From an uncultured Clostridia bacterium (lineage in GTDB: Bacteria > Bacillota > Clostridia > Peptostreptococcales > Anaerovoracaceae): a stretch of 64,000 nucleotides of DNA. The position numbers were made by a program, and so were the translations under genes. The notes below the pieces were generated by a model. It was not told where the DNA came from. It saw only the letters and a list, made by a program, of their open reading frames with translations, and did not search any database. Each line of letters starts with the position of its first letter. Position 1 is the stretch's first letter. Positions 1 to 64,000 of this stretch are shown here, in pieces. The stretch lies in contig CAMYVY010000009.1 in NCBI GenBank assembly GCA_947302715.1, positions 11,648 to 75,647 of the forward strand. Reading direction: 5' to 3'.

Positions 1-1
1 A

Positions 2-646
2 TTCGCGTCGGCAAACGGAAAAAAGGATTGCGCAATACTTCTAAATTGCCGGACCCTGGATTGCCGGTATGTTCCGCTTAATCTCAGTGGCTATCAAATT
101 CTCATCATCAATACCAACAAGCCGCACGAGCTTGTAAATAGCGCATTTAACAAAAGGCGAAGCGAATGCGAAGAGGCGCTTGAGAACCTCAAGTCCTGTT
201 TCACAAACATCACCGCCCTCTGCGAGCTTACACCTGATGAGCTTTCTAAGAATCTTTCTGCCATAAAGGGGGAAGCCCAGAAGAAACGCGCCATTCACGC
301 GGTCACCGAAGAAGCGAGGACCGTAGCTGCTTTTGATGCGCTTAAACGTGGAGACCTATCTTCCTTCGGTCTGCTCATGAAGGAGTCGCATTCTTCCCTT
401 AGAGACAATTACGAGGTGTCCTGCCCGGAACTTGATTACCTGGTTGAATTAACAAGCGGCATGGAATGTGTTCTGGGATCGAAAATGACAGGCGGTGGCT
501 TTGGTGGATGCACCGTAAACATAGTGAGAGAGGATTCCATTGCCACAATCAAAAAGCGTGTAGGGGATTTATACTTTTCTAAATTTGGATACGAAGCTTC
601 CTTTTATACCGCCGAGGCAGGTGACGGAGCTCATTTTCTGCTATAA
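2..646 (+). CDS. galK: Galactokinase, C-terminal part (5' truncated by window edge)
   Basis: Frame 2 is open from position 2: FASANGKKDCAILLNCRTL...NTNKPHEL...RRSECEEAL, continuing into the tracked ORF 377-646 with the GHMP motif SKMTGGGFGGC and 'SLRDNYEVSCPELD'. Confidence 0.9.
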   Translation, partial: FASANGKKDCAILLNCRTLDCRYVPLNLSGYQILIINTNKPHELVNSAFNKRRSECEEALENLKSCFTNITALCELTPDELSKNLSAIKGEAQKKRAIHAVTEEARTVAAFDALKRGDLSSFGLLMKESHSSLRDNYEVSCPELDYLVELTSGMECVLGSKMTGGGFGGCTVNIVREDSIATIKKRVGDLYFSKFGYEASFYTAEAGDGAHFLL

Positions 647-774
647 TATACGGTGATAGAAAAATGATAGAAAACAGTAGTGACGATCAGAGACTGTTAA
701 ATGGACAATGATAAACAGGCAACAATATCTAACCGAGCTGAACTTTACCGAACTGAACTTTATATGGAGGAAAA

Positions 775-2181
775 ATGAATACGCGGAGATTGACAAAGAA
801 GGAAATGTGGATATTTGCGATTGGTCAGCTTGGATGGTCAATCTTAGGAGGCATAATTAACACTTGGCTTGTAACGTTTTATCTGCCTACCAGCGGTTCC
901 GTTGAGGCAGGAGCAAAGTTCTACGTGCCCACGGGACTTGTTGTAGGTGGAGTGCTTACGGTACTTGGCCTTATAACTTTTGTTTGCCGAATCTTTGATG
1001 CGGTTACAGACCCTCTAATAGCTTCCATCTCTGATAGAACCACGAACCCAAAGGGACGTAGAATCCCGTTTATGGGAAAGGCTGCGGTTCCCTTTGCTGT
1101 TATAACGGTACTCATATTCTGCGCTCCAATTGATCATATCAGCGGCATTAATATCGCATGGATTCTGGTTTTCTTGATCCTGTTTTATCTCTTTATGACG
1201 ATGTACTGCACGCCTTACAATGCCTTGATTTCTGAATTCGGAAAAACGCAGGAAGACCGCATGTACATATCCACAGCCATTTCTTTGACATTCTTCTTCG
1301 GCACTCTGATTGCATATCTTCCATTTATGCTGGCAGGGCCGCTTCAAAGCATGGTTGGCTACAGTTGGAGCTACAGAATCTGGTTTATCATTCTTGCTGT
1401 AATAGCTCTAATCTGTATGCTCATTCCTGTCATTAAACTTAACGAGAGGGACTTCGTCGATGCAAAACCTTCGGAAACGGATATGTTTAGGAGCCTCAGG
1501 TCCACATTCAAAAACAAGGAATTCCTAAAGTTTGCTGCTTCAGATATTGCGTACTGGGTTGGCTTAACTCTTTTCCAGACAGGTCTTCCGTTCTTTGTAA
1601 AGGTTTCGATGCAATTGGATGAATTCTTTACCACAGTTTTTCTTGGATCGATGACTATTCTATCCGCTTGTTTCTATCCGTTTGTAACAAAGTTGGTAAT
1701 GAAGTTCGGAAAGAAGAGACTTGTTATTGCGGGATTCCTCGGTTTGGCCCTGGCGTACTTGGTTACAGCTTTGATTGGGGTGTTGCCGCTTCCGGGAATG
1801 GTCTTTGGTATCCTGATTGTGGTTATAGCTGCATTCCCTATGGCGCTTCTTGGAATCATTCCGCAGTCCATTGTAGCGGACGTGGCTGAGGAAGATGCGA
1901 TTCTGACTGGCGAGAACAGAGAAGGAATGTTCTTTGCTGCCAGAACATTTTCAATGAAACTCGGTCAGTCGATAGCTATGCTGGCCTTTACATCTCTTGC
2001 TGTTCTGGGAACCGTCCAGGATATTACAGCTAACGACCTTACCGCTTCTGAAACGGGCCTCAGAATAGTTGCCATCGCAGCGGTATTATTCTGCGCGCTT
2101 GGTGCCGTGATTTTAGGTTCTTACAACGAGAAAAAAATCATGGACACAATAGAAAGCGTCGAAAAAGAAAACATCAAATAG
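775..2181 (+). CDS. MFS sugar transporter, glycoside-pentoside-hexuronide (MelB-like) family
   Basis: 468 aa with about 12 hydrophobic segments; motifs 'RIFDAVTDPLI..ISDRT..GRRIPF' and 'ENREGMFF'; GGAGG RBS upstream. Confidence 0.85.
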   Translation: MNTRRLTKKEMWIFAIGQLGWSILGGIINTWLVTFYLPTSGSVEAGAKFYVPTGLVVGGVLTVLGLITFVCRIFDAVTDPLIASISDRTTNPKGRRIPFMGKAAVPFAVITVLIFCAPIDHISGINIAWILVFLILFYLFMTMYCTPYNALISEFGKTQEDRMYISTAISLTFFFGTLIAYLPFMLAGPLQSMVGYSWSYRIWFIILAVIALICMLIPVIKLNERDFVDAKPSETDMFRSLRSTFKNKEFLKFAASDIAYWVGLTLFQTGLPFFVKVSMQLDEFFTTVFLGSMTILSACFYPFVTKLVMKFGKKRLVIAGFLGLALAYLVTALIGVLPLPGMVFGILIVVIAAFPMALLGIIPQSIVADVAEEDAILTGENREGMFFAARTFSMKLGQSIAMLAFTSLAVLGTVQDITANDLTASETGLRIVAIAAVLFCALGAVILGSYNEKKIMDTIESVEKENIK

Positions 2182-2212
2182 AATTAGCGGTAGTTAGAGA
2201 AGGAAAAACAAT

Positions 2213-3865
2213 ATGGAGTTCAGTCTTACCTATGCTATAGATGGAAAGGAAATAACCTCTACTTTGATTGAAAATGAGGATTATTGTCTTGAGATATCCG
2301 AGGAGGAGGGGGGAGCAAGGTTCACGCCGGGCGGTTCTCAATTTGTAATGAAGATAATTGCCAAGCGTCCTCTCACTCTAATTAAAGCCAAGGTTATGAT
2401 CCCCCAAAGTTTATCAAAGGGCGATTGGATTTATGCCAATGGATTCCAGTCCTGGACTGATACTCGAGAGTTTTCCTTTGATGAGGTACTAAGGGATTTG
2501 GGCAAGGTGCCTGCATTTATAAGACAGCGTTTTCATTTGGATTCCTACGGCGATTCCTATTTTTACAAATACAGAGAAAATGAAATTCATAGTTTCACAT
2601 ATGGCTATGTAAGACATCCCGATGGGACAGCGGAACTTATTGGCTCCAGAAATTTTGAAAATGCCTATCTCATAATAGCCTACGAAAAAGATCTTAATCG
2701 CTTAACCGCAAGATCCGACTGCGCGTGTAAGTATGTTGAGAAAGAGTTTACACTATTTTCATTTGTACTTTATTCCGGAAAGTCTTTTGAAATTCTCAGC
2801 AAGTATTTTGAGACACTCGGAAAATGTGATGCCCAGCCGATCAAAGGCTATACCTCATGGTATCGTTTTTATCAAAACATAGATGAAAAGAAGATGTTGG
2901 AGAATCTCAAAGGGATTGATTCCAGTGAGTTTAATCTTTTTCAGATTGACGATGGATATGAGACCCACGTTGGTGATTGGCTGGATGTTGACCCCAAAAA
3001 ATTTCCCTCCGGTCTAAATCCGATTGTAAATAGAATTCATGAGAAAGGCCTTCTTGCAGGAATATGGATTGCACCTTTTGTTTGTGAGGAAAAGAGCAGA
3101 CTCTATAAGGAGCATCCCGATTGGATATATAAAGAAGAAGGAGAAACCCCTGTACACTCAGGAAACAATTGGGGTGGCCATGTTGCCTTGGATATTCGAA
3201 AAGAAGAAGTTCAGGGATATATTAGAAGTGTGCTTAAGCATTACATAGACATGGGCTTTGATCTCTTTAAACTTGATTTTCTATATGCTGCAAGTCTTAT
3301 ACGTGATGATAATGGCGGTAGAACAAGGGCTGAAATTATGCGAATGGGGATGAAGCTGCTAAGGGATTGCCTTAAGGATAAATTGCTTCTTGCTTGTGGA
3401 GTTCCTTTGTCTTCGGCATTTGGTTTGGCTGACTATGCCAGAATAGGCCCGGATGTGTCTCTTAGTTTTGACGATAAGTTTTACATGAGAAGAATGCACA
3501 GAGAACGGATATCCACAAAGCTAACAATTCAGAATACGGTTTTTCGCTCCTGTATGGATGGCACGGTATTTAGATGTGACCCGGATGTATTTCTCCTAAG
3601 GGACAAAGACATACGTCTTAGCAAGGATCAGAGAAGGGCGCTTGTAATGCTGAACCATCTATGTGGCTCGGTGTATATGACCAGCGATGATGTGGGTCAA
3701 TATGATGCCGAAAAGAGAGCCGTATTGAAAGAAGCCAGAAATCTTTCCGATGCTTCGATCGAGGATATTAGTTTTGATGGCCGGATTATAGAAATAAAAT
3801 ATAGATTGGATAAGTCATTTGTTCTTAGATACGATACGCAGAAGGGGGTTCTACTTGATGGCTAA
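2213..3865 (+). CDS. Alpha-galactosidase, GH36 (clan GH-D)
   Basis: Motifs 'GYTSWY', 'FQIDDGY...GDW', 'KFPSGL', 'AGIWIAPF', nucleophile 'FKLDF', acid/base 'RIGPD'; located next to galK. Confidence 0.85.
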   Translation: MEFSLTYAIDGKEITSTLIENEDYCLEISEEEGGARFTPGGSQFVMKIIAKRPLTLIKAKVMIPQSLSKGDWIYANGFQSWTDTREFSFDEVLRDLGKVPAFIRQRFHLDSYGDSYFYKYRENEIHSFTYGYVRHPDGTAELIGSRNFENAYLIIAYEKDLNRLTARSDCACKYVEKEFTLFSFVLYSGKSFEILSKYFETLGKCDAQPIKGYTSWYRFYQNIDEKKMLENLKGIDSSEFNLFQIDDGYETHVGDWLDVDPKKFPSGLNPIVNRIHEKGLLAGIWIAPFVCEEKSRLYKEHPDWIYKEEGETPVHSGNNWGGHVALDIRKEEVQGYIRSVLKHYIDMGFDLFKLDFLYAASLIRDDNGGRTRAEIMRMGMKLLRDCLKDKLLLACGVPLSSAFGLADYARIGPDVSLSFDDKFYMRRMHRERISTKLTIQNTVFRSCMDGTVFRCDPDVFLLRDKDIRLSKDQRRALVMLNHLCGSVYMTSDDVGQYDAEKRAVLKEARNLSDASIEDISFDGRIIEIKYRLDKSFVLRYDTQKGVLLDG

Positions 3866-5468
3866 GAATATATCAAAGCTTGTGGCTGCCGGAGTTGCTA
3901 TTGGAGTTGCTGCCGGCATGACCAAGGACGTTGCTGCCGGCGTTGGAAAAATGCTTGACAGGAGCAGCGTGATTTTTGGTAATGCCATGGATGCTGCCGT
4001 ACTGCGTAAGGCGGAAAAATCAAAGCAGAAATTCATAAAAAAGTATGGTGATGATTCTCAGAAGAAATACCATCTGGGCCTTGAACCCATAAACCAGATA
4101 TCCGAGATAAAGCTTCAAAACCTTGTTCATTCTGAGGAGCCCCTCGTTCTTCCGGAAAACCCTCTGATTGTTGGTAACATCCGCATGGGATTTGGACACT
4201 ACAGGATTTCACTGGCCATAGCATCCTGCGCACAAGCCATGGGATTTACACCTGTATGGTTCGACCTTGCTTCCTTTGATGCAACCGGATCTTCAATGAT
4301 AAGATCACAGAATGACCTTTATTCTTTGGGATCAAAGATTTCGCAGAAGAGCAGATTATTTAATTACTTCGTTTGGGAACCTATGAACAGCGAAGGATTC
4401 AAGAGGATTACATATAATGCTACTGATCAAAAGAATGCTGAGCTGTTGGTGCCATTGTATGGCGACCTTCCGAAGAATGTTCCCTTTGCTGCAACACATG
4501 TATGGCCCAGCCAGGGGGCGGTCCATGCAGGACTGACAAATGTAGTTAATGCAATTCCGGACAACTGGCCCATGGGACTGCACCTATCTGAGGGTTCAAT
4601 TCATGCGGTTCAAACTCCATTCGCCTACCTTGGTTACAAGTCACTAAATGGCATGGCAAAGCATCCGCTGAAACACATTCCTGATAATGATTTATTTGAG
4701 GTTGGTCACTATGTTGATCACGAGATTGTTTCAAATGTTGAACAGGATTGTGAGAGGAGAATCTGGCGACAAAACGCCAAAGCGCCGGTACGCTTCCTGC
4801 TTACAGTTGGCGGAGCAGGTGCAGGAGGAGACCTTTATGTTGACATGACAAAGCACCTTCTGGAACACGTAAAGGCTGGACGAGCCAGCGTCATCATTAA
4901 TTTTGGAGATCATCTCAGTATGTGGGATGTCTTTAAGAAAAAAATCCCCGGAATTGAGAAGATAACAAAGACCTACTTTGATGATTATGCTGGATTAAGG
5001 GATTTTGCTGATGCATATGTGAACGGGGATGCGAATTGGAACGCAAATGCGACAGAGAATGCGGATGCCAATGCCAATGCCAATACCAAGATACAGGGAG
5101 CTTGTTCTGATTCAGCAATAATAGCGGTATGCAACAAAGACATTTTCGAGGCAGTTTATTCTACTAACCTTTTGATGAGGGGATGCGATATACTTGTGAC
5201 TAAACCAAGCGAGCTTGTCTTCTACCCGGTTCCCAAATTATTTATGCGTCATATCGGTGGTCATGAAGTATACGGCGCAATGCATGCCCAAGAGATAGGC
5301 GATGCGACCAACGAGTGCAAGACCTCGAAGGAAATATGCGACATGATAGACATACTGGTTGAAGATAGAAAAATCATAACCCATATGTGCGAGCGAATAG
5401 TCTCTCTGAAAGAGTACGGAATTTATAACGGTGGTTATGAAGTTGTTAAACTGGCTGCCAAGATATAA
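3858..5468 (+). CDS. Conserved hypothetical protein with GT-B / MGDG-synthase-like (GT28-like) motifs
   Basis: 'GNIRMGFGHYR', 'LLTVGGAGAG' and 'DILVTKPSEL' resemble GT28/UgtP motifs. ATG at 3858 overlaps the GH36 stop (TAA 3863-3865), preferred over the tracked start 3819. Confidence 0.55.
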   Translation: MAKNISKLVAAGVAIGVAAGMTKDVAAGVGKMLDRSSVIFGNAMDAAVLRKAEKSKQKFIKKYGDDSQKKYHLGLEPINQISEIKLQNLVHSEEPLVLPENPLIVGNIRMGFGHYRISLAIASCAQAMGFTPVWFDLASFDATGSSMIRSQNDLYSLGSKISQKSRLFNYFVWEPMNSEGFKRITYNATDQKNAELLVPLYGDLPKNVPFAATHVWPSQGAVHAGLTNVVNAIPDNWPMGLHLSEGSIHAVQTPFAYLGYKSLNGMAKHPLKHIPDNDLFEVGHYVDHEIVSNVEQDCERRIWRQNAKAPVRFLLTVGGAGAGGDLYVDMTKHLLEHVKAGRASVIINFGDHLSMWDVFKKKIPGIEKITKTYFDDYAGLRDFADAYVNGDANWNANATENADANANANTKIQGACSDSAIIAVCNKDIFEAVYSTNLLMRGCDILVTKPSELVFYPVPKLFMRHIGGHEVYGAMHAQEIGDATNECKTSKEICDMIDILVEDRKIITHMCERIVSLKEYGIYNGGYEVVKLAAKI

Positions 5469-5560
5469 TCTTTGTAAAGCAACTTGCACTCTATCTTTCC
5501 CCCATGTTATCATAGGAGTAAGTTATCGTTCGAGATAAAGTATAAGTTAGAGAGCAGGAT

Positions 5561-5669
5561 ATGGGAATCTATATAAATCCGGGTAATAGGTGGATTCACG
5601 AGAATTTTTAATAGTGAATACATCGACAAAACCGGTATAATAGAGCTGGTAAACAAAAGTATTGATACT
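5561..5669 (+). pseudogene. Frameshifted, truncated N-terminus of an AAA-ATPase-like/PD-(D/E)XK nuclease family gene
   Basis: ATG 5561 gives MGIYINPGN; after a 1-nt shift it reads GFTRIFNSEYIDKTGIIELVNKSIDT, matching the family start 'MGxYxNPGN..F....NS.YVDKT'. No Walker A follows. Promoter-like TTGCAC (5484) and TGtTATCAT (5505-5513) lie upstream. Confidence 0.6.
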
Positions 5670-5729
5670 ACTCTTTTGCTGCGCAGATGCTGCTGGCGAA
5701 TAGATGAAAATACATAAGCACAAGAGATA

Positions 5730-5761
5730 CAAGAGACGGCCTCAGGTGGGGCCGTCTCTTG
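5730..5761. terminator. Hairpin between convergent transcription units
   Basis: Perfect 12-bp stem caagagacggcc / ggccgtctcttg. Confidence 0.7.
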
Positions 5762-5796
5762 CACGATTTGATGATACTTATTGTGTATGAAGAAAT

Positions 5797-7557
5797 TTAT
5801 TGAAAAAGGATTCTTCTATATAGTTCTGCGAATTTATTTAAGGCCTGAAGTCCGTCTATTATTCTGTTCATGTTTCTAACTAACAAGGTTTCATATAAAC
5901 CATATTCCAATGAATCTTTATCAAATTCATCAAGCCTTGGGAGATCCGCCAACAGAGGAACCGGTGATGAAAGATTGGAGTGCCCATATCTATCTTGCTC
6001 ATATTTAGAAGCATATGTCTTAAAAATGTTCGAAAGAGAGCGGCTGCAGATTTTGAGAAAGTCGTTATAATCACTAATTGATTCTCTTTCCGTACCCTCG
6101 GAATCGAATAGGGCTTTTGCAGTCTTCTGAATACCGAGGACATTTTCCTTTGCTTCAAGGTACTCCTTTTCCAAGTCGCGGAAGTTTAAATGAGATTTAT
6201 ACCTTTCCATCAGGGGCAAAAGGTTTGCGTCGATCAGCTCAAAGTTTTTACTGAAGTCATAGGGGAGAATATCCGAGTTCAAAAGATTATAGATGAACTC
6301 CAAATGAATGCATGTATCCTTATACAGAATATCAGGATCACATTTATCCACGCCATCCTCGATAGTATGATTCCACCAGCCAAGAGTAGCACCGTGTGCG
6401 GCCTTTATATCTTCATCCGTAAAGGATATCCGCTGGCAAATCCCGGGAACGCCGATTCCCATATAACTCATGTCTCCTATCTTTTTAAGTGTCATCAGTC
6501 TAAGGTCTTCATCGGAGAGATAGGAAACATTGTTCCGTGCGAATGCATATAATTCGTCGCCGATTTTTATCTCAAGCAGTTTGGTGTCTCTTACGCCTGT
6601 GGAATCTATGTGCATATATGCGATACAGTTTTTATTGATCTCGTCCCAGTTGTGGTCGAGAAACCAGGTGGAACCGGCCGCTTCAGCTATTTCGTGTCCG
6701 TTCCAAAAAACAAAGTGGACATCGCGATTGAGCTCATTTCTATGTGCGGAAAGGATTCGACATAGCTCCAATGCGGTAGCATTTCCCGTTGCATTGCATG
6801 TGACTCCGGGTTCCCATGCATCAAGGTGCGATGCTATCAGCATGAATTCCTTTGACTTTCCATTTCCGCGGATTATACCATGTGGCTGATGAACCTTGCT
6901 CCAAGTCCTGTCCGCAATGGCGACCACATGAGCAATGACTTTTTTACCGGACTGTAAGGTTTCCTTTAGTCTGAGACCTGCACCGCGCGTTATACCAACG
7001 CCAATTAAATCGGGGATTTCATCAAAATTTTCAGGCGTGGGATTTCCCCATACTGACTTAATCGCACGATGACAAATAACTTCTTCGTCGTTGCCCCAAT
7101 TCATAGCCATGATACCAATAGCACCTTTTGAAGCAGCAATGCGTGCCTTTTCAGGAACAGGTGGTGCATAGGAAACTTCTACAAGAACCATCTTTCCTGT
7201 GACGTCAATATCTGCATAATCTTTTTCGCCACCGCTTCCGACATAGATAACCTCGACATCAACACCTTCTTCTCCTGTTGTTCTAATGTGCCCGCATGGA
7301 ATGCTATCGATTTCATATTCTTCAGGCATCAAAACTTTCACGGAGGAGGTGATTGGATTACTGTTATAAGTATTGAATTCCAGGTTCTCTACTTCAAGAC
7401 CGTAATCCCTCATTACCTCGGTTACGTAGATGGAAGCCCTATGCTCAGTTTCGCTCCCGGCAAGTCTATAAGGGAAGTTTTCAGTCATATACTTGATACG
7501 ATCAAACATACCCTCCTTGCTGACTTCATTTAATAATCCTTTAATATCATTCATCAT
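5797..7557 (-). CDS. M28 family peptidase with PA domain (atypical metal site)
   Basis: PA-like 'VIYVGSG...DVTGKMVLV', 'ASHLDAW', 'YMHIDSTG'. Start moved to MMNDIK because the tracked GTG at 7602 lies within the operator. Confidence 0.75.
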   Translation of the reverse strand: MMNDIKGLLNEVSKEGMFDRIKYMTENFPYRLAGSETEHRASIYVTEVMRDYGLEVENLEFNTYNSNPITSSVKVLMPEEYEIDSIPCGHIRTTGEEGVDVEVIYVGSGGEKDYADIDVTGKMVLVEVSYAPPVPEKARIAASKGAIGIMAMNWGNDEEVICHRAIKSVWGNPTPENFDEIPDLIGVGITRGAGLRLKETLQSGKKVIAHVVAIADRTWSKVHQPHGIIRGNGKSKEFMLIASHLDAWEPGVTCNATGNATALELCRILSAHRNELNRDVHFVFWNGHEIAEAAGSTWFLDHNWDEINKNCIAYMHIDSTGVRDTKLLEIKIGDELYAFARNNVSYLSDEDLRLMTLKKIGDMSYMGIGVPGICQRISFTDEDIKAAHGATLGWWNHTIEDGVDKCDPDILYKDTCIHLEFIYNLLNSDILPYDFSKNFELIDANLLPLMERYKSHLNFRDLEKEYLEAKENVLGIQKTAKALFDSEGTERESISDYNDFLKICSRSLSNIFKTYASKYEQDRYGHSNLSSPVPLLADLPRLDEFDKDSLEYGLYETLLVRNMNRIIDGLQALNKFAELYRRILFQ

Positions 7558-7593
7558 TGCTTTAACCCATAAACAAGATAAGAAATATGGTTG

Positions 7594-7607
7594 CTTGGTC
7601 ACCCAAT
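7594..7607 (-). promoter_or_regulatory. Putative GntR/FadR operator upstream of the M28 gene
   Basis: cttggtcacccaat; its reverse complement contains TTGGGTGACCAAG, identical to 8597-8609. Confidence 0.7.
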
Positions 7608-7615
7608 TTAAGTAA

Positions 7616-7644
7616 ATACTAATATATCACAATGTGAAAGTCAA
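7616..7644 (-). promoter_or_regulatory. Sigma-A-like promoter of the M28 gene
   Basis: Minus strand TTGACT-17 bp-TAGTAT, followed immediately by the operator. Confidence 0.55.
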
Positions 7645-7661
7645 TAAGAAATGAGAAATAA

Positions 7662-7691
7662 TTGACAATGTGATGTAAAGGGTGTTATAAA
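7662..7691 (+). promoter_or_regulatory. Sigma-A-like promoter of the gntR gene
   Basis: TTGACA-18 bp-TATAAA with extended TG. Confidence 0.5.
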
Positions 7692-7809
7692 ATAATCGTC
7701 GATGAATTAGTGACATAAATAAGAATGTAACTGCTCTTATTATTGAAATTTGAACACTCAAGCCATTAACCGACAGTGTTTGTCGATATGAATTGAAAGG
7801 TAGATAAAT

Positions 7810-8514
7810 ATGGTAGCAGGGAAGGACAATAAAATAAAAAGAACACTTCTGTATGAGGATGTAGTAAATAAGTTGTACGAACTAATCGACGAAAACAACT
7901 TCATGCCGGGTGACAAACTTCCAACAGAAAGAGAACTAACAGAGGCTTTGGGCATAAGCAGAAACGTGTTAAGAGAGTCATTTCACGTTCTGGAAAGAAG
8001 AGGAATCATTAGCTCCAGGCAAGGACAAGGTAGATTCTTAAGGCATCTGCCGGGTGATACAGATCAAGGGCTTCCGCTGACAACGCTAAGTGAAAACCTT
8101 GAACGATTTTCTATGATAGATGCCTATGAAGTCCGTCAAGTGCTTGAAATAAAAGCGATTGAGCTGATAATAAGAAATTCGGGTGAAGATGATTGGAAAG
8201 AACTTGATGAAGCTTTTTCTAAGTTGGAAAAGCATTTTGAAGCAACCGGAGATACTTCGGGAGAATTCGATATGCATAGACTATACGCGAAAAAAAGTGG
8301 GAGCTTTTATCTTGAACAGGTTTTAAACATTGTATTGGATAGCATTTTGGAAATGATGCATAGTAAAATGGTATTGGTGCTATCCAGACATGACCAGCAA
8401 ACTGAGCTAAACAGTCACAAAGAAATAATTTCGGCAATAAAGTCGAGAGATACTGAACGCGCCAAAATGTTGATATTTAACCATTTACAGCAGACGATGG
8501 ATATGCTTAAATGA
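7810..8514 (+). CDS. GntR/FadR family transcriptional regulator
   Basis: wHTH 'PGDKLPTERELTEALGISRNVLRESFHVLE..GII.SRQGQGRF' plus FCD-like C-terminus 'HKEIISAIKSRD.ERA'. Confidence 0.9.
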   Translation: MVAGKDNKIKRTLLYEDVVNKLYELIDENNFMPGDKLPTERELTEALGISRNVLRESFHVLERRGIISSRQGQGRFLRHLPGDTDQGLPLTTLSENLERFSMIDAYEVRQVLEIKAIELIIRNSGEDDWKELDEAFSKLEKHFEATGDTSGEFDMHRLYAKKSGSFYLEQVLNIVLDSILEMMHSKMVLVLSRHDQQTELNSHKEIISAIKSRDTERAKMLIFNHLQQTMDMLK

Positions 8515-8558
8515 ATTGTATTCACCGCAAAGGAAACTCCAAAATTGTCAAATAATTA

Positions 8559-8609
8559 TTGACACCAAAGAGGCGGTGATATATTATTTAAATATCTTGG
8601 GTGACCAAG
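8559..8609 (+). promoter_or_regulatory. Promoter and operator of the ABC/hydrolase operon
   Basis: TTGACA (8559) -17 bp- TATTAT (8582), then the inverted repeat CTTGG-GTGA-CCAAG (8596-8609). Confidence 0.7.
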
Positions 8610-8675
8610 TAAACAAATGCTAAAAATGGATGAACAAATTTTGCTGAAGAATAAAAGGATAGTAGGAGGAGAAAG

Positions 8676-10292
8676 ATGAAAGCGAAATGGAAGAAGATAG
8701 GGGTGTTGCTGCTTATAGCAATGATGCTCGTAAGTATTCTCGGCGCATGTAGCGGTGGCAATAATAGCACAAATGACACCGCGGGTACAGAAGCCGAAGA
8801 AACTGCTGACACAGAAGAAGCGACTGAAGAAGAGTCTGCTGAAACCGAAGAACCTACAGATGCAGCTTCAAAGGATACGATAGTTGTAGCGACATCTGCC
8901 GAACCCACGAGCCTTGACCCGCAGTTTGGTGAGGACACCACAACCCAGCGTGTGGTCATGCAGATAAGTGACACTCTTATAGGCGTTGACGAAAATATGA
9001 ACTATGTGCCCAAATTAGCTGAGTCGTGGGAAATGTCTCCGGATGGACTCACGCTCACATTCAAGCTAAGAGAAGGTGTTAAAGCTCATAATGGTGAAAC
9101 CTTAACGTCTGAAGACGTTGCTTACACAGTTGAAAGAGGTCAGGCCTCAACCTTGGTAGCAAAAGCCTTTGCTGCAATCGAGAGCGTTGAATGCCCTGAT
9201 GATTTAACTGTAGTCATGCATCTCGCATATTCCTCTCCAATTCAGCTTGCGTATCTCTCTTCACCGAGTACCGGAATCGTGAACAAAAAGGCTTGTGAGG
9301 AAATGGGAGACGAATCTTTTGGTAGAGCACCTGTTGCCTATGGTCCGTATAAGGTTGTTGGCTGGGAATCCGGTGATAAAGTGACGTTGGAAGCCCACGA
9401 AGATTATTGGAATGGCGCTCCCGCCATCAAGAATGCCGAGTTCAAGGTGTATGCTGATAGCAATACAGCCGCGATTGCACTTCAGAACGGACAGGTAGAT
9501 GTGGTTATGGACGTATCAACGGCAGACGTAAATTCACTTGAGAGTGATAGTAATGTAGCAGTATATACAGGTGACTCTCTAATTGCTTTCCATCTTCATA
9601 TGAATTGCGAAAGAACTCCATTTAGCGATCCAAAGGTGAGACAAGCTATAAACTACGCCATCAATACCCAGGATATCATCGATGCTTGCTTTGATGGAAT
9701 TGGTGCAACAATAATGGATTCATTCATTCCAAAGATGTCACTCTCTGCTGATTTTGGTGAGCGCCCGTATCAATATGATATGGAAAAGGCAAAGTCTCTA
9801 CTTGCTGAAGCTGGTTACGAAAATGGATTTGAGTGCAATATCCTTGTAACAAGTGGTGCACAGGAAAAGATGGCTCAGGTAATCCAGGCATACCTACAGC
9901 AGATAGGAATCACGTTGAAGATTGACGTTTATGAATGGGGTACACTTCTTGACATAGTTAACTCAGGGGATTATGATATGACAATTCTAAGAATTGTTGC
10001 TATGATTCCTGACCCTGATTTGAGCCTCTATACCAGATTCCAGTCAGAGCAGCCATATAACTTCTCGAAGTTCAAAGTTCCTGAACTCGACAAGATGCTG
10101 GAAGATGCTCGTTCATGTGCCGATGCCGACGAACGTACTCAAATGTACCTTGATATAAACAAGTATCTCTGGGACAATGCTCCGACAGTACCTCTTTGCT
10201 TCACAACTGTAATCAATGCTACGAATGCGTCCCTCAAGGGATATCACACAGACCCGAGAGGATTCATAAACGTATGTGAACTCAGTTGGTAA
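8676..10292 (+). CDS. ABC transporter substrate-binding lipoprotein, family 5 (Opp/Dpp/Nik type)
   Basis: Lipobox 'ILGAC', acidic linker, 'EPTSLDP', 'LAESWE.SPDGLT.TFKLREGVK.HNGE', 'GPYK'. Confidence 0.9.
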   Translation: MKAKWKKIGVLLLIAMMLVSILGACSGGNNSTNDTAGTEAEETADTEEATEEESAETEEPTDAASKDTIVVATSAEPTSLDPQFGEDTTTQRVVMQISDTLIGVDENMNYVPKLAESWEMSPDGLTLTFKLREGVKAHNGETLTSEDVAYTVERGQASTLVAKAFAAIESVECPDDLTVVMHLAYSSPIQLAYLSSPSTGIVNKKACEEMGDESFGRAPVAYGPYKVVGWESGDKVTLEAHEDYWNGAPAIKNAEFKVYADSNTAAIALQNGQVDVVMDVSTADVNSLESDSNVAVYTGDSLIAFHLHMNCERTPFSDPKVRQAINYAINTQDIIDACFDGIGATIMDSFIPKMSLSADFGERPYQYDMEKAKSLLAEAGYENGFECNILVTSGAQEKMAQVIQAYLQQIGITLKIDVYEWGTLLDIVNSGDYDMTILRIVAMIPDPDLSLYTRFQSEQPYNFSKFKVPELDKMLEDARSCADADERTQMYLDINKYLWDNAPTVPLCFTTVINATNASLKGYHTDPRGFINVCELSW

Positions 10293-10306
10293 TAGAATTA
10301 CTTAGT

Positions 10307-10347
10307 CATGCTATGCCGGTTGGTTCGCCGGCATAGCATGTTTTTTT
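10307..10347 (+). terminator. Intra-operon hairpin after the binding-protein gene
   Basis: Perfect 13-bp stem catgctatgccgg / ccggcatagcatg followed by T7. Confidence 0.75.
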
Positions 10348-10404
10348 ATCAATCAATTATTTTATGAAAAGCCTTTGGCTAACGCTTTGATAGGAAATAT
10401 TGAG

Positions 10405-11340
10405 ATGGCAAAGTATGTAGTTAAGCGAATATTATGGCTAATTCCTGTAGTCATAGGTGTCAGTCTTATCATATTCACGATAATGTATTTGAAGCCGGGC
10501 AACCCAGCTCAAATGATGCTGGGATCCGATGCTACTCAGGCAGACATCGATAAACTCACATCGGAACTTGGACTGGACAAGCCGTATTTTGTTCAATACT
10601 TTGATTACATGAAAGGACTGATACAAGGTAATCTTGGCAATTCTTGGCGAACCGGAAACAGCGTGTCTCAGGAGATTATTGCGAGATTTCCCGTGACTAT
10701 CAAATTGGCTTTTTTCTCTATTCTTCTCGTTTGTCTAATTGGAATCCCGATAGGCGTAATATCTGCGGTAAAGCAGTATTCGATTATTGATATGGTAAGT
10801 GTTGTTACGGCACTGATCTTGGCAGCTATGCCTTCGTTTTGGATAGGCCTGATGTTGATGCTTCTCTTTGCAGTGAAGTGGCCGATACTTCCCGCAACAG
10901 GGGCGGATTCCATGATTAATTATATTCTCCCATGTTTAACTCTTGCTGCTGTAAATCTGGCTGTGATAACCAGAATGACGCGGTCAACGATGCTGGAAGT
11001 TATTAGACAAGATTACGTGAGAACAGCAAAATCAAAGGGTGCCAGTCAGTCGAGAATAGTGATGAAGCACTGTCTTAAAAACGCTATGATTCCGGTTCTG
11101 ACGATTGTCGCTATTCAATTCGGGAACCTGGTTGGAGGAGCGGTTCTTGTTGAGTCGGTATTTGCAATGCCCGGTCTCGGGACGCTTCTCGTTAATGCTA
11201 TAAGAAGCAGTGACAGACCTCTGATAATGGGTTCCGTAATTGTGCTCGCCATGATTTTTACAATTTTGAACTTGCTGGTCGATTTACTCTATTCCGTAAT
11301 CGACCCAAGAATCAAGGCTCAATTCGCTAAGGGAAAGTAA
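10405..11340 (+). CDS. Oligopeptide ABC permease (OppB/DppB-like)
   Basis: 'KYVVKRIL', EAA loop 'DYVRTAKSKG'; ATG at 10405 with an RBS. Confidence 0.9.
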   Translation: MAKYVVKRILWLIPVVIGVSLIIFTIMYLKPGNPAQMMLGSDATQADIDKLTSELGLDKPYFVQYFDYMKGLIQGNLGNSWRTGNSVSQEIIARFPVTIKLAFFSILLVCLIGIPIGVISAVKQYSIIDMVSVVTALILAAMPSFWIGLMLMLLFAVKWPILPATGADSMINYILPCLTLAAVNLAVITRMTRSTMLEVIRQDYVRTAKSKGASQSRIVMKHCLKNAMIPVLTIVAIQFGNLVGGAVLVESVFAMPGLGTLLVNAIRSSDRPLIMGSVIVLAMIFTILNLLVDLLYSVIDPRIKAQFAKGK

Positions 11341-11352
11341 GGGGGTGAGAAT

Positions 11353-12261
11353 GTGGATAATGCACAAACAATGAATGCATCAGGAGATTACTCCCTTAAT
11401 GTTTCGACAAAAAAGCAAAGCAAATTCGGCATGGTATGGAAGCGCCTAATCAAGAACAAAACAGCACTTGCCGGGCTATTTATACTCACAGTAATAATAC
11501 TGTTGGCCATATTTGCAAATATGATAGGGGACTATGATGAAGTTGCTATCAAGATGGATATACCTAATAGACTTCAAGGTCCGTCAAGTGAACATATCTT
11601 AGGAACGGACCACTACGGTAGGGACGTATTTGTCAGAATTGCTCATGGGGCAAGAGTATCACTAATAATAGGGCTTGGTGCAGTGATAATATCACTCTTC
11701 TTTGGAGGAATATTTGGTGCTACTGCAGGCTTCTACGGTGGTAGATATGACAATATCGTTATGAGATTCATGGATATCGTGATTGCGATTCCATCAACGA
11801 TTCTTGCTTTGGCAGTTGTAGCTGCACTTGGAAGTGGTATAGTGAATCTCATGATAGCGATTGCTGTTGCTGATATTCCTAAATATGCACGAGTAGTCAG
11901 GTCCTCAGTTCTCACGATAAGAAATGCGGATTATATTGAATCAACGACAGCGGTGGGAGCAAGTGTAGCAAGAATACTCCTTAAACACATTATTCCCAAC
12001 GTAATGGGACCGATAATCGTTCAGTGCACTCTGGGAATTGGGAGCTCTATTCTAAATGCAGCGGGGCTTAGCTATATCGGATTGGGAGTTCAAGCACCGC
12101 GTCCCGAATGGGGTAATATGCTTTCCGAGGCAAGAGAGTATATCCAAGCCGCACCACATCTCATAATAGCACCTGGTATATTCCTTGCGCTGACCGTACT
12201 TGCAATGAATCTTCTTGGCGACGGGTTAAGAGATGCCCTTGATCCAAGGCTGAAGGACTAA
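11353..12261 (+). CDS. Oligopeptide ABC permease (OppC/DppC-like)
   Basis: 'HILGTDHYGRDVF', 'LSYIGLG..P.PEWG', 'GDGLRDALDP'. Confidence 0.9.
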   Translation: MDNAQTMNASGDYSLNVSTKKQSKFGMVWKRLIKNKTALAGLFILTVIILLAIFANMIGDYDEVAIKMDIPNRLQGPSSEHILGTDHYGRDVFVRIAHGARVSLIIGLGAVIISLFFGGIFGATAGFYGGRYDNIVMRFMDIVIAIPSTILALAVVAALGSGIVNLMIAIAVADIPKYARVVRSSVLTIRNADYIESTTAVGASVARILLKHIIPNVMGPIIVQCTLGIGSSILNAAGLSYIGLGVQAPRPEWGNMLSEAREYIQAAPHLIIAPGIFLALTVLAMNLLGDGLRDALDPRLKD

Positions 12262-12284
12262 ATGGATGGTTGGGAGCAAAGCAA

Positions 12285-13322
12285 ATGAAAGAGATTCTTA
12301 ATGTAAAAGATTTATATGTTACATACAAAGGTGATGGCAACAAAGTCCACGCGGTGAATGGGCTTAGCTTTTCCGTGGATGAAGGTGGCTGCTTGGGATT
12401 GGTCGGAGAAACTGGTGCAGGCAAGACAACTGTCGCTCTATCCATAATGGGACTGCTTCCGAACAGAACCGCCAAGGTAGAATCGGGAGAAATAGTTTTT
12501 GATGGAAACAATCTCTTGGAATTAAAAGAAAAAGAGATGCAGAAAATCCGAGGCGGTAAAATATCCATGATATTTCAGGATCCGATGACAAGCCTAAATC
12601 CTGTTCTCCCGGTAGGAGAGCAGATTTTGGAAGGACTTCAGCTTCACAACGAAAATCAAGAATCGACGGAGACCCTGGTTAAGAGGGCACACGACATGCT
12701 TGAACTCGTTGGTATTCCGTCAAGTCGATATGAAGAATATCCCCATCAGTTTTCCGGAGGAATGAAACAGAGGGTTGTTATTGCAATGGCATTGGCGTGC
12801 AATCCGGATCTTTTGATTGCGGATGAACCAACGACAGCACTCGATGTTACCATTCAAGCGCAGGTTTTGGATATGATCCGGGATTTAAGAGAACGGCTTA
12901 ATATGACGCTCATTATGATAACTCATGACCTCGGAATAGTTGCCGAAAATTGCGATACAGTTGGTACTGTTTATGCGGGTGAGATTATTGAATATGGAAC
13001 GGTTGAAGATATCTTTGATTCTGATGATCATCATCCATATACTGAGGGGCTCTTTGCAGCGCTTCCCAATATTACAAGGGATGAAAAGAGACTAAAATCC
13101 ATACCGGGACTTATGCCGGACCCGACAGCGCTTCCTTCAGGTTGCAGCTTTAATCCCAGATGCAGCATGTGTATGGATATATGTAAGAGCGAAGAACCTA
13201 AGATAGTCAAGCTCAATGACTCCCACTACATAAAATGTCATTTGTTCTCGGATAGAACTTTAAATAGTGAAATCAGCGAGGGTGAACAAAGTGATTTACC
13301 AAGCGAGGAGGCTGCAATATGA
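12285..13322 (+). CDS. Oligopeptide ABC ATP-binding protein (OppD-like)
   Basis: Walker A GETGAGKT, '[12 protein letters not shown]', 'DEPTTALD', Cys-rich C-terminus. Confidence 0.9.
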
Positions 13323-14296
13323 GAGAGGTTTTGTTGGAGACAAGGGATCTCAGAAAATTTTTCAATACACCGGGCGGACTCCTGCACGCCGTTGACGACG
13401 TTAGTCTAAAGTTCTATAAAGGTGAGACCTTGGGCGTAGTAGGTGAATCCGGATGCGGTAAAAGCACGCTCGGAAGGACCATCCTGAAATTAATCGAACC
13501 GACATCAGGTGAAATAATCTATAATGGAGTAGACATAGCGAAGAGCAGTAAGTCGGAAACCAAGAGACTGAGAAGAGAACTACAAATGATATTCCAGGAC
13601 CCTTATGCGTCTCTTGACCCGAGAATGACAGTGAGTGAAATAATCGCTGAACCAATTATTATTCATGGGCTTTTAAAAAATAAAAGTGACATTGATGCTC
13701 GTGTTAGAGAATTGATGGATACTGTTGGACTTGCTGCGCGTTTAACAAATTCATATCCACATGAACTTGATGGCGGACGCAGGCAAAGAATTGGCATTGC
13801 AAAGGCTTTGTCGCTGGAACCCAATTTCATAGTCTGCGATGAACCCGTAAGTGCACTAGATGTTTCAATCCAGGCGCAGATTCTAAACCTCATGTTGGAC
13901 CTTCAGGAAGAACTTGGACTTACATATATGTTCGTAACGCATGACTTGTCCGTAGTAAAAATGATTAGCAATGAGATTGCTGTTATGTACTTGGGAAAAT
14001 GTGTTGAGAAAGCACCAAGTCAGGAACTCTTTAAAAATCCAAAGCACCCGTATACCCAAGCACTTCTTTCCGCCATTCCAATTCCAAGCCTGGAGTTTAG
14101 AGGAAAAAAGAGAGAGTTTCTAAAGGGTGAGGTTGTGAGTCCAATTAATCCCGCGCCCGGATGCCGTTTCGCTGCAAGGTGCAAATATAAAACTGACGAA
14201 TGTACTCGTGAGGAAATCAGTCTGGAGGATGTAAACGACGATCATCAAGTAGCTTGTATGAGATGGAAGGAACTTGATTTGGAGGTTAATGCATGA
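13319..14296 (+). CDS. Oligopeptide ABC ATP-binding protein (OppF-like)
   Basis: GESGCGKS, '[13 protein letters not shown]', 'DEPVSALD', '[12 protein letters not shown]'. Confidence 0.9.
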
Positions 14297-15546
14297 GTAG
14301 ACTAATTCTTCGCTGCGGCAAAATGTATGATGGAATAAATGACGACATAATCGAAAACGTGGATATACTAATCGAATCCGAGCGTATAGCAAAGGTCGGA
14401 CAAAATTTAAGTGAGGAATCGTCAGTAACTGTTAAGGACCTTTCGGATTTGACGGTTACTCCGGGTATGATTGATGCTCATGTCCATTTCAATACGTTTG
14501 AATGGGAGAAGAGAAATCATGAGATGCTCTACTGCTCACCGGCATGGCATGGAATGGCTGTTTTGTTTAACGCCGAGAGAGCCTTGAGAAGAGGTTTTAC
14601 TTCAATTCGGGTTTGCGGATCTCATGTCTATGATGCCTATTCTTCAATTGATGCAAAGAAGTTAATTGGACAGGGGTATTTCCCCGGTTCTGATTTGGTG
14701 ATTGCGCCATTTTATACAGGAGCAGTTGGAGGCATGGCGGATGCATCAAGAAATGTTTCCGGTAATCCCAAACTGGCAAAATCTCTTGCAGATTCATATC
14801 CCGGAATCGGAGAAGGAAGAGACTTTTTCATTTCATCAGTCAGAGAACAAGCAAAGATGGGCGGTGATTTTATCAAAGTCATGGCCAACGGTGGGTTTAT
14901 GAGTGTCACCGGAGGTCCCGAGGATGTGCAGCTCTCCGATGAGGAATATGAAGCTATTATTACCACTGCACATCAGATAGGAATTCCTGTAACTGCACAT
15001 ACATATTGTGACGATACTATTAGGCTGCTTGTGAACCTTGGTATTGACGGTATTGAACATGGATCCCTGATAAAACCGGAGACAGCATCCTTGATGGAGG
15101 AAAAGGGGACATATCTTGTTCCCACTATGATGCAATATGATGATATAGTTAATATGGATGAGGAGAGCTTGAGCAAACGTGAACCAAAGGAGTTCAGAGA
15201 CAAGCTTAGATCATACGGTCAAAGAATCACTGAGGGAAGGGAAGTAATCAAGAGCAGCAAAATCAAGCTTGGTTATGGTTCTGACATTTGTGATCAATAT
15301 CCATGTTATGAATGTGGAAGGGAATACAAATCTTGGCTTAATAGTGGGTTTGATCCTTTTAGGGCTTTAAGAGCAGCGACCTCGAGCAATGCGGATATTC
15401 TTGGATTGAAAGAAGTTGGAAGAATTGCTCCCGGATGCAGAGCAAATATATCTGCATGGAGTAGAGATGTTTTGGTGGACCCTGAGGCTCTAATGAAATG
15501 CGATTTTGTAATGAAGGATGGGGTTGAATACCGGACAGAAGAATAG
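14293..15546 (+). CDS. Metal-dependent amidohydrolase (prolidase/carboxypeptidase-like subgroup)
   Basis: 'PGMIDAHVH' (HxH), 'DFIKVMANGG', 'AHTY', 'IEHG', 'YGSD', 'GRIAPG..A'. Confidence 0.85.
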   Translation: MSRLILRCGKMYDGINDDIIENVDILIESERIAKVGQNLSEESSVTVKDLSDLTVTPGMIDAHVHFNTFEWEKRNHEMLYCSPAWHGMAVLFNAERALRRGFTSIRVCGSHVYDAYSSIDAKKLIGQGYFPGSDLVIAPFYTGAVGGMADASRNVSGNPKLAKSLADSYPGIGEGRDFFISSVREQAKMGGDFIKVMANGGFMSVTGGPEDVQLSDEEYEAIITTAHQIGIPVTAHTYCDDTIRLLVNLGIDGIEHGSLIKPETASLMEEKGTYLVPTMMQYDDIVNMDEESLSKREPKEFRDKLRSYGQRITEGREVIKSSKIKLGYGSDICDQYPCYECGREYKSWLNSGFDPFRALRAATSSNADILGLKEVGRIAPGCRANISAWSRDVLVDPEALMKCDFVMKDGVEYRTEE

Positions 15547-15581
15547 TTTTAATTATTGGCGTAACAAGCGTGGAGATTAAA

Positions 15582-16751
15582 ATGGATGATGTTTTAAGAA
15601 GAGAGTTTGAAGAACGTACACTTAATACTCGATTGGAGGCAGCCAATAGGGGTTATTCATGTTTAATAGTTTTTTCCCTTGCTCCAAGAAGAATTGGTGA
15701 TTTGATGTATCTGATTGGGCACCAGCCCATGATGCCGGGACATCCGAGAAGATTCAATTTCAGAGGTCGGGGATATTCCGCTCTCATTCTTCCAATCAAG
15801 GAAGAGCCTTGCCTTATTACCAGCACTCCGTTTTATGAGGATGATCTGTTTGTATCGGATATTATTTATGATGACAATGTAATGGAGGCAATCGGGAGAG
15901 CAATGACTCGATATGGTTTGGATAAAAGCGATATCGGTATAGTTGGAATGGATATACTTGCAGTCCAGCTATATTGGGACTTAATCGGAGAGCTTCCACA
16001 AGCAAGATTCCACGGGGCTGATGATTTGGTTATGAACTTACGTGCAGCGAAGAGACCGTATGAGATTGAAATGCTTAGAAAGGGTGCCTTCATAGCTGAC
16101 GAAGTTTCAGATTTGCTTCGCGATTATCTTCGTCCGGGATTGACTGAAAAAGAGGTGTACAATTTTATCACTTCGGAGCTCACAAAGAGAGATGTGACAA
16201 ATGCTTTTGCTACATGTCAGTCCGGATACAGATCTGAGACTGCGTATGACTTGATACCTGCATCGGACAAAGTGATTGAAGATGGCGACATGATTCATAT
16301 GGAGATAAACGGAAAATACCGTGGCTATATGATTGATGTTTGTCGTTCCACTGTTGTGGGAACTGCAAGTGAGAGGCAGATAGAAGTGTTGGAAACAGCT
16401 CTTGAGATGTTTGATAAATCTGTTGCCGCAATGAAACCGGGCGTCATTTCGGAAGATTTGGAGAAGATAACCGGAGAAATTGCTATAGCTAAAGGGTTTA
16501 CTGCGAACCATACAAAATCGTACGGAGGTCCGGCGACATATCTGGGACATGCAATTGGACTGGGAACAGACGAACCACCGGTTGTTGCGAAATATGACTT
16601 AACACCTCTTGTTCCCGGTATGGTTATCACTATTGAACCCGGACTATATAAAACGGGAGTAGGTGGTTGCAGAATTGAGGACGAAATCTTGGTTACGCCG
16701 GATGGATATGAGAATTTGAACCATTCGGATCATGCTTGGTGGAGGAAATAA
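15582..16751 (+). CDS. M24 family peptidase (Xaa-Pro peptidase/creatinase fold)
   Basis: Creatinase-like N-domain; 'GY..D..R', 'GHAIGLG', 'GMVITIEPG.Y', 'RIEDE.LVT.DG'. Confidence 0.85.
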   Translation: MDDVLRREFEERTLNTRLEAANRGYSCLIVFSLAPRRIGDLMYLIGHQPMMPGHPRRFNFRGRGYSALILPIKEEPCLITSTPFYEDDLFVSDIIYDDNVMEAIGRAMTRYGLDKSDIGIVGMDILAVQLYWDLIGELPQARFHGADDLVMNLRAAKRPYEIEMLRKGAFIADEVSDLLRDYLRPGLTEKEVYNFITSELTKRDVTNAFATCQSGYRSETAYDLIPASDKVIEDGDMIHMEINGKYRGYMIDVCRSTVVGTASERQIEVLETALEMFDKSVAAMKPGVISEDLEKITGEIAIAKGFTANHTKSYGGPATYLGHAIGLGTDEPPVVAKYDLTPLVPGMVITIEPGLYKTGVGGCRIEDEILVTPDGYENLNHSDHAWWRK

Positions 16752-16753
16752 TA

Positions 16754-17248
16754 ATGGCTCAGGTAAAGACTATAGGTGAAGCAGTGAGGAATATGTCCGT
16801 TCACATGGCCAATATGTACTATTACATGACCAAGGCAGTCATAGAAGATTTTGGTGATGAAGCTAAGAAATCTTTCGAGCGAGCTATCGTTGAATTTGGT
16901 CATGCCAGAGGTAGGGCAATCAGGGAGAAGGTTTTGGCCGATGGTGAGCCGCTTACTATAGAGAATCTTGATAAATACTATGACATACCAATAGCGGAAG
17001 GATGGGATGTACATAGAGAATATGCAGAAGATCATAAAGATAATATTACCGACAGTTGCACCTTTGCTGATGTTTGGATGGATAAGGATTGGGCGGAAGT
17101 AGGACATATTTACTGCTTGGTTGATATAGCTATACGCGAAGGATACAGCGACAATGTTGAATTCAGACCTGTAAAAAATATTTTGATGGGAGATGACTTC
17201 TGTCAATCCCTTACGGTGTATAAGGATATGAATAAAAAGGGTGAGTAG
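16754..17248 (+). CDS. L-2-amino-thiazoline-4-carboxylate-hydrolase-like small protein
   Basis: 'AIVEFG..RG', 'CTFADVW', 'YCLVDIA', 'NILMGDDFC' pattern; GGAGGA RBS at 16741. Confidence 0.65.
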   Translation: MAQVKTIGEAVRNMSVHMANMYYYMTKAVIEDFGDEAKKSFERAIVEFGHARGRAIREKVLADGEPLTIENLDKYYDIPIAEGWDVHREYAEDHKDNITDSCTFADVWMDKDWAEVGHIYCLVDIAIREGYSDNVEFRPVKNILMGDDFCQSLTVYKDMNKKGE

Positions 17249-17260
17249 TTTTTTGACTAA

Positions 17261-18514
17261 GTGTCTAATTTGGTATCGGATTTGGTCTCTATGACTATAA
17301 TGGATGAAAAGTATAAAAAGTATTATAAAAATCTTCTTCGACGTCTTATTTCATTTCCAAGTGTATCCGGAAATGAAGTTGAATGTGCCAAGTATCTTGA
17401 AGGCTTCCTTCGTGATGAACTTGGAATGAATTCCAAATCAAGACAGGTTGAAAAGAACAGCTGGAATGTATATGGAAGCTATGTGGAGGAGAAACTAACT
17501 GAGTCCAGATCGGATGGTTCAGTGAGTTTGAAGCACCTGATTCTTGGAGGACATATCGATGTAGTTCCTCCCGGAGATGGTTGGGATACCAACCCATTTG
17601 AACTCACAATCAAGGATGGCAAGGCCTATGGTCGCGGAACCTATGATATGAAGGGTGGCCTTGCAGCACAGATAACAGCACTCAAGATTCTGAAGGATGA
17701 GGGGATTATCCCAAATGGGAGAATCAGCCTGATTGGCGTATGTGATGAAGAGCGATTGTCAATCGGTGCAAACGCATTCGTGAAAGACGTGCAAGCAGGC
17801 ATTCTGGATGGATATCCAAGCATACACTCAAACGATAATTCTTTTTTTATCATGGCAGAACCGCATTTTGATAATATAGTGATTGGAGCTACAGGAAAGG
17901 TTTTGCTGGAATTAAAGGTGAAAGGTATTTCCGGTCACGCTGCCGAACCTGAAAGCGGAATTAATGCGATTGATTGCATGAGTGAATTTGTGTCTTTGAT
18001 AGGCAAGAAATTTGGCGCAGACTATCTTGATGGTAAAATTGGTTCACACTGCTTCCTGAAAATCGAGAGCAAGTACGAAGGATATAGCTTAAACATTCCC
18101 GATGAATGCACTGCTTTGCTAAACAAGCAGCTTGACTCTGATGGTGCATCAAACGAGGATGCAGATGAATTCATTAAGGAACTATATGAATTATATAATG
18201 AAGAAATAAAGAGAGGGGAACTGATAATTGAAAAACGTCTCCCATATTATCCGTCATATTCTATAGATAAAAACAATAAAAATCTTCTTCTTCTTTTTAA
18301 TACTATAAAACGTAGGAAGTCTAATCTGCCGGAACTTCGAGTGAATAGAGGCGTGAGCGATGCCAATGTCGTTTTTTCGATGCTTGGTATTCCGACGATT
18401 CTATTCGGCCCGGGAGGGGCAGATCTTCACAAACCCAATGAACACCTTGATCTAAATTCTGCTTACGAATATATAGGTATAATACACGACTATATATTGG
18501 AATTCTTTGATTAG
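17261..18514 (+). CDS. M20 family metallopeptidase (ArgE/DapE-like)
   Basis: 'GHIDVV', 'YGRGTYDMKGG', 'DEE', 'EP', 'GHAA.P..GINAI', 'HKPNE'. Confidence 0.88.
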   Translation: MSNLVSDLVSMTIMDEKYKKYYKNLLRRLISFPSVSGNEVECAKYLEGFLRDELGMNSKSRQVEKNSWNVYGSYVEEKLTESRSDGSVSLKHLILGGHIDVVPPGDGWDTNPFELTIKDGKAYGRGTYDMKGGLAAQITALKILKDEGIIPNGRISLIGVCDEERLSIGANAFVKDVQAGILDGYPSIHSNDNSFFIMAEPHFDNIVIGATGKVLLELKVKGISGHAAEPESGINAIDCMSEFVSLIGKKFGADYLDGKIGSHCFLKIESKYEGYSLNIPDECTALLNKQLDSDGASNEDADEFIKELYELYNEEIKRGELIIEKRLPYYPSYSIDKNNKNLLLLFNTIKRRKSNLPELRVNRGVSDANVVFSMLGIPTILFGPGGADLHKPNEHLDLNSAYEYIGIIHDYILEFFD

Positions 18515-18544
18515 CTGGTAGTGTTTTGGATTGCACCCAGCTAA
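18510..18544 (+). terminator. Hairpin ending the hydrolase operon
   Basis: Inverted repeat ttagctgg / ccagctaa; no U-tract. Confidence 0.4.
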
Positions 18545-18613
18545 CTTGACATACATAATCCGTTATGATAATGTTTACTCGGGGTAAATTGAGTCGGAAA
18601 GGACCGAGTAAAA

Positions 18614-19993
18614 ATGTTTGTAGGAAGAGACGAGGAGCAGAAGAAGCTAAAAAAGCTTTATACTAATCAAGACCAATCGACGGCCTTGGTTTATGGTAGA
18701 AGGCGTATTGGTAAGACGGAATTAATCAAGCATACACTTAAGAATGTTGATATTCCCAGTATTTATTATGAGTGTAAAGAAACCTCTGAGGCAAATAATG
18801 TCCGTAGCCTCAGTTTTTTAATTGCAGAGCATTTTAATATACCGCTTCCCGCTTTTTCAGACATTGAGGAGGTTCTCTCATTTATCTTTCAACATGCGGA
18901 GAAATCCTCCATGATACTTGTGTTGGATGAATATCCTTATTTACAAAGAACCAAGACTGGCATGGATAGCATTCTCCAATCCCTAATAGACAGATTTAAA
19001 TCGTCTTCTTCATTAAAGCTTATATTATGTGGATCGTTTGTGGATACGATGAAATCCTTGCTGGAAGAACAGAATCCGTTATATGGAAGAGTGGATCTTA
19101 CCATCGAACTGACATCCATGGATTATTATGACTCTGCAAAATTCTATGAAGAATTTTCATATGAGGATAAAGTGCGCCTCTATAGCGTTTTTGGTGGGAT
19201 ACCATATTATAATCGATTAATTGATAACAAAAGGACTGTTAGAGAGAATATAATAGAGCTAATTGCATCTCCGGGAGCCAGGCTCGAGAATGAAGTCTCA
19301 ATGAATTTAAAGTCAGAACTTGCTAAAGTTATAAATGCAAATGAGGTCTTTGAGGCTTTAGCAAGAGGGTTTAATAAGTATAACGACATTTTATCTCAGT
19401 CTCATGTTAGCAGTAGCCCAGCGCTTGCGGATGTGCTTGAGAAATTGTGCAAGATGCAGATTGTGGAAAAAACTGCTCCCATTAATGATATGTACAATCG
19501 GAAAAAATCCAGCTACAGAATCTGTGATAATCTATCTTTGTTTTTCTATAAGTATGTTTTTCGTTACTCATCACAGATGAATATTATGGATAGTGATACC
19601 TTTTTTGATCGCTATATTGCTGAAGATTTTGAGAATCAGTATGTGCCCAAAGCATTTGAAGAAATCTGCACGCAATTTTTAATTAGAAGAAATAAAAATG
19701 GAATGATGGAAGAAACCTTTGACCAAATTGGAAGGTATTATTATGATAATCCCAATACAAGAACCAACGGAGAGTTTGATATTGTGACTCATGACAAGCG
19801 GGGATACATATCCTATGAAGTGAAATTTCGAAAGAAACCATTGGAGACATCAAGGATAGATGAAGAAATTGAGCAGGTTAAAAATTCCGGCCTTGAATGT
19901 TATAAGTACGGGTTTTTATCGAGGAGCGGATTTGAGAAGATGAAAAAAAGAGATGATTTGATTTTACTTGATATTAGCGATATTTACGAATAA
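18614..19993 (+). CDS. Archaeal-type ATPase with DUF234-like region and PD-(D/E)XK-type C-terminus
   Basis: Walker A GRRRIGKT, Walker B 'VLDEYPY', 'PLYGR', 'FGGIPYY', C-terminal 'EFDIV...YEVKF'. Confidence 0.8.
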   Translation: MFVGRDEEQKKLKKLYTNQDQSTALVYGRRRIGKTELIKHTLKNVDIPSIYYECKETSEANNVRSLSFLIAEHFNIPLPAFSDIEEVLSFIFQHAEKSSMILVLDEYPYLQRTKTGMDSILQSLIDRFKSSSSLKLILCGSFVDTMKSLLEEQNPLYGRVDLTIELTSMDYYDSAKFYEEFSYEDKVRLYSVFGGIPYYNRLIDNKRTVRENIIELIASPGARLENEVSMNLKSELAKVINANEVFEALARGFNKYNDILSQSHVSSSPALADVLEKLCKMQIVEKTAPINDMYNRKKSSYRICDNLSLFFYKYVFRYSSQMNIMDSDTFFDRYIAEDFENQYVPKAFEEICTQFLIRRNKNGMMEETFDQIGRYYYDNPNTRTNGEFDIVTHDKRGYISYEVKFRKKPLETSRIDEEIEQVKNSGLECYKYGFLSRSGFEKMKKRDDLILLDISDIYE

Positions 19994-20067
19994 CTCAAGA
20001 TAGTAGATAAGTGGAAACTGACTGGCAAGAATAAAGATAGTAGATTTAGTAGAAAGAAAGGACACAT

Positions 20068-21456
20068 ATGAACGTAAAGATTGACTTGAATAATTCCGGG
20101 ATTCCAATGGCCGATATCGTTGTCCATAGAGAGCTCGCAGAGGAGAAGTTGGACATGTTGTTCGCAGGAAGTGTTTCTGGGGGCAAAGCTCCTGCAGAGT
20201 CTGCTGCACTCGAATATACAGGTTGGGTGGATTTTCCGAACAGGATTACCGATGGAGAAATAAGCGTCATCGAGATGCTCGCAGACAATATCCGTGAGAC
20301 CTCCGATGTTTTGGTTGTTCTGGGCGTAGGCGGCTCATATATGGGAGCAAAAGCGTTAGCTGATATTATTCCGGGCGACGGAAGCACGGAGGTCATATTC
20401 GCAGGATATGATTTTAGCGCACGTCATATGCGCGAAATAATAGACAAACTTTGCGAAGGATGCGGTGATGCTGCAGCCGACCGCAAGAAAGGACGTGATT
20501 TCTCAATCTGCGCAATTTCAAAATCCGGCGGCACCATGGAGACTATGGCCGCATTCAGCATCATGATGAACTACGCAATAAAGCGCTACGGAGCGGACGA
20601 GGCAGCTGCTCGTACCTATGTTGTAACTGAGGACAAACCAAGTGCACTTCACAATTATGCGGAGAGAATCGGCTGTCATATAATACACATGCCTCTTGAT
20701 ATCGGCGGTCGCTATTCGGTGTTTACAGCGGTTGGCTTGATGCCACTTGCTGTTCACGGAATCAATATACGTGAATTTATAGAAGGAACTCGAGCACTCG
20801 CTAATTGCAACGTATTTCTTGCCGGTGCAACCGGCGAACCCTCGCAGATGACAGGAAGTACCGATGCCCTCGGCTCCGATGACTTATCGAATAGTGCCGC
20901 CGGACCGCTTGACTACGCAATAGCTCGGAACATTTTGCACGCGCGAGGAAAAAGCGTTGAGGTCTTTGAGTTCTTTGATCCCTATGCGGAATTCTTCGGG
21001 AACTGGCTCCAACAATTATTCGGTGAAAGCGAAGGAAAGAACGGAAAGGGCATCTATCCTGCAACGCTGACATTTAATCGCGACCTTCATTCCATGGGGC
21101 AGTTCCTCCAGGAGGGCGCGCCGTGCTTCTTCGAGACGATGGTTTTGTTCGGAAAGCAGCCGGACGACATCGAAATCCCGGAGACGGAAATAGTCCCCGA
21201 ACTTTCAAATCGAAAGATTGCAGATATTTGCCGGTATGTCGAGCAAGGCGTAATAGAGGCTCATCGAAAGGCGGGGATTCCGCTTATAACTATTTCGATT
21301 GATGAAATAACACCACGCTCCATGGGAGAATTCATGTATTTCTTCATGATTCAGTGTGCGGTGTCTGCGATGATTCTCGGCGTAAATCCTTTTGATCAGC
21401 CCGGAGTTGAAGCATACAAATCAGAGGTTAAAGCGCTTATAAAGGGAGAACTATGA
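20068..21456 (+). CDS. pgi: Glucose-6-phosphate isomerase
   Basis: 'GVGGSYMG', 'SKSGGT.ET', 'DIGGRYSV', 'QQLFGESEGK', 'DLHSMGQ', 'PFDQPGVEAYK'. Confidence 0.95.
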   Translation: MNVKIDLNNSGIPMADIVVHRELAEEKLDMLFAGSVSGGKAPAESAALEYTGWVDFPNRITDGEISVIEMLADNIRETSDVLVVLGVGGSYMGAKALADIIPGDGSTEVIFAGYDFSARHMREIIDKLCEGCGDAAADRKKGRDFSICAISKSGGTMETMAAFSIMMNYAIKRYGADEAAARTYVVTEDKPSALHNYAERIGCHIIHMPLDIGGRYSVFTAVGLMPLAVHGINIREFIEGTRALANCNVFLAGATGEPSQMTGSTDALGSDDLSNSAAGPLDYAIARNILHARGKSVEVFEFFDPYAEFFGNWLQQLFGESEGKNGKGIYPATLTFNRDLHSMGQFLQEGAPCFFETMVLFGKQPDDIEIPETEIVPELSNRKIADICRYVEQGVIEAHRKAGIPLITISIDEITPRSMGEFMYFFMIQCAVSAMILGVNPFDQPGVEAYKSEVKALIKGEL

Positions 21457-21623
21457 CTTATATAACAAAATATGTTGACAAAAACGTGTTTTCTATGAAA
21501 AATGGGGATAGACACGCGGGTCTAATCTAAAAAAAGACTGCTGACACACCAAAGGCATATAAATGACATATAAATATTAAAAAGTAATGTGAATAACAGC
21601 AAACGCTAATTGGAGGATATAGC

Positions 21624-22634
21624 ATGAAGTATTTACTAACCGGCGGTGCCGGGTATATCGGATCGCACACTGCAATTGAAATGATTAACGCAGGATACGA
21701 GGTTATAATCGTTGATAATTTGTCTAACAGTGATGAGGTCGTAATCGATAGAATCGCTGAAATATCCGGGGTGAGGCCCGCGTTTTATCCTTATGACGTT
21801 TCGAACAAAGACGACATGCGCCGGGTTTTCTCTGAGAACGAGATCGCGGGAGTCATTCACTTTGCGGGACTAAAGGCTGTTGGTGAATCGGTTAATAAGC
21901 CTGTCGAATACTATAGGAACAATATTGACACGACGCTGACGCTTCTGGAAGTCATGAAGGAGTTTGGGGTATCGCAATTTGTATTCAGTTCATCTGCAAC
22001 CGTATATGGTGAAGAGAATCAGCCTCCATATTTGGAGTCGATGCCGAAGGGGAATTGTTCGAATCCCTATGGTTGGACGAAGTCGATGATCGAGCAAATC
22101 TTGACGGATGCAGCAAAGGCAAATCCTCTTTCAGTTGTACTCCTCAGGTATTTTAATCCTATAGGTGCGCATGCTTCCGGTTTAATTGGAGAGGACCCGC
22201 AGGGCATTCCGAATAATCTGATGCCATATGTTTCGCAGGTTGCCGTTGGTAGACTTCCGGAACTCACCATTTTTGGTGGAGACTACGATACGCCGGACGG
22301 AACGTGCCGCAGGGATTACATCCATGTTGTCGATCTTGCAGTGGGACATGTAAAGGCGGTGGAATTCGCAGCAAGGAATTCAGGCGTCGAAGTATTTAAC
22401 CTTGGCACTGGAACCCCCTATAGCGTCCTTGATATAGTGAATACATTCGAGCGCGTGAATGGCGTTCCTGTACCTCATAAAATCGGACCGCGCCGCGCAG
22501 GTGATCTGCAGGATTCCTGGGCCGATGCCGCTAAGGCAGCCGGAGTCCTCGGTTGGACCGCGGAGCGTACTCTTGATGACATGTGCCGCGATTCTTGGAA
22601 TTGGCAGAGCAAGAACCCAAAAGGATATAAATAA
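21624..22634 (+). CDS. galE: UDP-glucose 4-epimerase
   Basis: 'TGGAGYIGSHT', 'HFAGLKAVGES', 'FSSSATVYG', 'NPYGWTK', 'LRYFNP.GAH'. Confidence 0.95.
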   Translation: MKYLLTGGAGYIGSHTAIEMINAGYEVIIVDNLSNSDEVVIDRIAEISGVRPAFYPYDVSNKDDMRRVFSENEIAGVIHFAGLKAVGESVNKPVEYYRNNIDTTLTLLEVMKEFGVSQFVFSSSATVYGEENQPPYLESMPKGNCSNPYGWTKSMIEQILTDAAKANPLSVVLLRYFNPIGAHASGLIGEDPQGIPNNLMPYVSQVAVGRLPELTIFGGDYDTPDGTCRRDYIHVVDLAVGHVKAVEFAARNSGVEVFNLGTGTPYSVLDIVNTFERVNGVPVPHKIGPRRAGDLQDSWADAAKAAGVLGWTAERTLDDMCRDSWNWQSKNPKGYK

Positions 22635-22663
22635 TCTAATTCTATTAGGAGAGGTGATCTAAT

Positions 22664-23659
22664 ATGACTAAGACACTTGTTATAATGGCTGCGGGAATCG
22701 GTTCGCGATTCGGGGGCGGAATCAAGCAGCTTGAGCCTGTTGGACCGAATGGCGAAATAATAATGGACTATTCGATTCACGATGCGATAGCCGCCGGCTT
22801 TAAGAGAATCGTTTTCATCATTCGCCGAGACATCGAAGCGGATTTTATGGAGGTGATTGGTGACAGAATTGCTGCGGTTTGTGAGCCGCTTGGCGTTGAG
22901 GTTGCATACGCATTCCAAGAGAAGGACTTGATGCCGGCCGGGGTGCCTACAGAAGTCGAAGGACGTTTGCTTGATGATGTGATTATTGAACGAACAAAGC
23001 CTTGGGGCACAGGACACGCAATACTTGCCTGCGATGGTTTGATTGACGGCCCCTTTGCTGTTATAAACGCTGACGATTATTATGGAAAGAACGGATTTAA
23101 AAAGGCTGCGGAATTTCTTGAATCCGGCGGGGCCGAATACGGTCTTGTTGGTTATATTTTAAAGAACACGCTTTCCGACAACGGAGGCGTAACTCGCGGA
23201 ATCTGCCGGATTGCGTCTGATGGCAGCGATAGATTGATTGGAATCGACGAGACCAAGGACATCATCAAGGTCGTTAAACCTGCGGCAGAAAAAGGCGGCG
23301 AATCCGGCGGTGAATCGGAAACAGAAATCACTGCCGAATCCAACGGTGAACCTATTGATGTTAATTCGCTCGTATCAATGAACTTCTGGTGCTACCCCGC
23401 ATCGTTCATGGATGTGCTGAGAGAAGGCTTCCCGGAATTCCTCGAGGAGATGAGAGACCCTTTAAAGGATGAATACCTCCTTCCGACAATCGTGGATGGA
23501 CTTCTAAGACAAGGGACTGATGTCACGGTAATTCCGACGGACGACTGTTGGTTCGGTGTAACATATAAAGAAGACAAGACTTCCGTCGTCGACAGTTTCA
23601 AGAAACTCTACGAAGAGGGAGTCTACAGCGAGGACCTATACAATGAATTACAAAGATGA
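22664..23659 (+). CDS. Stand-alone sugar-1-phosphate nucleotidyltransferase
   Basis: 'IMAAGIGSRFGG.IKQ', 'KPWGTGHAIL', 'INADDYYG'; no left-handed beta-helix domain. Confidence 0.85.
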   Translation: MTKTLVIMAAGIGSRFGGGIKQLEPVGPNGEIIMDYSIHDAIAAGFKRIVFIIRRDIEADFMEVIGDRIAAVCEPLGVEVAYAFQEKDLMPAGVPTEVEGRLLDDVIIERTKPWGTGHAILACDGLIDGPFAVINADDYYGKNGFKKAAEFLESGGAEYGLVGYILKNTLSDNGGVTRGICRIASDGSDRLIGIDETKDIIKVVKPAAEKGGESGGESETEITAESNGEPIDVNSLVSMNFWCYPASFMDVLREGFPEFLEEMRDPLKDEYLLPTIVDGLLRQGTDVTVIPTDDCWFGVTYKEDKTSVVDSFKKLYEEGVYSEDLYNELQR

Positions 23660-25535
23660 ATATAAACGCTGGTTGGATAGTCCGACGGTGAGCAAAGCCG
23701 ACAAAGAGGAACTCCGTGCGCTTTCCGAAGACGAGGTTAGAGAAAGGTTTTCTGCTGAGCTGGAATTCGGAACTGCCGGAATTAGACGAGTCATGGAGGT
23801 TGGACCCGGTAGCATGAACAGCTATACGGTTAAGCATGTGACTCGCGCGCTTGGAATGTATTTAACTGGTGACAAAGATAATGCAAACCCGCAAAAACAA
23901 TACTCCGTTGTGATTGCGTGCGACTCGAGAAACAACAGCCAGAGATTTGCGGAGGAAGCAGCATGCGTACTTGCGGCACAGGGCATCCATGTGTTTTTGT
24001 TTGAGGACTTGAGACCGACACCCGAGCTATCGTTTGCCGTTCGCTACGCCGGTGCCTCCGCCGGAATCAACATAACCGCAAGCCATAACACCAAGGAATA
24101 CAATGGCTACAAGGTTTATGGATCTGATGGAGCGCAGCTATCTCCGGAGCACGCGGATGAGGTCGCTCGTATAATTTCCGAGACCGATGTCCTTGATGAG
24201 CCGGAATCGATGGACCTTGATGAGGCGGTGAAAAACAGCGTGGTCGAACTAATTGATGGCTATGTGGACAATATGTACCTGGCGCAGGTGATGCAGCAGT
24301 CGCGAATCGTTTCAGAAGCCGCAAAAACAAAAATTGTTTACACTGCGTTCCATGGAACAGGATACAAGTTTGTGCCGGAGGTTCTTAAGCGTGACGGTTT
24401 CGAAAATGTTTATTGCGTTGAGCCTCAGTGCATTCCGGACGGCGATTTTCCAACGGTCAAGAGTCCCAACCCGGAGAATGAAGAGAGCTTTAAAATGGCT
24501 ATTGAACTTGCGGCCTCTGTTTGCGCTGATTTGATTATCGGAACTGACCCGGACGGCGATCGCTGTGGCGTCGCAATCCCTGTGTCCAACGTTCAATCCG
24601 CACAATCATTAGACCGAGAAGAGGTCGGAATGACAGTGCAGGATTCGCAAGCTGCGCAGGAAGCTCCGGAACCATCAAGGAAATATAGAGTTCTTACCGG
24701 CAATCAAGTCGGCGTGCTGATTCTTGATTATCTAATCAAAATGCGCAGTATCGAAAGGCGCAATCTCGATACGCACGATCTTGAAAAGTCCAGTTCGGAC
24801 GCGACCAAACGGCCGTATGCCGCGAAGAGCATCGTTTCTACAAACATGGCGAATCGCATTTGTGAAAAACATGGCGTCGAAATGGTGGAAACTTTGACAG
24901 GCTTCAAGTTCATTGGTGAAAAGATGGAAGAACTCTCTGTCGGCCAGGGAAGGGAGTTTGTCTTTGGATTCGAAGAAAGCAACGGCTACCTTACCGGCCT
25001 CTATGCAAGGGACAAGGATTCGATTGTGGCGGCTTTGCTTGTTGCTGAGACTGCGGCCTATCATGCAGCTAATGGTCGAACCATGGAACAGGCGCTCGCC
25101 GCGCTCTACGAAGAATACGGTTATTATTTGGAAAAGGTGGTATCCAAGGGCTTTGATGGTCTTGATGGTGCAGCCGAGATGCAAGCGTTTATGGATAACT
25201 ATCGCCAAAATCCGCCATCAAAAATCGCAGGCCTACCGGTAATCACAATCAGGGATTATCTATCCGGCGAGATAAAAGAGATAGTCGGATCGCCGATAGC
25301 TACAGAGGATAGCGACACCTCTATTTATACGGATGCAAGTGCAGATGCGGGTATTCGCGTTCGACCGACCGGACTTCCAAAGAGCAATGTGCTCTTCTAC
25401 GAACTTGCCGGAGGAAGCAGCTTCGTCGTTCGCCCATCCGGTACAGAACCAAAAATCAAATTCTATCTGTCAGCTGTAGGTGCGACTCGCAGCGAAGCTG
25501 AGGCGGTGCTCGCAGCCCTCGAGTCTGCAATATAA
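23643..25535 (+). CDS. pgm: Phosphoglucomutase / phospho-sugar mutase
   Basis: 'FGTAG.R', 'ITASHN', 'DPDGDR', 'FEESNG', 'RPSGTEPKIKFY'. Confidence 0.92.
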   Translation: MNYKDEYKRWLDSPTVSKADKEELRALSEDEVRERFSAELEFGTAGIRRVMEVGPGSMNSYTVKHVTRALGMYLTGDKDNANPQKQYSVVIACDSRNNSQRFAEEAACVLAAQGIHVFLFEDLRPTPELSFAVRYAGASAGINITASHNTKEYNGYKVYGSDGAQLSPEHADEVARIISETDVLDEPESMDLDEAVKNSVVELIDGYVDNMYLAQVMQQSRIVSEAAKTKIVYTAFHGTGYKFVPEVLKRDGFENVYCVEPQCIPDGDFPTVKSPNPENEESFKMAIELAASVCADLIIGTDPDGDRCGVAIPVSNVQSAQSLDREEVGMTVQDSQAAQEAPEPSRKYRVLTGNQVGVLILDYLIKMRSIERRNLDTHDLEKSSSDATKRPYAAKSIVSTNMANRICEKHGVEMVETLTGFKFIGEKMEELSVGQGREFVFGFEESNGYLTGLYARDKDSIVAALLVAETAAYHAANGRTMEQALAALYEEYGYYLEKVVSKGFDGLDGAAEMQAFMDNYRQNPPSKIAGLPVITIRDYLSGEIKEIVGSPIATEDSDTSIYTDASADAGIRVRPTGLPKSNVLFYELAGGSSFVVRPSGTEPKIKFYLSAVGATRSEAEAVLAALESAI

Positions 25536-25576
25536 TCATTTGTTGTATTATGTGGCTATTAAAGATAAAGCAATTC

Positions 25577-25607
25577 ACGGTCGTGCATTTATGAGCGGCC
25601 GTTTTTT
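25577..25607 (+). terminator. Intrinsic terminator after pgm
   Basis: acggtcg / cggccgt stem followed by T6. Confidence 0.6.
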
Positions 25608-25717
25608 ACTCTATTTCAATTGGTGTAGCGCTAAATAATTACTAAATAATCGCTAAAAAGTCGTTTAAATAAGACTATGTCGTGGTTATGTCAAATGCTA
25701 AAAATAAGGCTATTTTT

Positions 25718-25747
25718 TTGCACGGGCACATGATTTTGTGCTATAAT
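25718..25747 (+). promoter_or_regulatory. Promoter of the ribozyme-led amino-sugar operon
   Basis: TTGCAC-18 bp-TATAAT with extended TG (25739-25740). Confidence 0.65.
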
Positions 25748-25882
25748 AAATCGATTATGGCTATATGTTGTTTATTTTTGTCATTAAAAGATGTTGACCG
25801 TGCGTAAATGATAAAGTAGCAGCATATAGGCATCAATTATAAAATGACCACTTGCGTATGGAGGTGAACAAGGAGCGGAGAG

Positions 25883-26100
25883 GTTATTAGCGCCTGGCCC
25901 GCAGCAGTAAGCATATTGAACTTATGTGACCGCCTAATCATGAGCGGTGTAATCAGTGAATTCAATTTGGTTTATGGCTGGACAGGGTGACGAGGAATGG
26001 CAGTTATCGAAATATTCGGCGGATGCTGCCACGGCCGGTTTGCGTAAAGTTGCAATGTTAATGCGGTTTTCAATGCCTTTTAAGTGACGAAGCAAGACAC
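25883..26100 (+). ncRNA. glmS ribozyme (GlcN6P-dependent self-cleaving riboswitch)
   Basis: Cleavage-site AGCGCC (25889-25894); P1 GCCC/GGGT; GACGAGG (25989-25995); P2 TGGCAG/CTGCCA; TTATCGAA-atat-TCGGCGGA. Order and pairing match the glmS core as I know it; the 3' boundary is approximate. Confidence 0.92.
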
Positions 26101-26244
26101 GCTTTGCGCAGCCTAATGGGTCGTCAGAGAGAATTAAAAAGCAAAATTAAAATTGTAACAGAGGTTCTCTTACATTTAATAATAAGGCAATTAGTTTAAC
26201 AAAGTTGTTTGAGCGACTTTTGACGAATAAAGGAGATTAGATAT

Positions 26245-26940
26245 ATGTACAAAATAGCAGATCTCTATGATCTGGAACATAGCTTGGCGGGGGAATACAT
26301 TGGACAATTCGAGTATCCCTGGGAGGCATTAAAAGGCATCAAGGACTTTATTTTGGAGCTCGGCCCGACCTTGGAAGAGCGCTTCCCCGGGGAATACGAG
26401 GAGAGAGAACCCCAGGTATGGGTTCACAAAACTGCGACAGTATTTCCTTCTGCTTATCTTGGTGCGCCTTGCATCATCGGACCGAACACTGAAGTAAGAC
26501 ATTGCGCATTCATCAGGGGATCCGCTCTTGTTGGCGCTGACTGCGTAGTCGGTAACAGCGTGGAGCTAAAGAACGTGATTCTCTTTGACCATGTTCAGAC
26601 GCCGCACTATAACTATGTTGGTGATTCCATCCTGGGATATTACAGCCACATGGGAGCAGGTTCGATCACATCCAACGTCAAAGCCGATAAAGAGCTGGTC
26701 ATTGTGAACAACGTGAGAGGCTGCGGAACCCCGGACGGTGAACCTGAAATGATAGAAACGGGCATCAAGAAATTCGGTGCGATGCTCGGTGACCACGTCG
26801 AGATTGGATGTAATGCGGTACTTAACCCGGGCACTGTCGTTGGTCGAAACACTAATGTCTATCCGACCAGTTGCGTGCGTGGCGTAGTCCCTGAAAGCAG
26901 CATTTTCAAAAATAGCGGCGAAATCATTAAAAAGAAGTAA
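26245..26940 (+). CDS. Stand-alone left-handed beta-helix acetyltransferase, GlmU C-terminal-like
   Basis: Hexapeptide repeats; 'YPWEAL', 'ELKN', 'PHYNYVGDSILG', 'GAGSITSN', 'GAMLGDHVEIGCNAVLNPG'; no nucleotidyltransferase domain. Confidence 0.8.
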   Translation: MYKIADLYDLEHSLAGEYIGQFEYPWEALKGIKDFILELGPTLEERFPGEYEEREPQVWVHKTATVFPSAYLGAPCIIGPNTEVRHCAFIRGSALVGADCVVGNSVELKNVILFDHVQTPHYNYVGDSILGYYSHMGAGSITSNVKADKELVIVNNVRGCGTPDGEPEMIETGIKKFGAMLGDHVEIGCNAVLNPGTVVGRNTNVYPTSCVRGVVPESSIFKNSGEIIKKK

Positions 26941-26945
26941 TGCCC

Positions 26946-27063
26946 AAAACCAGCGACACTGTCGAGTTAAAACAAAAATCAAAACCAGCGACACTGTCGA
27001 ATTAAAACATAAATCAAAACCAGCGACATTGTCAAGCTAAAACATAAATCAAAACCAGCGACA
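26946..27063. repeat. 35-bp tandem repeat, 3 full copies plus a partial, each with an internal palindrome
   Basis: Units start at 26946, 26981, 27016 and 27051 (aaaaccagcgacactgtcga...); cgaca-c-tgtcg palindrome. Confidence 0.9.
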
Positions 27064-27092
27064 ATACATAAGAAATAGAAAGGAATAGCCAT

Positions 27093-27893
27093 ATGCGTGT
27101 AGTAATACAGGACAATTATGATAAGATGTGCCAGTGGGCAGCTAATTATATAGCTGATAAAATATGCAAGCACAACGAAGAAGAAAGCAGTCGCCCATTT
27201 ATTTTGGGACTCCCGACAGGCTCCAGCCCGATTGGAGTCTACAAAGAACTCATCAAAAAGAACAAAGCCGGCGAACTCAGCTTTGCAAATGTTGTTACAT
27301 TTAATATGGACGAGTATCTTGGCTTGCCACATGAACACGACCAAAGTTATTGGTACTTCATGCACGACAACTTCTTTAATCATCTCGTTGACATGAAACC
27401 GGAAAACATCAACATCCTAAACGGAATGACGGATGACCCGGAGGCGGAATGTGCCGCCTACGAGGAGAAGATTGAGTCGTATGGCGGAATCGATCTCTTT
27501 ATGGGGGGAATCGGTGTGGACGGACACTTGGCATTCAATGAGCCATTCACGTCATTAACAAGCCGCACCGGACTGCGCGACCTGACTACCGACACAAGAA
27601 TCGTAAACTCCAGGTTCTTTGATAACGACCCTAACAAGGTGCCGGCCCAGGCTCTCTCGGTCGGAATCGGAACGGTAACCGATTCAAAGGAAGTGCTTGT
27701 TTTGATTTCCGGACACAACAAGGCCCGCGCTCTTGCTGCAACGGTAGAGGGAAACGTGAGCCACAAATGGACGTGCTCGGCACTTCAGATGCACAATGGT
27801 GCAATCATTGCCTGTGACGAGGAAGCCTGCGGTGAACTAACTGTTGACACCTATAAATACTTCCTCGACATCGAAAAGAAAGAGAGATTGTAA
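27093..27893 (+). CDS. nagB: Glucosamine-6-phosphate deaminase/isomerase
   Basis: 'LGLPTGSSP', 'TFNMDEY', 'GGIGVDGHLAFNEP', 'NSRFFDND'; 266 aa. Confidence 0.95.
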   Translation: MRVVIQDNYDKMCQWAANYIADKICKHNEEESSRPFILGLPTGSSPIGVYKELIKKNKAGELSFANVVTFNMDEYLGLPHEHDQSYWYFMHDNFFNHLVDMKPENINILNGMTDDPEAECAAYEEKIESYGGIDLFMGGIGVDGHLAFNEPFTSLTSRTGLRDLTTDTRIVNSRFFDNDPNKVPAQALSVGIGTVTDSKEVLVLISGHNKARALAATVEGNVSHKWTCSALQMHNGAIIACDEEACGELTVDTYKYFLDIEKKERL

Positions 27894-27997
27894 TAAAAGA
27901 TTGTAATAAATAATTGTAATCAGTAATAACTTGAAGGTGGGCATTCGTCAATTGAATGCTTTCACGATTAAACTGTACTAAACAAAAAGGAGATACC

Positions 27998-29353
27998 ATG
28001 GGGAAATATTTTGGTACTGATGGTTTTCGCGGCGAGGCCAATAAAGACCTTAATTATGAACATGCGATAAAGATTGGGCGTTTCCTTGGCTGGTACTATG
28101 GCGCAAAGCAAGGACCGGAGAAAAAAGCCAAGGTAGTTATCGGCAAGGACACGCGCCGCTCGAGCTATATGTTCGAGGATGCGTTGTGCACAGGCCTTAT
28201 TGCGAGCGGCGCTGACGCCTATATCATGCATGTTACAACGACTCCGTCGGTTGCGTACATCACGCGTGTTGACGACTTTGATTGCGGAATAATGATTTCC
28301 GCGTCGCACAATCCGTTCTACGATAACGGCATCAAGCTCTTCAACGAAAAAGGTGAGAAGATGCCGGAGGATACGATTCTTGAAATCGAGGATTACATCG
28401 ATGGAAAGTTGGAGATTCCGCTTGCCGTCCGTGATAAAATCGGGCAGACCGTTGACTACGAATCCGGCCGCAACCGCTACATGGGTTATCTGATTTCGCT
28501 GGCGAAGTACGGCTTCAAGGATGTGAAGGTAGGTCTGGATGTTGCAAACGGTGCGGCCTGGTCTATTGCTAAGGGAGTTTTCAATGCGCTCGGCGCAAAG
28601 ACCTACGTTATAAACGACAGCCCGGATGGTTTCAACATCAACACCGACTGCGGCTCCACTCATATCGAGCATCTGCAGAAGTTCGTGGTCGACAATGGTC
28701 TGGATGTTGGTTTTGCTTATGATGGCGATGCCGACCGTTGCCTCTGCGTCGATGAAAAGGGAAACGTCATTACTGGCGACCACATTCTCTATATCTACGG
28801 CCTCTACATGAAAGAGCGCGACAAACTTCTCGACAACAAAATCGTAACGACCATCATGAGTAACTTTGGTCTCTATAAGGCGCTCGACAAGGTCGGCATC
28901 GAATATGAGAAAACCAAAGTCGGCGACAAATATGTCTATGAATGCATGGCCGAAAACGGTTATCGTATCGGCGGTGAACAGAGCGGCCACATCATTTTTA
29001 CAAAGTATGCGACGACGGGTGACGGCATCCTGACCAGTCTCAAAATCATGGAGGCGATGCTGGCAAAGAAGAAGCCGCTTAGTGAACTCGCTGCACCAGT
29101 AGAGTTCTATCCGCAGGTTCTTAAGAACGTCCGCGTGAAGAGTAAGCCCGACGCACAGAATGACCCGGATGTGCAGGCAGCGGTCGCAGCGGTCTCCGAG
29201 AAACTGGGAGACGAAGGACGAATTCTCGTTCGCGAGTCCGGGACAGAGCCTGTGATTCGCGTAATGGTTGAGGCGGGCTCCGACGAGACCTGTGAAAAAT
29301 ACGTTGATGAGGTCATCGAGGTTATTGCGAGCAAGGGCCACATCGCAGAGTAG
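27998..29353 (+). CDS. glmM: Phosphoglucosamine mutase
   Basis: 'KYFGTDG.RG', 'GKDTRRS', 'ISASHNPF.DNGIK', 'DGDADR', 'VGDKYV', 'GGEQSGH', 'RESGTEP'; AAGGAG RBS before ATG 27998. Confidence 0.95.
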   Translation: MGKYFGTDGFRGEANKDLNYEHAIKIGRFLGWYYGAKQGPEKKAKVVIGKDTRRSSYMFEDALCTGLIASGADAYIMHVTTTPSVAYITRVDDFDCGIMISASHNPFYDNGIKLFNEKGEKMPEDTILEIEDYIDGKLEIPLAVRDKIGQTVDYESGRNRYMGYLISLAKYGFKDVKVGLDVANGAAWSIAKGVFNALGAKTYVINDSPDGFNINTDCGSTHIEHLQKFVVDNGLDVGFAYDGDADRCLCVDEKGNVITGDHILYIYGLYMKERDKLLDNKIVTTIMSNFGLYKALDKVGIEYEKTKVGDKYVYECMAENGYRIGGEQSGHIIFTKYATTGDGILTSLKIMEAMLAKKKPLSELAAPVEFYPQVLKNVRVKSKPDAQNDPDVQAAVAAVSEKLGDEGRILVRESGTEPVIRVMVEAGSDETCEKYVDEVIEVIASKGHIAE

Positions 29354-29415
29354 CATTTTTGATTATATGTAGATGCATTATACGAATATGCTATGTAGCA
29401 AAATGAATTATTAGC

Positions 29416-29470
29416 AAAATGCTACGCGAAAGAAAGCAAACGACTATCTATCGCGTAGCGTTTTTATTTT
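29416..29470 (+). terminator. Terminator-like hairpin after glmM
   Basis: gctacgcga / tcgcgtagc stem with a long loop, followed by a T-rich tract. Confidence 0.55.
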
Positions 29471-29663
29471 TTGAAAAGTGCTGTATAGAAAATCGCAAAT
29501 AATACAAAAACTACGCGAAAGAGGGTAAAAGATTCCCCGACAAACGACAAAGGATTTTCCGAAGAAACTATTTATGTTGAGGGAAACGTCCCAACTATGA
29601 TATCATAGTCTAATAATTGTAATAATTAATGAATACGTGCATATAGAGAATAAGTTGTCATAA

Positions 29664-30182
29664 ATGAATAATATCAACCCAAGTAGAAAATATCTAATAG
29701 CCACTTTGATAGTCATGGCTTTCATTTTCTTTCAGTCGTCTTTACAAGGACCCGTGTCAGGAAATGAGAGTGGCGTTTTTGTTGAGATTATAGCCAAAAT
29801 ACTCAAAGTGACGCCGGACGAAGGTTTCCATTTTACAATAAGAAAACTTGCTCATTTTACGGAGTATGCGATATTGGGCATAACGCTCGGATTGCTCGTT
29901 TGGAGCCCATCGAACAAGGCCGCCACCGAGCATTCAAACTCCGCAGATCATCTTGATGAAACCATAGCATCAGGTGAAGTAATTCTTCCTCAATTTAGAA
30001 CAGGATTTATTGCATGGTTAATAGGTAGTGTTTATGCTGTGACAGATGAACTTCATCAATATTTAGTCCCTGGCAGGAGCTGCCAAGTGAATGATATGCT
30101 TATCGATTCCGCCGGGGTATTCTTTGGGGTGCTTTTAACCGGCATTCTATTATTATTTATTAGGCGTACAAGACGAGTGTAA
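29664..30182 (+). CDS. VanZ family membrane protein
   Basis: 'RKLAHFTEYAILG', 'YAVTDELHQ..VPGR....D..ID'. Confidence 0.85.
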   Translation: MNNINPSRKYLIATLIVMAFIFFQSSLQGPVSGNESGVFVEIIAKILKVTPDEGFHFTIRKLAHFTEYAILGITLGLLVWSPSNKAATEHSNSADHLDETIASGEVILPQFRTGFIAWLIGSVYAVTDELHQYLVPGRSCQVNDMLIDSAGVFFGVLLTGILLLFIRRTRRV

Positions 30183-30260
30183 AAAAGCGAAAGGCATCTA
30201 TATAATTACTATCCGCATATGTAAGATCTGTAAGCGAGTGTAAGAAAGAATGAGGGAAAT

Positions 30261-32171
30261 ATGATGAAAGGCAATCTCTTTAGAAGGCAATTAAGAAGAC
30301 AACTATCTTTAATACTTGTTGTTTTTACTTTATTCTTGATGTTCCCTGGTTACTGGGGCGGAATAACTATTGCAGCAGCGCAGGAATCTGACATAGATAT
30401 CAACAGTTACGATAGCCTGGGTCTCAGAGGCACTTTCTGCTACGACAAAGCCTTCGAAGTACTTGCAATAGTAAATGCCGAAAGAGCAAAAGTCGGTCTC
30501 AGACCGTTAAGAATGGACGCAGAACTCCTTGATGCAGCAATGGTGAGAGCCGCCGAGACTGCGCTCTTGTTCTCACACACAAGGCCGAATGGTGAAGCGT
30601 GCTTCTCCATCAGCGGAAGCATGTTCGGAGAAAATATCGCTTATGGCCATAATAATGCAGCGGGTACGATGGAACAGTGGATGAATTCACCGGGTCACAA
30701 ATACAATATTCTAAATGGATGGTCGAATACTCCGAGTGAATATAAAAACCCAATGAGGTATACCACGATAGGTATTGGATGCTTCGAGTATGCGGGCAGG
30801 TGCTATTGGAGTCAGGCCTTCGGAATTGCCAACCTTTCTTCTGACTGTGCAAGACCGAGAAATGACATGATGGATGTGATGATTGCAATGCCAAGAAATA
30901 ACTTTATTCTTGATGGTGGCAACAGAATTACGTACACATTCGATCCTCTGGTTTGGATACAGGATGAGCACAATTCGTTTTTCTATGCCATAGGTGATGA
31001 GCCAATCTTGGTGAATGTGGGAGAGGGAACAACTCTTGGCTTGGGGATGAACGGAGTGGTATTCATACCTGAGTCAGTGCGATGGAAGATTGGAGACGCA
31101 AGCGTTGCGAAGATGGACGGCATCAATGTTATCGGAGTTAAGCCTGGAATTACAAAACTTACAGCGATGTCTTCCGCCGGAACGGAAAGAGCAACTGCCA
31201 ACGTAAAGGTTGTTGACTTTAAGCGTGTTTCCGGAAAAGACAGATATCTGACCTCAATTGCTGCAGCGGATTATTTGCTGGAGCAAAGAAAGGAAAGCGG
31301 TAAATTATCAAAATTTGACACGGTTGTAATTGCCTTTGGTGGGAATTTTGCTGATGCGCTTTCCGGAACATATTTGGCGGGAATCACGGATGCTCCAATT
31401 CTTTTAGTAAACAAGACCTACGAGGAACAGGTTGTCAGCTACATAAAATCCAACCTCAGGTCGGGAGGAAAGGCGTATATTCTTGGTGGCAACTTGGCTG
31501 TTTCAAAGAGCGTTGAGGACAAGCTGGGTTCATCCGGATTTGCTGTAAAGAGGCTTGCTGGTCAAGATCGTTACGGTACAAATTTGGCAATCCTGGAGGA
31601 GTGCGCAGCTATCAGCGGCCTCAGCTCCGGCTCCGGCTCCGGCTCCGCCATTTCCAATAACCATTACATGATTTGCTCGGGCACGAGCTTCGCGGATTCT
31701 CTCTCCGCCGCTTCCGTCGGATATCCAATAATGCTTGTTGGAAAGTCATTGACGTCCGCGCAGAGGGAACATCTTCTCAAACAGCAGAGCTTGACCGTTA
31801 GCAAATTCGCAGCGGATATAATCGGGGGCACATTTGCTGTAAATTCTTCAGTTGAGGGAGAACTCGGAAATTATACTGCAGCTATTCGAAGAATTGGAGG
31901 AAAGGATCGATTTGAAACATCCGAGTTGGTAGCCAAGAACTATTTCTCTAACCCTGATTCTGCAGTCTTAGTCTATTCGCAGAATTTCCCCGATGGGCTA
32001 TCGGGTGGTCCGGTGGGAGTTGCACTGAACGCACCGATTCTTTTAGTGAACAACAAAAATTACTCCAGAGCAGAGTCGTTTTGCAAGTTGAATAGAATCA
32101 GAAAAGTTGTCGCTGTAGGTGGACAAGTGATTATACCTGATGAAGTAGGTATTGCTTGCGTTGCTTGGTAG
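30261..32171 (+). CDS. Secreted CAP (SCP) domain + Ig-like + three CWB2 repeats
   Basis: Signal-like N-terminus; 'IVNAERAKVGL.PL', 'HTRPNG', 'GENIAYG', 'WMNSPGH..NIL'; repeats 'R..G.DRY.T', 'FADALS', 'PILL'. Confidence 0.85.
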   Translation: MMKGNLFRRQLRRQLSLILVVFTLFLMFPGYWGGITIAAAQESDIDINSYDSLGLRGTFCYDKAFEVLAIVNAERAKVGLRPLRMDAELLDAAMVRAAETALLFSHTRPNGEACFSISGSMFGENIAYGHNNAAGTMEQWMNSPGHKYNILNGWSNTPSEYKNPMRYTTIGIGCFEYAGRCYWSQAFGIANLSSDCARPRNDMMDVMIAMPRNNFILDGGNRITYTFDPLVWIQDEHNSFFYAIGDEPILVNVGEGTTLGLGMNGVVFIPESVRWKIGDASVAKMDGINVIGVKPGITKLTAMSSAGTERATANVKVVDFKRVSGKDRYLTSIAAADYLLEQRKESGKLSKFDTVVIAFGGNFADALSGTYLAGITDAPILLVNKTYEEQVVSYIKSNLRSGGKAYILGGNLAVSKSVEDKLGSSGFAVKRLAGQDRYGTNLAILEECAAISGLSSGSGSGSAISNNHYMICSGTSFADSLSAASVGYPIMLVGKSLTSAQREHLLKQQSLTVSKFAADIIGGTFAVNSSVEGELGNYTAAIRRIGGKDRFETSELVAKNYFSNPDSAVLVYSQNFPDGLSGGPVGVALNAPILLVNNKNYSRAESFCKLNRIRKVVAVGGQVIIPDEVGIACVAW

Positions 32172-32248
32172 GGCGAACGATGGATGCTGTGCGCTGGCGA
32201 CTTTGATGGGTTAGGTAATGCTTGGTGAGTTTAATGAGGTGATTATTT

Positions 32249-33958
32249 ATGAGATTTAGACGTGGGAATAAATTAAAACGAAGATTTCGGCACATTGCGG
32301 CTGCATTGGTTATGCTTTTCCTCGTGTTTGGCGTCTTGCCATCTGCGACTCCAATTTCGGGAACATGGCCATCTTTGGCTGCGATATCAGATATGTGGTG
32401 CCCCGGAGCGCTTGTTGCGCAGGCTGACAGTATTCCGTTTGACCCAAATGATTACCCCGGTGAATTCGATTATGAATATGCTTACGAGGTATTGGAGATA
32501 GTTAACGAGGTGCGCAAAGCGGGCGGACGGCCGGAAATCAAGATGGAAAAGAGTCTGCTTGATTCGGCCATGCTGCGTGCAGCCGAAATACCCAATTATT
32601 TCTCGCATTATAGGCCAAACGGTACATCGTTTAGGACGACGAATACAATAGTTGATCAAGAGAATATTGCATTCGGATTCTTTAGCCCTGAGGATGTAAT
32701 GGATTGCTGGATGAATTCATATGCACACTGGGACAACATTATGTATGATGGCTATAACACCATTGGAATCGGTTGCTATCGTTACGGAGGAAGTGTATAC
32801 TGGGTCCAGCATTTCAGCCCAACCAAAATCAGCGAGAGCTATGCGGACCCTCGCGGCCTCGGTTTTTCAAACAACATAGAGGATTACGACATAACGCGCT
32901 ACGCAGGGAAGAACAGATATGAGACAGCTCTCCAAATTGCAAATAGTATTGGCGTGCTTTTCGACTATCAAGAGGGCCGATTCGGAGATATGACGATAAA
33001 AGAATTCATTTCGCGATATGGAGAAATGTTTACTGAGGCCGGGGACTCTTTTGACACGGTGATAGTTGCTTATGGCGGAAACTATGCGGATGCGCTTTCG
33101 GGTTCGTATTTGGCTTATCTAACAAAGGCACCGATTGTCTTGGTGAATAAATCAAATGAGAATCAGATAATTGATTATGTAAATAAAAAACTCGTGGACG
33201 ATGGACAGGTATATATTTTGGGCGGCCCTTCGGTTGTGTCTGATCATTTGGAAGAGACCCTTTCCGGCAATTTCTTTGTAACACGGCTTTGGGGTAATGA
33301 TAGATACGGTACTAATTTGTCCATACTTAAGGAATGCAATAGACTTTTGGGAAAGGGCGAACTGTCGGCGTACAATGCTGATGGTGCGGGCGAATCGACT
33401 GCAAGTGAAGTTGATGGTGCGAGCGAATCGACTGGTTCCGCTGAATTTGTTTACCCGGACGGTCCTTGCTTGGTTTGTTCCGGCAAGGGCTTTGCTGATG
33501 CTCTCTCGGCTTCAGCAGCTTGTATGCCAATACTCCTGGTGGGCGATAAGCTGACAGGTGACCAGGAGGCCTATCTCGAAAAAACCGAGTATGACTACAG
33601 CATCATAGGAGGTACTCTTGCTGTTAGTAATGATGTCGAATATGCGCTATCCGATAGTGGAGTAGTGAGAACGAGGCTTGCTGGTAAGGATAGATTCGAG
33701 ACGTCGGTCCTGGTAGCAAAGAGCTTTTTCCCGAGCAAACCGGAAACTGTGATGCTGGCTTATTCGCAGAACTTCCCGGATGGTCTGTCCGGTGCACCAC
33801 TTGCGCAGATGTATAATGCTCCGCTTATACTCGTAAACAACAAGAATTATCAGCATGCTGTTGATTATTGCAAATCCGTCGTAGCGAAAGCCCTTGGAAT
33901 CTTTGGAGGAGAATTGGTCATTTCGAACGATACGGCTATTAAATGTCTTGCATGGTAG
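32249..33958 (+). CDS. Second secreted CAP domain + three CWB2 repeats (paralog)
   Basis: 'HYRPNG', 'ENIAFG', 'WMNSYAH..NI'; three CWB2 repeats; ends CLAW versus CVAW in its neighbour. Confidence 0.85.
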   Translation: MRFRRGNKLKRRFRHIAAALVMLFLVFGVLPSATPISGTWPSLAAISDMWCPGALVAQADSIPFDPNDYPGEFDYEYAYEVLEIVNEVRKAGGRPEIKMEKSLLDSAMLRAAEIPNYFSHYRPNGTSFRTTNTIVDQENIAFGFFSPEDVMDCWMNSYAHWDNIMYDGYNTIGIGCYRYGGSVYWVQHFSPTKISESYADPRGLGFSNNIEDYDITRYAGKNRYETALQIANSIGVLFDYQEGRFGDMTIKEFISRYGEMFTEAGDSFDTVIVAYGGNYADALSGSYLAYLTKAPIVLVNKSNENQIIDYVNKKLVDDGQVYILGGPSVVSDHLEETLSGNFFVTRLWGNDRYGTNLSILKECNRLLGKGELSAYNADGAGESTASEVDGASESTGSAEFVYPDGPCLVCSGKGFADALSASAACMPILLVGDKLTGDQEAYLEKTEYDYSIIGGTLAVSNDVEYALSDSGVVRTRLAGKDRFETSVLVAKSFFPSKPETVMLAYSQNFPDGLSGAPLAQMYNAPLILVNNKNYQHAVDYCKSVVAKALGIFGGELVISNDTAIKCLAW

Positions 33959-34044
33959 GCATGCCGGCTCGCATGGTAAATTGCATGGTAGGCATACCAG
34001 CTCGCATGGAATCTTGCCGGACAACATATGTGAGAAAAAAATCC

Positions 34045-34073
34045 TTGCTCGAACTTGTAAAAAAGGGTATAAT
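34045..34073 (+). promoter_or_regulatory. Promoter of the rpsU operon
   Basis: TTGCTC-17 bp-TATAAT. Confidence 0.65.
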
Positions 34074-34155
34074 ACCATGTGCTGAAGCAAGTGCTGTTCA
34101 CTACTTGTAATTTCAATATCGAATGAATTTCAAGAAGGCAGGAGGTGAAAAGGGA

Positions 34156-34335
34156 ATGGCACAGGTAATAGTAAGAGAAAATGAAAGCTTGGAAAGCGCT
34201 CTAAAGAGATTTAAGAGATCATGCGCCAGAGACGGCGTCATGGCTGAGGTCAGAAAGAGAGAGCACTACGAGAAGCCAAGTGTAAAGAGAAAGAAAAAAT
34301 CTGAGGCTGCAAGAAAGAAAGCCAGAAGGTATTAG
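34156..34335 (+). CDS. rpsU: 30S ribosomal protein bS21
   Basis: '[16 protein letters not shown]', '[24 protein letters not shown]'. Confidence 0.97.
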
Positions 34336-34337
34336 TC

Positions 34338-34784
34338 ATGAGCCTTAAAGACAAACTCATGGAAGATTTCAAGCAGGCCATGAAGGACCGCGACGAAATC
34401 GCTAAGAACACAATAAATCTTGCTCGTGCCGCAATCAAGCAGTACGAAGTGGATAACCGTGAAGAGCTGGACGATGCCGGAATAATCGGAATACTGCAGA
34501 AGCAGGTGAAGATGAGGAACGACGCTCTTGCCGATTTTGAAAAAGCAGGAAGAACAGACATGCTCGACGCCTACAAGGCCGAGATAGCAGTGCTTGAGAA
34601 ATACCTACCCGAGCAGATGAGCCCTGACGCCATCAAGACCGCCGTCGCAGAGATTGCCGGTGAGCTGGGAATCGCTGGCGGCAAGGAGAACATGGGGAAA
34701 CTCATGGGCGCTGTCATGGGAAAGCTGAAAGGGCAGGCCGATGGAAATGCCGTAAGGCAGGCCGTGTCGGAGTTTCTCGGATAA
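34338..34784 (+). CDS. yqeY: GatB/YqeY domain protein
   Basis: 'MSLKDKL.ED.K.AMK', 'E...LE.YLPEQ', 'MGKLMGAVM..LKGQADG'; follows rpsU as expected. Confidence 0.9.
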   Translation: MSLKDKLMEDFKQAMKDRDEIAKNTINLARAAIKQYEVDNREELDDAGIIGILQKQVKMRNDALADFEKAGRTDMLDAYKAEIAVLEKYLPEQMSPDAIKTAVAEIAGELGIAGGKENMGKLMGAVMGKLKGQADGNAVRQAVSEFLG

Positions 34785-34946
34785 GATTAACCGAAGCATG
34801 CCGGAGGGCAGCCCGGAAGGAATGCCGAGATAGACAAGCACAGCGAATTATACAATTCGAAATACAATTCGAAATAGAAACACAAAGGGGATCGGTCTTA
34901 ATATTTGACAGTCCCCTTTTTGCATCAAACAAAGAAAGGAAAGAAT

Positions 34947-35960
34947 TTGTCCGAGATTTTTAAAACAGTCAACATAGAGGATACAATTGACCGCCGGGAG
35001 CTTTTCGGCAATTTGGATGCGAATCTAAACCTGATTTCCGAGGCGACGGGCGTCGAGATTTTTCAAAGGGATAACGACCTCCTGATAAAGCCCGTTAGGA
35101 CTGTTGGTTTTAAATTCGATGGTGCGGAAGCTGAGGAAGAAAACGACAACGAATCGGTGGAAACCGCAGCAAAGATTCTCCGTGAGCTCATGGAAATCCT
35201 AAAGAGCGGCGAGCAGCTCGACACGCAAAAAGTGAGCTACGTTACGTCGCTCGCAATGGAAGGAAAGTCCTATAGAGAGAGCGACATAAGTCGCGATATC
35301 ATCGGCTTTACGACGAAGGGCAAGCCAATCAAAGCCAAAACCATCGGTCAGCGCAACTACGTTAAGGCGATAGAAAAGAACGGAGTGACGTTCGCTATCG
35401 GGCCGGCGGGAACGGGAAAAACCTACCTCGCTGTTGCGATGGCGGTGAAGGCATATAAGAACAAGGACGTCGAGCGGATTATCTTGACTCGTCCGGCCGT
35501 GGAAGCAGGAGAGCGCCTTGGCTTCCTTCCAGGCGACCTTCAGGACAAGGTCGACCCATACCTTAGACCTCTCTACGATGCGCTCTATGATTTAATAGGT
35601 CGCGACAACACGATTCGCCTTAAAGAAAAAGAGACAATCGAGGTTGTTCCGCTTGCCTACATGCGCGGACGAACGCTGAACAACGCCTTTATCATTCTTG
35701 ATGAAGCCCAGAATACAACAAGGGAGCAGATGAAGATGTTCCTTACTCGCATGGGCTTTGGATCCAAGGTGGTTGTGACCGGAGACGTAACGCAGATTGA
35801 CCTGCCCGACGGGAAAAAGAGCGGGCTAATCGAAGCGCAGAAGATTCTTAAGGGTGTTGAAGGAATTGAAATTTGTCGCTTACGTGGTGTCGACGTTATC
35901 AGACACGAACTTGTTAAACGAATCATCGACGCTTACGAGAGCCACGAGGAGAAGAGGTAA
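34947..35960 (+). CDS. phoH: PhoH family ATPase
   Basis: 'GPAGTGKTYLA', 'RPAVEAGE.LGFLPGD', 'PLAYMRGRTL', 'DEAQN'; TTG start at 34947 after an AAAGGA RBS. Confidence 0.93.
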   Translation: MSEIFKTVNIEDTIDRRELFGNLDANLNLISEATGVEIFQRDNDLLIKPVRTVGFKFDGAEAEEENDNESVETAAKILRELMEILKSGEQLDTQKVSYVTSLAMEGKSYRESDISRDIIGFTTKGKPIKAKTIGQRNYVKAIEKNGVTFAIGPAGTGKTYLAVAMAVKAYKNKDVERIILTRPAVEAGERLGFLPGDLQDKVDPYLRPLYDALYDLIGRDNTIRLKEKETIEVVPLAYMRGRTLNNAFIILDEAQNTTREQMKMFLTRMGFGSKVVVTGDVTQIDLPDGKKSGLIEAQKILKGVEGIEICRLRGVDVIRHELVKRIIDAYESHEEKR

Positions 35961-35965
35961 ACCAA

Positions 35966-36433
35966 ATGACGATATATTTTGATGATGGTTTTGATATGAA
36001 TTCGAGCATGACGAGACTCATGGAATTAGCTGCGTCCGAGTGCATCAAGGCTGAAGGCATCGATGCTCTTGATCCTGAAAGGTGCGCCGTCAGTGTTTCG
36101 TTTGCGATGAAGAACGAGATTCAATCCATGAACAAGAGGTACCGCGGGGTGGACAAGGTGACCGACGTTTTATCGTTCCCTCAGTTCGATGACGTAAGCA
36201 AGGTTCCCGCTGAGGGAGAAATACTCCTGGGCGATGTGATTCTGTGCATAGAGGTGGCGATGGAGCAGGCTAAGGAATTTGGGCATAGCCAGGAAAGGGA
36301 GCTGCTTTATTTATTCACTCACAGCATTCTACACTTGCTCGGGTATGACCATATGAACGACGAAGGAAAGTCGGCGATGCGTGTGCGTGAGGAGGAAGTC
36401 ATGCGCGCAATCGGGCTCCCGGAGCCAAAATAA
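35966..36433 (+). CDS. ybeY: rRNA maturation endoribonuclease YbeY
   Basis: 'YRGVDKVTDVLSFP', 'HSILHLLGYDH'. Confidence 0.95.
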   Translation: MTIYFDDGFDMNSSMTRLMELAASECIKAEGIDALDPERCAVSVSFAMKNEIQSMNKRYRGVDKVTDVLSFPQFDDVSKVPAEGEILLGDVILCIEVAMEQAKEFGHSQERELLYLFTHSILHLLGYDHMNDEGKSAMRVREEEVMRAIGLPEPK

Positions 36434-36455
36434 AGGAAGGAGATCGGAAATAAAA

Positions 36456-36863
36456 ATGACTGATAAGGAATTATATAGAGAAGCAGTCAAAGCCATGGAG
36501 AATGCGTATACTCCTTTTTCGCATTTTAACGTTGGCGCGGCGATTTTGACGGAGGACGGAGAAGTGTTCACAGGCTGCAATATAGAGAATTCTTCACTTG
36601 GAGCGACAATCTGTGCCGAGCGCACCGCCTGCGTCAAAGCGGTTTCTAATGGTAAGCGTAAATTCCAAAAGATAGCGGTCGTCTGCCATGAAGGCGCAGT
36701 TACGCCATGTGGGATTTGCAGGCAGTTTCTTTATGAATTTGCACCGAAGCTACCCGTGATTACCGGTCCGGACGAGGACCATCTAATGGAGTATAAACTA
36801 AACGAGCTTCTCTTGGACGGATTTCGCCTGGGGGACGAGGGTGCAGTTCTTGGAGTTGAATGA
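36456..36863 (+). CDS. cdd: Cytidine deaminase
   Basis: 'AY.PFS.F.VGAA', 'GCNIEN', 'CAER', 'PCGICRQ'. Confidence 0.95.
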   Translation: MTDKELYREAVKAMENAYTPFSHFNVGAAILTEDGEVFTGCNIENSSLGATICAERTACVKAVSNGKRKFQKIAVVCHEGAVTPCGICRQFLYEFAPKLPVITGPDEDHLMEYKLNELLLDGFRLGDEGAVLGVE

Positions 36864-37756
36864 CGAAAATGAAATCTGGATTTGTTGGAATTATAGGGCG
36901 GCCTAATGTTGGGAAGTCGACCCTTTTAAATAATATACTTGGCGAAAAAATCGCAATTACCACGGATAAGGCGCAGACCACGCGTAACATAATCCGTGGT
37001 ATTTACACGCATAAAAATGATGTTCAAATTGTCTTTATCGATACCCCGGGCATCCACAAAGCTAAAAACAGGCTTGGCAGCATCATGACACAGAGCGCCA
37101 TAAATACCTTCAAAGAGGTTGATGTGGTGCTATTTTTGGTGGACGGAGCTCCTGACAAGGGTAAAGGTGACATGTTCATAACTGACATGCTTAGGGACCT
37201 CGATACGCCCAAATTCCTTCTTATAAACAAGGTCGACGAGATGGACCCTGACGAATTCAAGCGGACCTTTGATACCTACGAGGAAATGGGAGTCTTCGAT
37301 AAAGTCTTTGGAATTTCAGCGCTTAAGGGTACTCATGTACCTGACGTCATCAAAGCCGTTAGTGACGAACTTGATGAAGGCCCGATGTATTTCCCGGAGG
37401 ACATGATCACGGACCATCCGGAACGATTCATCGTAAGTGAAATCATAAGAGAAAAGCTCTTAATGTATCTTCAAGACGAGGTGCCGCACGGTGTTGCGGT
37501 TGAAATTGAGCGCTTTCACGAAACGGAGCGCATTGTTGAAATAAGCGCGGTTATCTACTGCGAGAGAAAGTCCCATAAGGGCATCATTATCGGAAAGCAA
37601 GGCCGAAAATTAAAGGGGGTCGGCAAGAGCGCACGCATGGAAATCGAAGCCCTTCTTGGAACAAAGGTGTTCTTGGAACTCTTTGTTAAAGTCAAGGAAA
37701 ATTGGAGAGAGTCTGATATCGCAATCACCAATTTCGGCTACGGCGACAAGGAATAA
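36860..37756 (+). CDS. era: GTPase Era
   Basis: 'GRPNVGKS', 'QTTR', 'DTPG', 'NKVD', KH domain with 'GIIIGK.G'. Confidence 0.97.
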   Translation: MTKMKSGFVGIIGRPNVGKSTLLNNILGEKIAITTDKAQTTRNIIRGIYTHKNDVQIVFIDTPGIHKAKNRLGSIMTQSAINTFKEVDVVLFLVDGAPDKGKGDMFITDMLRDLDTPKFLLINKVDEMDPDEFKRTFDTYEEMGVFDKVFGISALKGTHVPDVIKAVSDELDEGPMYFPEDMITDHPERFIVSEIIREKLLMYLQDEVPHGVAVEIERFHETERIVEISAVIYCERKSHKGIIIGKQGRKLKGVGKSARMEIEALLGTKVFLELFVKVKENWRESDIAITNFGYGDKE

Positions 37757-37769
37757 GCAAGAGGCTGTA

Positions 37770-38546
37770 ATGCAAACTGAAACCGAAGGCATAGTCCTTA
37801 GAAGCGTAAAAACAGCAGCTGGTAGAACCATGCTGCTCATATTTTCTCAAAAATACGGTAAGATCAGCGTTGGGACCAGCCTATCGGATAGGAATTCCAA
37901 GGCCAAGTCTTCACTTGCAATTAGACCCTTCACCTATGGCAGATACGAACTCTATAAGGGACGAGAAATATACAATTTAAATGGTGCCGAAACGAAAAAG
38001 AGCTTCTATTCCTTTGGTGAAAATCTTGATAAATATATTAATGCATCCATCGCCTTGGAGCTTACGGAAAAGGTGCTAACAGAGGAGGTTCCGGAGCCCA
38101 GGATTTTTAGTTTGCTCCTTGAATTCCTAAATGCGATGGAAAAGAGAAATAAGGCTTTTGATACATTGCTTATTGCCTATGAAGTCAAATTGCTTGGGCT
38201 TTTGGGGAGTATGCCGGTAATAGATAAGTGCGTAATTTGCGAAAAAAAATTGACGAAAACTGCATATTTTAGTATTTACGATGGGGGCTTGATTTGTGGA
38301 GATTGTGACCTCGAACTTGAGAAAAAATTCACAGAAAATCCACATTCCCAAAACCTTAGAAGATTGATTTTTAAGCCTGGATTTGATATAGTTAGTACGT
38401 TAAGATTTTTTGTGGAAAAACCACTTTCCGCATTTGAAAAAATAGCATTGAACGAATCCACCGCAGGTGAACTCAAAGAGATTTTAAGAGAATATTTTTC
38501 ATATCACCTGGAAGTGGGACCGCTAAAAAGCGAGAGCATGCTTTAG
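37770..38546 (+). CDS. recO: DNA repair protein RecO
   Basis: 'TEGIVL', zinc motif 'C..C...GGLIC.DC'; follows era. Confidence 0.88.
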   Translation: MQTETEGIVLRSVKTAAGRTMLLIFSQKYGKISVGTSLSDRNSKAKSSLAIRPFTYGRYELYKGREIYNLNGAETKKSFYSFGENLDKYINASIALELTEKVLTEEVPEPRIFSLLLEFLNAMEKRNKAFDTLLIAYEVKLLGLLGSMPVIDKCVICEKKLTKTAYFSIYDGGLICGDCDLELEKKFTENPHSQNLRRLIFKPGFDIVSTLRFFVEKPLSAFEKIALNESTAGELKEILREYFSYHLEVGPLKSESML

Positions 38547-38645
38547 GTAGGGCATGCTGAAAGTGTATATAACATAATTCGTTGGGCGGAGATTCCATGA
38601 ATCGATGCTGAAGCATGTGTAACGTGAACGGAGGAAGACGAAAAA

Positions 38646-39659
38646 ATGGAAGTAACTTTGGAAAAAATTGAACTTGTTAGAGACCGCACGGGAGTTAGCT
38701 ATAAGGAAGCAAAAGATGCTCTGGAAGCCGCTGACGGTAGCGTGGTTGATGCAATAATCGCTATTGAAGAATCCATAGATGGAAGTGTCGCAAGTGGCGT
38801 AACCAGAGATGTGACTGCCAAGAAGGATGAACTCGTAGATAAAATGAAGGAAATCGCTAAGAAGGGCGGATTTTCCAAAATCAAGATAACAAGAGATGGA
38901 GACACTATTCTCAACATTCCTCTTGTTGCCGGAATTCTTGGAGCCGTAGTTGCACCATGGGGCATTATCGCAGCGACAGTTGCTGCACTTGGATTTAAGT
39001 GCAAGATTGAATTCGTAAAGGATGATGGTTCGGTGATTGACATTTCCGAAAAAGCCGGAGATGTATACGAAACAGCAAAGGAAAAAGGCGCAGGACTCTA
39101 TTCCGATTTAAGGGAGAGAATGCCTGAAAATGTCAATCTTCCTGATAGCTTTGATGAAATCAAAACCCGCGCACAGGAGACATTCAACGAACTGAAAGAG
39201 AAGGCTCCGGGAGCATTTGATGATGTAGTCAACAGAGCGCAGGGTACATTCAACGACATCAAGGACAAGGCTGCTGAGACGACCGACAACCCGAAGTTTG
39301 ATGAATTTAAAAACAAATTTGACGAGCTTTGGAACAAGGGTGGAGAAGTTGTAAACAAAGCCAAAGAGACAGTAGCAAAGCCGGTTAGAAGCTTTCAGGA
39401 AGGTGTAAGAGACGGAGCAGAGACGGTTTCCAATGCTGCAGCCGGCGCTGCATCCGCAATAAAGGACGTTAAGGAAGGTGTCGAGGACGAAATCGAATTG
39501 GTCTTTGGAGAAGACACTCCGGATCTTGGTGATTTGACCGAGAATCTAAAGGAGACCGCAGAGGGCGCCGGAAGAGAAATGTCCCAGCTTGAAAAGGACC
39601 TCCTCGAAATGCAGAAGGCAGCTGCAGAGGGCATCAAGGAATTCGAAGATAAAAACTGA
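38646..39659 (+). CDS. UBA/TS-N-like + DUF4342 domain protein with a long acidic C-terminal extension
   Basis: 'TLEKIELVRDRTGVSYKEAK.ALE..DG.VVDAII.IE', 'LNIPL..G', 'CKIE'. Confidence 0.75.
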   Translation: MEVTLEKIELVRDRTGVSYKEAKDALEAADGSVVDAIIAIEESIDGSVASGVTRDVTAKKDELVDKMKEIAKKGGFSKIKITRDGDTILNIPLVAGILGAVVAPWGIIAATVAALGFKCKIEFVKDDGSVIDISEKAGDVYETAKEKGAGLYSDLRERMPENVNLPDSFDEIKTRAQETFNELKEKAPGAFDDVVNRAQGTFNDIKDKAAETTDNPKFDEFKNKFDELWNKGGEVVNKAKETVAKPVRSFQEGVRDGAETVSNAAAGAASAIKDVKEGVEDEIELVFGEDTPDLGDLTENLKETAEGAGREMSQLEKDLLEMQKAAAEGIKEFEDKN

Positions 39660-39704
39660 TAAAGTACAACATTTAGAAGTCCAACATTTAGGAGATTGAA
39701 CGTT

Positions 39705-41135
39705 ATGAGCGATGTAACCAAGACTGCGGACAATGCAGTTACGATGGAAAAAATAGTTGGCCTTGCAAAGAACCGGGGATTTATTTTCCCTGGTTCTGAT
39801 ATTTATGGAGGCCTTGCAAACACTTGGGACTACGGTCCTCTTGGTGTTGAATTCAAGAACAACGTAAAGAAAGCCTGGTGGAAGAAATTCGTTCAGGAGT
39901 CAAAATTCAATGTCGGTCTCGATGCGGCGATTTTGATGAATCCAAAGACATGGGAAGCATCCGGGCATATCGGGAACTTTGCCGATCCTTTAATTGACTG
40001 TCGTGAATGCAAATCAAGATTCCGTGCAGACAAATTGATAGAAGACTTCCAGAAGGCGAACAATCTGCCTGAGGAAACAGTGGACGGTTGGCCGACAGAA
40101 AAGCTGGAAGCATATATAAAAGACAACAAGGTCTGCTGCCCGGAATGCGGTAAATCCAACTTTACCGGCATTCGCTATTTCAACCTGATGTTCAAAACAT
40201 TCCAGGGTGTAACCGAGGATTCGGCGGCCGAGATTTATCTTAGACCGGAAACCGCACAGGGCATTTTCGTGAACTTCAAGAACGTCCAGAGAACCAGCAG
40301 AAAGAAGATCCCATTCGGCATTGCGCAGATAGGTAAATCCTTCAGAAACGAAATCACGCCGGGTAACTTCACATTTAGAACTCGTGAATTTGAGCAGATG
40401 GAATTGGAATTCTTCTGTAAGCCGGGCGAGGACATGGAGTGGTTCGAATACTGGAGAAACTATTGCAAGAACTTCCTCTTAAGCCTCGGTATGAATGAAG
40501 AGCATATGAGGCTAAGGGACCACGCACAAGAAGAGCTGTCTCATTACAGCAAGGGCACGACAGACATCGAATATCTCTTCCCATTCGGATGGGGCGAGCT
40601 TTGGGGCATAGCCGACAGAACGGATTTCGATCTTAGTCAGCACGCTGAATTCAGCGGCGAAGATATGTCGTATTTCGATCAAGAGAGCGGAGAAAAATAC
40701 ATTCCGTTTGTAATTGAACCATCGCTCGGAGCGGACAGAGTCGCGCTGGCGTTTTTGATAGATGCTTATGAGGAAGAAGAGCTGACCAAGGCCGATGGTT
40801 CCAAGGATGTCAGAACGGTACTTCATCTTCATCCTGCGCTCGCGCCGTTCAAGGCTGCCGTCCTTCCGCTATCAAAGAAGGCAGAGCTCATGGATGTCGC
40901 TGAACCGATTTACGAGGAGCTCGCGAAATACTTCCCGGTGGATTACGATATCACGGGAGCAATCGGTAAGCGCTATAGAAGAGAGGATGAGATCGGAACT
41001 CCGTTCTGCATCTGCGTTGACTTTGACAGCCTCGAAGATAAGTGCGTCACCGTTCGCGACCGCGACACGATGGAACAGGTTAGAATTCCAATCGCTGACG
41101 TTCGCGCGTATATAGAAGAGCGCATCGCTTTTTAG
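39705..41135 (+). CDS. glyQS: Glycine-tRNA ligase, homodimeric type
   Basis: 'IYGG....WDYGPLG', 'YLRPETAQG', '[10 protein letters not shown]', 'RTREFEQME', 'IEPSLGADR'. Start is either ATG 39705 or TTG 39696. Confidence 0.95.
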
Positions 41136-41143
41136 TCTATTCT

Positions 41144-41165
41144 GAACCCGGTACACGCCGGGTTC
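41144..41165 (+). terminator. Hairpin after glyQS
   Basis: gaacccgg / ccgggttc; weak U-tract. Confidence 0.45.
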
Positions 41166-41254
41166 GTTGTGAAATAGAGAGCCAACAGAAGATTTAGAGA
41201 CAATTTGGCATAGAAAGAGTTATAGGTTTTGAAGGAGAAAGAAAGGGAAAAATT

Positions 41255-43879
41255 ATGAGCAAATTTGTTTATTCCTTTAACGAAGGATCCAAGGACATGA
41301 AGTATGTACTGGGTGGCAAAGGCGCCAACCTGGCAGAAATGACAACCATCGGACTTCCGGTTCCATTTGGATTCACAATCACAACCGACGCGTGTAAGGA
41401 CTATATTGCAAAGGGCAATGTTTTGGACGAGGCTATTATCGCAGAAGTTTATGAGCACCTGGCTGAACTCGAGCAGGTAATGGAAAAGAAGTTCGGCGAT
41501 ATAGAGAACCCGCTTTTGGTTTCTGTTCGTTCCGGCGCACCGTTTTCAATGCCTGGTATGATGGATACGATTTTGAACTTGGGACTAAACGACGATGCAG
41601 TAAAGGGTCTTGCGGCAAAGACAGGGAACGAAAGATTTGCTTGCGACAGCTACAGACGTTTCATTCAGATGTTCGGCGATGTCGTTATGGAAATTTCAAA
41701 ATCCAAGTTCGATGAAATCTTTGATGGACAAAAGAAAAAATCCGGAGCAACTCTGGACGTTGAACTTACTGCGGAAGACCTTCAGGAAGTCATCAAGGGA
41801 TACAAGGAACTCTACAAGAAAGAGATCGGAAGCGACTTCCCACAGGAACCAAAGGAACAGCTTCTCGCTGCAATCCAGGCCGTATTCCGCTCCTGGAACA
41901 ACGACAGAGCGATCCTCTATAGAAAGCTAAACAGAATTCCGGATGATCTTGGAACAGCTGTAAACGTACAGTCCATGGTATTCGGAAATACAGGTGACAG
42001 AAGTGGTACAGGCGTTGCATTCACCAGAAACCCGGCGACAGGCGAGAACAAGCTCTTCGGCGAATTCCTGGTTAACGCTCAGGGCGAGGACGTAGTTGCC
42101 GGTATCAGAACACCTCAGCCGATCGACGAAATGAAGGAAACATTCCCGGAAGTCTATCAGAGATTCCAGGAAGTTGCCGACATACTCGAAAAGCACTACA
42201 AGGACATGCAGGACATGGAGTTTACCGTTGAGAACAACAAGCTCTTCATGCTCCAGACGCGTAACGGAAAGCGTACCGCTGCATCCGCAGTAAAGGTTGC
42301 TGTTGACTTGGTTGAGGAAGGCTTAATCGATAAGGAAACCGCAGTCATGCGTGTTGAACCTGAGCAGATTGATCAGCTGCTCCACCCGAGCTTTGATGCT
42401 GATTCCGAAAAGGCCGCAAAGGAACTTGCTAAGGGACTTCCGGCATCTCCGGGCGCAGCTACAGGACAGATTTACTTCACAGCAGCTGAAGCAGAAGCTG
42501 CAGCGGCTTCCGGTCAGAAGGTAATCCTCGTTAGAGAAGAAACTTCTCCTGAGGACCTCGCAGGCATGGTTGCCGCTCAGGGAATACTCACCGCTCGTGG
42601 CGGAATGACATCACACGCTGCAGTAGTTGCTCGCGGCATGGGTAAGTGCTGTGTTGCCGGTTGCTCCGCTGTTCTCGTTTCCGAGGCTGATAAGTCAATG
42701 AAGATTGGCGATGCTGTTTACAAGGAAGGTGACTTCATTTCCTTGAACGGTTCCACAGGCGCAGTCTACGAAGGACAGATCAAAACCGTCGCACCTGAAC
42801 TTTCCGGCGACTTTGGACAGATTATGGAATGGGCTGACGATATCAGAACGATGAAGGTTAGAACAAATGCAGATACTCCTGCAGATGCTAAGCAGGCGAT
42901 TGCCTTCGGTGCCGAGGGTATCGGACTTTGCCGTACTGAGCACATGTTCTTTGAAGAGGAAAGAATTCCTGCGATTCGTCGTATGATCGTTGCAGATACA
43001 GAAGAGGAGAGACGTGCAGCACTCGATGGACTTCTTCCATTCCAGAAGGGCGACTTCAAGGGAATCTACGAGGCGATGGGCGATAGACCTGTTACAATCA
43101 GATTGCTTGATCCACCGCTACATGAATTCCTTCCGAAGACGGAAGCCGACATGAAGGAGCTTTCCGATAAGTATGGAATTCCGATGGAGAAGCTCGTAAA
43201 GGCAAATGCTGAGCTTCATGAATTCAATCCGATGCTCGGTCACCGTGGATGCCGTCTTGCTGTCACATATCCTGAAATTGCCGAGATGCAGACCAGGGCA
43301 ATCATGGAAGCTGCCATCGAAGTTAAGAAGGAAAAGGGATTCAACATCGTTCCTGAAATCATGATTCCGCTTACGGTAATCGATACGGAAATGGAATACG
43401 TAAAGAATATAGTTGTTGCGACTGCAGAGGAGTGCAAAGAAGCTGCAGGTTCCGATATTGAATACCTGGTCGGAACTATGATTGAAACACCGCGCGCAGC
43501 TCTTACTGCTGACAAGATTGCGGAGCATGCCGAGTTCTTCTCCTTCGGAACAAACGACCTTACACAGATGACATTTGGATTCTCCCGTGACGATACCGGT
43601 AAGATCATTCAGGCTTATCAGGACAAGGGAATCTTCAAGGACGACATTTTTGAAACCATCGACCAGGACGGCGTTGGTCAGCTTGTTCAGATGGCTTGCG
43701 ACAAGGGCAAAGCAACCCGCAGCAATATCAAACTCGGTATCTGCGGTGAGCATGGTGGTGATCCTCGCTCAGTGGAATTCTGCTATCGTGCAGGGCTTAA
43801 CTACGTGAGCTGCTCGCCTTACAGAGTGCCTATCGCGAGACTTGCTGCAGCGCAGGCTGTTATTCGTGAGAAGGAATAA
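41255..43879 (+). CDS. ppdK: Pyruvate, phosphate dikinase
   Basis: 'LGGKGANLAEM', 'LLVSVRSGA', 'GGMTSHAAVVARG', 'GLCRTEHMF', 'FSFGTNDLTQ'. Confidence 0.97.
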   Translation: MSKFVYSFNEGSKDMKYVLGGKGANLAEMTTIGLPVPFGFTITTDACKDYIAKGNVLDEAIIAEVYEHLAELEQVMEKKFGDIENPLLVSVRSGAPFSMPGMMDTILNLGLNDDAVKGLAAKTGNERFACDSYRRFIQMFGDVVMEISKSKFDEIFDGQKKKSGATLDVELTAEDLQEVIKGYKELYKKEIGSDFPQEPKEQLLAAIQAVFRSWNNDRAILYRKLNRIPDDLGTAVNVQSMVFGNTGDRSGTGVAFTRNPATGENKLFGEFLVNAQGEDVVAGIRTPQPIDEMKETFPEVYQRFQEVADILEKHYKDMQDMEFTVENNKLFMLQTRNGKRTAASAVKVAVDLVEEGLIDKETAVMRVEPEQIDQLLHPSFDADSEKAAKELAKGLPASPGAATGQIYFTAAEAEAAAASGQKVILVREETSPEDLAGMVAAQGILTARGGMTSHAAVVARGMGKCCVAGCSAVLVSEADKSMKIGDAVYKEGDFISLNGSTGAVYEGQIKTVAPELSGDFGQIMEWADDIRTMKVRTNADTPADAKQAIAFGAEGIGLCRTEHMFFEEERIPAIRRMIVADTEEERRAALDGLLPFQKGDFKGIYEAMGDRPVTIRLLDPPLHEFLPKTEADMKELSDKYGIPMEKLVKANAELHEFNPMLGHRGCRLAVTYPEIAEMQTRAIMEAAIEVKKEKGFNIVPEIMIPLTVIDTEMEYVKNIVVATAEECKEAAGSDIEYLVGTMIETPRAALTADKIAEHAEFFSFGTNDLTQMTFGFSRDDTGKIIQAYQDKGIFKDDIFETIDQDGVGQLVQMACDKGKATRSNIKLGICGEHGGDPRSVEFCYRAGLNYVSCSPYRVPIARLAAAQAVIREKE

Positions 43880-43892
43880 TCTATAATAATCC

Positions 43893-43940
43893 GGACCGGC
43901 GCGCGGGGATATACTTCCCTGAACGCTGGTCCTATTTTTT
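43893..43940 (+). terminator. Terminator-like hairpin after ppdK
   Basis: ggaccggcg / cgctggtcc outer stem, inner gggga / ttccc, then T6. Confidence 0.6.
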
Positions 43941-43944
43941 GAGT

Positions 43945-45663
43945 ATGATTAGGACGCTAATAGGGTATTTTAGGCCGCATATGAAGATATTTATTTTGGA
44001 TATGTGCTGTGCGCTTTTTGTTGCGGCGGTGGATTTGTCGTTCCCTTTGATATCCAGATATGCGATGTATGAGCTGATTCCCGGTGGCCTCTACCAAACG
44101 TTGTTTGTGGTTATGGCGATAGTTGTTTGCGCTTATTTGCTTAGGTCGCTCGCGTACTATATCATGACGTACTGGGGGCATTCGTTTGGCGTAAGGGTTG
44201 AAGCGGATATCCGTGCTGATCTATTTCATCATCTTCAGGAACTCGATTTTGAATTCTATGACCACAATAGAACCGGTACTCTGATGAACAGGCTGACCGG
44301 TGATTTGTTTGAAATTACTGAGCTTTCGCATCATGGCCCTGAGGATGTTTTGATAGCGAGCCTTACGATTATTGGTGCGCTCATTTTCATGTATTCGGTA
44401 GAATGGAAGCTTGCGCTAATAGTTACGATCCTGATTCCGATTTTTGTTATCATCGTCATGCTGACCAGGAAGCGTTGGACCGAGACGTCGGTCAACGTAA
44501 AGGTCAAGATGGCGGAGATTAATTCGGATGCGGAGTCGAGCATCTCCGGAATCAAGACGTCAAAGGCATTTGCAAACGAGGATGTGGACAATGCTCGCTT
44601 TACAACAGCCAACGATAGATTTAGAACCGCCAAGTCCGACTATTACAAGGCGATGGGAACGTTCATGGCGTCGCAGGAATTCTTCATGTGCATCATGCCG
44701 GTCGTTGTGATTGCTTATGGTAGCAAGCTCATCATGGACGGCGAGATGAACTACATCGACCTTATTACGTTCACTTTGTTCGTGAGTTCGTTTATCACTC
44801 CGATAAGGAAGCTTGCGAACTTTGCTGAAATATTTACGAGCGGAACTGCAGGTCTGCGAAGGTTCATGGAGATTATGAATACGGCGCCGAAGGTTCAGGA
44901 AAAACCGGGCGCTCCTGCGCTCGATGTGGAGCAGGGTGCGATAGATATCGACGACATCAGCTTTGCTTATGATGAAAGAAAAGAAGTGATTCACGATATG
45001 TCGCTTCATATTAAACCTGGCGAGACGCTGGCTGTTGTCGGGCATTCCGGTGGCGGCAAGACTACACTTTGCCAGCTCATTCCGAGGTTCTATGACGTTG
45101 ACTCTGGCTCCATCAAAATCGACGGACAGGATGTGCGCGACGTTACCAAGAGGTCGATTGCATCGAATATAGGAATTGTGCAGCAAGATGTGTTTATCTT
45201 TGCTGATACCATATATAACAATATTGCGTATGGACGTCCTGATGCGACGTACGATGAGGTAATAGAGGCTGCCAAGCGCGCCAAGATTTACGATGATATC
45301 ATGGCGATGCCTGACGGCTTTGAGACATATGTTGGAGAACGTGGCACGATGCTCTCCGGCGGTCAAAAGCAGCGCGTCTCGATTGCGCGTATCTTCCTAA
45401 AGAATCCGAAACTTTTGATACTTGACGAAGCGACGTCAGCGCTTGATACGATTACTGAGCAAGCAATCCAGCAGTCGTTCGATGAACTCGCAGTCGGTCG
45501 AACAAGCGTCGTAATCGCACACCGCCTTGCGACGGTTCGAAACGCCGACCGCATAATCTTGGTCGAAGGCGGACGCATAGTCGAAGAGGGGACTCACCAG
45601 GAACTCATGGACCTAAACGGCGGCTACGCCAAGCTCTACAACACGCAAAAACTAGCGAGTTGA
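43945..45663 (+). CDS. ABC exporter, fused permease/ATP-binding subunit
   Basis: Six-TM N-domain; GHSGGGKT, LSGGQKQR, 'ILDEATSALD', 'AHRL'. Start is ATG 43945 or TTG 43939. Confidence 0.92.
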   Translation: MIRTLIGYFRPHMKIFILDMCCALFVAAVDLSFPLISRYAMYELIPGGLYQTLFVVMAIVVCAYLLRSLAYYIMTYWGHSFGVRVEADIRADLFHHLQELDFEFYDHNRTGTLMNRLTGDLFEITELSHHGPEDVLIASLTIIGALIFMYSVEWKLALIVTILIPIFVIIVMLTRKRWTETSVNVKVKMAEINSDAESSISGIKTSKAFANEDVDNARFTTANDRFRTAKSDYYKAMGTFMASQEFFMCIMPVVVIAYGSKLIMDGEMNYIDLITFTLFVSSFITPIRKLANFAEIFTSGTAGLRRFMEIMNTAPKVQEKPGAPALDVEQGAIDIDDISFAYDERKEVIHDMSLHIKPGETLAVVGHSGGGKTTLCQLIPRFYDVDSGSIKIDGQDVRDVTKRSIASNIGIVQQDVFIFADTIYNNIAYGRPDATYDEVIEAAKRAKIYDDIMAMPDGFETYVGERGTMLSGGQKQRVSIARIFLKNPKLLILDEATSALDTITEQAIQQSFDELAVGRTSVVIAHRLATVRNADRIILVEGGRIVEEGTHQELMDLNGGYAKLYNTQKLAS

Positions 45664-45693
45664 TATGTTGGATCCAATTATTGATTATAATGC

Positions 45694-45720
45694 AAAAGTG
45701 AGCATTAGATGCTCGCTTTT
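45694..45720. terminator. Bidirectional terminator between convergent genes
   Basis: aaaagtgagcat-tag-atgctcgctttt. Confidence 0.75.
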
Positions 45721-45768
45721 TGGTTAGATTCTGGGATTTAGTTCTTTAGTTGTTTAGTTTATTAGGAT

Positions 45769-47208
45769 TTAGTTCTTTAAACTTTGAAGTGGTGCTGGGA
45801 TGCGGCCGCCGCGATTTATCATCTTGGATGGAGAAGGGGATTTGAGCGGCATTACGGGGCCATAGCCGAGAAGGCCGCCGAAGTTAAGTTCTTCTCCTGG
45901 GTTTAAACCGATCGCAGGGATTACTCGAACTGCGGTCGTTTTATTATTTACCATTCCTATTGCGGCTTCGTCTGCAATGATTGCGGAAATCGTTTCGGGT
46001 GTCGTGTCGCCTGGTATTACTATCATATCGAGACCGACTGAGCAGACAGCGGTCATGGCTTCGAGCTTTTCTATTGTCAGTACTCCTTCGCGGGCGGCGT
46101 CTATCATGCCTGCATCTTCGCTTACAGGAATGAATGCACCGGAGAGGCCACCGACACTGGAACTTGCCATCACGCCGCCCTTTTTGACTGCGTCGTTTAG
46201 CATGGCGAGGGCAGCGGTAGTTCCGTGCGTTCCGCATTTTTCGAGTCCGATTTCCTCTAGGATGTGGGCGACAGAATCACCGACGGCTGGAGTTGGCGCA
46301 AGAGAGAGGTCGACTATTCCGAATTTACAGCCAAGCATCTCGGCTGCTTCTGTTCCGACGAGTTGGCCGACGCGAGTGATCTTGAATGCGGTCTTCTTGA
46401 TGGTTTCTGCGACTTCATCAAGAGGCGCATCCTCCGGCATATTCGCAAGGACCGCGCGGACAACCCCGGGACCGGAGACGCCGACTGAGACTACGGTATC
46501 CGCTTCGGTCACTCCGTGGAAGGCTCCCGCCATGAAGGGGTTGTCCTCCACAGCATTGCAAAAGACCACGAGCTTGGCTGCGCCGATGCACTGTTTGTCC
46601 TTTGTTAGCTCAGCAGTTTCCTTTACTATGCGTCCCATCTTGGCTGCAGCGTCCATGTTGATTCCGGCTCTGGTTGATCCAATATTAACTGATGAACATA
46701 CGAGGTCAGTTTCGGAAAGTGCTCTGGGGATGCTTTCTATCAGTTCCAAATCCCCGGGAGCAAAGCCCTTTTGAACAAGGGCGGAGAATCCGCCGATAAA
46801 ATCAACACCACAGTCCTTGGCGGCGCGATCAAGAGTCATTGCGTACTTAACCAAGTTATCGGTTGCGCTCGCCGTAGAAGAATCAATACTTGAGTTGCTG
46901 TTACTTGAGTTGCTTTCGCTTGCGCTTGCAGGCAGCGTTGACGACGACACTCCGGCTAAAATAGAAATCGGCGTGACGGAGATTCTTTTGTTTACAATAG
47001 GAATGCCGTACTTTTTAGAAATCGACTCGCCAACGGAAACGAGGTTCTTTGCTCGCGAGGAGATTTTGTTGTAGATTTTCTCGCAAGCAAGATCAACATC
47101 GCTGTCTGCGCAATCGAAGAGGGAAATCCCCATAGTGATTGTCCTGATATCTAAATTCTCTTCCTGTATCATGGTTATGGTTTCCATGATATCGCTCATA
47201 TTTAACAT
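45769..47208 (-). CDS. UPF0210/DUF711 (PFL-like fold) protein
   Basis: '[12 protein letters not shown]', '[11 protein letters not shown]', '[17 protein letters not shown]', 'DLSLAPTP', 'CSVGLDM'. Confidence 0.9.
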
Positions 47209-47228
47209 AACACGCTCCTAATATGCTT

Positions 47229-47507
47229 CTATATCCTATGCATTGCATCAAAGATGTTTTCATGCATTACATGGACTTTCATGGAAGGGACGGCCGCTGC
47301 AATAGCCAATTGCAAATCCTCAATTTGCTTGGTGGCAGCCGCCATATCGATAATCATAATCATACAGAAAAAATCGGAAAGGACAGACTGAGTCACTTCC
47401 TCGACATTCGCGTTTGCCTCAGCACATGCGCCTGAAACCTTCGCGAGAATACCAACCTGATCCTTACCGATTACGGTAACAACTGCTCTTTGTTTTTCCT
47501 CTTTCAT
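47229..47507 (-). CDS. UPF0237 ACT domain protein
   Basis: 'AVVTVIGKDQVGILA', 'HENIFDAMHRI'; AGAGGTG RBS before 47507; usual partner of DUF711. Confidence 0.9.
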   Translation of the reverse strand: MKEEKQRAVVTVIGKDQVGILAKVSGACAEANANVEEVTQSVLSDFFCMIMIIDMAAATKQIEDLQLAIAAAVPSMKVHVMHENIFDAMHRI

Positions 47508-47589
47508 ACACACCTCTTTTATATACTTTGTTAAAACTGCTTTCGTAATTATTATTATTATTATTACACTCCGCAGCAATTAATTCCGC

Positions 47590-48924
47590 TTAAACAGTTT
47601 CTTTAATTGCTTTTTCCAAACGGAGAAGAGCTTCATCAAGGGTCGCACGCGGACACGCAAGCACGAATCTTTGATAATTCTCACCACCGGAACCAAAGAT
47701 TTTACCTGCATCAAGCCAGAGCTTCGCTTTGTTGCAAATAAGGTCATCAACCTCGTCGGGACTCATGCCGAGAGAAGAAAAATCAACCCAAGCGAGATAT
47801 GTCCCTTGTAATTCCATGACCCGGAGCATAGGAAGCCTTTCATTTATGAACGCTTTCAAGTATTCATAGTTTGCGTAAATGTAGGCCTTGCATTGGTCGA
47901 ACCACTCCTCGCCTTGGGCGTAAGCGGTTTCACAAGCAATGATACCCATCGTATTTAATGCGAAAAAACCGGTTGAACTGAGAGTTTTTTCAAACTTTCT
48001 TCTCAAAACCTCATTTGGTATCCAGATGTTTGACGCCTGAAGACCTGCCAGGTTAAATGTCTTGCTGGGGGCAGTGCAAGACATTGCAATGTCCATGCAA
48101 TCAGGGCAGGCAGCCAAAAACATCGTATGAATATTATCTTGCCAAGTAAAGTCGCAATGGATTTCATCTGCGACAATCAGGACGTCGTGTTTTTTGCAGA
48201 TTGCAGAAACGTCTTGCAACTCCTTTTTAGTCCAGACGCGACCGATTGGGTTGTGCGGACTGCACAAAATGTAAAGCTTCACGTCGTTATCAACAATCTT
48301 TTGTTCGAAATCCGCGAGATCCATTTCATATCTCACACATCCGCTGTCTGTCGAGCTTGAAGCATCCACGCTCCCACATCCGCCGCCTGTCGCGCTTGAT
48401 GCTTCCGAATTGCCGGTCTTTAAAACGAGAGGATTTTCTACTAATTTGCGTCCGTTCCCTTTTATAGCTTCGAAAAACGGGTAGTAAACGGGTGGCTGAA
48501 TTATGACGGCATCACCAGGATTGGTAAAAGCCTGAACCGCAATATTAAAAGCAAAAACAACACCCGGAGTCCTAACCAGCCATTCCTTTTCTGGCCTCCA
48601 GCCGAAGCGACGAGTGAACCAACCGGCTGCTGCTTCGTAATAACTCTCCTTGGCGTCGGAATATCCAAAAATACCATGGTCCACAACCCCACGAATCGCG
48701 TCTATAACCGGCTCGGCCACGCGAAAGTCCATGTCTGCGACCCATAGAGGAAGCGTGTCATCCGGCTTGCCATTTTCGGCCATGAAATCAAACTTCACGC
48801 TGCATGTGCCATGCCTGTCGATTACCTTGTCAAAATCGTATGAATTATGGAGACTAACCTTTTCATTTTTGTTTGCTTCAGCTGCCTCCGATTTTCTTTG
48901 GCTTGTATTATTGTCTGTAGTCAT
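47590..48924 (-). CDS. MalY/PatB family PLP enzyme (cystathionine beta-lyase-like)
   Basis: 'LPLWVADMDF', 'LCSPHNP.GRVW', 'DEIH.DF', 'APSKTFNLAGL'. Confidence 0.92.
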   Translation of the reverse strand: MTTDNNTSQRKSEAAEANKNEKVSLHNSYDFDKVIDRHGTCSVKFDFMAENGKPDDTLPLWVADMDFRVAEPVIDAIRGVVDHGIFGYSDAKESYYEAAAGWFTRRFGWRPEKEWLVRTPGVVFAFNIAVQAFTNPGDAVIIQPPVYYPFFEAIKGNGRKLVENPLVLKTGNSEASSATGGGCGSVDASSSTDSGCVRYEMDLADFEQKIVDNDVKLYILCSPHNPIGRVWTKKELQDVSAICKKHDVLIVADEIHCDFTWQDNIHTMFLAACPDCMDIAMSCTAPSKTFNLAGLQASNIWIPNEVLRRKFEKTLSSTGFFALNTMGIIACETAYAQGEEWFDQCKAYIYANYEYLKAFINERLPMLRVMELQGTYLAWVDFSSLGMSPDEVDDLICNKAKLWLDAGKIFGSGGENYQRFVLACPRATLDEALLRLEKAIKETV

Positions 48925-48992
48925 TTTGTCCTCCTTGCTTGCATTAATACATCTCCATCAATGGCAGGGCATACGCCCGATTGAATCTGTCG

Positions 48993-50270
48993 TCATGAAC
49001 AATCAATTTCGAATACTCCCGGCTGTAACGTCGTATCTTCAACAAAACGGAATGTCGCGTGCGGGTACAGTCCGGCAAAGTAGTTGCGATTAGCACCGTT
49101 ATGACCAACAGCGTTGGAAATCCAACTTGGTGAGCAGCGTATTGTGATTACGATTGAGTCGCTGTCGGCATGTTGATTTAAGTCATGTTTCTCGCTGACT
49201 ATATCATATGCAAGCTTCTCTTTGATGTGCTCACAATTGAGTTTCGCTTTTATGATGTCGCGGGCAATTTCACCTTCGACGAGCTGACGAAATGCCGGAT
49301 GATATGCGCCGGTATTTATTTCGCCAAGATTGTTGCTGTTTATGATATCGGTACTTTTTAGCCCAACTCGCATGATGTAGACGCCGGCGCTGTCGAGCAC
49401 TTCATAGACGGCTTTGCTCATGGAAATGGCCTGGTCGCGTGTGAGAGGCGTGTATTCGCCTCGCCGGTACATGTCCATGAGCTCGGTTCCCTCGAGAACC
49501 AGGGTTGGATAGATTCTCGCGAATTTTGGGGAGAGCTTAACGGCTTCTTTTGCTGAATAAATACATGATTCGAGTGAATCTCCGGGGAGGCCGACCATAA
49601 GTTGTATACCTAAATTGAAACACGGGTCTGACGTCACGATGCCGGCATCCGCATTCGCATTCGCATTCACACTCGCACTAGCATTTATATTTATGTTTGC
49701 GTTTGCGTCTACCGCTGTGTGGGGAATTGTATGCGATGGTGCGTGGCGGTATTCGGTTATCATGCGGCAGGCACGTCTTACGGTTTCGCTGTCGTGCCCG
49801 CGCTTGGATTTTGATAGTACCTGATCATCAAAACTCTGAACGCCGAGTTCGATGGTTCGCACTCCATACGAAGCAAGCAAGTCAAGAATCTCAGGGGTTA
49901 TGCAGTCGGGTCGCGTGGATAGGTGAAGGCCGCTCACGACGCCTGTGCGCACGTACTCGTATGCGACCTTTAGATAGCTTTCTTGGATTGCGAGTGGAAT
50001 TGCAGTGAAGCTACCACCATAAAATGCGATTTCGATTTCCGAGTTGCTATCAAGGGGAGAATTCTGACCAGCAGCTCTCGAGTCTTTGAAGTGAAAAGGT
50101 GATTGCTTATCCGGTGCCAAAGTCGTGAGCCAAGTGTCGATTGTCGTTCGGACTTCATCCAATGTCGGTGCTTTCGTCCTTGCTGTTATCTGTTTTTGGT
50201 CGCAAAAAACACAGGATTCAGAGCATCCTATGTGCGGCACAAATATTGGAATAATCGCATGTTTCTTCAC
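48993..50270 (-). CDS. Radical SAM protein (Elp3/YhcC-like, no acetyltransferase domain evident)
   Basis: CxxxCxxC 'GCSESCVFC', 'AFYGGSFT', 'STRPD', 'IELGVQS', 'RIYPTLV..GT.L'. Confidence 0.85.
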   Translation of the reverse strand: MKKHAIIPIFVPHIGCSESCVFCDQKQITARTKAPTLDEVRTTIDTWLTTLAPDKQSPFHFKDSRAAGQNSPLDSNSEIEIAFYGGSFTAIPLAIQESYLKVAYEYVRTGVVSGLHLSTRPDCITPEILDLLASYGVRTIELGVQSFDDQVLSKSKRGHDSETVRRACRMITEYRHAPSHTIPHTAVDANANININASASVNANANADAGIVTSDPCFNLGIQLMVGLPGDSLESCIYSAKEAVKLSPKFARIYPTLVLEGTELMDMYRRGEYTPLTRDQAISMSKAVYEVLDSAGVYIMRVGLKSTDIINSNNLGEINTGAYHPAFRQLVEGEIARDIIKAKLNCEHIKEKLAYDIVSEKHDLNQHADSDSIVITIRCSPSWISNAVGHNGANRNYFAGLYPHATFRFVEDTTLQPGVFEIDCS

Positions 50271-50333
50271 AGTATGGAACCACTTCCCAAGATCATGTGT
50301 GGCCAGTCGGACAGGGGTTGATAATCGAGCGAA

Positions 50334-50981
50334 TCACAGTATGGAACCAATGTCGGTGAGTTGATACTCAGGGAACCACTTGGGAGTCAATCCGTGATTT
50401 TCAACAAATTCCACGATTCGAGCAAAGTCGGGGTGCTTGGCCAAGTTGCCATTGAAAATGAATTCATTAAGCACTTTGCCTGAAGCGCCACCGATGAACC
50501 CGGTATCAAAACCATCAAGGCGGATAAATCCCGGCTCGATAAGCAAGACCTCCAGCTCCGGGTATTCCTCGCATGCCTCCGCAATACCGCGGTCCGAAGT
50601 GATGATGCTGTTTTCGTCGATTATTGCCACGTTGCATTTGGTGTAGCCTTGGGCAACATCAATCATTATCATACCCATGTCCTTCGCCGCTTGAAGCAAA
50701 GCAGGATCGGTAATCTCAAAATTATGAATGAAGTATTTACCCGTACAGGCTGCATTGTACTTTGAATCGTCAGGGTATTCAGGCCCCAAATTGGCATCAA
50801 TCGCATAAAAAACCGGGGCGTCATCAGAAATACCCATTTTGCACAAGAAAACATCAGGATGATTTGAAATCGCTTTCCCTACAATCCCTTCGGTTTCAAC
50901 AAGTTCAAGGTCTTGTCCCGTAGTCAAAATGTATTCCCTGAGTCTTCGGTTTGCGTCTTTTGCTATATATGTTTTTCCCAT
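50334..50981 (-). CDS. DUF6873-like (GME/pentein-fold) protein
   Basis: 'HPD', 'YP.D..YNA', 'QGYTKC', 'ITSD.GI', 'GFIGGASG', 'DIGS' pattern. Confidence 0.6.
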   Translation of the reverse strand: MGKTYIAKDANRRLREYILTTGQDLELVETEGIVGKAISNHPDVFLCKMGISDDAPVFYAIDANLGPEYPDDSKYNAACTGKYFIHNFEITDPALLQAAKDMGMIMIDVAQGYTKCNVAIIDENSIITSDRGIAEACEEYPELEVLLIEPGFIRLDGFDTGFIGGASGKVLNEFIFNGNLAKHPDFARIVEFVENHGLTPKWFPEYQLTDIGSIL

Positions 50982-51238
50982 AAATCTATCGTAATTTTAA
51001 AACTGTCTGCTTACGAGTATATTATACTATTAAATCCCTTGAAAAACCATACCCTTACATATTATAATATGAAATTAAGATTTAGCGATTTAATTCGTGA
51101 AACTATTCTCGCTTTTCACAGTAAATCGCGAGTTTGTATTGCAAGAATACAAATGACTAATTTAGATGATTAAAAACCAAATGGAGCAGATATAAGGAAT
51201 CGAAAAAGGCAAATATAATCAAAGGGAATACGGAGGAC

Positions 51239-53251
51239 TTGATGGCTGATATGAATGACAAAATGAACGAAACGAATGGATCGAATGACACGATGGAAAA
51301 TTTGGCAAACGACAGAAAAAAGCTCGCGGAGCTGATTTTTCCGAACCTGAAATATACACCCGAGGAATTGGAAGCAAAGTATCCACCAAGAAATCTGCCG
51401 GGCGGCGAAGGTGCAAAGGTGACTCGCCTCGGACCGAGCCCGACCGGGTTTATCCATCTGGGCAATCTCTATGGTGCTTTTGTTGACGAGAGGCTGGCGC
51501 ATCAATCGGGCGGAGCGTTCTTCCTTCGAATCGAGGATACGGACGACAAGCGTTACGTGGAAGGCGCGGTTGAGACAATAATTGATTCGCTCGGTTTTTT
51601 TGATATCAATTTTGATGAGGGTGCGACCAAGGACGGTGATGTGGGCAGCTACGGCGATTATACGCAGAGCCATCGCGGCGAAATATATGCTGCATTTGCG
51701 AAGAAACTCGTCGAGCAGGGAGATGCATATCCATGCTTCCTGACGGAGGATGAGATTTCGGAAATTCGCGCCAAACAGGAAGCAGCAAAGGGGAACCCGG
51801 GGATATATGGCGAGTTCGCGCCTTACAGAGAGGTGACTGCTGATGAGGCAGAGAAGCTGATTGCAGAGGGGAAGACCTATGTGATTCGTCTAAAATCGAG
51901 CGGAGAGCCACCGGCAGCAAAACCGGCAGTGCAGGGCGATTCGGGGTCAGCAAAGACTGCAGCGCAGGGCAATCCTAATTCAGCAAAACCGGCAGTGCAG
52001 GGCGATCCTAATTCTGCAAAGGCTGCAGTGCAGGACAATCCTGATTCAGTAAAACCGGCTACAAGCGAAGATTCGATCGATACGGAATCAGCAAATAACG
52101 ATTCTGCGCGCTTCACGGTAATCGATGCGATTCGCGGAGAACTAAGCATGCCGGTTAATTTTCAGGATACGGTCATCCTAAAGACCACGGGCATTCCGAC
52201 ATATCATTTTGCGCATGTTGTCGATGATCATCTGATGAGGACGACGCATGTTGTGCGCGGCGAGGAGTGGCTCCCGTCGCTTCCGATACATGTCGAGCTA
52301 TTCGAGAAGCTCGGTTGGGAACTTCCGATTTATTGCCATACCGCGCAGCTCATGAAAATCGGTGACGACGGAAACAAGCGCAAATTATCCAAGCGCCATG
52401 ATCCGGAACTTGCGCTCGACTATTACAGAAAACAAGGATATCATCCGGCGGCAGTGAGGGAGTATCTGCTCACGATCCTGAATTCCAATTTCGAGGAGTG
52501 GCGCGCAGAGAATCCGACGGCTGACATAGATGAATTTGAATTCACTACAGAGAAGATGAGCAACTCCGGGGCGCTCTTTGATCTTGATAAATTGAATGAC
52601 GTAAGCAAGGACGTACTTCTCAAAATCCCTGCGACGGAGATAATCGAGTTCCTGGAAAACTGGGCAAAAGAATTTAGACCCGAGGTTCTCGGAATCTTTG
52701 ATGACAAGGATTATTTGACGAAGGTTATTGACCTTGGACGAAACGATGCCAAGCCCAGAAAGGACTTGATTTATGCGGAGCAAATAGTTCAGTTCATCAG
52801 CTATTTCTTCGATGACCTTTACGAAGATCAAAGCTGGATTGCTGCTGGTTCAGATTTGTCTAAAGATAATGTGGGTGCTGCTGGTTCAGATACGGCAGAA
52901 GTTGGAACAACTGCTGAGAATAACCTCTACCCAAACGAGGACTTCCCTGCGGAGGTTCCGACGGAAGATGTGCCTTTGATCCTCGAGAAATATCTTGCTA
53001 CCTACGACCATGGCGATGATCAGAGCCAGTGGTTCGACAAGATTAGGGAAATCGCAACCGAGCTTGGCTATGCGGCCAAGCCGAAGGACTTCAAGAAGGA
53101 ACCCGATAAATACAAGGGCCACGTCGGTCACGTAAGCACCGTAATTCGAGTGGCTTTGATGGGGCGCACACAGTCTCCGGACGTTCATACCATACAACAA
53201 ATCCTCGGCGAAGAACGCACCAAGGAGCGAATCGGCAACCATTTGAGATAG
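51239..53251 (+). CDS. gltX: Glutamate-tRNA ligase with two repeat insertions
   Basis: '[14 protein letters not shown]' (HIGH), 'LRIEDTD', '[13 protein letters not shown]', 'RKLSKR' (KMSKS). Confidence 0.93.
51915..52059 (+). repeat. 33-bp in-frame tandem repeat in gltX (4 copies plus a partial)
   Basis: Units start at 51915, 51948, 51981, 52014 and 52047, encoding AKPAVQGD(S/P)(G/N)S-like 11-mers. Confidence 0.9.
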
Positions 53252-53276
53252 AGAGGTAATTATCAACACATTATTT

Positions 53277-54203
53277 ATGGTCAATTTAGGGAACAGCTGG
53301 GACAGACTCTTGGCTGCAGAATTCGAAAGTGAATACTATCTGAAGCTGAGGGAGTTCCTGAAAACTGAATACAAGGAGCATACGGTTTATCCGGACATGC
53401 ATGACATATTTAATGCGCTCAAGGTGACAGCGTACGAGGATGTCAAGGTTGTGATTCTGGGTCAGGACCCGTATCACGAGCCTGCTCAGGCGCATGGTAT
53501 GGCGTTCTCGGTCAGTCCGGGAATCAAGCAGCCGCCGTCGCTCGTAAACATATTCAAGGAACTCAAGGACGATTTGGGAATCGAGCCGCCACCAAAGGAC
53601 TACGGCTATTTGATGAACTGGGCTGAGCAAGGCGTGCTTCTGCTCAATACGTGCCTCACGGTTCGAGCGCACCAGGCAGGATCTCACAGGAACAAAGGCT
53701 GGGAACGCCTGACGGATCGAATTATCGAGCTTTTGGCGAAGCGACCTGAGCCTTTGGTTTTCATTCTGTGGGGAGCTAATGCGAGGAGCAAGGTTCCGAT
53801 TATCGAAGCAGCTCGCACGAATGCGATGCAGGATGGTATTCCTTCGCAGGCCGGCCCGGGACTAAGCTCAGCAGAGACCATGCCACAGACCGGCCCGGGA
53901 CTAAGCTCAGCAGAGGCCATGCCAAAGACCGGCCCGGGACTAAGCTCAGCAGAGACCATGCCACAGACCGGCCGGGGACTAAGCTCAGCAGAGACCATGC
54001 CAAAGACCGGCCCGGGACTAAGCTCAGCAGAGGCCATGCCAAAGACCTGCCAGGGACTAAGCAGGCACTTGATTTTGGAAGGGCCGCACCCGAGCCCGCT
54101 ATCGGCATACAGCGGGTTCTTCGGAGGACACTATTTTTCGAAGGCAAACGAGTTCCTTGAGGCGCATGGAGAAAGCCCAATCGATTGGCGCATCACGCAC
54201 TGA
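53277..54203 (+). CDS. ung: Uracil-DNA glycosylase (family 1) with a repeat insertion
   Basis: 'ILGQDPYH', 'AHGMAFS', 'PPSL.NI', 'GVLLLN', 'HPSPLSA'. Confidence 0.95.
53853..54062 (+). repeat. 39-bp in-frame tandem repeat in ung (5 copies plus a partial)
   Basis: Units start at 53853, 53892, 53931, 53970, 54009 and 54048; G(P/R)GLSSAE(T/A)MP(Q/K)T. Confidence 0.95.
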
Positions 54204-54244
54204 TATATGGCCGTTCAGGATTTGGCTGAATACCACTGGCCGCG

Positions 54245-54557
54245 TTTGTTCGGGAAAGAGCCAAAATAGTAAAAATATGCATTCGGGAAGTTGAAAAAAA
54301 TGCAATTTCCCGAACAATCAGGCTGTATTGGGAGGCTTTGTTCGGGAAAGAGCCAAAAAAGCAAAAATACGCATTCGGGAAATTGAAAAAAATGCAATTT
54401 CCCGAACAATCAGGCTGTATTGGGAGGCTTTGTTCGGGAAAGAGCCAAAAAAGCAAAAATATGCATTCGGGAAATTGAAAAAAATGCAATTTCCCGAACA
54501 ATCAGGCTGTACCCGAACAATCAGGCTGTATTGGAACAATCAGGCTGTACCCGAACA
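54245..54557. repeat. Intergenic array: 3 x 92-bp palindromic units plus 3 x 19-bp sub-repeats
   Basis: Units start at 54245, 54337 and 54429; 19-bp units at 54493, 54512 and 54531; inverted repeats ttgttcgggaaa / tttcccgaacaa. Confidence 0.93.
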
Positions 54558-54636
54558 GGTGATAGTGAGAGAGCAATTAACAAGTGGTTAGTTAATAAAT
54601 AGTAAGCAAACTAAAGGAGATAAGAAAGAGATCAAA

Positions 54637-56508
54637 ATGGCAGAGAGACAGAAGATTATTAACATAGCGGTTATTGCGCACGTTGATGCGGGGAAGTCGA
54701 CCTTGGTTGATGCGTTTCTGAAGCAGAGCGGCGTGTTTAGAGATAATGAAGAAATTGTGGATTGCGTCATGGATTCTGACGATATCGAGCGTGAGCGCGG
54801 AATCACTATTTACAGCAAGAATTGCTCGATTATGCATGGCGATACCAAGATAAACATCGTGGACACTCCGGGCCACGCGGACTTTAGTTCTGAGGTTGAG
54901 CGAATCATGAAGACCGTCGACACGGTGATTCTTCTCGTGGATTCGAGCGAAGGCCCCATGCCGCAGACGCGCTTTGTTCTAACAAAGTCGCTGGAGCAGG
55001 GCCTGGACCCGATTCTTTTCATAAACAAAATCGACAAGAAGGACGCCAGAATCGATGAGGTTGTCGACGAGGTCTATGAACTTTTCATGGATCTAAATGC
55101 GAGCGACAGTCAGCTTGACTTCCCGATACTCTACGGAATTGCGAGACAGGGAATCGCGGTTAAAGATCCGTCCGAGGTTCAGGGGATTGAAGTTGAACAG
55201 GGCAACGTCAAGATGAAGCATACGCCCGAGGGCTATGGTGGCTTTGATCTAAAGCCGCTGTTCGATACGATAATCGAGCATTGCGAGCCTTATCCGGACA
55301 GAAGAGATGAGCCGCTACAGATGCAGGTTTCGACGTTGGCATATGATGATTATATCGGGCGTCTGGGCATTGGACGCATAACCCGCGGTACGCTTAAGGA
55401 AGCTCAAACCGTTGCAGTTACTAAAGAAGACGGCTCGGTGGTTCAGAGAAAGATAAACCAGGTCTTTGTCTATAGAGGACTAAAGAGGATGCCGGTTCAG
55501 GAAGCGCAGTGCGGAGACATAGTCGTAATCTCAGGAATCTCGGACATTTCGATAGGAGAGACGATTTGTGATCCGGAACATCCCGAAGCGATGGAGATGA
55601 TTCATATCGAGGAGCCGACGCTTTCGATGAACTTCATGGTTAATGCGTCGCCGTTTGCCGGCAAGGTCGGTAAATACGTAACGTCGCGCCATATCAGGGA
55701 GAGACTAAATAAGGAACTCGAGGTCAACGTTGGACTGACGGTAGAGGAAACTGACTCTACCGACTGCTTTAAGGTTTCAGGACGCGGCGAATTGCATCTT
55801 TCGATTTTGATAGAGAACATGCGACGCGAAGGCTATGAACTCGCGGTTTCAAAACCGGAGGTTATTTATCATAGGGGCGAAAACGGTCAGAAACTGGAGC
55901 CTGTCGAAGAAGTCATCATAAGCGTTCCGGACGAATATTCCGGATCGGTGATTTCGAAGCTCAATCTAAGGAAGGGCATCATGATTCAGATGACAGGCGA
56001 AAATGGCTATCAGAAATTGGAGTATCATGCGCCGACGAGGGGACTGCTCGGATATCGCTCGGAATTCATCAATGACACTCACGGCGAGGGTACCATGGAG
56101 CGCAGGTTCTATGATTTTGAGGAGTACAAAGGCGACATTCCCGGGCGCACGAATGGCGTTGCGATAGCGATTGAAGAAGGCGACTGCACGCCCTATGCGC
56201 TCTTCAATATAGGCGAACGTGTCCAGATGTTTGTGGAACCGGGAACCAGGGTTTATGAGGGAATGATCGTCGGAATGAATTCGCGCTCTGACGACATGGA
56301 AGTTAACCCATGTAAGGCGAAGAAGGCGAGCAATATGCGAGCCGCCGGATCGGATGAGAATATCAAGCTGTCGCCTGCGAGACATTTTACTTTGGAGGAA
56401 GCTCTGGAGTTTATCGCAGATGATGAGCTTGTTGAGATAACACCTGACGACATCAGACTCAGAAAGAAACTGCTTCACGAACTGGAGCGTCGTCGGGCTA
56501 ATAGATAA
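54637..56508 (+). CDS. typA: Translational GTPase TypA/BipA
   Basis: 'IAHVDAGKSTL', 'ERERGITI', 'DTPGHADF', 'NKID', 'VSGRGELHL', 'LEEALEFI..DELVE.TP..IRLRK'. Confidence 0.97.
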   Translation: MAERQKIINIAVIAHVDAGKSTLVDAFLKQSGVFRDNEEIVDCVMDSDDIERERGITIYSKNCSIMHGDTKINIVDTPGHADFSSEVERIMKTVDTVILLVDSSEGPMPQTRFVLTKSLEQGLDPILFINKIDKKDARIDEVVDEVYELFMDLNASDSQLDFPILYGIARQGIAVKDPSEVQGIEVEQGNVKMKHTPEGYGGFDLKPLFDTIIEHCEPYPDRRDEPLQMQVSTLAYDDYIGRLGIGRITRGTLKEAQTVAVTKEDGSVVQRKINQVFVYRGLKRMPVQEAQCGDIVVISGISDISIGETICDPEHPEAMEMIHIEEPTLSMNFMVNASPFAGKVGKYVTSRHIRERLNKELEVNVGLTVEETDSTDCFKVSGRGELHLSILIENMRREGYELAVSKPEVIYHRGENGQKLEPVEEVIISVPDEYSGSVISKLNLRKGIMIQMTGENGYQKLEYHAPTRGLLGYRSEFINDTHGEGTMERRFYDFEEYKGDIPGRTNGVAIAIEEGDCTPYALFNIGERVQMFVEPGTRVYEGMIVGMNSRSDDMEVNPCKAKKASNMRAAGSDENIKLSPARHFTLEEALEFIADDELVEITPDDIRLRKKLLHELERRRANR

Positions 56509-56536
56509 GTCATTATTATTAAAAGAGCTTTTGTAC

Positions 56537-56647
56537 TGCCATATGGCGACCGCTCCCGCTTACGTCTCAGCGCGCGAATCTAAGCTCTCGCTTCGCTTAC
56601 GCTCGCGAATCGCTAAGAGTCGCCTGAGCCGATGTCACCATATGACA
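56537..56647. repeat. REP/MITE-like 111-bp element with terminal inverted repeats
   Basis: tgccatatggcgac ... gtcaccatatgaca (12/14 match), internal ctcag/ctgag pairing and two cgcttacg motifs. Confidence 0.55.
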
Positions 56648-56697
56648 GCACAAAAACTCCATCGAACAATAATTTAAGAGTATAAAGAGGTGTGTAA

Positions 56698-59600
56698 ATG
56701 GCGAAAGAAAAAGTGACAAAGAAGAACGTTAAGTCGGCAGCAAAGAAGGAAGCAAAGCCGGCTGCAAAGACAGCAAAGAAGTCGGCTGCAAAGAAAGAAG
56801 CAAGTATAGAGATGAAACCGGCGAAGAAACAAACAGCTAAGAAGGAGATTCGTCCGATTAAACGTGTTATGGTTGCGAACCGCGGAGAGATTGCGATACG
56901 TGTATTCCGCGCATGCCAGGAACTTGGAATCAGAACCGTAGCCATCTATTCGGAAGAGGATAAAAATGCTCTCTTCAGATACAAGGCCGACGAGTCGTAT
57001 CAGATTGGAAGAGGCAAGACTCCTGTTGCGACCTATCTCTCGATTGACGAGATAATCGATTTGGCGAAGGCCAAGGGCGTAGATGCGATTCACCCCGGCT
57101 ATGGATTCCTGGCGGAGAACACGACCTTTGCCAAGGCCTGTGAGGCTGCAGGAATTGAATTCATCGGACCGACGGCAGAGATGATGGACAGCCTGGGCGA
57201 CAAAATCAAATCCAAGCTGGTTGCTGCAAGCGTTGGCGTTCCAACGATTCCGGGAATCGATGCCGCGATCAAGGATGAGAAGGAAGCAAAGAAATTCGCA
57301 AAGGAATGCGGATATCCTGTAATGCTAAAGGCATCTGCGGGCGGCGGCGGACGCGGAATGAGAATCGTCCGTAGTGAAAAGGATATAGTAAATGAATTCA
57401 GACGTGCCCAAGGAGAAGCTCTTGCTGCCTTTGGTTCCGATGAAATATTTATAGAAAAGTATCTGGAAAATCCAAAGCATATTGAGGTCCAGGTGCTCGG
57501 TGACAAGTACGGAAATCTGGTTCATCTATATGAGAGAGATTGCTCGATTCAGAGACGTCACCAGAAGGTTATCGAGTTCACTCCATCTCTTACACTCACC
57601 AAGAAACAGAGAGATGCGATATGCAAGGATGCTCTGAAAATTGCTGGCGCTGTTAATTACAGAAGCGCCGGAACCGTTGAATTCCTCTTGGATAACGACG
57701 GCAATCACTACTTCATAGAAATGAATCCGAGAATCCAGGTTGAGCATACGGTTACCGAGATGGTGACGGATATCGATATCGTGCAGTCGCAGATTTTGAT
57801 TGCTCAGGGCTATGCACTTTCCGATCCCGGAATCGATATCAAGTCTCAGGATTCGATCAAAACGACCGGCTATGCAATTCAGTGCAGAATTACAACCGAG
57901 GACCCGGGCGCAGGTTTTGCTCCTGACACGGGAACGTTAGAGATATACAGAAGTGCATCCGGTTACGGTATCCGTCTGGACGGCGGAAACGCGTTCACTG
58001 GTTCGGTCATCTCTCCGTATTACGACAGCCTGCTCGTCAAGGTCACCGCACATGCGCGCACCTTTGATCAGGCAAGAAGGAAGGCAATCCGTGCGCTCAG
58101 AGAAACGGAGATCAAAGGCGTCAAGACGAATGTCGGTTTCATATTAAACGTATTAAACCATCCGAGCTTTGTTGCCGGTGAATGTAATACAGGATTCATT
58201 TCTGCGAACCCGGAACTCCTTGATATTCGTACGTCTCAGGACAAGGAACTCAAGCTGATAACCTTCCTCGGAAACAAGATCGTCAACGAGACGAAGGGCA
58301 GAAAACCGCAGTTCGACGTTCCTATCTTCCCGAGAATTCCGGAGAAGGAAGTGAAGGCTCTTTCGGGAACAAAGCAGCTTTTGGACAAGGAAGGACCGGA
58401 GGCGGTATCCAAATGGGTCTTCAACCAACAGAAGCTCCTCATCACAGATACGACCTTCCGTGATGCGCAGCAGTCGCTCATGGCAACTCGCGTGCGTACA
58501 ATAGACATGGAGAAGATCGCACCGGCGACAGCCCTCTATGGGAAGGACTTCTTCTCACTCGAAATGTGGGGCGGCGCTACCTTTGATACTGCATTCAGAT
58601 TCCTCGGAGAAGATCCGTGGGAGAGACTGACGACGCTCAGAGAAAAGATTCCGAACATCATGTTCCAGATGCTCTTAAGAGGCGCGAATGCCGTTGGTTA
58701 CAAGAATTATCCGGACAACGTGATTCGCGAATTTGTGAAACGTTCGGCGATTGCCGGTATCGATGTATTCAGAATCTTCGATTCACTCAACTGGACTGAG
58801 GGAATGAAGGTCGCCATGGATGAAGCTCTTAAACAGGGAAAGGTCGTCGAAGCATGCATGTGCTATACGGGCGACATCCTGGACATAAGCAGAACCAAGT
58901 ACAACCTGCACTACTATACATCGCTTGCCAAACAGCTCGAGGACATGGGCGCGCATATCATCACAATTAAGGATATGTCCGGTCTGCTTAAGCCGATGGC
59001 TGCGAGAGAATTAATCGGAAGCCTGAAGCAGGAACTCAAGATTCCTGTTAACCTGCATACGCATGACACGAGCGGAAACGGAATTGCGACAGTGCTCATG
59101 GCTGCGCAGGCGGGTGTCGATATCATCGACGCTGCGTTTAACAGCATGGCGGGACTCACGTCTCAGCCTGCGCTGAATTCAATAGTTGCAGCACTCGAAC
59201 ACAGTAATCGAGACACCGGAATCGACCTTGATGGAATTCAAAAGATATCCGAATATTGGAGAGATGTCAGACCGGTATATGCGCAGTTTGAATCCGGACT
59301 CAAGACATCCTCCGCGGAGATATATAAATACGAAATGCCGGGAGGCCAGTATTCGAATCTGAAGGCTCAGGTTGATTCATTTGGACTCGGCCACAAATTT
59401 AACGACGTCAAGGAGATGTACCGTCAGGTGAATCTTATGCTCGGGGATATCGTCAAGGTTACTCCGACATCAAAGGTCGTAGGAGACACAGCGATATTCA
59501 TGGTTCAAAACGAAATGACGCCTGATAACATTCTCGAAAAAGGCCAGGGCGTTGACTTCCCGGATTCGCTCGTTTCGTATATGGAAGGAATGATTGGACA

Positions 59601-60282
59601 GCCGCTCGGTGGATTCCCGAAGGAACTCCAGAAGCTGGTCCTTAAAGGAAAGAAGCCTATCACCTGTAGGCCTGGAGAACTCCTGCCGCCGGAAGATCTA
59701 AAGGCGGACAAGAAGTATCTGGTTGAGACATTGGGACTCGAGGGAACTCCGCAAGAGGTAATTAGTTACGCTATTTATCCGAAGGTATTTGAGGACTATG
59801 TCAAGCAAAAGAGACGCGAGGGTGACTTCCGTTACATGGGTTCCGACATCTTCTTCCACGGACTCAGAGAAGGCGAGACCAGCGAAATCAAATTAGAGGA
59901 AGGTAAGATCCTGATAGTTCGTCTGATAGAGGTTCGCGGAGTTGATTCCGAAGGATTTAGAGAAGTCGTCTTCGAAGTGAACGGCAACCGAAGAGTAGTC
60001 CGCATCAAGGACAACGACATCAAAGATACCGCAGCCGTAGCCGTAACCAGATATGCCGATGACGAGGATCCGATGGAAATCGGTGCAAATATACCGGGCG
60101 CCATCGTGAAGATTTTGGTCAAAGAAGGAGAGAAGGTTGAGGCTAAGCAGGCGATTGCGGTAATAGAAGCGATGAAGATGGAGACCAATATTATTTCAAC
60201 GACATCCGGAATTGTCGACAAGATATTCGTTAAGGAAGGTCAGCAAGTTAAGGCCGGCGAGATGATCGCGGTGCTGAAGTAG
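56698..60282 (+). CDS. pyc: Pyruvate carboxylase (single chain) with a Lys/Ala-rich N-terminal tail
   Basis: 'ANRGEIA', 'HPGYGFLAEN', 'EMNPRIQVEH', 'DTTFRDA', 'HTHDT', biotin site 'EAMKM'. Confidence 0.97.
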   Translation: MAKEKVTKKNVKSAAKKEAKPAAKTAKKSAAKKEASIEMKPAKKQTAKKEIRPIKRVMVANRGEIAIRVFRACQELGIRTVAIYSEEDKNALFRYKADESYQIGRGKTPVATYLSIDEIIDLAKAKGVDAIHPGYGFLAENTTFAKACEAAGIEFIGPTAEMMDSLGDKIKSKLVAASVGVPTIPGIDAAIKDEKEAKKFAKECGYPVMLKASAGGGGRGMRIVRSEKDIVNEFRRAQGEALAAFGSDEIFIEKYLENPKHIEVQVLGDKYGNLVHLYERDCSIQRRHQKVIEFTPSLTLTKKQRDAICKDALKIAGAVNYRSAGTVEFLLDNDGNHYFIEMNPRIQVEHTVTEMVTDIDIVQSQILIAQGYALSDPGIDIKSQDSIKTTGYAIQCRITTEDPGAGFAPDTGTLEIYRSASGYGIRLDGGNAFTGSVISPYYDSLLVKVTAHARTFDQARRKAIRALRETEIKGVKTNVGFILNVLNHPSFVAGECNTGFISANPELLDIRTSQDKELKLITFLGNKIVNETKGRKPQFDVPIFPRIPEKEVKALSGTKQLLDKEGPEAVSKWVFNQQKLLITDTTFRDAQQSLMATRVRTIDMEKIAPATALYGKDFFSLEMWGGATFDTAFRFLGEDPWERLTTLREKIPNIMFQMLLRGANAVGYKNYPDNVIREFVKRSAIAGIDVFRIFDSLNWTEGMKVAMDEALKQGKVVEACMCYTGDILDISRTKYNLHYYTSLAKQLEDMGAHIITIKDMSGLLKPMAARELIGSLKQELKIPVNLHTHDTSGNGIATVLMAAQAGVDIIDAAFNSMAGLTSQPALNSIVAALEHSNRDTGIDLDGIQKISEYWRDVRPVYAQFESGLKTSSAEIYKYEMPGGQYSNLKAQVDSFGLGHKFNDVKEMYRQVNLMLGDIVKVTPTSKVVGDTAIFMVQNEMTPDNILEKGQGVDFPDSLVSYMEGMIGQPLGGFPKELQKLVLKGKKPITCRPGELLPPEDLKADKKYLVETLGLEGTPQEVISYAIYPKVFEDYVKQKRREGDFRYMGSDIFFHGLREGETSEIKLEEGKILIVRLIEVRGVDSEGFREVVFEVNGNRRVVRIKDNDIKDTAAVAVTRYADDEDPMEIGANIPGAIVKILVKEGEKVEAKQAIAVIEAMKMETNIISTTSGIVDKIFVKEGQQVKAGEMIAVLK

Positions 60283-60321
60283 CGAGATGATCGCAGTGCT
60301 GAAGTAATAGGGAGAGAAAAC

Positions 60322-62193
60322 ATGAAACAATTATTAACCGGCGATGAAGCAATCGCAAGAGGTGCTTGGGAAGCAGGAGTGAAGCATGCCTCCGCATATC
60401 CGGGAACACCGTCTACGGAAATTCTTGAAAACATGGCGGAGTATGAGGAGGTCTACGCTGAGTGGTCTCCAAATGAAAAGGTGGCCATGGAATCCGCAAT
60501 CGGCGCATCAATGGCCGGAGTCAGAAGCATGGTTTCCATGAAGCATGTTGGAGTAAATGTCGCGGCTGATCCTCTAATGACTTTTGCATATATGGGAGTA
60601 AATGCTGGTGCCGTAATCGTAACTGCGGATGAACCCGGGATGTTCAGTTCTCAAAATGAGCAGGACAACAGAAACTATGCGAAGATGGGTAAGATCCCGA
60701 TGCTTGAACCTGCGGACAGCCAGGAATGCTATGACATGATGAAGTCAGCCTTCGAACTCTCGGAAAAACATAACGTGATTTTTATGGTGCGCATGGTTAC
60801 GAGAGTTTGCCACGGCAAGACCTTGGTAGAGGTGGGAGAAAGAACGGAGCTTCCAATCAAGGAGTGGACTCCGGATCCGCTTAAGTACGTAGCGCTTCCG
60901 GCTCATGCGAGAATTCTGAGGGTCAAAATCGAGGAGCGCCAGAAGGAGCTTCTTGAGGCGAGCGAGAATTCCCCATTCAACTTTATCGAGTGGGCGGGTG
61001 ATCTTGCTCCAGGAAAGGGTGCCGGTGAGGATGGAAAGAGAATCGGCGTGATAACCTCCGGACCTTCGTACTGGTATGCCAAGGAAGTATTCAGCGATCT
61101 TTACGGAGAGAATGTTTCTTATCTTAAGCTCGGATTTACCAATCCTTTGCCGGAGAAGATGATAGGCGAATTCATAGGTCACCTCGATACAGTTTATATA
61201 ATCGAGGAAGACGATCCGTATATTCAAGAGGAAGTCGAGAGAATCGCTGGAAAGACAAAGTTTGATGGCGAAATCCACGGTAAAGACATCTTCCCGCCGT
61301 ACGGAGAGATGACGCCTGATGTAGTCAGAAAGTCACTCACCGGAAATTCGCTTCCGCTGGTTGATTACGATAGAGAAATGATAATCCGTAGACCGCCTTC
61401 GCTTTGCGCAGGCTGTCCTCACAGAGGTCTCTTCTATAGACTGGGTAAGAGAAAGGACATCATGATATCCGGCGACATCGGTTGCTATACCCTGGCTGCA
61501 GGTGCTCCGTATAGTGCGATGAATAGCTGCGTCTGCATGGGTGCATCGATTTCCGTTGGACACGGCGCGCAGCAGGCGTTCAACAGAGCGGGGGTCAATC
61601 GAAAGGTTGTTACGGTACTGGGCGATTCGACCTTCTTCCACACAGGAATAAATTCGCTCATGAACACGGTATACAATAACAGCAATACGATTAATGTAAT
61701 CCTTGATAATAGAATCACCGGAATGACAGGCCATCAACAGAATCCGGGCACCGGATTTACGGTCAAGGGCGATCCGACAAATATGGTCGACATGGAGACG
61801 CTGGTTCGCGCGATCGGAATCAAGCATGTCAAGGTTATTGACCCTAACGACCTAAAGGCGGTCGATGCTGCCTTTGATGAATTCATCGATTTGGATGAAC
61901 CGTCGGTAATCATCACACGTTGGCCGTGCGTACTAAAGAAATTTTCGGATGCCGACCTGGCTGAGTTCCCGGGACTTTTCTCGACGAAGGACGTTGTTCA
62001 GCCGAATGTCTGCATCGGCTGTAAGGCTTGTCAGAAGACGGGATGCCCGGCGCTTATCTTTGATGAAGAAACAAAGAAGGTTCATATCAAAGAAACGGAT
62101 TGTGTTGGATGTGATGTTTGTGCACAGGTATGCCCGGTGTCCGCAATCACGAAGGCTGACGGCAGCGCACCCAAGTTTGACAAATACAAATAA
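60322..62193 (+). CDS. iorA: Indolepyruvate:ferredoxin oxidoreductase subunit alpha
   Basis: 'LLTGDEAIARG', 'YPGTPSTEI', 'KHVG.NVAAD', 'P.LCAGCPHR', 'GDIGCY', 'GDSTF', two C-terminal [4Fe-4S] motifs. Confidence 0.95.
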   Translation: MKQLLTGDEAIARGAWEAGVKHASAYPGTPSTEILENMAEYEEVYAEWSPNEKVAMESAIGASMAGVRSMVSMKHVGVNVAADPLMTFAYMGVNAGAVIVTADEPGMFSSQNEQDNRNYAKMGKIPMLEPADSQECYDMMKSAFELSEKHNVIFMVRMVTRVCHGKTLVEVGERTELPIKEWTPDPLKYVALPAHARILRVKIEERQKELLEASENSPFNFIEWAGDLAPGKGAGEDGKRIGVITSGPSYWYAKEVFSDLYGENVSYLKLGFTNPLPEKMIGEFIGHLDTVYIIEEDDPYIQEEVERIAGKTKFDGEIHGKDIFPPYGEMTPDVVRKSLTGNSLPLVDYDREMIIRRPPSLCAGCPHRGLFYRLGKRKDIMISGDIGCYTLAAGAPYSAMNSCVCMGASISVGHGAQQAFNRAGVNRKVVTVLGDSTFFHTGINSLMNTVYNNSNTINVILDNRITGMTGHQQNPGTGFTVKGDPTNMVDMETLVRAIGIKHVKVIDPNDLKAVDAAFDEFIDLDEPSVIITRWPCVLKKFSDADLAEFPGLFSTKDVVQPNVCIGCKACQKTGCPALIFDEETKKVHIKETDCVGCDVCAQVCPVSAITKADGSAPKFDKYK

Positions 62194-62311
62194 CAGGCGG
62201 ACTGTGCATACATTCTACAAAAAAATAACAGACGGACTGTGCAAGTTTGACAAATATAAATAGCGATTGAGCAACAGATATTGCACAAATTTAGTTGGTG
62301 AGGAATATATT

Positions 62312-62893
62312 ATGAACAATACAAAAAACATCGTACTGGCGGGAGTTGGTGGACAGGGAACCATTCTTGCGGCAAAGATGCTTACAATCGGACTCATGGA
62401 AGAAGGCTACGATGTCAAGATGTCCGAGATTCACGGAATGAGCCAACGTGGAGGCGACGTGACATCGCAGGTTCGATATAGCAAGGATAAAGTTTTTTCG
62501 CCGGTGATTGAAAAAGGCTCTGCGGATATTTTGATTGCGTTTGAGGAGATGGAAGCTCTTCGCAATCTCGATTATCTGAAAGCTGACGGAACAGTTGTTG
62601 TTAATACCGAGCGCATTCCTTCGATGACCGTATTAACAGGTGCGGAGAAGTATCCGGAGGATGTTCTGTCCGAGGTCGAGAAGACTGCATCAAAGTGCAT
62701 CACGCTTGATGCTACGGGGATGGCTAAGGACCTTGGGAATCCGAAGGCTGCGAATGTGATCTTGCTTGGTGCGCTGATTAAGGCGATGGAGCTTACGGAC
62801 ATCGATTGGGATTCGATTGTTCGCGCAAACGTGAAGGCTCAGTTTGCTGACCTAAACATCAGCGCGCTGCACGCCGGAATAAATGCGGTTTGA
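62312..62893 (+). CDS. iorB: Indolepyruvate oxidoreductase subunit beta
   Basis: 'AGVGGQG.ILA', 'SEIHGMSQRGG.V'. Confidence 0.93.
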   Translation: MNNTKNIVLAGVGGQGTILAAKMLTIGLMEEGYDVKMSEIHGMSQRGGDVTSQVRYSKDKVFSPVIEKGSADILIAFEEMEALRNLDYLKADGTVVVNTERIPSMTVLTGAEKYPEDVLSEVEKTASKCITLDATGMAKDLGNPKAANVILLGALIKAMELTDIDWDSIVRANVKAQFADLNISALHAGINAV

Positions 62894-62909
62894 CGCAATT
62901 ACACATTGA

Positions 62910-62940
62910 TATCCGGTATGTGACGTGACACATCCGGATA
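62910..62940 (+). terminator. Hairpin between iorB and the aminotransferase
   Basis: tatccgg / ccggata with inner atgtg / cacat; no U-tract. Confidence 0.35.
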
Positions 62941-62990
62941 GCGATATGTGCCTACATTAGGAATACATTTATAACGGAGGAAAGTGTGAG

Positions 62991-64000
62991 ATGATTAGTG
63001 AGAAAATGAGGCCGCTTGTGGCTAACAATTCTGTCATAAGGCAGATGTTTGAAGAAGGGCAGAAGATGGCTGCGCAGTTTGGTGCGGAGAACGTCTTTGA
63101 TTTTTCGCTCGGAAATCCAAATGTGCCTGCGCCGAAGGAGGTTAACGAAGCGATTATCGATATCGTGAATAACGTGAACCCGGTTAAGGTGCACGGATAT
63201 ATGAGCAATGCCGGATTCCCCGAAACGAGAAAGGCTGTAGCGGATAATCTCAATAGGAGATTCGGAACGAGCTTTGATGTAAACAATATCATCATGACCG
63301 TTGGTGCGGCATCTGGACTGAACGTCATACTAAAGACCATGATAAACCCGGGCGACGAGGTCATTTGCTTTGCGCCTTACTTTGTTGAATATGGGAATTA
63401 CATCAGAAATTATGACGGCGTTCCGGTCGTAATCAGTGCGAATCCGGAGGGGAATTTTATGCCTCGCTTTGATGAGCTGCGTGAAAAGATTTCCCCGAAG
63501 ACCAAGGCGCTCATAATCAATAATCCGAACAATCCTACGGGCGTAATTTATCCGGAGAGCGTAATCAAGGAACTGGCGTCTTTGCTCGAGGAAAAGCAAA
63601 AGGAATTCGGAACGATTATCTATCTGATAAGCGACGAACCATACAGAGAGCTCGCTTATGGAAAAAGAGAAGTTCCTTATCTGACAAAGTTCTATGCCAA
63701 CACGATAGTTGGTTATTCATACAGCAAATCGCTTTCGCTTCCGGGCGAGCGTATCGGATACGTAGTGATCCCGAGCGAGTCCGATGGAGCTCAGGAATTC
63801 ATTGAGGCCGCGACTATAGCGAATAGAATTTCGGGCTCCGTGAATGCGCCGTCTTTGATGCAGCTGGTCATTGAGAGATGCGTGGATGCGAAGTGTGAAG
63901 TTGAATATTACGAGAAGAACGGCAGGAGGCTCTATGATGCGCTGACCGAAATGGGCTTCGAATGCGTGGAACCTCAGGGTGCGTTCTATCTTTGGGTCAA
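62991..64000 (+). CDS. PLP-dependent class I aminotransferase (3' truncated by window edge)
   Basis: Absent from the ORF track because it has no stop in the window. GGAGG RBS, then MISEKM...'FDFSLGNP', 'GYMSNAG', 'NNPNNPTG', 'SDEPY', 'SYSKSLSLPGERIGY'. Confidence 0.92.
   Translation, partial: MISEKMRPLVANNSVIRQMFEEGQKMAAQFGAENVFDFSLGNPNVPAPKEVNEAIIDIVNNVNPVKVHGYMSNAGFPETRKAVADNLNRRFGTSFDVNNIIMTVGAASGLNVILKTMINPGDEVICFAPYFVEYGNYIRNYDGVPVVISANPEGNFMPRFDELREKISPKTKALIINNPNNPTGVIYPESVIKELASLLEEKQKEFGTIIYLISDEPYRELAYGKREVPYLTKFYANTIVGYSYSKSLSLPGERIGYVVIPSESDGAQEFIEAATIANRISGSVNAPSLMQLVIERCVDAKCEVEYYEKNGRRLYDALTEMGFECVEPQGAFYLWV

Follow-up and report, generated by a model that had tools for sequence, protein, structure and literature searches.

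The 64,000-nucleotide stretch of Clostridia DNA analysed here (the window) raises the question of how a bacterium might supply UDP-GlcNAc when the acetyltransferase and nucleotidyltransferase activities of GlmU appear to be encoded by separate genes. A preliminary description had proposed such a split GlmU, formed by an acetyltransferase at 26245-26940 (P0002) and a nucleotidyltransferase at 22664-23659 (P0001), and both open reading frames were found at these positions. The proposal holds as a description of function and fails as one of gene fission, the nucleotidyltransferase being of the family of PDB 3PNN and not a GlmU N-domain. Most likely, this genome of the rumen type makes UDP-GlcNAc through a stand-alone acetyltransferase and a uridylyltransferase whose family is uncharacterised and not related to GlmU; the whole modular reading, including a division of labour between two nucleotidyltransferases, is one in which we place reasonable confidence.

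Gene content of the window and the source genome

The following features were found, all on the forward strand.

20068-21456, + strand: pgi, glucose-6-phosphate isomerase (Glc6P to Fru6P); NF010697 E 5e-107, 358 bits (model cut-off 443); PF00342
21624-22634, + strand: galE, UDP-glucose (possibly also UDP-HexNAc) 4-epimerase; TIGR01179 427 bits and NF007956 467 bits, both above cut-off
22664-23659, + strand: P0001, sugar-1-phosphate nucleotidyltransferase of the 3PNN family, group A paralogue; 331 aa
23643-25535, + strand: alpha-D-phosphohexomutase, PgcA-like; 630 aa, PGM_PMM domains I-IV
25718-25747, + strand: promoter-like site of the ribozyme operon; TTGCAC, 18 nt, extended -10 TGcTATAAT; read by eye
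25878-26084, + strand: glmS ribozyme (RF00234), GlcN6P-activated self-cleaving leader; 39.4 bits (gathering score 37), E 1.2e-7, model positions 1-167 complete
26245-26940, + strand: P0002, stand-alone left-handed beta-helix (LbH) acetyltransferase, proposed GlcN-1-P N-acetyltransferase and equivalent of the archaeal-type GlmU C-domain; 231 aa
27093-27893, + strand: nagB, GlcN6P deaminase/isomerase; TIGR00502 376 bits, above cut-off
27956-29353, + strand: glmM, phosphoglucosamine mutase (GlcN6P to GlcN1P); TIGR01455 536 bits, above cut-off

The source genome (90.8% complete, 43 contigs) harbors murA (566 bits) and therefore needs UDP-GlcNAc. A genome search for fused glmU and for galU, the check that the preliminary description had called for, returned neither, the sole match to the GlmU profile being the LbH gene itself (43 bits). 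The genome search also found no glmS, a gene present in all four sampled genomes of the same family, and no PF01704/NagU gene, for which the same search was positive in five of five other genomes. Genes of the NTP-transferase fold are limited in this genome to P0001, a paralogue on contig C3 (P0242, group B), and the ribitol-5-P cytidylyltransferase TarI of a teichoic-acid cluster. In addition, nahK and nagA are located beside a sugar ABC transporter.

A probable stand-alone acetyltransferase behind a glmS ribozyme

P0002 is, as had been described, a beta-helix only: apart from Pfam Hexapep, it matches the archaeal GlmU model TIGR03992 (Arch_glmU) solely at profile positions 215-393 (E 4.6e-38; 131 bits, cut-off 292), and reaches 54 bits with the bacterial GlmU model TIGR01173 (cut-off 367). 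It harbors the motifs HYNYVGDS (residues 121-128) and YPWEAL (residues 24-29), and the perceived resemblance of the latter segment to the linker of archaeal-type GlmU is borne out by alignment, in which the N-terminal segment falls where, in the archaeal model, the nucleotidyltransferase domain ends and the linker lies. Among 21 homologues (41-100% identity), there is no variation at P25 and W26, nor at R91, E107, K109, H121, Y124 and N144. The latter six map, by a constant offset of 242 deduced from the ranges aligned, to R333, E349, K351, H363, Y366 and N386 of E. coli GlmU, which we take from GlmU structures to be the catalytic and GlcN-1-P-binding set, and this constellation thus appears to be conserved. 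The best match in both sequence and fold is ST0452 from Sulfolobus tokodaii (TIGR03992; PDB 2GGO, 5Z09), whose residues 244-399 align with P0002 (E 2.8e-18), H308, Y311 and N331 pairing with H121, Y124 and N144. However, ST0452 is a fused enzyme of 401 aa with a sugar-1-phosphate nucleotidyltransferase domain, whereas P0002 corresponds to its C-terminal half alone, and K337 and K340 of ST0452 are not conserved in position. Bacterial GlmU carries out the step proposed for P0002 with its C-terminal LbH domain and follows the same logic, from GlmM to acetyltransferase to uridylyltransferase; in contrast, P0002 lacks the N-terminal uridylyltransferase domain and is closer to the archaeal type, and the uridylyltransferase proposed here is from another family and encoded elsewhere.

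The P0002 gene, preceded by the ribosome binding site AGGAG at 26231-26235, leads an operon in which nagB and glmM follow behind the glmS ribozyme. The core motifs of the ribozyme are intact; P1 contains 84 inserted nt, the P3/P4 region is reduced in length, and cleavage is predicted between A25889 and G25890. Its score is barely above the gathering score, and was 32.8 bits in a whole-genome run with stricter filters. The site at 25718-25747 is a putative promoter of the operon; a consensus promoter scan did not report it, since its -35 element matches at three of six positions only. An LbH gene with a ribozyme directly upstream was found in this genome and one other (G172). Across different families, LbH genes adjoin glmM at 10 of 20 loci, in both gene orders, and other neighbors include nagB, glmS, a NagU-type gene or cdaA.

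Among 250 genomes of the class Clostridia, 61 harbor the LbH acetyltransferase, and 48 of these have no GlmU-like match better than 1e-24, compared to 10 of 189 non-carriers, a strong expression of the anti-correlation with fused glmU that had been put forward as a check. In the remaining carriers, GlmU is present either in full or as a stand-alone N-domain. The 48 genomes divide without remainder into 35 (16 families) with the 3PNN-type nucleotidyltransferase family and no NagU, and 13 (8 families) with NagU and no member of that family; none has both and none has neither. Related genomes are not independent, and these counts therefore overstate the support. The nucleotidyltransferase family is also present in ~70 sampled genomes with a GlmU-like match and in 32 with GalU, so its presence is not specific to GlmU loss.

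The assignment of P0002 as a GlcN-1-P acetyltransferase, already advanced from the ribozyme, is thus supported by the invariant residues, glmM adjacency, the upstream ribozyme and the anti-correlation with GlmU, together with best models and structures that are C-halves of archaeal bifunctional enzymes; P0002 very probably has this activity, and no other. A literature search returned no enzyme assay for any member of the LbH or nucleotidyltransferase families. In the proposed de novo route, NagB would begin by converting Fru6P to GlcN6P, the direction in which it probably runs here because glmS was not found in the genome; GlmM would then form GlcN1P, and P0002, having no nucleotidyltransferase domain, would acetylate it with acetyl-CoA to GlcNAc1P. 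Since the three genes share one operon behind the ribozyme, high GlcN6P should, through cleavage of the mRNA, lower the LbH protein, NagB and GlmM alike.

Two nucleotidyltransferases of the 3PNN family

The reading of P0001 as a nucleotidyltransferase only, with a GxGxR..K loop, was confirmed: the G-x-G-S-R...K loop spans residues 11-21, and the NTP-transferase fold alone was detected (PF00483, 20.9 bits, cut-off 21.2). The AlphaFold2 model (pLDDT 88) has an RmlA/GalU-like fold, for which 3pnn is the first structural match (TM 0.78/0.86), with RmlA/GalU next; by sequence, P0001 matches PDB 3PNN with E 8e-57 and GalU with merely 4.5e-5. Identity as a GlmU N-domain was rejected, as there was no match to a GlmU model. 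P0001, P0242 and the group C proteins share their family with PDB 3PNN, from Porphyromonas gingivalis W83 ('glycosyltransferase / conserved domain protein'), which both P0001 and a group C member (E 1.4e-77) match over the full length. PDB 3PNN is a structural-genomics entry for which our literature search found no paper, assigned function or ligand.

P0001 and P0242 are 38% identical. Four sampled genomes of the same family have one nucleotidyltransferase gene of this type each, 63-77% identical to P0242 and 44-45% to P0001, and P0242, not P0001, is therefore the orthologue conserved in all four. The final step, GlcNAc1P and UTP to UDP-GlcNAc, would fall to a 3PNN-family enzyme, neither a GlmU N-domain nor NagU, and because its orthologue is the sole member in each of the four relatives, P0242 is the likelier housekeeping GlcNAc-1-P uridylyltransferase. 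One same-family genome (G217, 99% complete) harbors LbH, while GlmU, NagU and GalU were not found, and its PF00483 matches besides GlgC/GlgD-like genes comprise one group B nucleotidyltransferase and nothing else.

P0001 is a candidate UDP-sugar pyrophosphorylase acting on Glc-1-P or HexNAc-1-P. Its gene follows galE, the first gene of the cluster, after 30 nt, and its stop overlaps the start of the mutase gene by 17 nt. The mutase (motifs TASHN, DPDGDR, GFEESNGY and RPSGTEP) is closest to Atlas clusters of ~575-aa Bacillota phospho-sugar mutase/phosphoglucomutase, its top NCBIfam match is partial and to archaeal GlmM, and it probably converts Glc6P to Glc1P, although it may alternatively act as a GlcNAc-phosphate mutase. 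The order galE-nucleotidyltransferase-mutase was not seen at ten other group A loci or on three metagenomic contigs, and hence the arrangement is not conserved. Two observations somewhat favor the earlier suggestion that P0001 substitutes for GalU: its gene is flanked by galE and the gene of the PgcA-like mutase, and GalU is missing from each of the 11 sampled genomes that have a group A enzyme, compared to its presence in 46% of the whole sample. Cotranscribed with its neighbors, P0001 would more likely supply UDP-Glc and UDP-Gal in place of the missing GalU or, alternatively, an accessory UDP-HexNAc pool, also for surface glycans. Its pairing with P0002 in the preliminary description fares less well, as P0001 belongs to a transcription unit other than the ribozyme operon and is one of two paralogues, of which P0242 is the conserved copy; it may not be the main partner.

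That P0001 is nevertheless the main GlcNAc-1-P uridylyltransferase, with the mutase possibly feeding it GlcNAc-1-P from GlcNAc-6-P and GalE possibly making UDP-GalNAc, is a tentative alternative. The gene shares its strand with the LbH operon and precedes it by 2.6 kb, and the nucleotidyltransferase family overall tracks the absence of GlmU and NagU. In one LbH-containing genome without GlmU or NagU (G144), the sole family member is of group A, which argues against a strict split into hexose (A) and HexNAc (B) enzymes. In genome G207, a group A gene is in a cell-wall context, after a YbbR (CdaR-like) gene and before an LCP gene, and the galE cluster of the window resembles the galE-nucleotidyltransferase-nahK HexNAc modules. 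However, same-family genomes get by with a group B enzyme only, the ribozyme does not govern P0001, a terminator-like hairpin and promoter-like site (read by eye) separate the two units, the adjoining mutase resembles PgcA-type phosphoglucomutases, and group A genes elsewhere are found in surface-glycan clusters.

It is unlikely that both paralogues are promiscuous UDP-sugar pyrophosphorylases for Glc-1-P, Gal-1-P, GlcNAc-1-P and GalNAc-1-P, differing in regulation only. Many genomes with one such enzyme and no GalU, GlmU N-domain or NagU, G217 among them, would depend on it for UDP-Glc as well as UDP-GlcNAc. The linkage of the family to NahK is a further point in favor, as is its modestly negative association with GalU, which occurs in 32 of 104 genomes with the family and 83 of 146 without. 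Conversely, six LbH-containing genomes lacking GlmU keep GalU beside the nucleotidyltransferase, which suggests a poor source of UDP-Glc there, and the paralogues share only 38% identity.

A eukaryote-like order, in which P0002 acetylates GlcN-6-P and the 630-aa mutase makes GlcNAc-1-P from GlcNAc-6-P, is very improbable: an extra phosphohexomutase with a partial archaeal GlmM match does adjoin a nucleotidyltransferase, but the LbH gene adjoins glmM at half of the loci and shares an operon with it in the window, the GlcN-1-P-binding and acetylating residues of ST0452 and GlmU are conserved in P0002, and known GlcN-6-P acetyltransferases (GNA1) are of the GNAT family, not LbH. Least probable of all is an assembly artefact, the ~9% of the genome not recovered containing canonical glmS, glmU and galU, with the LbH and nucleotidyltransferase genes as accessories, a reading to which glmS in the four relatives lends itself but which requires three unlinked genes to have been missed, leaves unexplained both the absence of glmU, galU and NagU from the near-complete G217 and the LbH-without-GlmU pattern of 47 genomes besides the source genome (mostly >95% complete), and sits poorly with a ribozyme preceding LbH-nagB-glmM rather than glmS.

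Relation to known uridylyltransferases and HexNAc pathways

NagU of Staphylococcus aureus, a UAP1-like (PF01704) monofunctional GlcNAc-1-P uridyltransferase, partners a GlmU that has a defect, a truncation or nothing left but the C-domain (Fong et al., bioRxiv 10.64898/2026.06.23.733835); 3PNN-type proteins are not considered in that preprint, nor does it mention a ribozyme or NagB. The 13 NagU-containing genomes of our survey are a parallel, with adjacent LbH and NagU genes in one (G227), whereas the source genome has no PF01704 gene and its uridylyltransferase would be of the 3PNN-type NTP-transferase fold. Capnocytophaga canimorsus, which lacks fused GlmU, likewise relies on a monofunctional GlcNAc-1-P uridyltransferase, GlmU_Cc (Ccan_15070), found to be essential by experiment (Renzi et al. 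2015, PMC4358021). The description in that paper, of a GlmU N-domain type whose orthologues in other genera are bifunctional, points to a true but truncated GlmU and away from a 3PNN-type enzyme. Capnocytophaga, without the acetyltransferase and GlmM, is a GlcNAc auxotroph; the source genome has both genes.

Group B and C nucleotidyltransferase genes occur as galE-nucleotidyltransferase-nahK, nucleotidyltransferase-nahK or galE-nucleotidyltransferase, the kinase of the three-gene modules matching Bifidobacterium NahK with E 5e-90. These modules follow the logic of the Bifidobacterium LNB/GNB pathway (NahK/LnpB, GalT-type LnpC, GalE-type LnpD), in which an anomeric HexNAc kinase is followed by activation to UDP-HexNAc and 4-epimerisation. 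The activating enzyme of the modules is of the NTP-transferase fold, presumably using UTP, and not a HIT-family UDP-Glc:hexose-1-P uridylyltransferase, and in the window a phosphohexomutase takes the place of the kinase.

Gene order and the glmS ribozyme

The source genome (2.05 Mb in 43 contigs, completeness 90.8%; window at C9:11648-75647) carries every sequence feature named in the preliminary description of this locus at its window positions. The genes fall into two sets, and a spacer of 710 nt separates the end of the mutase gene in set 1 from set 2.

Genes and RNA element of the two sets (window positions)
Set 1: 20068-21456, + strand, pgi
Set 1: 21624-22634, + strand, galE
Set 1: 22664-23659, + strand, P0001, 331-aa nucleotidyltransferase
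Set 1: 23643-25535, + strand, 630-aa phosphohexomutase; start overlaps the P0001 stop by 17 nt
Set 2: 25878-26084, + strand, glmS ribozyme (Rfam RF00234)
Set 2: 26245-26940, + strand, P0002, 231-aa left-handed beta-helix (LbH) protein
Set 2: 27093-27893, + strand, nagB
Set 2: 27956-29353, + strand, glmM

Read by eye, the spacer contains a promoter-like site (25718-25747), in which the -10 is extended, and, 3' of the mutase gene, a terminator-like hairpin; the two sets therefore look like distinct transcription units, with the ribozyme governing set 2 only. An ATPase_2/DUF234 'archaeal ATPase' gene (18614-19993) lies upstream of pgi, and on the other side glmM is followed by a VanZ-family gene (29664-30182) and then by a gene (30261-32171) whose secreted product has a CAP domain and three CWB2 cell-wall-binding repeats.

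The ribozyme scores 39.4 bits, a thin margin over its gathering score of 37, and 32.8 bits with stricter filters. Its catalytic core is aligned (the AGCGCC, GACGAGGA and UCGGCGGAUG blocks), and P1 holds an 84-nt insertion. It does not lie in the 5' leader of glmS, the downstream genes being those for the LbH protein, NagB and GlmM. Searching the genome with the GlmS model returned an amidotransferase N-domain only; this gene on contig C1 was considered as glmS and rejected, as the match covers the N-terminal 226 model positions in a 493-aa frame that lacks the sugar-isomerase half. RF00234 was found in 54 of 151 genomes of the class that were searched, and directly 5' of glmS in every one in which the two positions could be compared except G125; four (G016, G039, G088 and G130) could not be placed. 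In G125 a gene of ~1.5 kb stands between the ribozyme and glmS (G125:C1:1496278-1499757), and in G039 the ribozyme is strong (88 bits, G039:C14:16295-16450) but glmS gives no match at E <= 1e-90. Besides the source genome, the ribozyme precedes the LbH gene in G172, a genome of another family that has no glmS match and the order ribozyme-LbH-glmM. The arrangement is not a general rule, being seen in one of 20 fetched LbH loci (L005). Repression of nagB by GlcN6P would make sense only if NagB runs towards GlcN6P. A literature search for a ribozyme that precedes nagB or glmM gave no result.

A probable stand-alone acetyltransferase in a genome lacking GlmU

P0002 is not a bifunctional GlmU. It matches the archaeal-type model TIGR03992 at positions 215-393 only (E 4.6e-38, 131 bits, cut-off 292) and the bacterial GlmU model TIGR01173 at positions 310-384 only (54 bits, cut-off 367), the archaeal type ranking best, followed by an alternative bacterial type and then bacterial GlmU. 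Hexapeptide repeats of the LbH fold are recognized by PF00132 (E 2e-13). In the AlphaFold2 model of the monomer, residues 20-120 have pLDDT >= 90, the C-terminal 25 residues are of low confidence, and the top PDB folds are entries of ST0452 from Sulfolobus tokodaii, the best solved relative. The catalytic His and the GlcN-1-P-positioning Tyr and Asn of ST0452 (H308/Y311/N331) align to H121/Y124/N144 of P0002, which are invariant in alignments of 21 and 22 homologues; R91, E107, K109 and K146 are likewise invariant (21 homologues, 41-100% identity). Judged by these residues, P0002 is a candidate GlmU-type GlcN-1-P N-acetyltransferase, and on this point the function first proposed for it appears right. 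Homologues of ~220 aa and ~80% identity are spread over many metagenomic Clostridia, and those that are annotated bear the name "UDP-N-acetylglucosamine pyrophosphorylase", an activity of which they cannot be capable because the protein has no nucleotidyltransferase domain. The LbH gene directly adjoins glmM, in both orders and in different families, at 10 of the 20 loci; its other neighbors include nagB, glmS, a PF01704 gene and cdaA. In G056, a PF01704 (NagU-type) gene adjoins a distant LbH relative with 30% identity to P0002 (G056:C4:31652-33548), which looks like another pair of NagU and acetyltransferase.

Since murA is present in the source genome, UDP-GlcNAc is needed. Against the whole genome, the GlmU model gave two matches only, P0002 (43 bits) and an LbH protein unrelated to it, and none to the GlmU N-domain (TIGR01173 ~1-230), while the same search does detect stand-alone N-domains in genomes G034, G153 and G180. 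There is likewise no genome match to GalU/GtaB (TIGR01099) at E <= 0.001, and none to PF01704, the family of UAP1 and of the S. aureus GlcNAc-1-P uridyltransferase NagU, a search that was positive in five of five other genomes and that found the family in 19 of 250 genomes of the class. The NTP-transferase-fold genes of the genome are P0001, its paralogue P0242 on contig C3 (378 aa, 38% identical to P0001) and TarI, with no others. TarI (contig C7) was rejected as a hidden uridylyltransferase, being the ribitol-5-P cytidylyltransferase within a TarL/TarF teichoic-acid cluster. The preliminary description had posited a split GlmU, with separate acetyltransferase and nucleotidyltransferase genes. 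The acetyltransferase function it proposed appears right and the absence of a fused GlmU holds, P0002 being the C-terminal half only and the genome search giving no other GlmU match, but "split" misdescribes the case, as the candidate uridylyltransferase is not homologous to the GlmU N-domain that it would replace.

The 3PNN-type nucleotidyltransferases and their distribution

P0001 matches PDB 3PNN, a Porphyromonas gingivalis structural-genomics entry, over residues 2-325 (E 8e-57; Foldseek E 6.8e-28, TM 0.78/0.86). It is not a GlmU N-domain, as it has no TIGR01173 match and only a 24-bit partial match to TIGR03992, nor is it a recognizable GalU, PDB entries of which match residues 6-142 only (E 4.5e-5). 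It has the Rossmann-type fold of the RmlA/GalU kind seen in sugar-1-phosphate nucleotidyltransferases, with RmlA and GalU structures as distant matches (TM ~0.6). Its score against PF00483 is borderline (20.9 versus 21.2), and the 3PNN family is covered by no curated model. A G-x-G-(T/S)-R ... K loop at residues 11-21 is invariant in 20 homologues. The family contains two clear orthologous groups, A (P0001-like) and B (P0242-like); the members of a third, group C, match only the N-terminal half of P0001, yet belong to the family, since a group C protein matches 3PNN over its full length (E 1.4e-77). Gly/Glu/Ser-rich insertions occur at residues ~205-232 of P0001, where model confidence is lowered, and ~173-216 of P0242, and are lacking in homologues of ~298 aa.

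The neighborhoods of group B and C genes are as follows.

Gene context of group B and C nucleotidyltransferases (NT)
galE-NT-kinase: G192, G138
NT-kinase-galE: G207
NT-kinase: G048
galE-NT: G181

The kinase is closely homologous to NahK, the N-acetylhexosamine 1-kinase of Bifidobacterium (E 5e-90), and its position beside the nucleotidyltransferase places the latter, as a prediction from gene context, at the step HexNAc-1-P -> UDP-HexNAc. In the source genome, nahK and nagA adjoin a sugar ABC transporter on contig C30.

The distribution of these genes was surveyed in 250 genomes drawn evenly from the class; related genomes among them are not independent, so that the counts are descriptive rather than a test. 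A full-length LbH orthologue is present in 61 genomes, of which 48 have no GlmU-like match better than 1e-24, seven have a full GlmU and six an intermediate match. In four of these six the match is confined to the N-domain range, with a stand-alone GlmU N-domain in G034, G153 and G180 and a match to positions 2-332 in G110. A GlmU-like match is missing from only 10 of the 189 genomes that do not carry the LbH gene. The 48 LbH-positive, GlmU-negative genomes divide completely: 35 (16 families) have a gene of the P0001/P0242 family and no PF01704, 13 (8 families) have PF01704 and no gene of the nucleotidyltransferase family, and none has both or neither. In 15 of the 35 the nucleotidyltransferase is of group C. 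The family as a whole occurs in 104-105 of the 250 genomes and so is not limited to those without GlmU, and it shows a modest negative association with GalU (32/104 genomes with the family versus 83/146 without).

GlmU, an antibiotic target, is taken to be essential and present in all bacteria, and genomes of this kind seem short of an essential step. On balance we lean towards the view that, beside the GlmU N-domain and NagU, bacteria have a third, interchangeable class of GlcNAc-1-P (HexNAc-1-P) uridylyltransferase in the 3PNN-type nucleotidyltransferases. On this view, about one in seven sampled Clostridia (35/250) rely for all their UDP-GlcNAc on such an enzyme paired with a stand-alone acetyltransferase of archaeal type, and rumen lineages, having lost glmS, placed NagB, the acetyltransferase and GlmM under its ribozyme. 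If so, PDB 3PNN gains a function, the final two reactions of the UDP-GlcNAc pathway are modules that recombine freely, and the dispensability of GlmU in the presence of NagU, reported in 2026, extends to a second, unrelated replacement. Assigning the acetyltransferase and the uridylyltransferase family would correct the annotation and metabolic models of many gut and rumen Clostridia.

Synthesis of UDP-GlcNAc by NagU has been shown in S. aureus, and some NagU-bearing species encode only truncated pieces of GlmU, in a report that makes no mention of a ribozyme or NagB (Fong et al., bioRxiv 10.64898/2026.06.23.733835). A monofunctional uridyltransferase, GlmU_Cc, has been characterized from Capnocytophaga (Renzi et al., PMC4358021); compared by description only, the wording of that paper suggests a GlmU N-domain type rather than the present family. 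Beyond these two studies, our literature search on the 3PNN family and on stand-alone GlmU C-domains in Clostridia returned nothing.

Possible roles of the two paralogues

Four sampled genomes of the same family as the source carry one nucleotidyltransferase gene each, 63-77% identical to P0242 and 44-45% to P0001. Searches of these four for a GlmU N-domain, NagU or GalU gave no match, and in G217 (99% complete) PF00483 finds, besides the group B gene, only a GlgC/GlgD-like pair. With a P0242-like protein as the sole member in all four, group B is the conserved candidate for the housekeeping uridylyltransferase, and P0001 is an extra paralogue. The acetyltransferase is stand-alone in this family also, being the archaeal-type LbH protein in G217 and a bacterial-type GlmU C-domain in the closest relatives, G001 and G163 (G001:C14:9331-9969 and G163:C6:83065-83703, model positions 236-449, ~240-aa frames), so that one family uses two different stand-alone acetyltransferases; G077 gives a score similar to the latter two, its matched range not being shown.

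For P0001, two observations favor a UDP-hexose role: it lies between galE and a mutase resembling phosphoglucomutase, and none of the 11 sampled genomes that carry a group A gene has GalU. P0001 may be the GalU-like member of the pair. The mutase has the motifs TASHN, DPDGDR, GFEESNGY and RPSGTEP, and its nearest Atlas clusters are Bacillota phosphoglucomutase and phospho-sugar mutases. Evidence for this division is only moderate, however, because the sole family member in G144 is of group A, a YbbR (CdaR-like) gene precedes one group A gene, and other group A genes lie in varied glycan clusters. The order galE-nucleotidyltransferase-mutase was rejected as a conserved module, as it is absent from 10 group A loci and three metagenomic contigs.

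At locus L038 (G207, 3995-7422), the YbbR/CdaR gene and a small ORF precede the group A gene, at the usual place of glmM, and at L010 (G158, 3459-4949) the LbH gene is immediately preceded by a gene for a cdaA-type diadenylate cyclase; by analogy, the two loci recall the interaction of NagU with DacA reported for S. aureus. Among AlphaFold DB clusters the nucleotidyltransferase is matched best by A0A3A6CJL2 (490 aa, 53% identity), in which a VanZ-like domain is fused to the nucleotidyltransferase domain, and this fusion, with the VanZ-family gene after glmM, suggests that VanZ-like membrane proteins and the family are functionally linked.

Follow-up and report, generated by a model that had tools for sequence, protein, structure and literature searches.

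An uncultured, rumen-type Clostridia bacterium carries a glmS-class ribozyme at the head of genes for an acetyltransferase, NagB and GlmM, and glmS itself has been deleted from its genome. We favour the reading that this ribozyme-led cassette is probably the sole source of GlmM, of a candidate acetyltransferase and of de novo glucosamine-6-phosphate (GlcN6P) in the cell, under feedback by GlcN6P. The cassette lies in the window analysed here, a stretch of 64,000 nucleotides. What is new is the demonstrated deletion of glmS in a carrier of the ribozyme-nagB cassette.

The Rfam covariance-model scan of the window gave a single match, to the glmS ribozyme family RF00234 (positions 25878-26084, forward strand; 39.4 bits, E 9.7e-06), above the gathering score of 37 bits. 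In a scan of the 2.05-Mb genome, the site scores 32.8 bits and is the only glmS ribozyme found. The cleavage site read from the sequence lies between A25889 and G25890, the latter opening the GCGCC motif (25890-94). GACGAGG is found at 25989-95, the P2 strands TGGCA and TGCCA at 25998-26002 and 26027-31, and TTATCGA...TCGGCGGATG at 26004-26025. The complete core reported in the initial annotation is thus confirmed, with all invariant elements in place (AGCGCC cut after its A, GACGAGG and UUAUCGA..UCGGCGGAUG; 25889-94, 25989-95 and 26004-25). On the other hand, Rfam aligns the 3' part of the RNA (26040-26084) wrongly. An alignment to the genus-mate ribozymes and motif-anchored parsing place the true 3' strand of P3, P4 and P4.1 at 26120-26171, and the RF00234 score is low because two loop insertions of ~84 nt, in P1 and P3, misalign this 3' domain. 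Homologous ribozymes (51-69 bits) occupy the corresponding position in genus-mates G002, G006 and G007. The window RNA is a structurally intact glmS-class ribozyme, predicted from its sequence to self-cleave in a GlcN6P-dependent manner. Its context is not the usual 5' UTR of glmS, the downstream genes being those of the acetyltransferase, nagB and glmM.

Table 1. Features of the ribozyme locus, in window coordinates.
Feature	Positions	Strand	Basis and details
Likely intrinsic terminator behind the upstream gene pair (NTP-transferase / PGM-like)	25577..25607	+	7-bp stem, 12-nt loop, T6
Candidate promoter	25718..25747	+	Read from sequence; TTGCAC, 18-nt spacer, extended -10 TGcTATAAT (TATAAT 25742-25747)
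glmS-class ribozyme, full extent	25878..26176 (end approximate)	+	RF00234 match, genus-mate alignment, helix-by-helix parsing
P1	25897..25988	+	GCCC 25897-25900 / GGGT 25985-25988; 84-nt loop insert 25901-25984, which folds as an extended hairpin
Catalytic core	25989..26031	+	Rfam match, parsing; GACGAGG, P2 TGGCA/TGCCA, P2a TCGA/TCGG, GGCG 26018-21
P3	26032..26123	+	Alignment, parsing; CGGC 26032-35 / GTCG 26120-23 around 84-nt loop insert
P4 and P4.1	26127..26171	+	Motif-anchored parsing; P4 GAGAGAATT 26127-35 / GGTTCTCTT 26163-71 (9 bp); P4.1 GCAA 26141-44 / TTGT 26153-56
LbH acetyltransferase (AT), putative GlcN-1-P N-acetyltransferase, archaeal-type GlmU C-terminal half	26245..26940	+	RBS AAGGAG 26230-35
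NagB, glucosamine-6-phosphate deaminase/isomerase, E. coli-type	27093..27893	+	TIGR00502, 376.5 bits (cutoff 236.9)
GlmM, phosphoglucosamine mutase, cassette type	27956..29353	+	TIGR01455, 536.4 bits (cutoff 447.6)
VanZ-family protein, possibly last gene of the unit	29664..30182	+	Domain search

The ribozyme is located within the ~490-nt leader of the AT-nagB-glmM operon. The likely terminator upstream (Table 1) argues that this operon is a separate transcription unit; the automatic terminator scan skipped the site, as it allowed only loops of 3-8 nt. The candidate promoter is likewise missing from the consensus promoter scan, its -35 hexamer matching the consensus at 3/6 positions. From the gene arrangement, AT, nagB and glmM are probably co-transcribed from the ribozyme leader, and the 152-nt gap between AT and nagB could hold a promoter of its own. 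A gap of 310 nt with promoter-like matches separates glmM from the VanZ gene, whereas the end of glmM and the VanZ homologue overlap in G002.

Domain and TIGRFAM searches bear out the proposed gene order of acetyltransferase, nagB and glmM followed by vanZ. AT matches the archaeal-type GlmU profile TIGR03992 with 131 bits, below its cutoff of 292, and only over profile positions 215-393, the LbH half. It therefore resembles a stand-alone GlmU C-terminal domain, with a putative substrate. AT is the top GlmU-like match of the whole genome and is present in single copy; no bifunctional GlmU was found in the genome. NagB, also in single copy, shares ~60% identity with solved NagBs, as estimated by eye, and keeps the FNMDEY and DGHxAFNEP (here DGHLAFNEP) motifs intact. 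However, the alignment shows SRTGLRD where the solved enzymes read SRTRIKT. Arg158, Lys160 and Thr161 (E. coli numbering) are residues that we take to form the GlcNAc6P allosteric site of NagB, and the sequence suggests that the cassette enzyme has lost the phosphate-binding Arg and Thr of this site. Finally, GlmM contains all four Pfam PGM/PMM domains (I-IV). It is the sole GlmM of the genome, the other PGM-family paralogs being at most 29% identical to it, and shares 43-48% identity with the native GlmM of the genus.

Because glmS is deleted, NagB is probably the only de novo route to GlcN6P in the cell. The enzyme would run in the direction Fru6P + NH4+ -> GlcN6P. As GlcN6P rises, the ribozyme would cleave at the site described above, and the downstream fragment with its 5'-OH end would be degraded by RNase J, which is encoded in the genome. 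The output of the operon would then fall, creating a negative feedback on an ammonium-dependent amino-sugar pathway. An OFF switch triggered by GlcN6P suits a producer of GlcN6P and not a remover, which supports an anabolic NagB. The NagB reaction is indeed reversible (Keq about 0.2 M); in E. coli, overexpression of nagB rescues a glmS mutant (PMC11593775, PMC11822699). Since the ribozyme would also repress single-copy GlmM and AT, which consume its ligand, repression should be partial at most.

A NagA (294 bits, above cutoff) is encoded next to the extracellular solute-binding protein of a sugar ABC system. This adjacency points to a possible salvage route to GlcN6P, which counts against NagB as the sole source. 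In the extreme case, the cell would make no GlcN6P de novo; imported GlcNAc or cell-wall fragments would be converted by NagA, NagB would drain the surplus into glycolysis, and the ribozyme would mainly tune GlmM and AT. Debris of microbial cell walls, plentiful in the rumen, would feed such a route. In addition, the equilibrium of the NagB reaction lies on the side of deamination, and the E. coli enzyme shows a Km of about 31 mM for NH4+ (PMC11593775). We nevertheless consider this auxotrophy unlikely. Shutting a deaminase off amid abundant substrate would be counter-productive, NagB clusters with two biosynthetic enzymes and not with nagA or a transporter, and the GlcNAc6P allosteric site of catabolic NagB appears altered here. 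Moreover, every glmS-less genome of the genus with usable data has NagB while most glmS-bearing ones are without it, a pattern that fits substitution better than catabolism.

Feedback through the cassette supposes a working ribozyme. In the window RNA, all pairs are formed in P1 (4/4), P2 (5/5) and P2a (4/4). Among the 52 cassette-context ribozymes, pairing is complete for P1 in 51/52, for P2 in 52/52 (all 5/5 pairs, through 13 sequence variants) and for P4.1 in 49/52, and the compensatory changes across this set include the window's own. Compared with G002 (GGAAGAA/TTCTTCC, ACAG/CTGT), both P4 and P4.1 show double, compensatory changes; a mismatched-partner control for P4 gave no discrimination, its purine and pyrimidine strands pairing promiscuously. 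GGCG (26018-21) is complementary to CGCC (25891-94) and can form the P2.1 pseudoknot, whose columns are invariant and so carry no covariation signal. For P3.1, we noted by eye only a weak 4-bp candidate (AATG 26116-19 / CATT 26173-76). Model R1, built on an automatic RNAalifold structure that did not reproduce the true P2, was used for detection alone.

The two inserts raise the question of whether the switch is decaying, with a crippled ribozyme left as a relic and an effectively constitutive operon. The window RNA has the lowest Rfam score of its class (39.4 bits, or 32.8 genome-wide). Its P1 insert is unique among the 52, the P1 loop measuring 3-17 nt in the other 51, and this 84-nt outlier might slow folding. 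Folded alone, the insert is not significantly stable against shuffles (z = -1.05). Furthermore, the type-B cassettes of genus-mates lack a ribozyme and run from a simple TTGACA-17-TATAAT promoter. A relic is nonetheless quite improbable. All conserved core nucleotides and helices are kept, the double changes in P4 and P4.1 indicate continued selection, and each insert closes into a hairpin, so that the two strands of its stem come to lie next to each other. In mutational scans, P1 proved structurally tolerant (PMC7125110), and many cassette-type ribozymes have P3-loop inserts in this size range (60-90 nt; e.g. L082, L085, L112, L121). We reject mobile or repeated elements as the source of the P1 and P3 inserts, since neither has a second copy in the genome or a counterpart in the 80 related loci.

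The initial annotation found no glmS in the window, and this extends to the whole assembly (43 contigs, 90.8% complete), where a profile search gave no GlmS match above cutoff and no SIS-domain match. Synteny shows that the gene was deleted. In G009, the native order is hpf-cdaA-cdaR-glmM-glmS-DUF436-nadE. In the window's genome, contig C7 carries, unbroken, hpf-cdaA-cdaR and then nadE 46 bp later. The native genes for GlmM and for the GlmU-C-type acetyltransferase are also missing. The cassette is present and glmS missing in five further genus-mates (G001, G002, G003, G007 and G010; 75-96% complete, G010 being 96% complete). In G003 and G008, glmS alone was excised from the same native site, and G005 and G009 keep the ancestral-type cdaA-cdaR-glmM-glmS operon. 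It is hardly credible that glmS hides in the ~9% of the genome left unassembled, as synteny rejects this cause: the native site, whole on a single contig, has neither glmM nor glmS, the five genus-mates lack glmS too, and two other native genes are gone with it.

These data also do not support the proposed history, in which the switch was kept while the gene making GlcN6P was replaced. Replacement of glmS in situ behind a retained ribozyme is rejected, since native glmS in this genus lies ~60 nt after glmM, without a ribozyme and with no room for one. Besides, RF00234 matched none of the family's glmS-bearing members, and the deletion site is on C7, a different contig from that of the ribozyme locus.

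The ribozyme evidently arrived together with the AT, nagB and glmM genes, as judged from the cassette-type ribozyme shared with distant rumen and gut Firmicutes. The ribozyme and nagB/AT/glmM cassette is found in 49/80 related loci examined. Between genomes, the cassette proteins share 79-86% (GlmM), 78-91% (NagB) and 74-82% (AT) identity, against 38-46% for CdaA of the same genomes. On these identities, the cassette is spread horizontally among rumen and gut Firmicutes and is foreign in origin in the window's genome. All ten other cassette carriers tested retain glmS or most of it (9 above the family cutoff, 1 partial match). A second ribozyme on the glmS of such carriers was not found, with one RF00234 match per genome in 5/5 scanned. 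In G043 (= L059), cross-checked coordinates show that the single ribozyme is the cassette copy; in the four others, glmS and the RF00234 match are on different contigs. The suggestion that the arrangement marks a non-canonical GlcN6P supply thus survives in part: a NagB-based route is the most economical reading here, but the ribozyme-cassette coexists with glmS, or most of it, outside the clade, so that the arrangement alone is no marker of glmS loss. Conversely, an Rfam E-value scan and a custom model with filters off found no ribozyme at type-B cassettes of genus-mates and at NagB-GlmM-AT loci. Genus-mates G010, G001 and G003 carry the cassette without the ribozyme, and the RNA is therefore dispensable. 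It had been allowed that the arrangement might already be common, at the cost of its novelty. It is common, but we found no publication that describes the wiring or places a glmS ribozyme in front of nagB; a brief mention in McCown 2011 or McCown, Winkler and Breaker 2012 is possible.

The window RNA shares with canonical RF00234 ribozymes (Bacillus subtilis, Thermoanaerobacter tengcongensis, Clostridioides difficile), normally located in the 5' UTR of glmS, the AGCGCC cleavage motif, GACGAGG, P1/P2/P2a, the P2.1 complement and the P3-P4-P4.1 domain. By analogy, it would also share the GlcN6P cofactor and RNase J decay of the 5'-OH product. Unlike them, it has 84-nt inserts in the P1 and P3 loops, controls AT, nagB and glmM in a genome without glmS, and would repress consumers of its ligand along with the presumed producer. 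The cassette closely resembles those of rumen and gut Firmicutes (L056-L135): its three proteins recur there at 74-91% identity, and its ribozyme belongs to their subtype (P1 GCCC/GGGT or GACC/GGTT, P2 mostly TGGCA/TGCCA, P4.1 motif conserved). Its AT-first gene order is shared with L066, L076, L079, L081 and L113. In contrast to the ten other carriers, however, the window's genome has lost glmS, native glmM and the native acetyltransferase, leaving the cassette as sole pathway, and the P1 insert occurs only there. The Bacillus-type cdaA-cdaR-glmM-glmS operon is ancestral to the genus, in a version with no ribozyme before glmS; the window's genome keeps its hpf-cdaA-cdaR part.

Anabolic use of the reversible reaction Fru6P + NH4+ <-> GlcN6P is known from NagB suppression of E. 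coli glmS mutants and from biosynthetic GNPDA of eukaryotes (PMC11822699, PMC11593775). Those cases are laboratory overexpression or side routes, whereas the present route would be natural, sole and riboswitch-regulated. In reviews, the glmS ribozyme figures as a regulator dedicated to glmS, and GlmS as the essential and drug-targetable step by which bacteria enter the synthesis of cell-wall amino sugars. In the present genome, an RNA of this class controls a different presumed producer of its ligand, and the glmS deletion is a natural knockout that makes reverse NagB a testable physiological route, beyond a laboratory curiosity. A NagB route would be well placed in habitats rich in ammonia, the rumen among them, and would spare glutamine. 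We give an even chance to the broader proposal that a rumen Firmicutes clade has fully replaced the universal, glutamine-dependent GlmS entry by a horizontally acquired cassette, with native glmM-glmS and GlmU-C lost, ammonium-using NagB as sole GlcN6P synthase, the ribozyme re-targeted to feedback on this alternative pathway, and G003 (glmS lost, native glmM kept) as a preserved intermediate. The naturally enlarged P1 and P3 loops offer a test case for the tolerance of the ribozyme to peripheral insertions. Overall, the genus forms a graded displacement series, from the native operon to loss of glmS, then of glmM-glmS, and to a cassette with or without the ribozyme.

The glmS ribozyme (RF00234) is the sole Rfam match in the window (25878-26084, plus strand; E 9.7e-06), scoring 39.4 bits (gathering score, 37), and a genome-wide RNA scan identified it as the single glmS ribozyme of the source genome, G000. 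This agrees with the initial annotation, which had proposed such a ribozyme from sequence motifs, all of which were found at their positions. Canonical glmS ribozymes stand in front of glmS in published accounts (PMC5473149, PMC2258182, PMC2211319, PMC3766115), whereas this one stands in front of acetyltransferase, nagB and glmM genes (hereafter the cassette). Each of the three is single-copy in G000, and no bifunctional GlmU was found in the genome. A GlmS model run on the G000 assembly (2.05 Mb, 43 contigs, 90.8% complete; the window lies on contig C9) retrieved nothing beyond a PurF-like amidotransferase domain, and SIS domains were lacking. Hence, the lack of glmS first reported for the window holds across the whole assembly, by model search as well as by synteny.

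Features of the ribozyme, its operon and compared loci (window positions unless a locus is named)
Feature	Position	Strand	Remarks
Nucleotidyltransferase-like gene (331 aa) overlapping PGM-family gene (630 aa)	22664-25535		directly upstream of ribozyme
Candidate intrinsic terminator	25577-25607		ends the upstream gene pair; read from sequence
Candidate extended -10 promoter, TGcTATAAT	25739-47		5' of ~490-nt leader; read from sequence
Scissile bond	A25889/G25890	+	followed by GCGCC; from sequence
GACGAGG	25989-95	+	from sequence
P2, TGGCA/TGCCA		+	from sequence
UUAUCGA...UCGGCGGAUG		+	core motif of ribozyme, present in window
P3 3' strand, GTCG	26120-23	+	past 3' end of Rfam match
P4	26127-35 with 26163-71	+	past 3' end of Rfam match
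P4.1	GCAA 26141-44 with TTGT 26153-56	+	past 3' end of Rfam match
Left-handed beta-helix acetyltransferase	26245-26940		matches archaeal-type GlmU in C-terminal half only
NagB	27093-27893		TIGR00502, 376 bits, above cutoff
GlmM	27956-29353		TIGR01455, 536 bits, above cutoff
VanZ	from 29664		after GlmM
Consensus promoter TTGACA-17-TATAAT of type-B (NagB-acetyltransferase-GlmM) cassettes	L040 4129-4157 (G010); also L041, L042		AT-rich ~85-nt leader, no ribozyme
Full glmS downstream of cassette	L059, L074, L095, L114, L132
Full glmS upstream of cassette	L066, L080, L086, L107

Genus members bearing glmS combine a native GlmM, which shares 43-48% identity with that of the window, with a bacterial-type GlmU-C acetyltransferase that stands alone, and the cassette is absent from them. 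In G000 and its genus-mates G001, G002, G003, G007 and G010 (96% complete), the cassette is present while glmS and the bacterial-type acetyltransferase are both absent. With the two most contaminated bins set aside (G006 and G011, which show both), the native and cassette configurations are close to mutually exclusive within the genus. The cassettes of G010, G001 and G003 have NagB first, behind a plain consensus promoter, with no ribozyme detected even with filters off. Since these cassettes are ribozyme-less, the ribozyme appears to be an optional regulator of the module. It is also absent from loci with the order NagB-GlmM-acetyltransferase (L057, L058, L060, L061, L063, L065, L071). Several loci of this ribozyme-less kind are labelled Anaerovoracaceae or Mogibacterium.

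Because glmS is deleted, NagB would be the only candidate for de novo GlcN6P synthesis in G000. Its reaction is reversible, with a Keq of ~0.2 M, and E. coli glmS mutants are rescued by nagB overexpression (PMC11593775, PMC11822699). From the published Keq, we calculated by mass action that millimolar Fru6P and 5-30 mM ammonium would give tens to ~150 micromolar GlcN6P. The cassette NagB is of the E. coli type with intact catalytic motifs; at residues ~150-161, it reads SRTGLRD where E. coli-type NagBs align SRTRIKT. This segment aligns with the GlcNAc6P allosteric site, and its divergence suggests a NagB that may be non-allosteric or otherwise regulated.

We infer that the ribozyme cleaves and that the operon is co-transcribed. 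High GlcN6P would then turn operon expression off, the 5'-OH cleavage product being presumably degraded by RNase J, as in Bacillus; RNase J is encoded in G000. The switch would also lower GlmM and the acetyltransferase, and since both consume the ribozyme ligand and are single-copy, repression would have to stay incomplete. The reversibility of NagB would dampen any overshoot. Alternatively, G000 could rely on salvage only, with imported GlcNAc yielding GlcN6P via NagA and NagB being catabolic, and NagA indeed adjoins a sugar-binding ABC component. However, a GlcN6P-triggered OFF switch would be sensible for a GlcN6P producer but perverse for a deaminase, and this regulatory logic, together with the complementarity of NagB and glmS within the genus, argues against the salvage-only reading.

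Ribozymes occupy the equivalent position in G002, G007 and G006 (51-69 bits), and alignment with them shows that the window RNA corresponds to the genus-mate ribozyme with an additional 84 nt inserted in each of the P1 and P3 loops. Given these insertions, the P3 3' strand, P4 and P4.1 are placed beyond the Rfam match, the final 45 nt of which are a forced fit; read in this way, the Rfam score understates the completeness of the ribozyme. Both inserts are single-occurrence in the genome, and each is predicted to fold as a closed hairpin joining the stem strands. Among cassette ribozymes, the P3 loop often holds an insertion of 60-90 nt, whereas a P1 loop of 84 nt occurs only in the window, the others having 3-17 nt. 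In a published mutational scan (PMC7125110), P1 proved purely structural and tolerant. Helices were parsed in 52 ribozymes from the same gene context. All four P1 pairs form in 51 of them, chiefly as GACC/GGTT or its compensatory alternative GCCC/GGGT, and all five P2 pairs in 52/52, with 13 sequence variants. P4.1 is fully paired in 49 (4/4 pairs; GCAG/CTGT, GCGG/CCGT and the GCAA/TTGT of the window), and P4 has at least 6 bp in 47/52, with 42 variants. Relative to G002, P4 and P4.1 of the window carry double compensatory changes, a signature of continued selection. Both these changes and the retained core argue against a relic disabled by its inserts.

In the complete genus-mates G009 and G005, glmS lies ~60 nt after glmM in a Bacillus-type operon, hpf-cdaA-cdaR-glmM-glmS-DUF436-nadE. 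The unbroken contig C7 of G000 carries hpf, cdaA (with DAC and CdaA_N domains) and cdaR (with YbbR), and nadE comes next, 46 bp after cdaR. Because these neighbours share one uninterrupted contig, glmM and glmS must have been excised from their native site, and this synteny argues against a glmS hidden in unassembled DNA. The DUF436 gene is found on another contig (C3:59889-60455), so that the deletion probably came with a rearrangement. At the native site of G003 (L137, contig C78) and G008 (L140, contig C6), only glmS is removed and the native glmM is kept. In G003, this excision is paired with a NagB-acetyltransferase cassette without GlmM; G008 has no cassette and carries a stand-alone B. 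subtilis-type NagB adjoining a fatty-acid synthesis cluster (L044 4584-5312).

Searching species-representative genomes with the acetyltransferase gave more than 580 loci (74-82% identity); nearly all belong to Bacillota of the rumen or gut, which bear many different family labels. In the best 80 of these, the gene is grouped with NagB and GlmM, though the gene order varies. In 49 of the 80, a ribozyme immediately 5' of the cassette was detected by a covariance model trained only on canonical glmS-linked ribozymes from sister families. Cassette proteins are 74-91% identical to those of the window, as compared to 38-46% for the housekeeping CdaA between the same genomes and ~45% for native GlmM within the genus, which indicates that cassette and ribozyme spread horizontally together.

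Ten other carriers were tested for glmS, and none lacks it entirely: nine exceed the family cutoff, and the tenth, G048, has most of the gene as a partial match (403 bits, cutoff 418). A single ribozyme is present in each of the five carriers scanned for RNA. That of G043 has the coordinates of the cassette ribozyme of locus L059; in the other four, glmS is on another contig than the ribozyme match. glmS adjoins the cassette in 9/80 loci, and since it starts only ~1.1 kb past glmM in L059, it may in some genomes be the distal member of a ribozyme-led unit. No RF00234 match was found in glmS-bearing members of the window's family. This, and the spread of a cassette-type ribozyme with its module, contradicts the initial proposal of an exchange of glmS behind a retained switch. 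More probably, the genome first gained a ribozyme-controlled module and later lost the native genes, elsewhere in the chromosome.

We found no publication linking a glmS ribozyme to nagB in the full-text literature; the McCown 2011 survey may hold a brief earlier mention. What appears new is the loss, by synteny, of glmS, native glmM and native acetyltransferase, which would leave the cassette as sole pathway in G000, along with a series of intermediates inside one genus, sister cassettes without ribozyme and a ribozyme set apart by its P1 insert.

Around the ribozyme, the terminator and promoter read as putative elements. Just 5' of the cleavage site, a purine-rich stretch (GGAGGTG...GAGAGG, 25860-25888) is conserved in G000, G002 and G007; it may, for example, pair with a downstream pyrimidine tract or mimic an RBS. 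G002 and G007 likewise have a PGM-like gene in front of the ribozyme (59-62% identity), a 37% homologue adjoins the cassette in locus L123, and paralogues of the upstream pair are on C3 and C1. This pair may provide a uridylyltransferase or other sugar-1-phosphate step of the cassette pathway. On the other side, vanZ overlaps the glmM end in G002 but is separated from it in the window by 310 nt (29354-29663) with several promoter-like matches, and may therefore now be a separate unit. Further on, 30261-33958 encodes members of a CAP-domain/CWB2 cell-wall-binding family found on many contigs (more than 25 tblastn matches, C1-C27), indicating an S-layer-type envelope that relies heavily on amino-sugar polymers.

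What the first reader, a model, noticed from the sequence alone, without database searches (positions are those of the whole stretch)
27093..27893. NagB probably run in reverse as a glutamine-independent GlcN6P synthase; allosteric site appears remodelled
Seen: nagB lies between two biosynthetic genes, with no nagA or GlcNAc PTS gene in the window. Switching off a catabolic deaminase when its substrate is high would be counter-productive, whereas switching off a synthase is the usual ribozyme logic. Known: the reaction Fru6P + NH3 <-> GlcN6P is reversible and is used biosynthetically in Giardia. Against E. coli NagB as I recall it, the catalytic D72/H143/E148 equivalents are kept, but the segment after FNEP reads FTSLTSRTGLRD versus ASSLASRTRIKT. 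That implies R158G and T161D at the GlcNAc6P activator site. Inference: an activator-independent enzyme exploiting high ammonia in an amino-acid fermenter.
Basis: partly seen in the sequence, partly recalled or inferred. Interest (0 to 1): 0.85.

Follow-up and report, generated by a model that had tools for sequence, protein, structure and literature searches.

The report
NagB likely makes glucosamine-6-phosphate here
In this rumen bacterium, which has no detectable glmS gene, the "breakdown" enzyme NagB sits behind a glucosamine-6-phosphate-sensing ribozyme together with two cell-wall-precursor enzymes and has lost the residues that bind its usual activator, so it most likely makes the cell-wall amino sugar directly from ammonia.

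Summary
ORF 27093-27893 is a full-length NagB with its catalytic residues intact. It lies between a GlmU-C-like acetyltransferase and glmM, behind a glmS ribozyme (25878-26084).

Against E. coli NagB, the GlcNAc6P activator site is changed: S151T, R158G, K160R, T161D, and also K250D. These changes are fixed in all 85 NagBs of this cassette clade. They are essentially absent from other long-type NagBs.

The assembly (90.8% complete) has no glmS, no canonical glmU, no second nagB or glmM, and no PTS enzyme I. Five sister species with the same cassette also lack glmS. In the same family, five high-quality genomes lack both glmS and nagA yet keep a nagB.

NagB is therefore the only recognisable route from fructose-6-P to GlcN6P. 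OFF-type ribozyme control makes sense only for a GlcN6P producer.

Caveats:
- A nagA with an ABC transporter and a kinase lies elsewhere, so salvage is possible.
- 45 of 50 other cassette carriers keep glmS.
- This copy of the ribozyme is atypical.
- Nothing is shown biochemically.

The scan has already reported the ribozyme-nagB cassette on at least eight other genomes. New here are the complete absence of glmS and the clade-wide remodelled allosteric site.

The parts
25878..26084 (+). glmS-class GlcN6P-dependent ribozyme in the leader of the operon. The core is kept; P1 carries an 84-nt insertion and the P3-P4 domain is shortened.
   Evidence: RF00234 39.4 bits against a gathering score of 37. 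The alignment shows the AGCGCC cleavage-site box, GACGAGGA and UUAUCGA..UUCGGCGGAUG. It is the only glmS ribozyme in the genome.
26245..26940 (+). Stand-alone left-handed beta-helix acetyltransferase resembling the GlmU C-terminal half. Probably a GlcN-1-P N-acetyltransferase.
   Evidence: TIGR03992 Arch_glmU 131 bits over its C-domain, plus Hexapep. PDB matches 5z09/2ggo and GlmU C-domains. It is the best GlmU match in a genome without a canonical glmU.
27093..27893 (+). nagB: long (E. coli/human-type) glucosamine-6-phosphate deaminase/isomerase, proposed to run as Fru6P + NH3 -> GlcN6P.
   Evidence: TIGR00502 376.5 bits. PDB homologues at E 1e-94 to 1e-102. Catalytic residues kept. It is the only nagB in the genome.
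27549..27581 (+). Codons for E. coli positions 151-161, i.e. face A of the GlcNAc6P allosteric site: S151T, R158G, K160R, T161D.
   Evidence: Alignment to E. coli NagB and 85 clade members. Contrast with other long-type NagBs. The list of E. coli allosteric residues is from PMC4281351.
27846..27848 (+). Codon for E. coli position 250: K250D. In E. coli, K250 forms a salt bridge with E246 that links the two trimers.
   Evidence: 85/85 clade members have Asp. The role of E246-K250 is from PMC4281351.
27956..29353 (+). glmM, phosphoglucosamine mutase (GlcN6P -> GlcN1P). It is the only glmM in the genome.
   Evidence: TIGR01455 536 bits against a cut-off of 447. tblastn over the whole genome finds no other close copy.
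22664..23659 (+). Nucleotidyltransferase-like protein, candidate for the uridylyltransferase half of a split GlmU.
   Evidence: Weak NTP_transferase matches. PDB 3pnn and weak UTP-glucose-1-P uridylyltransferase hits. Its homologue lies directly upstream of nagB in two glmS-less relatives, G028 and G032.

Best explanation
NagB is this organism's de novo glucosamine-6-phosphate synthase. It aminates fructose-6-P with free ammonia. GlmM and the stand-alone acetyltransferase, encoded in the same operon, then carry the product towards UDP-GlcNAc.

The glmS-class ribozyme in the leader senses GlcN6P. By self-cleavage followed by mRNA decay, it lowers operon expression when the product is plentiful. 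This is the same negative feedback that normally acts on glmS.

The enzyme belongs to a horizontally spread rumen clade of long-type NagBs in which the intersubunit GlcNAc6P activator site has been rebuilt (Gly158, Arg160, Asp161, Thr151). The enzyme is therefore probably no longer switched on by the catabolic signal GlcNAc6P.

Shown: gene identities, gene context, the phyletic pattern and the residue changes. Inferred: the direction of flux, the loss of activation, and ribozyme activity in this copy.
For: 1. The operon is ribozyme -> acetyltransferase -> nagB -> glmM, with no plus-strand terminator inside it.

2. No glmS is found in the genome. The only hit is a 120-bit GATase-domain match in a 493-aa frame. 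There is also no SIS-type deaminase hit. glmS is likewise missing in G001, G002, G003, G007 and G010, which carry the same long nagB cassette (completeness 75-96%).

3. Within the family, 12 of 13 genomes without glmS have nagB, against 7 of 24 genomes with glmS.

4. G008, G022, G028, G032 and G033 (94-97% complete) lack both glmS and nagA but keep a nagB. It lies among housekeeping genes or next to the nucleotidyltransferase homologue.

5. The cassette holds the genome's only glmM, only nagB and only GlmU-like acetyltransferase. There is no canonical glmU and no PTS enzyme I.

6. In 53 of 80 species-level loci with this NagB, a ribozyme lies just upstream of the cassette. In 34 of 50 carrier genomes the single ribozyme was located; in nearly all of those compared it lies at the cassette, and where glmS is on another contig or upstream it has none.

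7. The allosteric residues are changed in 85/85 clade members, while the catalytic residues are intact. Other long-type NagBs keep S-S..R.K.T.

8. A predicted homotrimer places the changed segment (E. coli 149-156 and 161) against Met1 and Tyr254 of the neighbouring subunit, as in E. coli. The score is 0.88 against a best control of 0.00. That mark was reached by 21 of 30 solved homomers and 0 of 23 monomers. The pass may come from memory of solved NagBs.

9. There is precedent. Giardia lacks GlmS and uses NagB anabolically, with Km for NH4+ of 19-23 mM and no GlcNAc6P effect (PMC4281351). Overexpressed E. coli nagB suppresses a glmS defect (PMC11822699 citing Vogler 1989).

10. No Amt ammonium transporter was found, which fits life at high ammonia.
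Against: - A nagA lies on contig C30 with a sugar ABC transporter, a MalK-like ATPase and an APH-family kinase. Imported amino sugars could therefore supply GlcN6P, and NagB could also drain it.
- 45 of 50 other cassette carriers keep glmS, sometimes in the same operon. The cassette is thus not in general a glmS replacement.
- The ribozyme here scores only 39.4 bits, has an 84-nt insert in P1 and a shortened P3-P4 domain.
- Sister genomes G010, G001 and G003 have the cassette with no ribozyme at all.
- The assembly is 90.8% complete.
- There are no kinetic, expression or labelling data. The RNA-seq look-up gave nothing usable.
Confidence: 0.7

Rival explanations
1. Salvage/catabolic NagB in an amino-sugar auxotroph. 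GlcN6P comes mainly from imported GlcNAc or wall fragments through the ABC transporter, kinase and NagA. NagB then works in the usual direction, sending the surplus to glycolysis. I recall Borrelia as such a case (no glmS, needs GlcNAc); this was not checked here.
For: - nagA (294 bits) lies with a sugar-binding protein, two permeases, a MalK-like ATPase and an APH-family kinase on C30.
- nagA is also present in the cassette-bearing sisters G001, G002, G007 and G010.
- G059, in another family, lacks glmS and has an adjacent nagA-nagB pair.
Against: - An OFF-type GlcN6P ribozyme on a GlcN6P-consuming enzyme would give positive feedback.
- nagB is linked to glmM and the acetyltransferase, not to nagA.
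- The GlcNAc6P activator site, the hallmark of the catabolic enzyme, is dismantled.
- Five good genomes of the family have nagB without nagA or glmS.
Confidence: 0.18
2. The ribozyme is decayed or inactive in this genome, so nagB-glmM expression is constitutive. NagB may still be the synthase, but the feedback argument does not apply to this copy.
For: - The score is barely above the gathering score (39.4 against 37), and only 32.8 in the genome-wide run.
- P1 carries an 84-nt insertion.
- The P3-P4 domain is truncated relative to G002, G006 and G007, which score 51-69 bits.
- Cassette-bearing sisters have no ribozyme.
Against: - All core boxes, including the cleavage site, are intact and identical to those of relatives.
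- P1 length is naturally variable.
- P3-P4 is, as I recall, dispensable for catalysis though it enhances it (my own knowledge, not checked here).
Confidence: 0.25
3. The ribozyme acts here as an ON switch or processing site: cleavage stabilises or frees the downstream mRNA. NagB would then be a deaminase induced by its substrate.
For: - In some carriers the ribozyme lies between glmS and the cassette (G096, G097, G107). Cleavage there would separate two transcripts.
- No tool result favours an ON outcome.
Against: - The known mechanism is 5'-OH-dependent decay of the downstream fragment (PMC5473149).
- An ON reading does not explain the co-regulated glmM and acetyltransferase, nor the absence of glmS here.
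Confidence: 0.05

Closest known systems
E. coli / human hexameric NagB (GNPDA), the catabolic enzyme allosterically activated by GlcNAc6P
   Same: Same family and same long form with the C-terminal extension. 55% identity to E. coli NagB. Catalytic D72, D141, H143, E148, K208 and R172 are kept, as are Tyr121, Tyr254, Cys118 and Cys239. The predicted trimer interface is the same.
   Different: Activator-site residues are changed (S151T, R158G, K160R, T161D) and the inter-trimer salt bridge is lost (K250D). The gene is linked to glmM and an acetyltransferase, not to nagA/nagE. It lies behind a glmS ribozyme, in a genome without glmS.
Giardia lamblia NagB (Gln6PI), an anabolic GlcN6P-forming deaminase in an organism without GlmS
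   Same: The proposed role is the same: the only GlcN6P source, using free ammonia, and insensitive to GlcNAc6P. Giardia also lacks part of the E. coli activator-binding set (PMC4281351).
   Different: Giardia is a eukaryote, its enzyme has a different quaternary behaviour, and regulation is transcriptional during encystation. Here the organism is a bacterium, the control is a ribozyme, and the enzyme is co-encoded with GlmM and an acetyltransferase. Insensitivity to GlcNAc6P is only inferred here.
Canonical glmS ribozyme in the 5' UTR of glmS (Bacillus and other Firmicutes; RF00234)
   Same: Same RNA family and core, and the same expected logic: the product GlcN6P triggers cleavage and lowers synthesis.
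   Different: The controlled genes are acetyltransferase-nagB-glmM, and no glmS exists in the genome. P1 carries an 84-nt insert and P3-P4 is shortened.
E. coli glmS suppression by nagB overexpression (Vogler et al. 1989)
   Same: It shows that a NagB can supply GlcN6P in vivo (as cited in PMC11822699).
   Different: That is a laboratory suppressor that needs overexpression. Here the arrangement is natural, conserved, and sits in the housekeeping pathway.
The ribozyme-nagB-acetyltransferase-glmM cassette already reported by this scan in other rumen and gut Clostridia
   Same: Same cassette and same NagB clade, 87-94% identical.
   Different: This lineage has no glmS, glmU or PTS at all, so the cassette is the only pathway. 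The allosteric-site remodelling had not been noted: a look-up of earlier notes found none.

Membership tests
NagB / glucosamine-6-phosphate deaminase-isomerase (TIGR00502, PF01182) | Profile match above the curated cut-off over the full length | tested here: met
   376.5 bits against a cut-off of 236.9, covering residues 1-261 of 266. PF01182 75.9 bits.
NagB / glucosamine-6-phosphate deaminase-isomerase (TIGR00502, PF01182) | Catalytic residues Asp72, Asp141, His143 and Glu148, and the phosphate/lid residues Lys208 and Arg172 (E. coli numbering) | tested here: met
   All are identical in the window protein and in 84-85 of 85 clade members.
Allosteric hexameric NagB subgroup (E. coli, human GNPDA) | Long form with the C-terminal segment carrying Tyr254, and the N-terminus / face-A intersubunit cleft | tested here: met
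   Tyr254, Tyr121 and Met1-Arg2 are kept. The predicted homotrimer interface uses E. coli 149-156 and 161 against residues 1, 3 and 254-255. Score 0.88 against a best control of 0.00; the mark was reached by 21/30 homomers and 0/23 monomers; the pass may be from memory.
Allosteric hexameric NagB subgroup (E. coli, human GNPDA) | GlcNAc6P-binding residues Ser151, Arg158 and Lys160 (plus Thr161) | tested here: not met
   They read Thr, Gly, Arg and Asp here. Gly158 and Arg160 occur in 85/85 clade members and Asp161 in 74/85. Nearly all other long-type representatives keep S..R.K.T. The residue list is from PMC4281351.
Allosteric hexameric NagB subgroup (E. coli, human GNPDA) | Glu246-Lys250 salt bridge joining the two trimers | tested here: not met
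   Glu246 is kept, but Lys250 is Asp in 85/85.
Allosteric hexameric NagB subgroup (E. coli, human GNPDA) | Kinetic activation by GlcNAc6P and homotropic cooperativity | not testable with these tools
   This needs the purified enzyme.
Anabolic NagB (Giardia-type use as GlcN6P synthase) | No GlmS (or other GlcN6P synthase) in the genome | tested here: met
   No TIGR01135 match above 120 bits in the 90.8%-complete assembly. The same holds in five sister genomes with the cassette. Absence from an incomplete assembly is not proof.
Anabolic NagB (Giardia-type use as GlcN6P synthase) | Gene context and regulation of a biosynthetic pathway | tested here: met
   It shares an operon with the only glmM and the only GlmU-like acetyltransferase, behind a product-sensing ribozyme.
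Anabolic NagB (Giardia-type use as GlcN6P synthase) | Net flux Fru6P + NH3 -> GlcN6P in vivo | not testable with these tools
   This needs 15N tracing or genetics.
glmS ribozyme (RF00234) as regulator of this operon | Covariance-model match at or above the gathering score, with the conserved core | tested here: met
   39.4 bits against 37. The AGCGCC, GACGAGGA and UUAUCGA..CGGCGGAUG boxes are intact.
glmS ribozyme (RF00234) as regulator of this operon | Complete peripheral P3-P4 domain | tested here: inconclusive
   It is shortened and mispaired relative to genus relatives, and the score is 12-30 bits lower.
glmS ribozyme (RF00234) as regulator of this operon | GlcN6P-dependent self-cleavage | not testable with these tools
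   This needs an in vitro cleavage assay.

The most novel reading that the evidence does not exclude
The cassette NagB is a distinct enzyme subtype whose former activator cleft has been rebuilt for a new purpose. One possibility is that Asp161 and Arg160 bridge to the neighbouring N-terminus and lock the oligomer in an active, activator-independent state. Another is that the cleft now binds a different effector, for example a pathway end product. Under either reading, the mobile ribozyme-controlled NH3-dependent UDP-GlcNAc module has fully displaced glmS and glmU in this lineage.
Probability: 0.3. Interest if true: 0.8.

Novelty: new variant of a known kind. Interest (0 to 1): 0.68.

Why it matters
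Textbook bacterial cell-wall synthesis starts with the glutamine-dependent GlmS. GlmS and its ribozyme are treated as essential and as drug targets. Here a whole lineage appears to do without GlmS and to use a 'catabolic' enzyme with free ammonia instead. That would save the ATP spent on making glutamine in the ammonia-rich rumen.

If confirmed, three things follow:
- It gives a natural bacterial example of an anabolic NagB.
- It provides a defined set of residue changes (R158G, K160R, T161D, S151T, K250D) that may convert an allosteric catabolic enzyme into a biosynthetic one.
- It warns against annotating nagB as 'amino-sugar catabolism', or inferring amino-sugar auxotrophy from a missing glmS, in gut and rumen genomes.

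Tried and rejected
- **Expression evidence.** No RNA run was listed for the operon. With nagB alone, only metagenome contigs with at most 0.29 of the sampled words were listed. Laying four runs gave fragments of relatives and no transcript ends. Its one use was to show relatives without the 84-nt P1 insert.
- **Literature on ribozyme targets.** McCown et al. 2011 and 2012, the glmS ribozyme surveys, are not held. I could not check whether non-glmS targets were listed there.
- **Full-text searches.** I searched for the glmS ribozyme with nagB, with rumen, and for NagB reverse or anabolic use in bacteria. No report of this arrangement turned up.
- **Hidden ribozyme in sister genomes.** A sensitive search upstream of nagB in G010, G001, G003 and G011 found none at E up to 1.
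- **"Cassette = glmS replacement" as a general rule.** Rejected: 45 of 50 other carriers have glmS.
- **Missing glutamine synthetase as the reason for losing glmS.** Rejected: two GS homologues are present.
- **GC3 as a sign of transfer.** GC3 of the cassette genes (0.54-0.60) is above the genome GC (0.44). I treat this only as a hint of transfer or high expression.

Full report
**What is in the window.**
ORF 27093-27893 (+) encodes a 266-aa protein. It scores 376.5 bits against the nagB equivalog model TIGR00502 (cut-off 236.9) and 75.9 bits against PF01182. It matches solved NagB structures at E 1e-94 to 1e-102 and is 55% identical to E. coli NagB, taken from MG1655 as L010.

Upstream lies a 231-aa left-handed beta-helix acetyltransferase (26245-26940). 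Its best matches are the C-terminal acetyltransferase halves of archaeal-type and bacterial GlmU and of S. tokodaii ST0452. Downstream lies glmM (27956-29353; TIGR01455 536 bits).

A glmS-class ribozyme lies at 25878-26084 (RF00234, 39.4 bits, gathering score 37). No plus-strand terminator-like site lies between the ribozyme and the end of glmM. The four elements therefore read as one operon.

The window holds no nagA or GlcNAc transporter gene.

**The allosteric site.**
The quoted segment is exact. In E. coli numbering:
- Kept: catalytic Asp72, Asp141, His143, Glu148, and Arg172 and Lys208.
- Changed: Ser151 to Thr, Arg158 to Gly, Lys160 to Arg, Thr161 to Asp, and Lys250 to Asp.
- Also kept: Tyr121, Tyr254, Cys118, Cys239 and Glu246.

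A published comparison lists Tyr121, Asp141, Glu148, Ser151, Arg158, Lys160 and Tyr254 as the E. coli residues that bind the activator GlcNAc6P. It names Glu246-Lys250 as the salt bridge between the two trimers (PMC4281351). Another paper describes the site as an intersubunit cleft. In it the activator's phosphate bridges face A to the neighbour's N-terminal amino group (PMC4008608).

The changes are not a peculiarity of this genome. I compared 85 NagBs of the same clade: 80 species-level loci from public genomes plus five same-genus relatives.
- Thr151, Gly158, Arg160 and Asp250: 85/85.
- Asp161: 74/85, with Asn in 9.

Among 50%-identity representatives of the whole family, nearly all other long-type NagBs read S-S..R.K.T at these positions. 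This includes the nearest one outside the clade (62% identity).

A maximum-likelihood tree places the clade as one group (support 100/99) inside the long-type half of the family.

A predicted homotrimer puts E. coli positions 149-156 and 161 of one chain against residues 1, 3 and 254-255 of the next. That is the E. coli allosteric cleft. The score is 0.88 against a best control of 0.00. That mark was reached by 21 of 30 solved homomers and 0 of 23 monomers. Because similar complexes are solved, the pass shows likeness only.

Loss of one of the two cationic phosphate ligands, plus a new carboxylate in the site, makes GlcNAc6P binding unlikely. This is an inference from sequence, not a measurement.

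**Does the organism need NagB as a synthase?**
The assembly has 2.05 Mb in 43 contigs and is 90.8% complete. It contains:
- no glmS: the only hit is a 120-bit GATase-domain match in a 493-aa frame, and no SIS-domain hit;
- one nagB;
- one glmS ribozyme;
- no canonical glmU: the best match is the cassette acetyltransferase;
- one glmM;
- no PTS enzyme I: the only hit is an 893-aa frame, probably a pyruvate phosphate dikinase;
- no Amt transporter;
- two glutamine synthetase homologues.

Same-genus genomes G001, G002, G003, G007 and G010 carry the same long nagB with the acetyltransferase and glmM (G003: nagB and the acetyltransferase only in the stretch fetched). They are 75-96% complete and also lack glmS. 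A chance miss in all six is very unlikely.

Across the 37 genomes of the family that were searched:
- 12 of 13 without glmS have nagB. The exception is 84% complete.
- 7 of 24 with glmS have nagB.

Five good genomes lack both glmS and nagA yet keep a short-type nagB: G008, G022, G028, G032 and G033 (94-97% complete). That nagB lies among housekeeping genes (fabZ, typA, prsW). In two cases it lies directly behind a homologue of the window's nucleotidyltransferase-like gene 22664-23659.

In these genomes a NagB without NagA cannot serve GlcNAc catabolism. It is the only recognisable link between fructose-6-P and GlcN6P.

**The regulatory argument.**
The known glmS ribozyme represses: GlcN6P-triggered cleavage leads to decay of the downstream mRNA (PMC5473149). 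Applied to a GlcN6P consumer, that would be positive feedback. Applied to a producer, it is ordinary end-product control.

The association between ribozyme and cassette is general:
- 53 of 80 species-level loci with this NagB have a ribozyme within 400 nt upstream of the first cassette gene.
- The gene order is shuffled between loci: NagB-AT-GlmM, AT-NagB-GlmM, and others.
- 34 of 50 carrier genomes have exactly one ribozyme. In those I compared by coordinates with the cassette loci, it sits at the cassette in nearly all (G071 is an exception), and glmS has none where it lies on another contig.
- Some genomes read glmS, ribozyme, AT-nagB-glmM (G096, G097, G107). Others read ribozyme, nagB-AT-glmM, glmS (G070, G073).

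**Qualifications.**
First, a nagA (294 bits) lies on contig C30 with a sugar-binding protein, two permeases, a MalK-like ATPase and an APH-family kinase. Amino-sugar salvage is therefore possible, and NagB may be amphibolic.

Second, 45 of 50 other carriers keep glmS. In general the cassette is a second, probably ammonia-dependent route. Complete replacement is a feature of this lineage.

Third, this ribozyme copy is atypical. Its core boxes are intact and identical to those of relatives. But P1 carries an 84-nt insertion and the P3-P4 domain is shortened. Sister genomes G010, G001 and G003 have the cassette with no ribozyme.

Fourth, nothing here measures flux, kinetics or expression. The RNA-seq look-ups were uninformative.

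**Origin.**
The clade's NagBs are 87-94% identical across genomes labelled Lachnospiraceae (including the isolate Butyrivibrio sp. FCS014), Oscillospiraceae/Ruminococcaceae (including isolate YRB3002), Erysipelotrichaceae, Mogibacterium and Anaerovoracaceae. Nearly all are from ruminant gut samples.

The short-type NagBs of other genomes in the window's own family lie in the other half of the tree. The cassette therefore looks horizontally spread among rumen Clostridia, and acquired in this genus subclade.

The host is probably an Anaerovoracaceae-like member of the Peptostreptococcales. I infer this from record titles and from the CWB2 wall proteins in the window. Its being an amino-acid fermenter was not tested.

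**Comparison with what is known.**
The enzyme is a member of the NagB family and of its long form. It fails the defining activator-binding features of the allosteric subgroup.

Functionally the nearest precedent is Giardia NagB. It replaces the missing GlmS, has a Km for NH4+ of about 19-23 mM, and is not affected by GlcNAc6P (PMC4281351). The other precedent is the E. coli laboratory suppression of glmS by overexpressed nagB (PMC11822699 citing Vogler 1989).

I found no paper describing a natural bacterial NagB in this role, or a glmS ribozyme in front of nagB. The key ribozyme surveys could not be read.

This scan has already reported the ribozyme-nagB cassette on at least eight other genomes. 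This report adds three things:
- a lineage in which glmS, glmU and the PTS are all missing;
- the family-wide pattern in which genomes have either glmS or nagB;
- the clade-wide remodelling of the activator site. A look-up of earlier notes found none on that point.

**Verdict.**
I rate it a new variant of a known kind: an anabolic, probably activator-independent NagB under product-sensing ribozyme control. Confidence in the anabolic reading is about 0.7.

Noticed in passing
window 26944-27083: The 152-nt gap between the acetyltransferase and nagB holds about 3.5 tandem copies of a 34-35-nt unit. Each unit starts CAAAACCAGCGACA and contains the small palindrome CGACAnTGTCG. The full motif occurs nowhere else in the genome, and the gap is unrelated in sister genomes G002 and G007. 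It could be an operator array or just a hypervariable spacer.
   Followed up: partly
window 25900-25985: The P1 stem-loop of the ribozyme carries an 84-nt insertion that relatives lack. Metagenome contigs of relatives skip exactly this stretch.
   Followed up: partly
L110 (G000 contig C30) 6497-14254: This is an amino-sugar salvage-like locus: nagA, a sugar-binding protein, two permeases, a MalK-like ATPase and an APH-family kinase. The kinase could be an anomeric N-acetylhexosamine kinase of the NahK/AmgK type. If so, it would make GlcNAc-1-P and bypass NagB, GlmM and the acetyltransferase.
   Followed up: partly
window 22664-25535: A nucleotidyltransferase-like gene (closest structure 3pnn) overlaps the start of a 630-aa phosphohexomutase-like gene just upstream of the ribozyme. 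The genome has second copies of both (37% and 33% identity) on contigs C3 and C1. The nucleotidyltransferase homologue is adjacent to nagB in G028 and G032.
   Followed up: partly
L020 (G040 contig C5) 1396-4483: A genome in another family of the same order has a strong canonical ribozyme (120 bits) followed by a short-type nagB and then glmS, on the same strand. The ribozyme would thus control both enzymes.
   Followed up: no
P0125 (representative protein, 262 aa): The sister of the cassette clade shares Gly158 and Arg160. In my alignment it reads Ala, Asn and Arg at catalytic positions 72, 141 and 143. It may be a non-catalytic relative, or the alignment may be wrong there.
   Followed up: no
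whole genome G000: No Amt-family ammonium transporter was found, although all 14 control genomes have one. The assembly is 90.8% complete.
   Followed up: no
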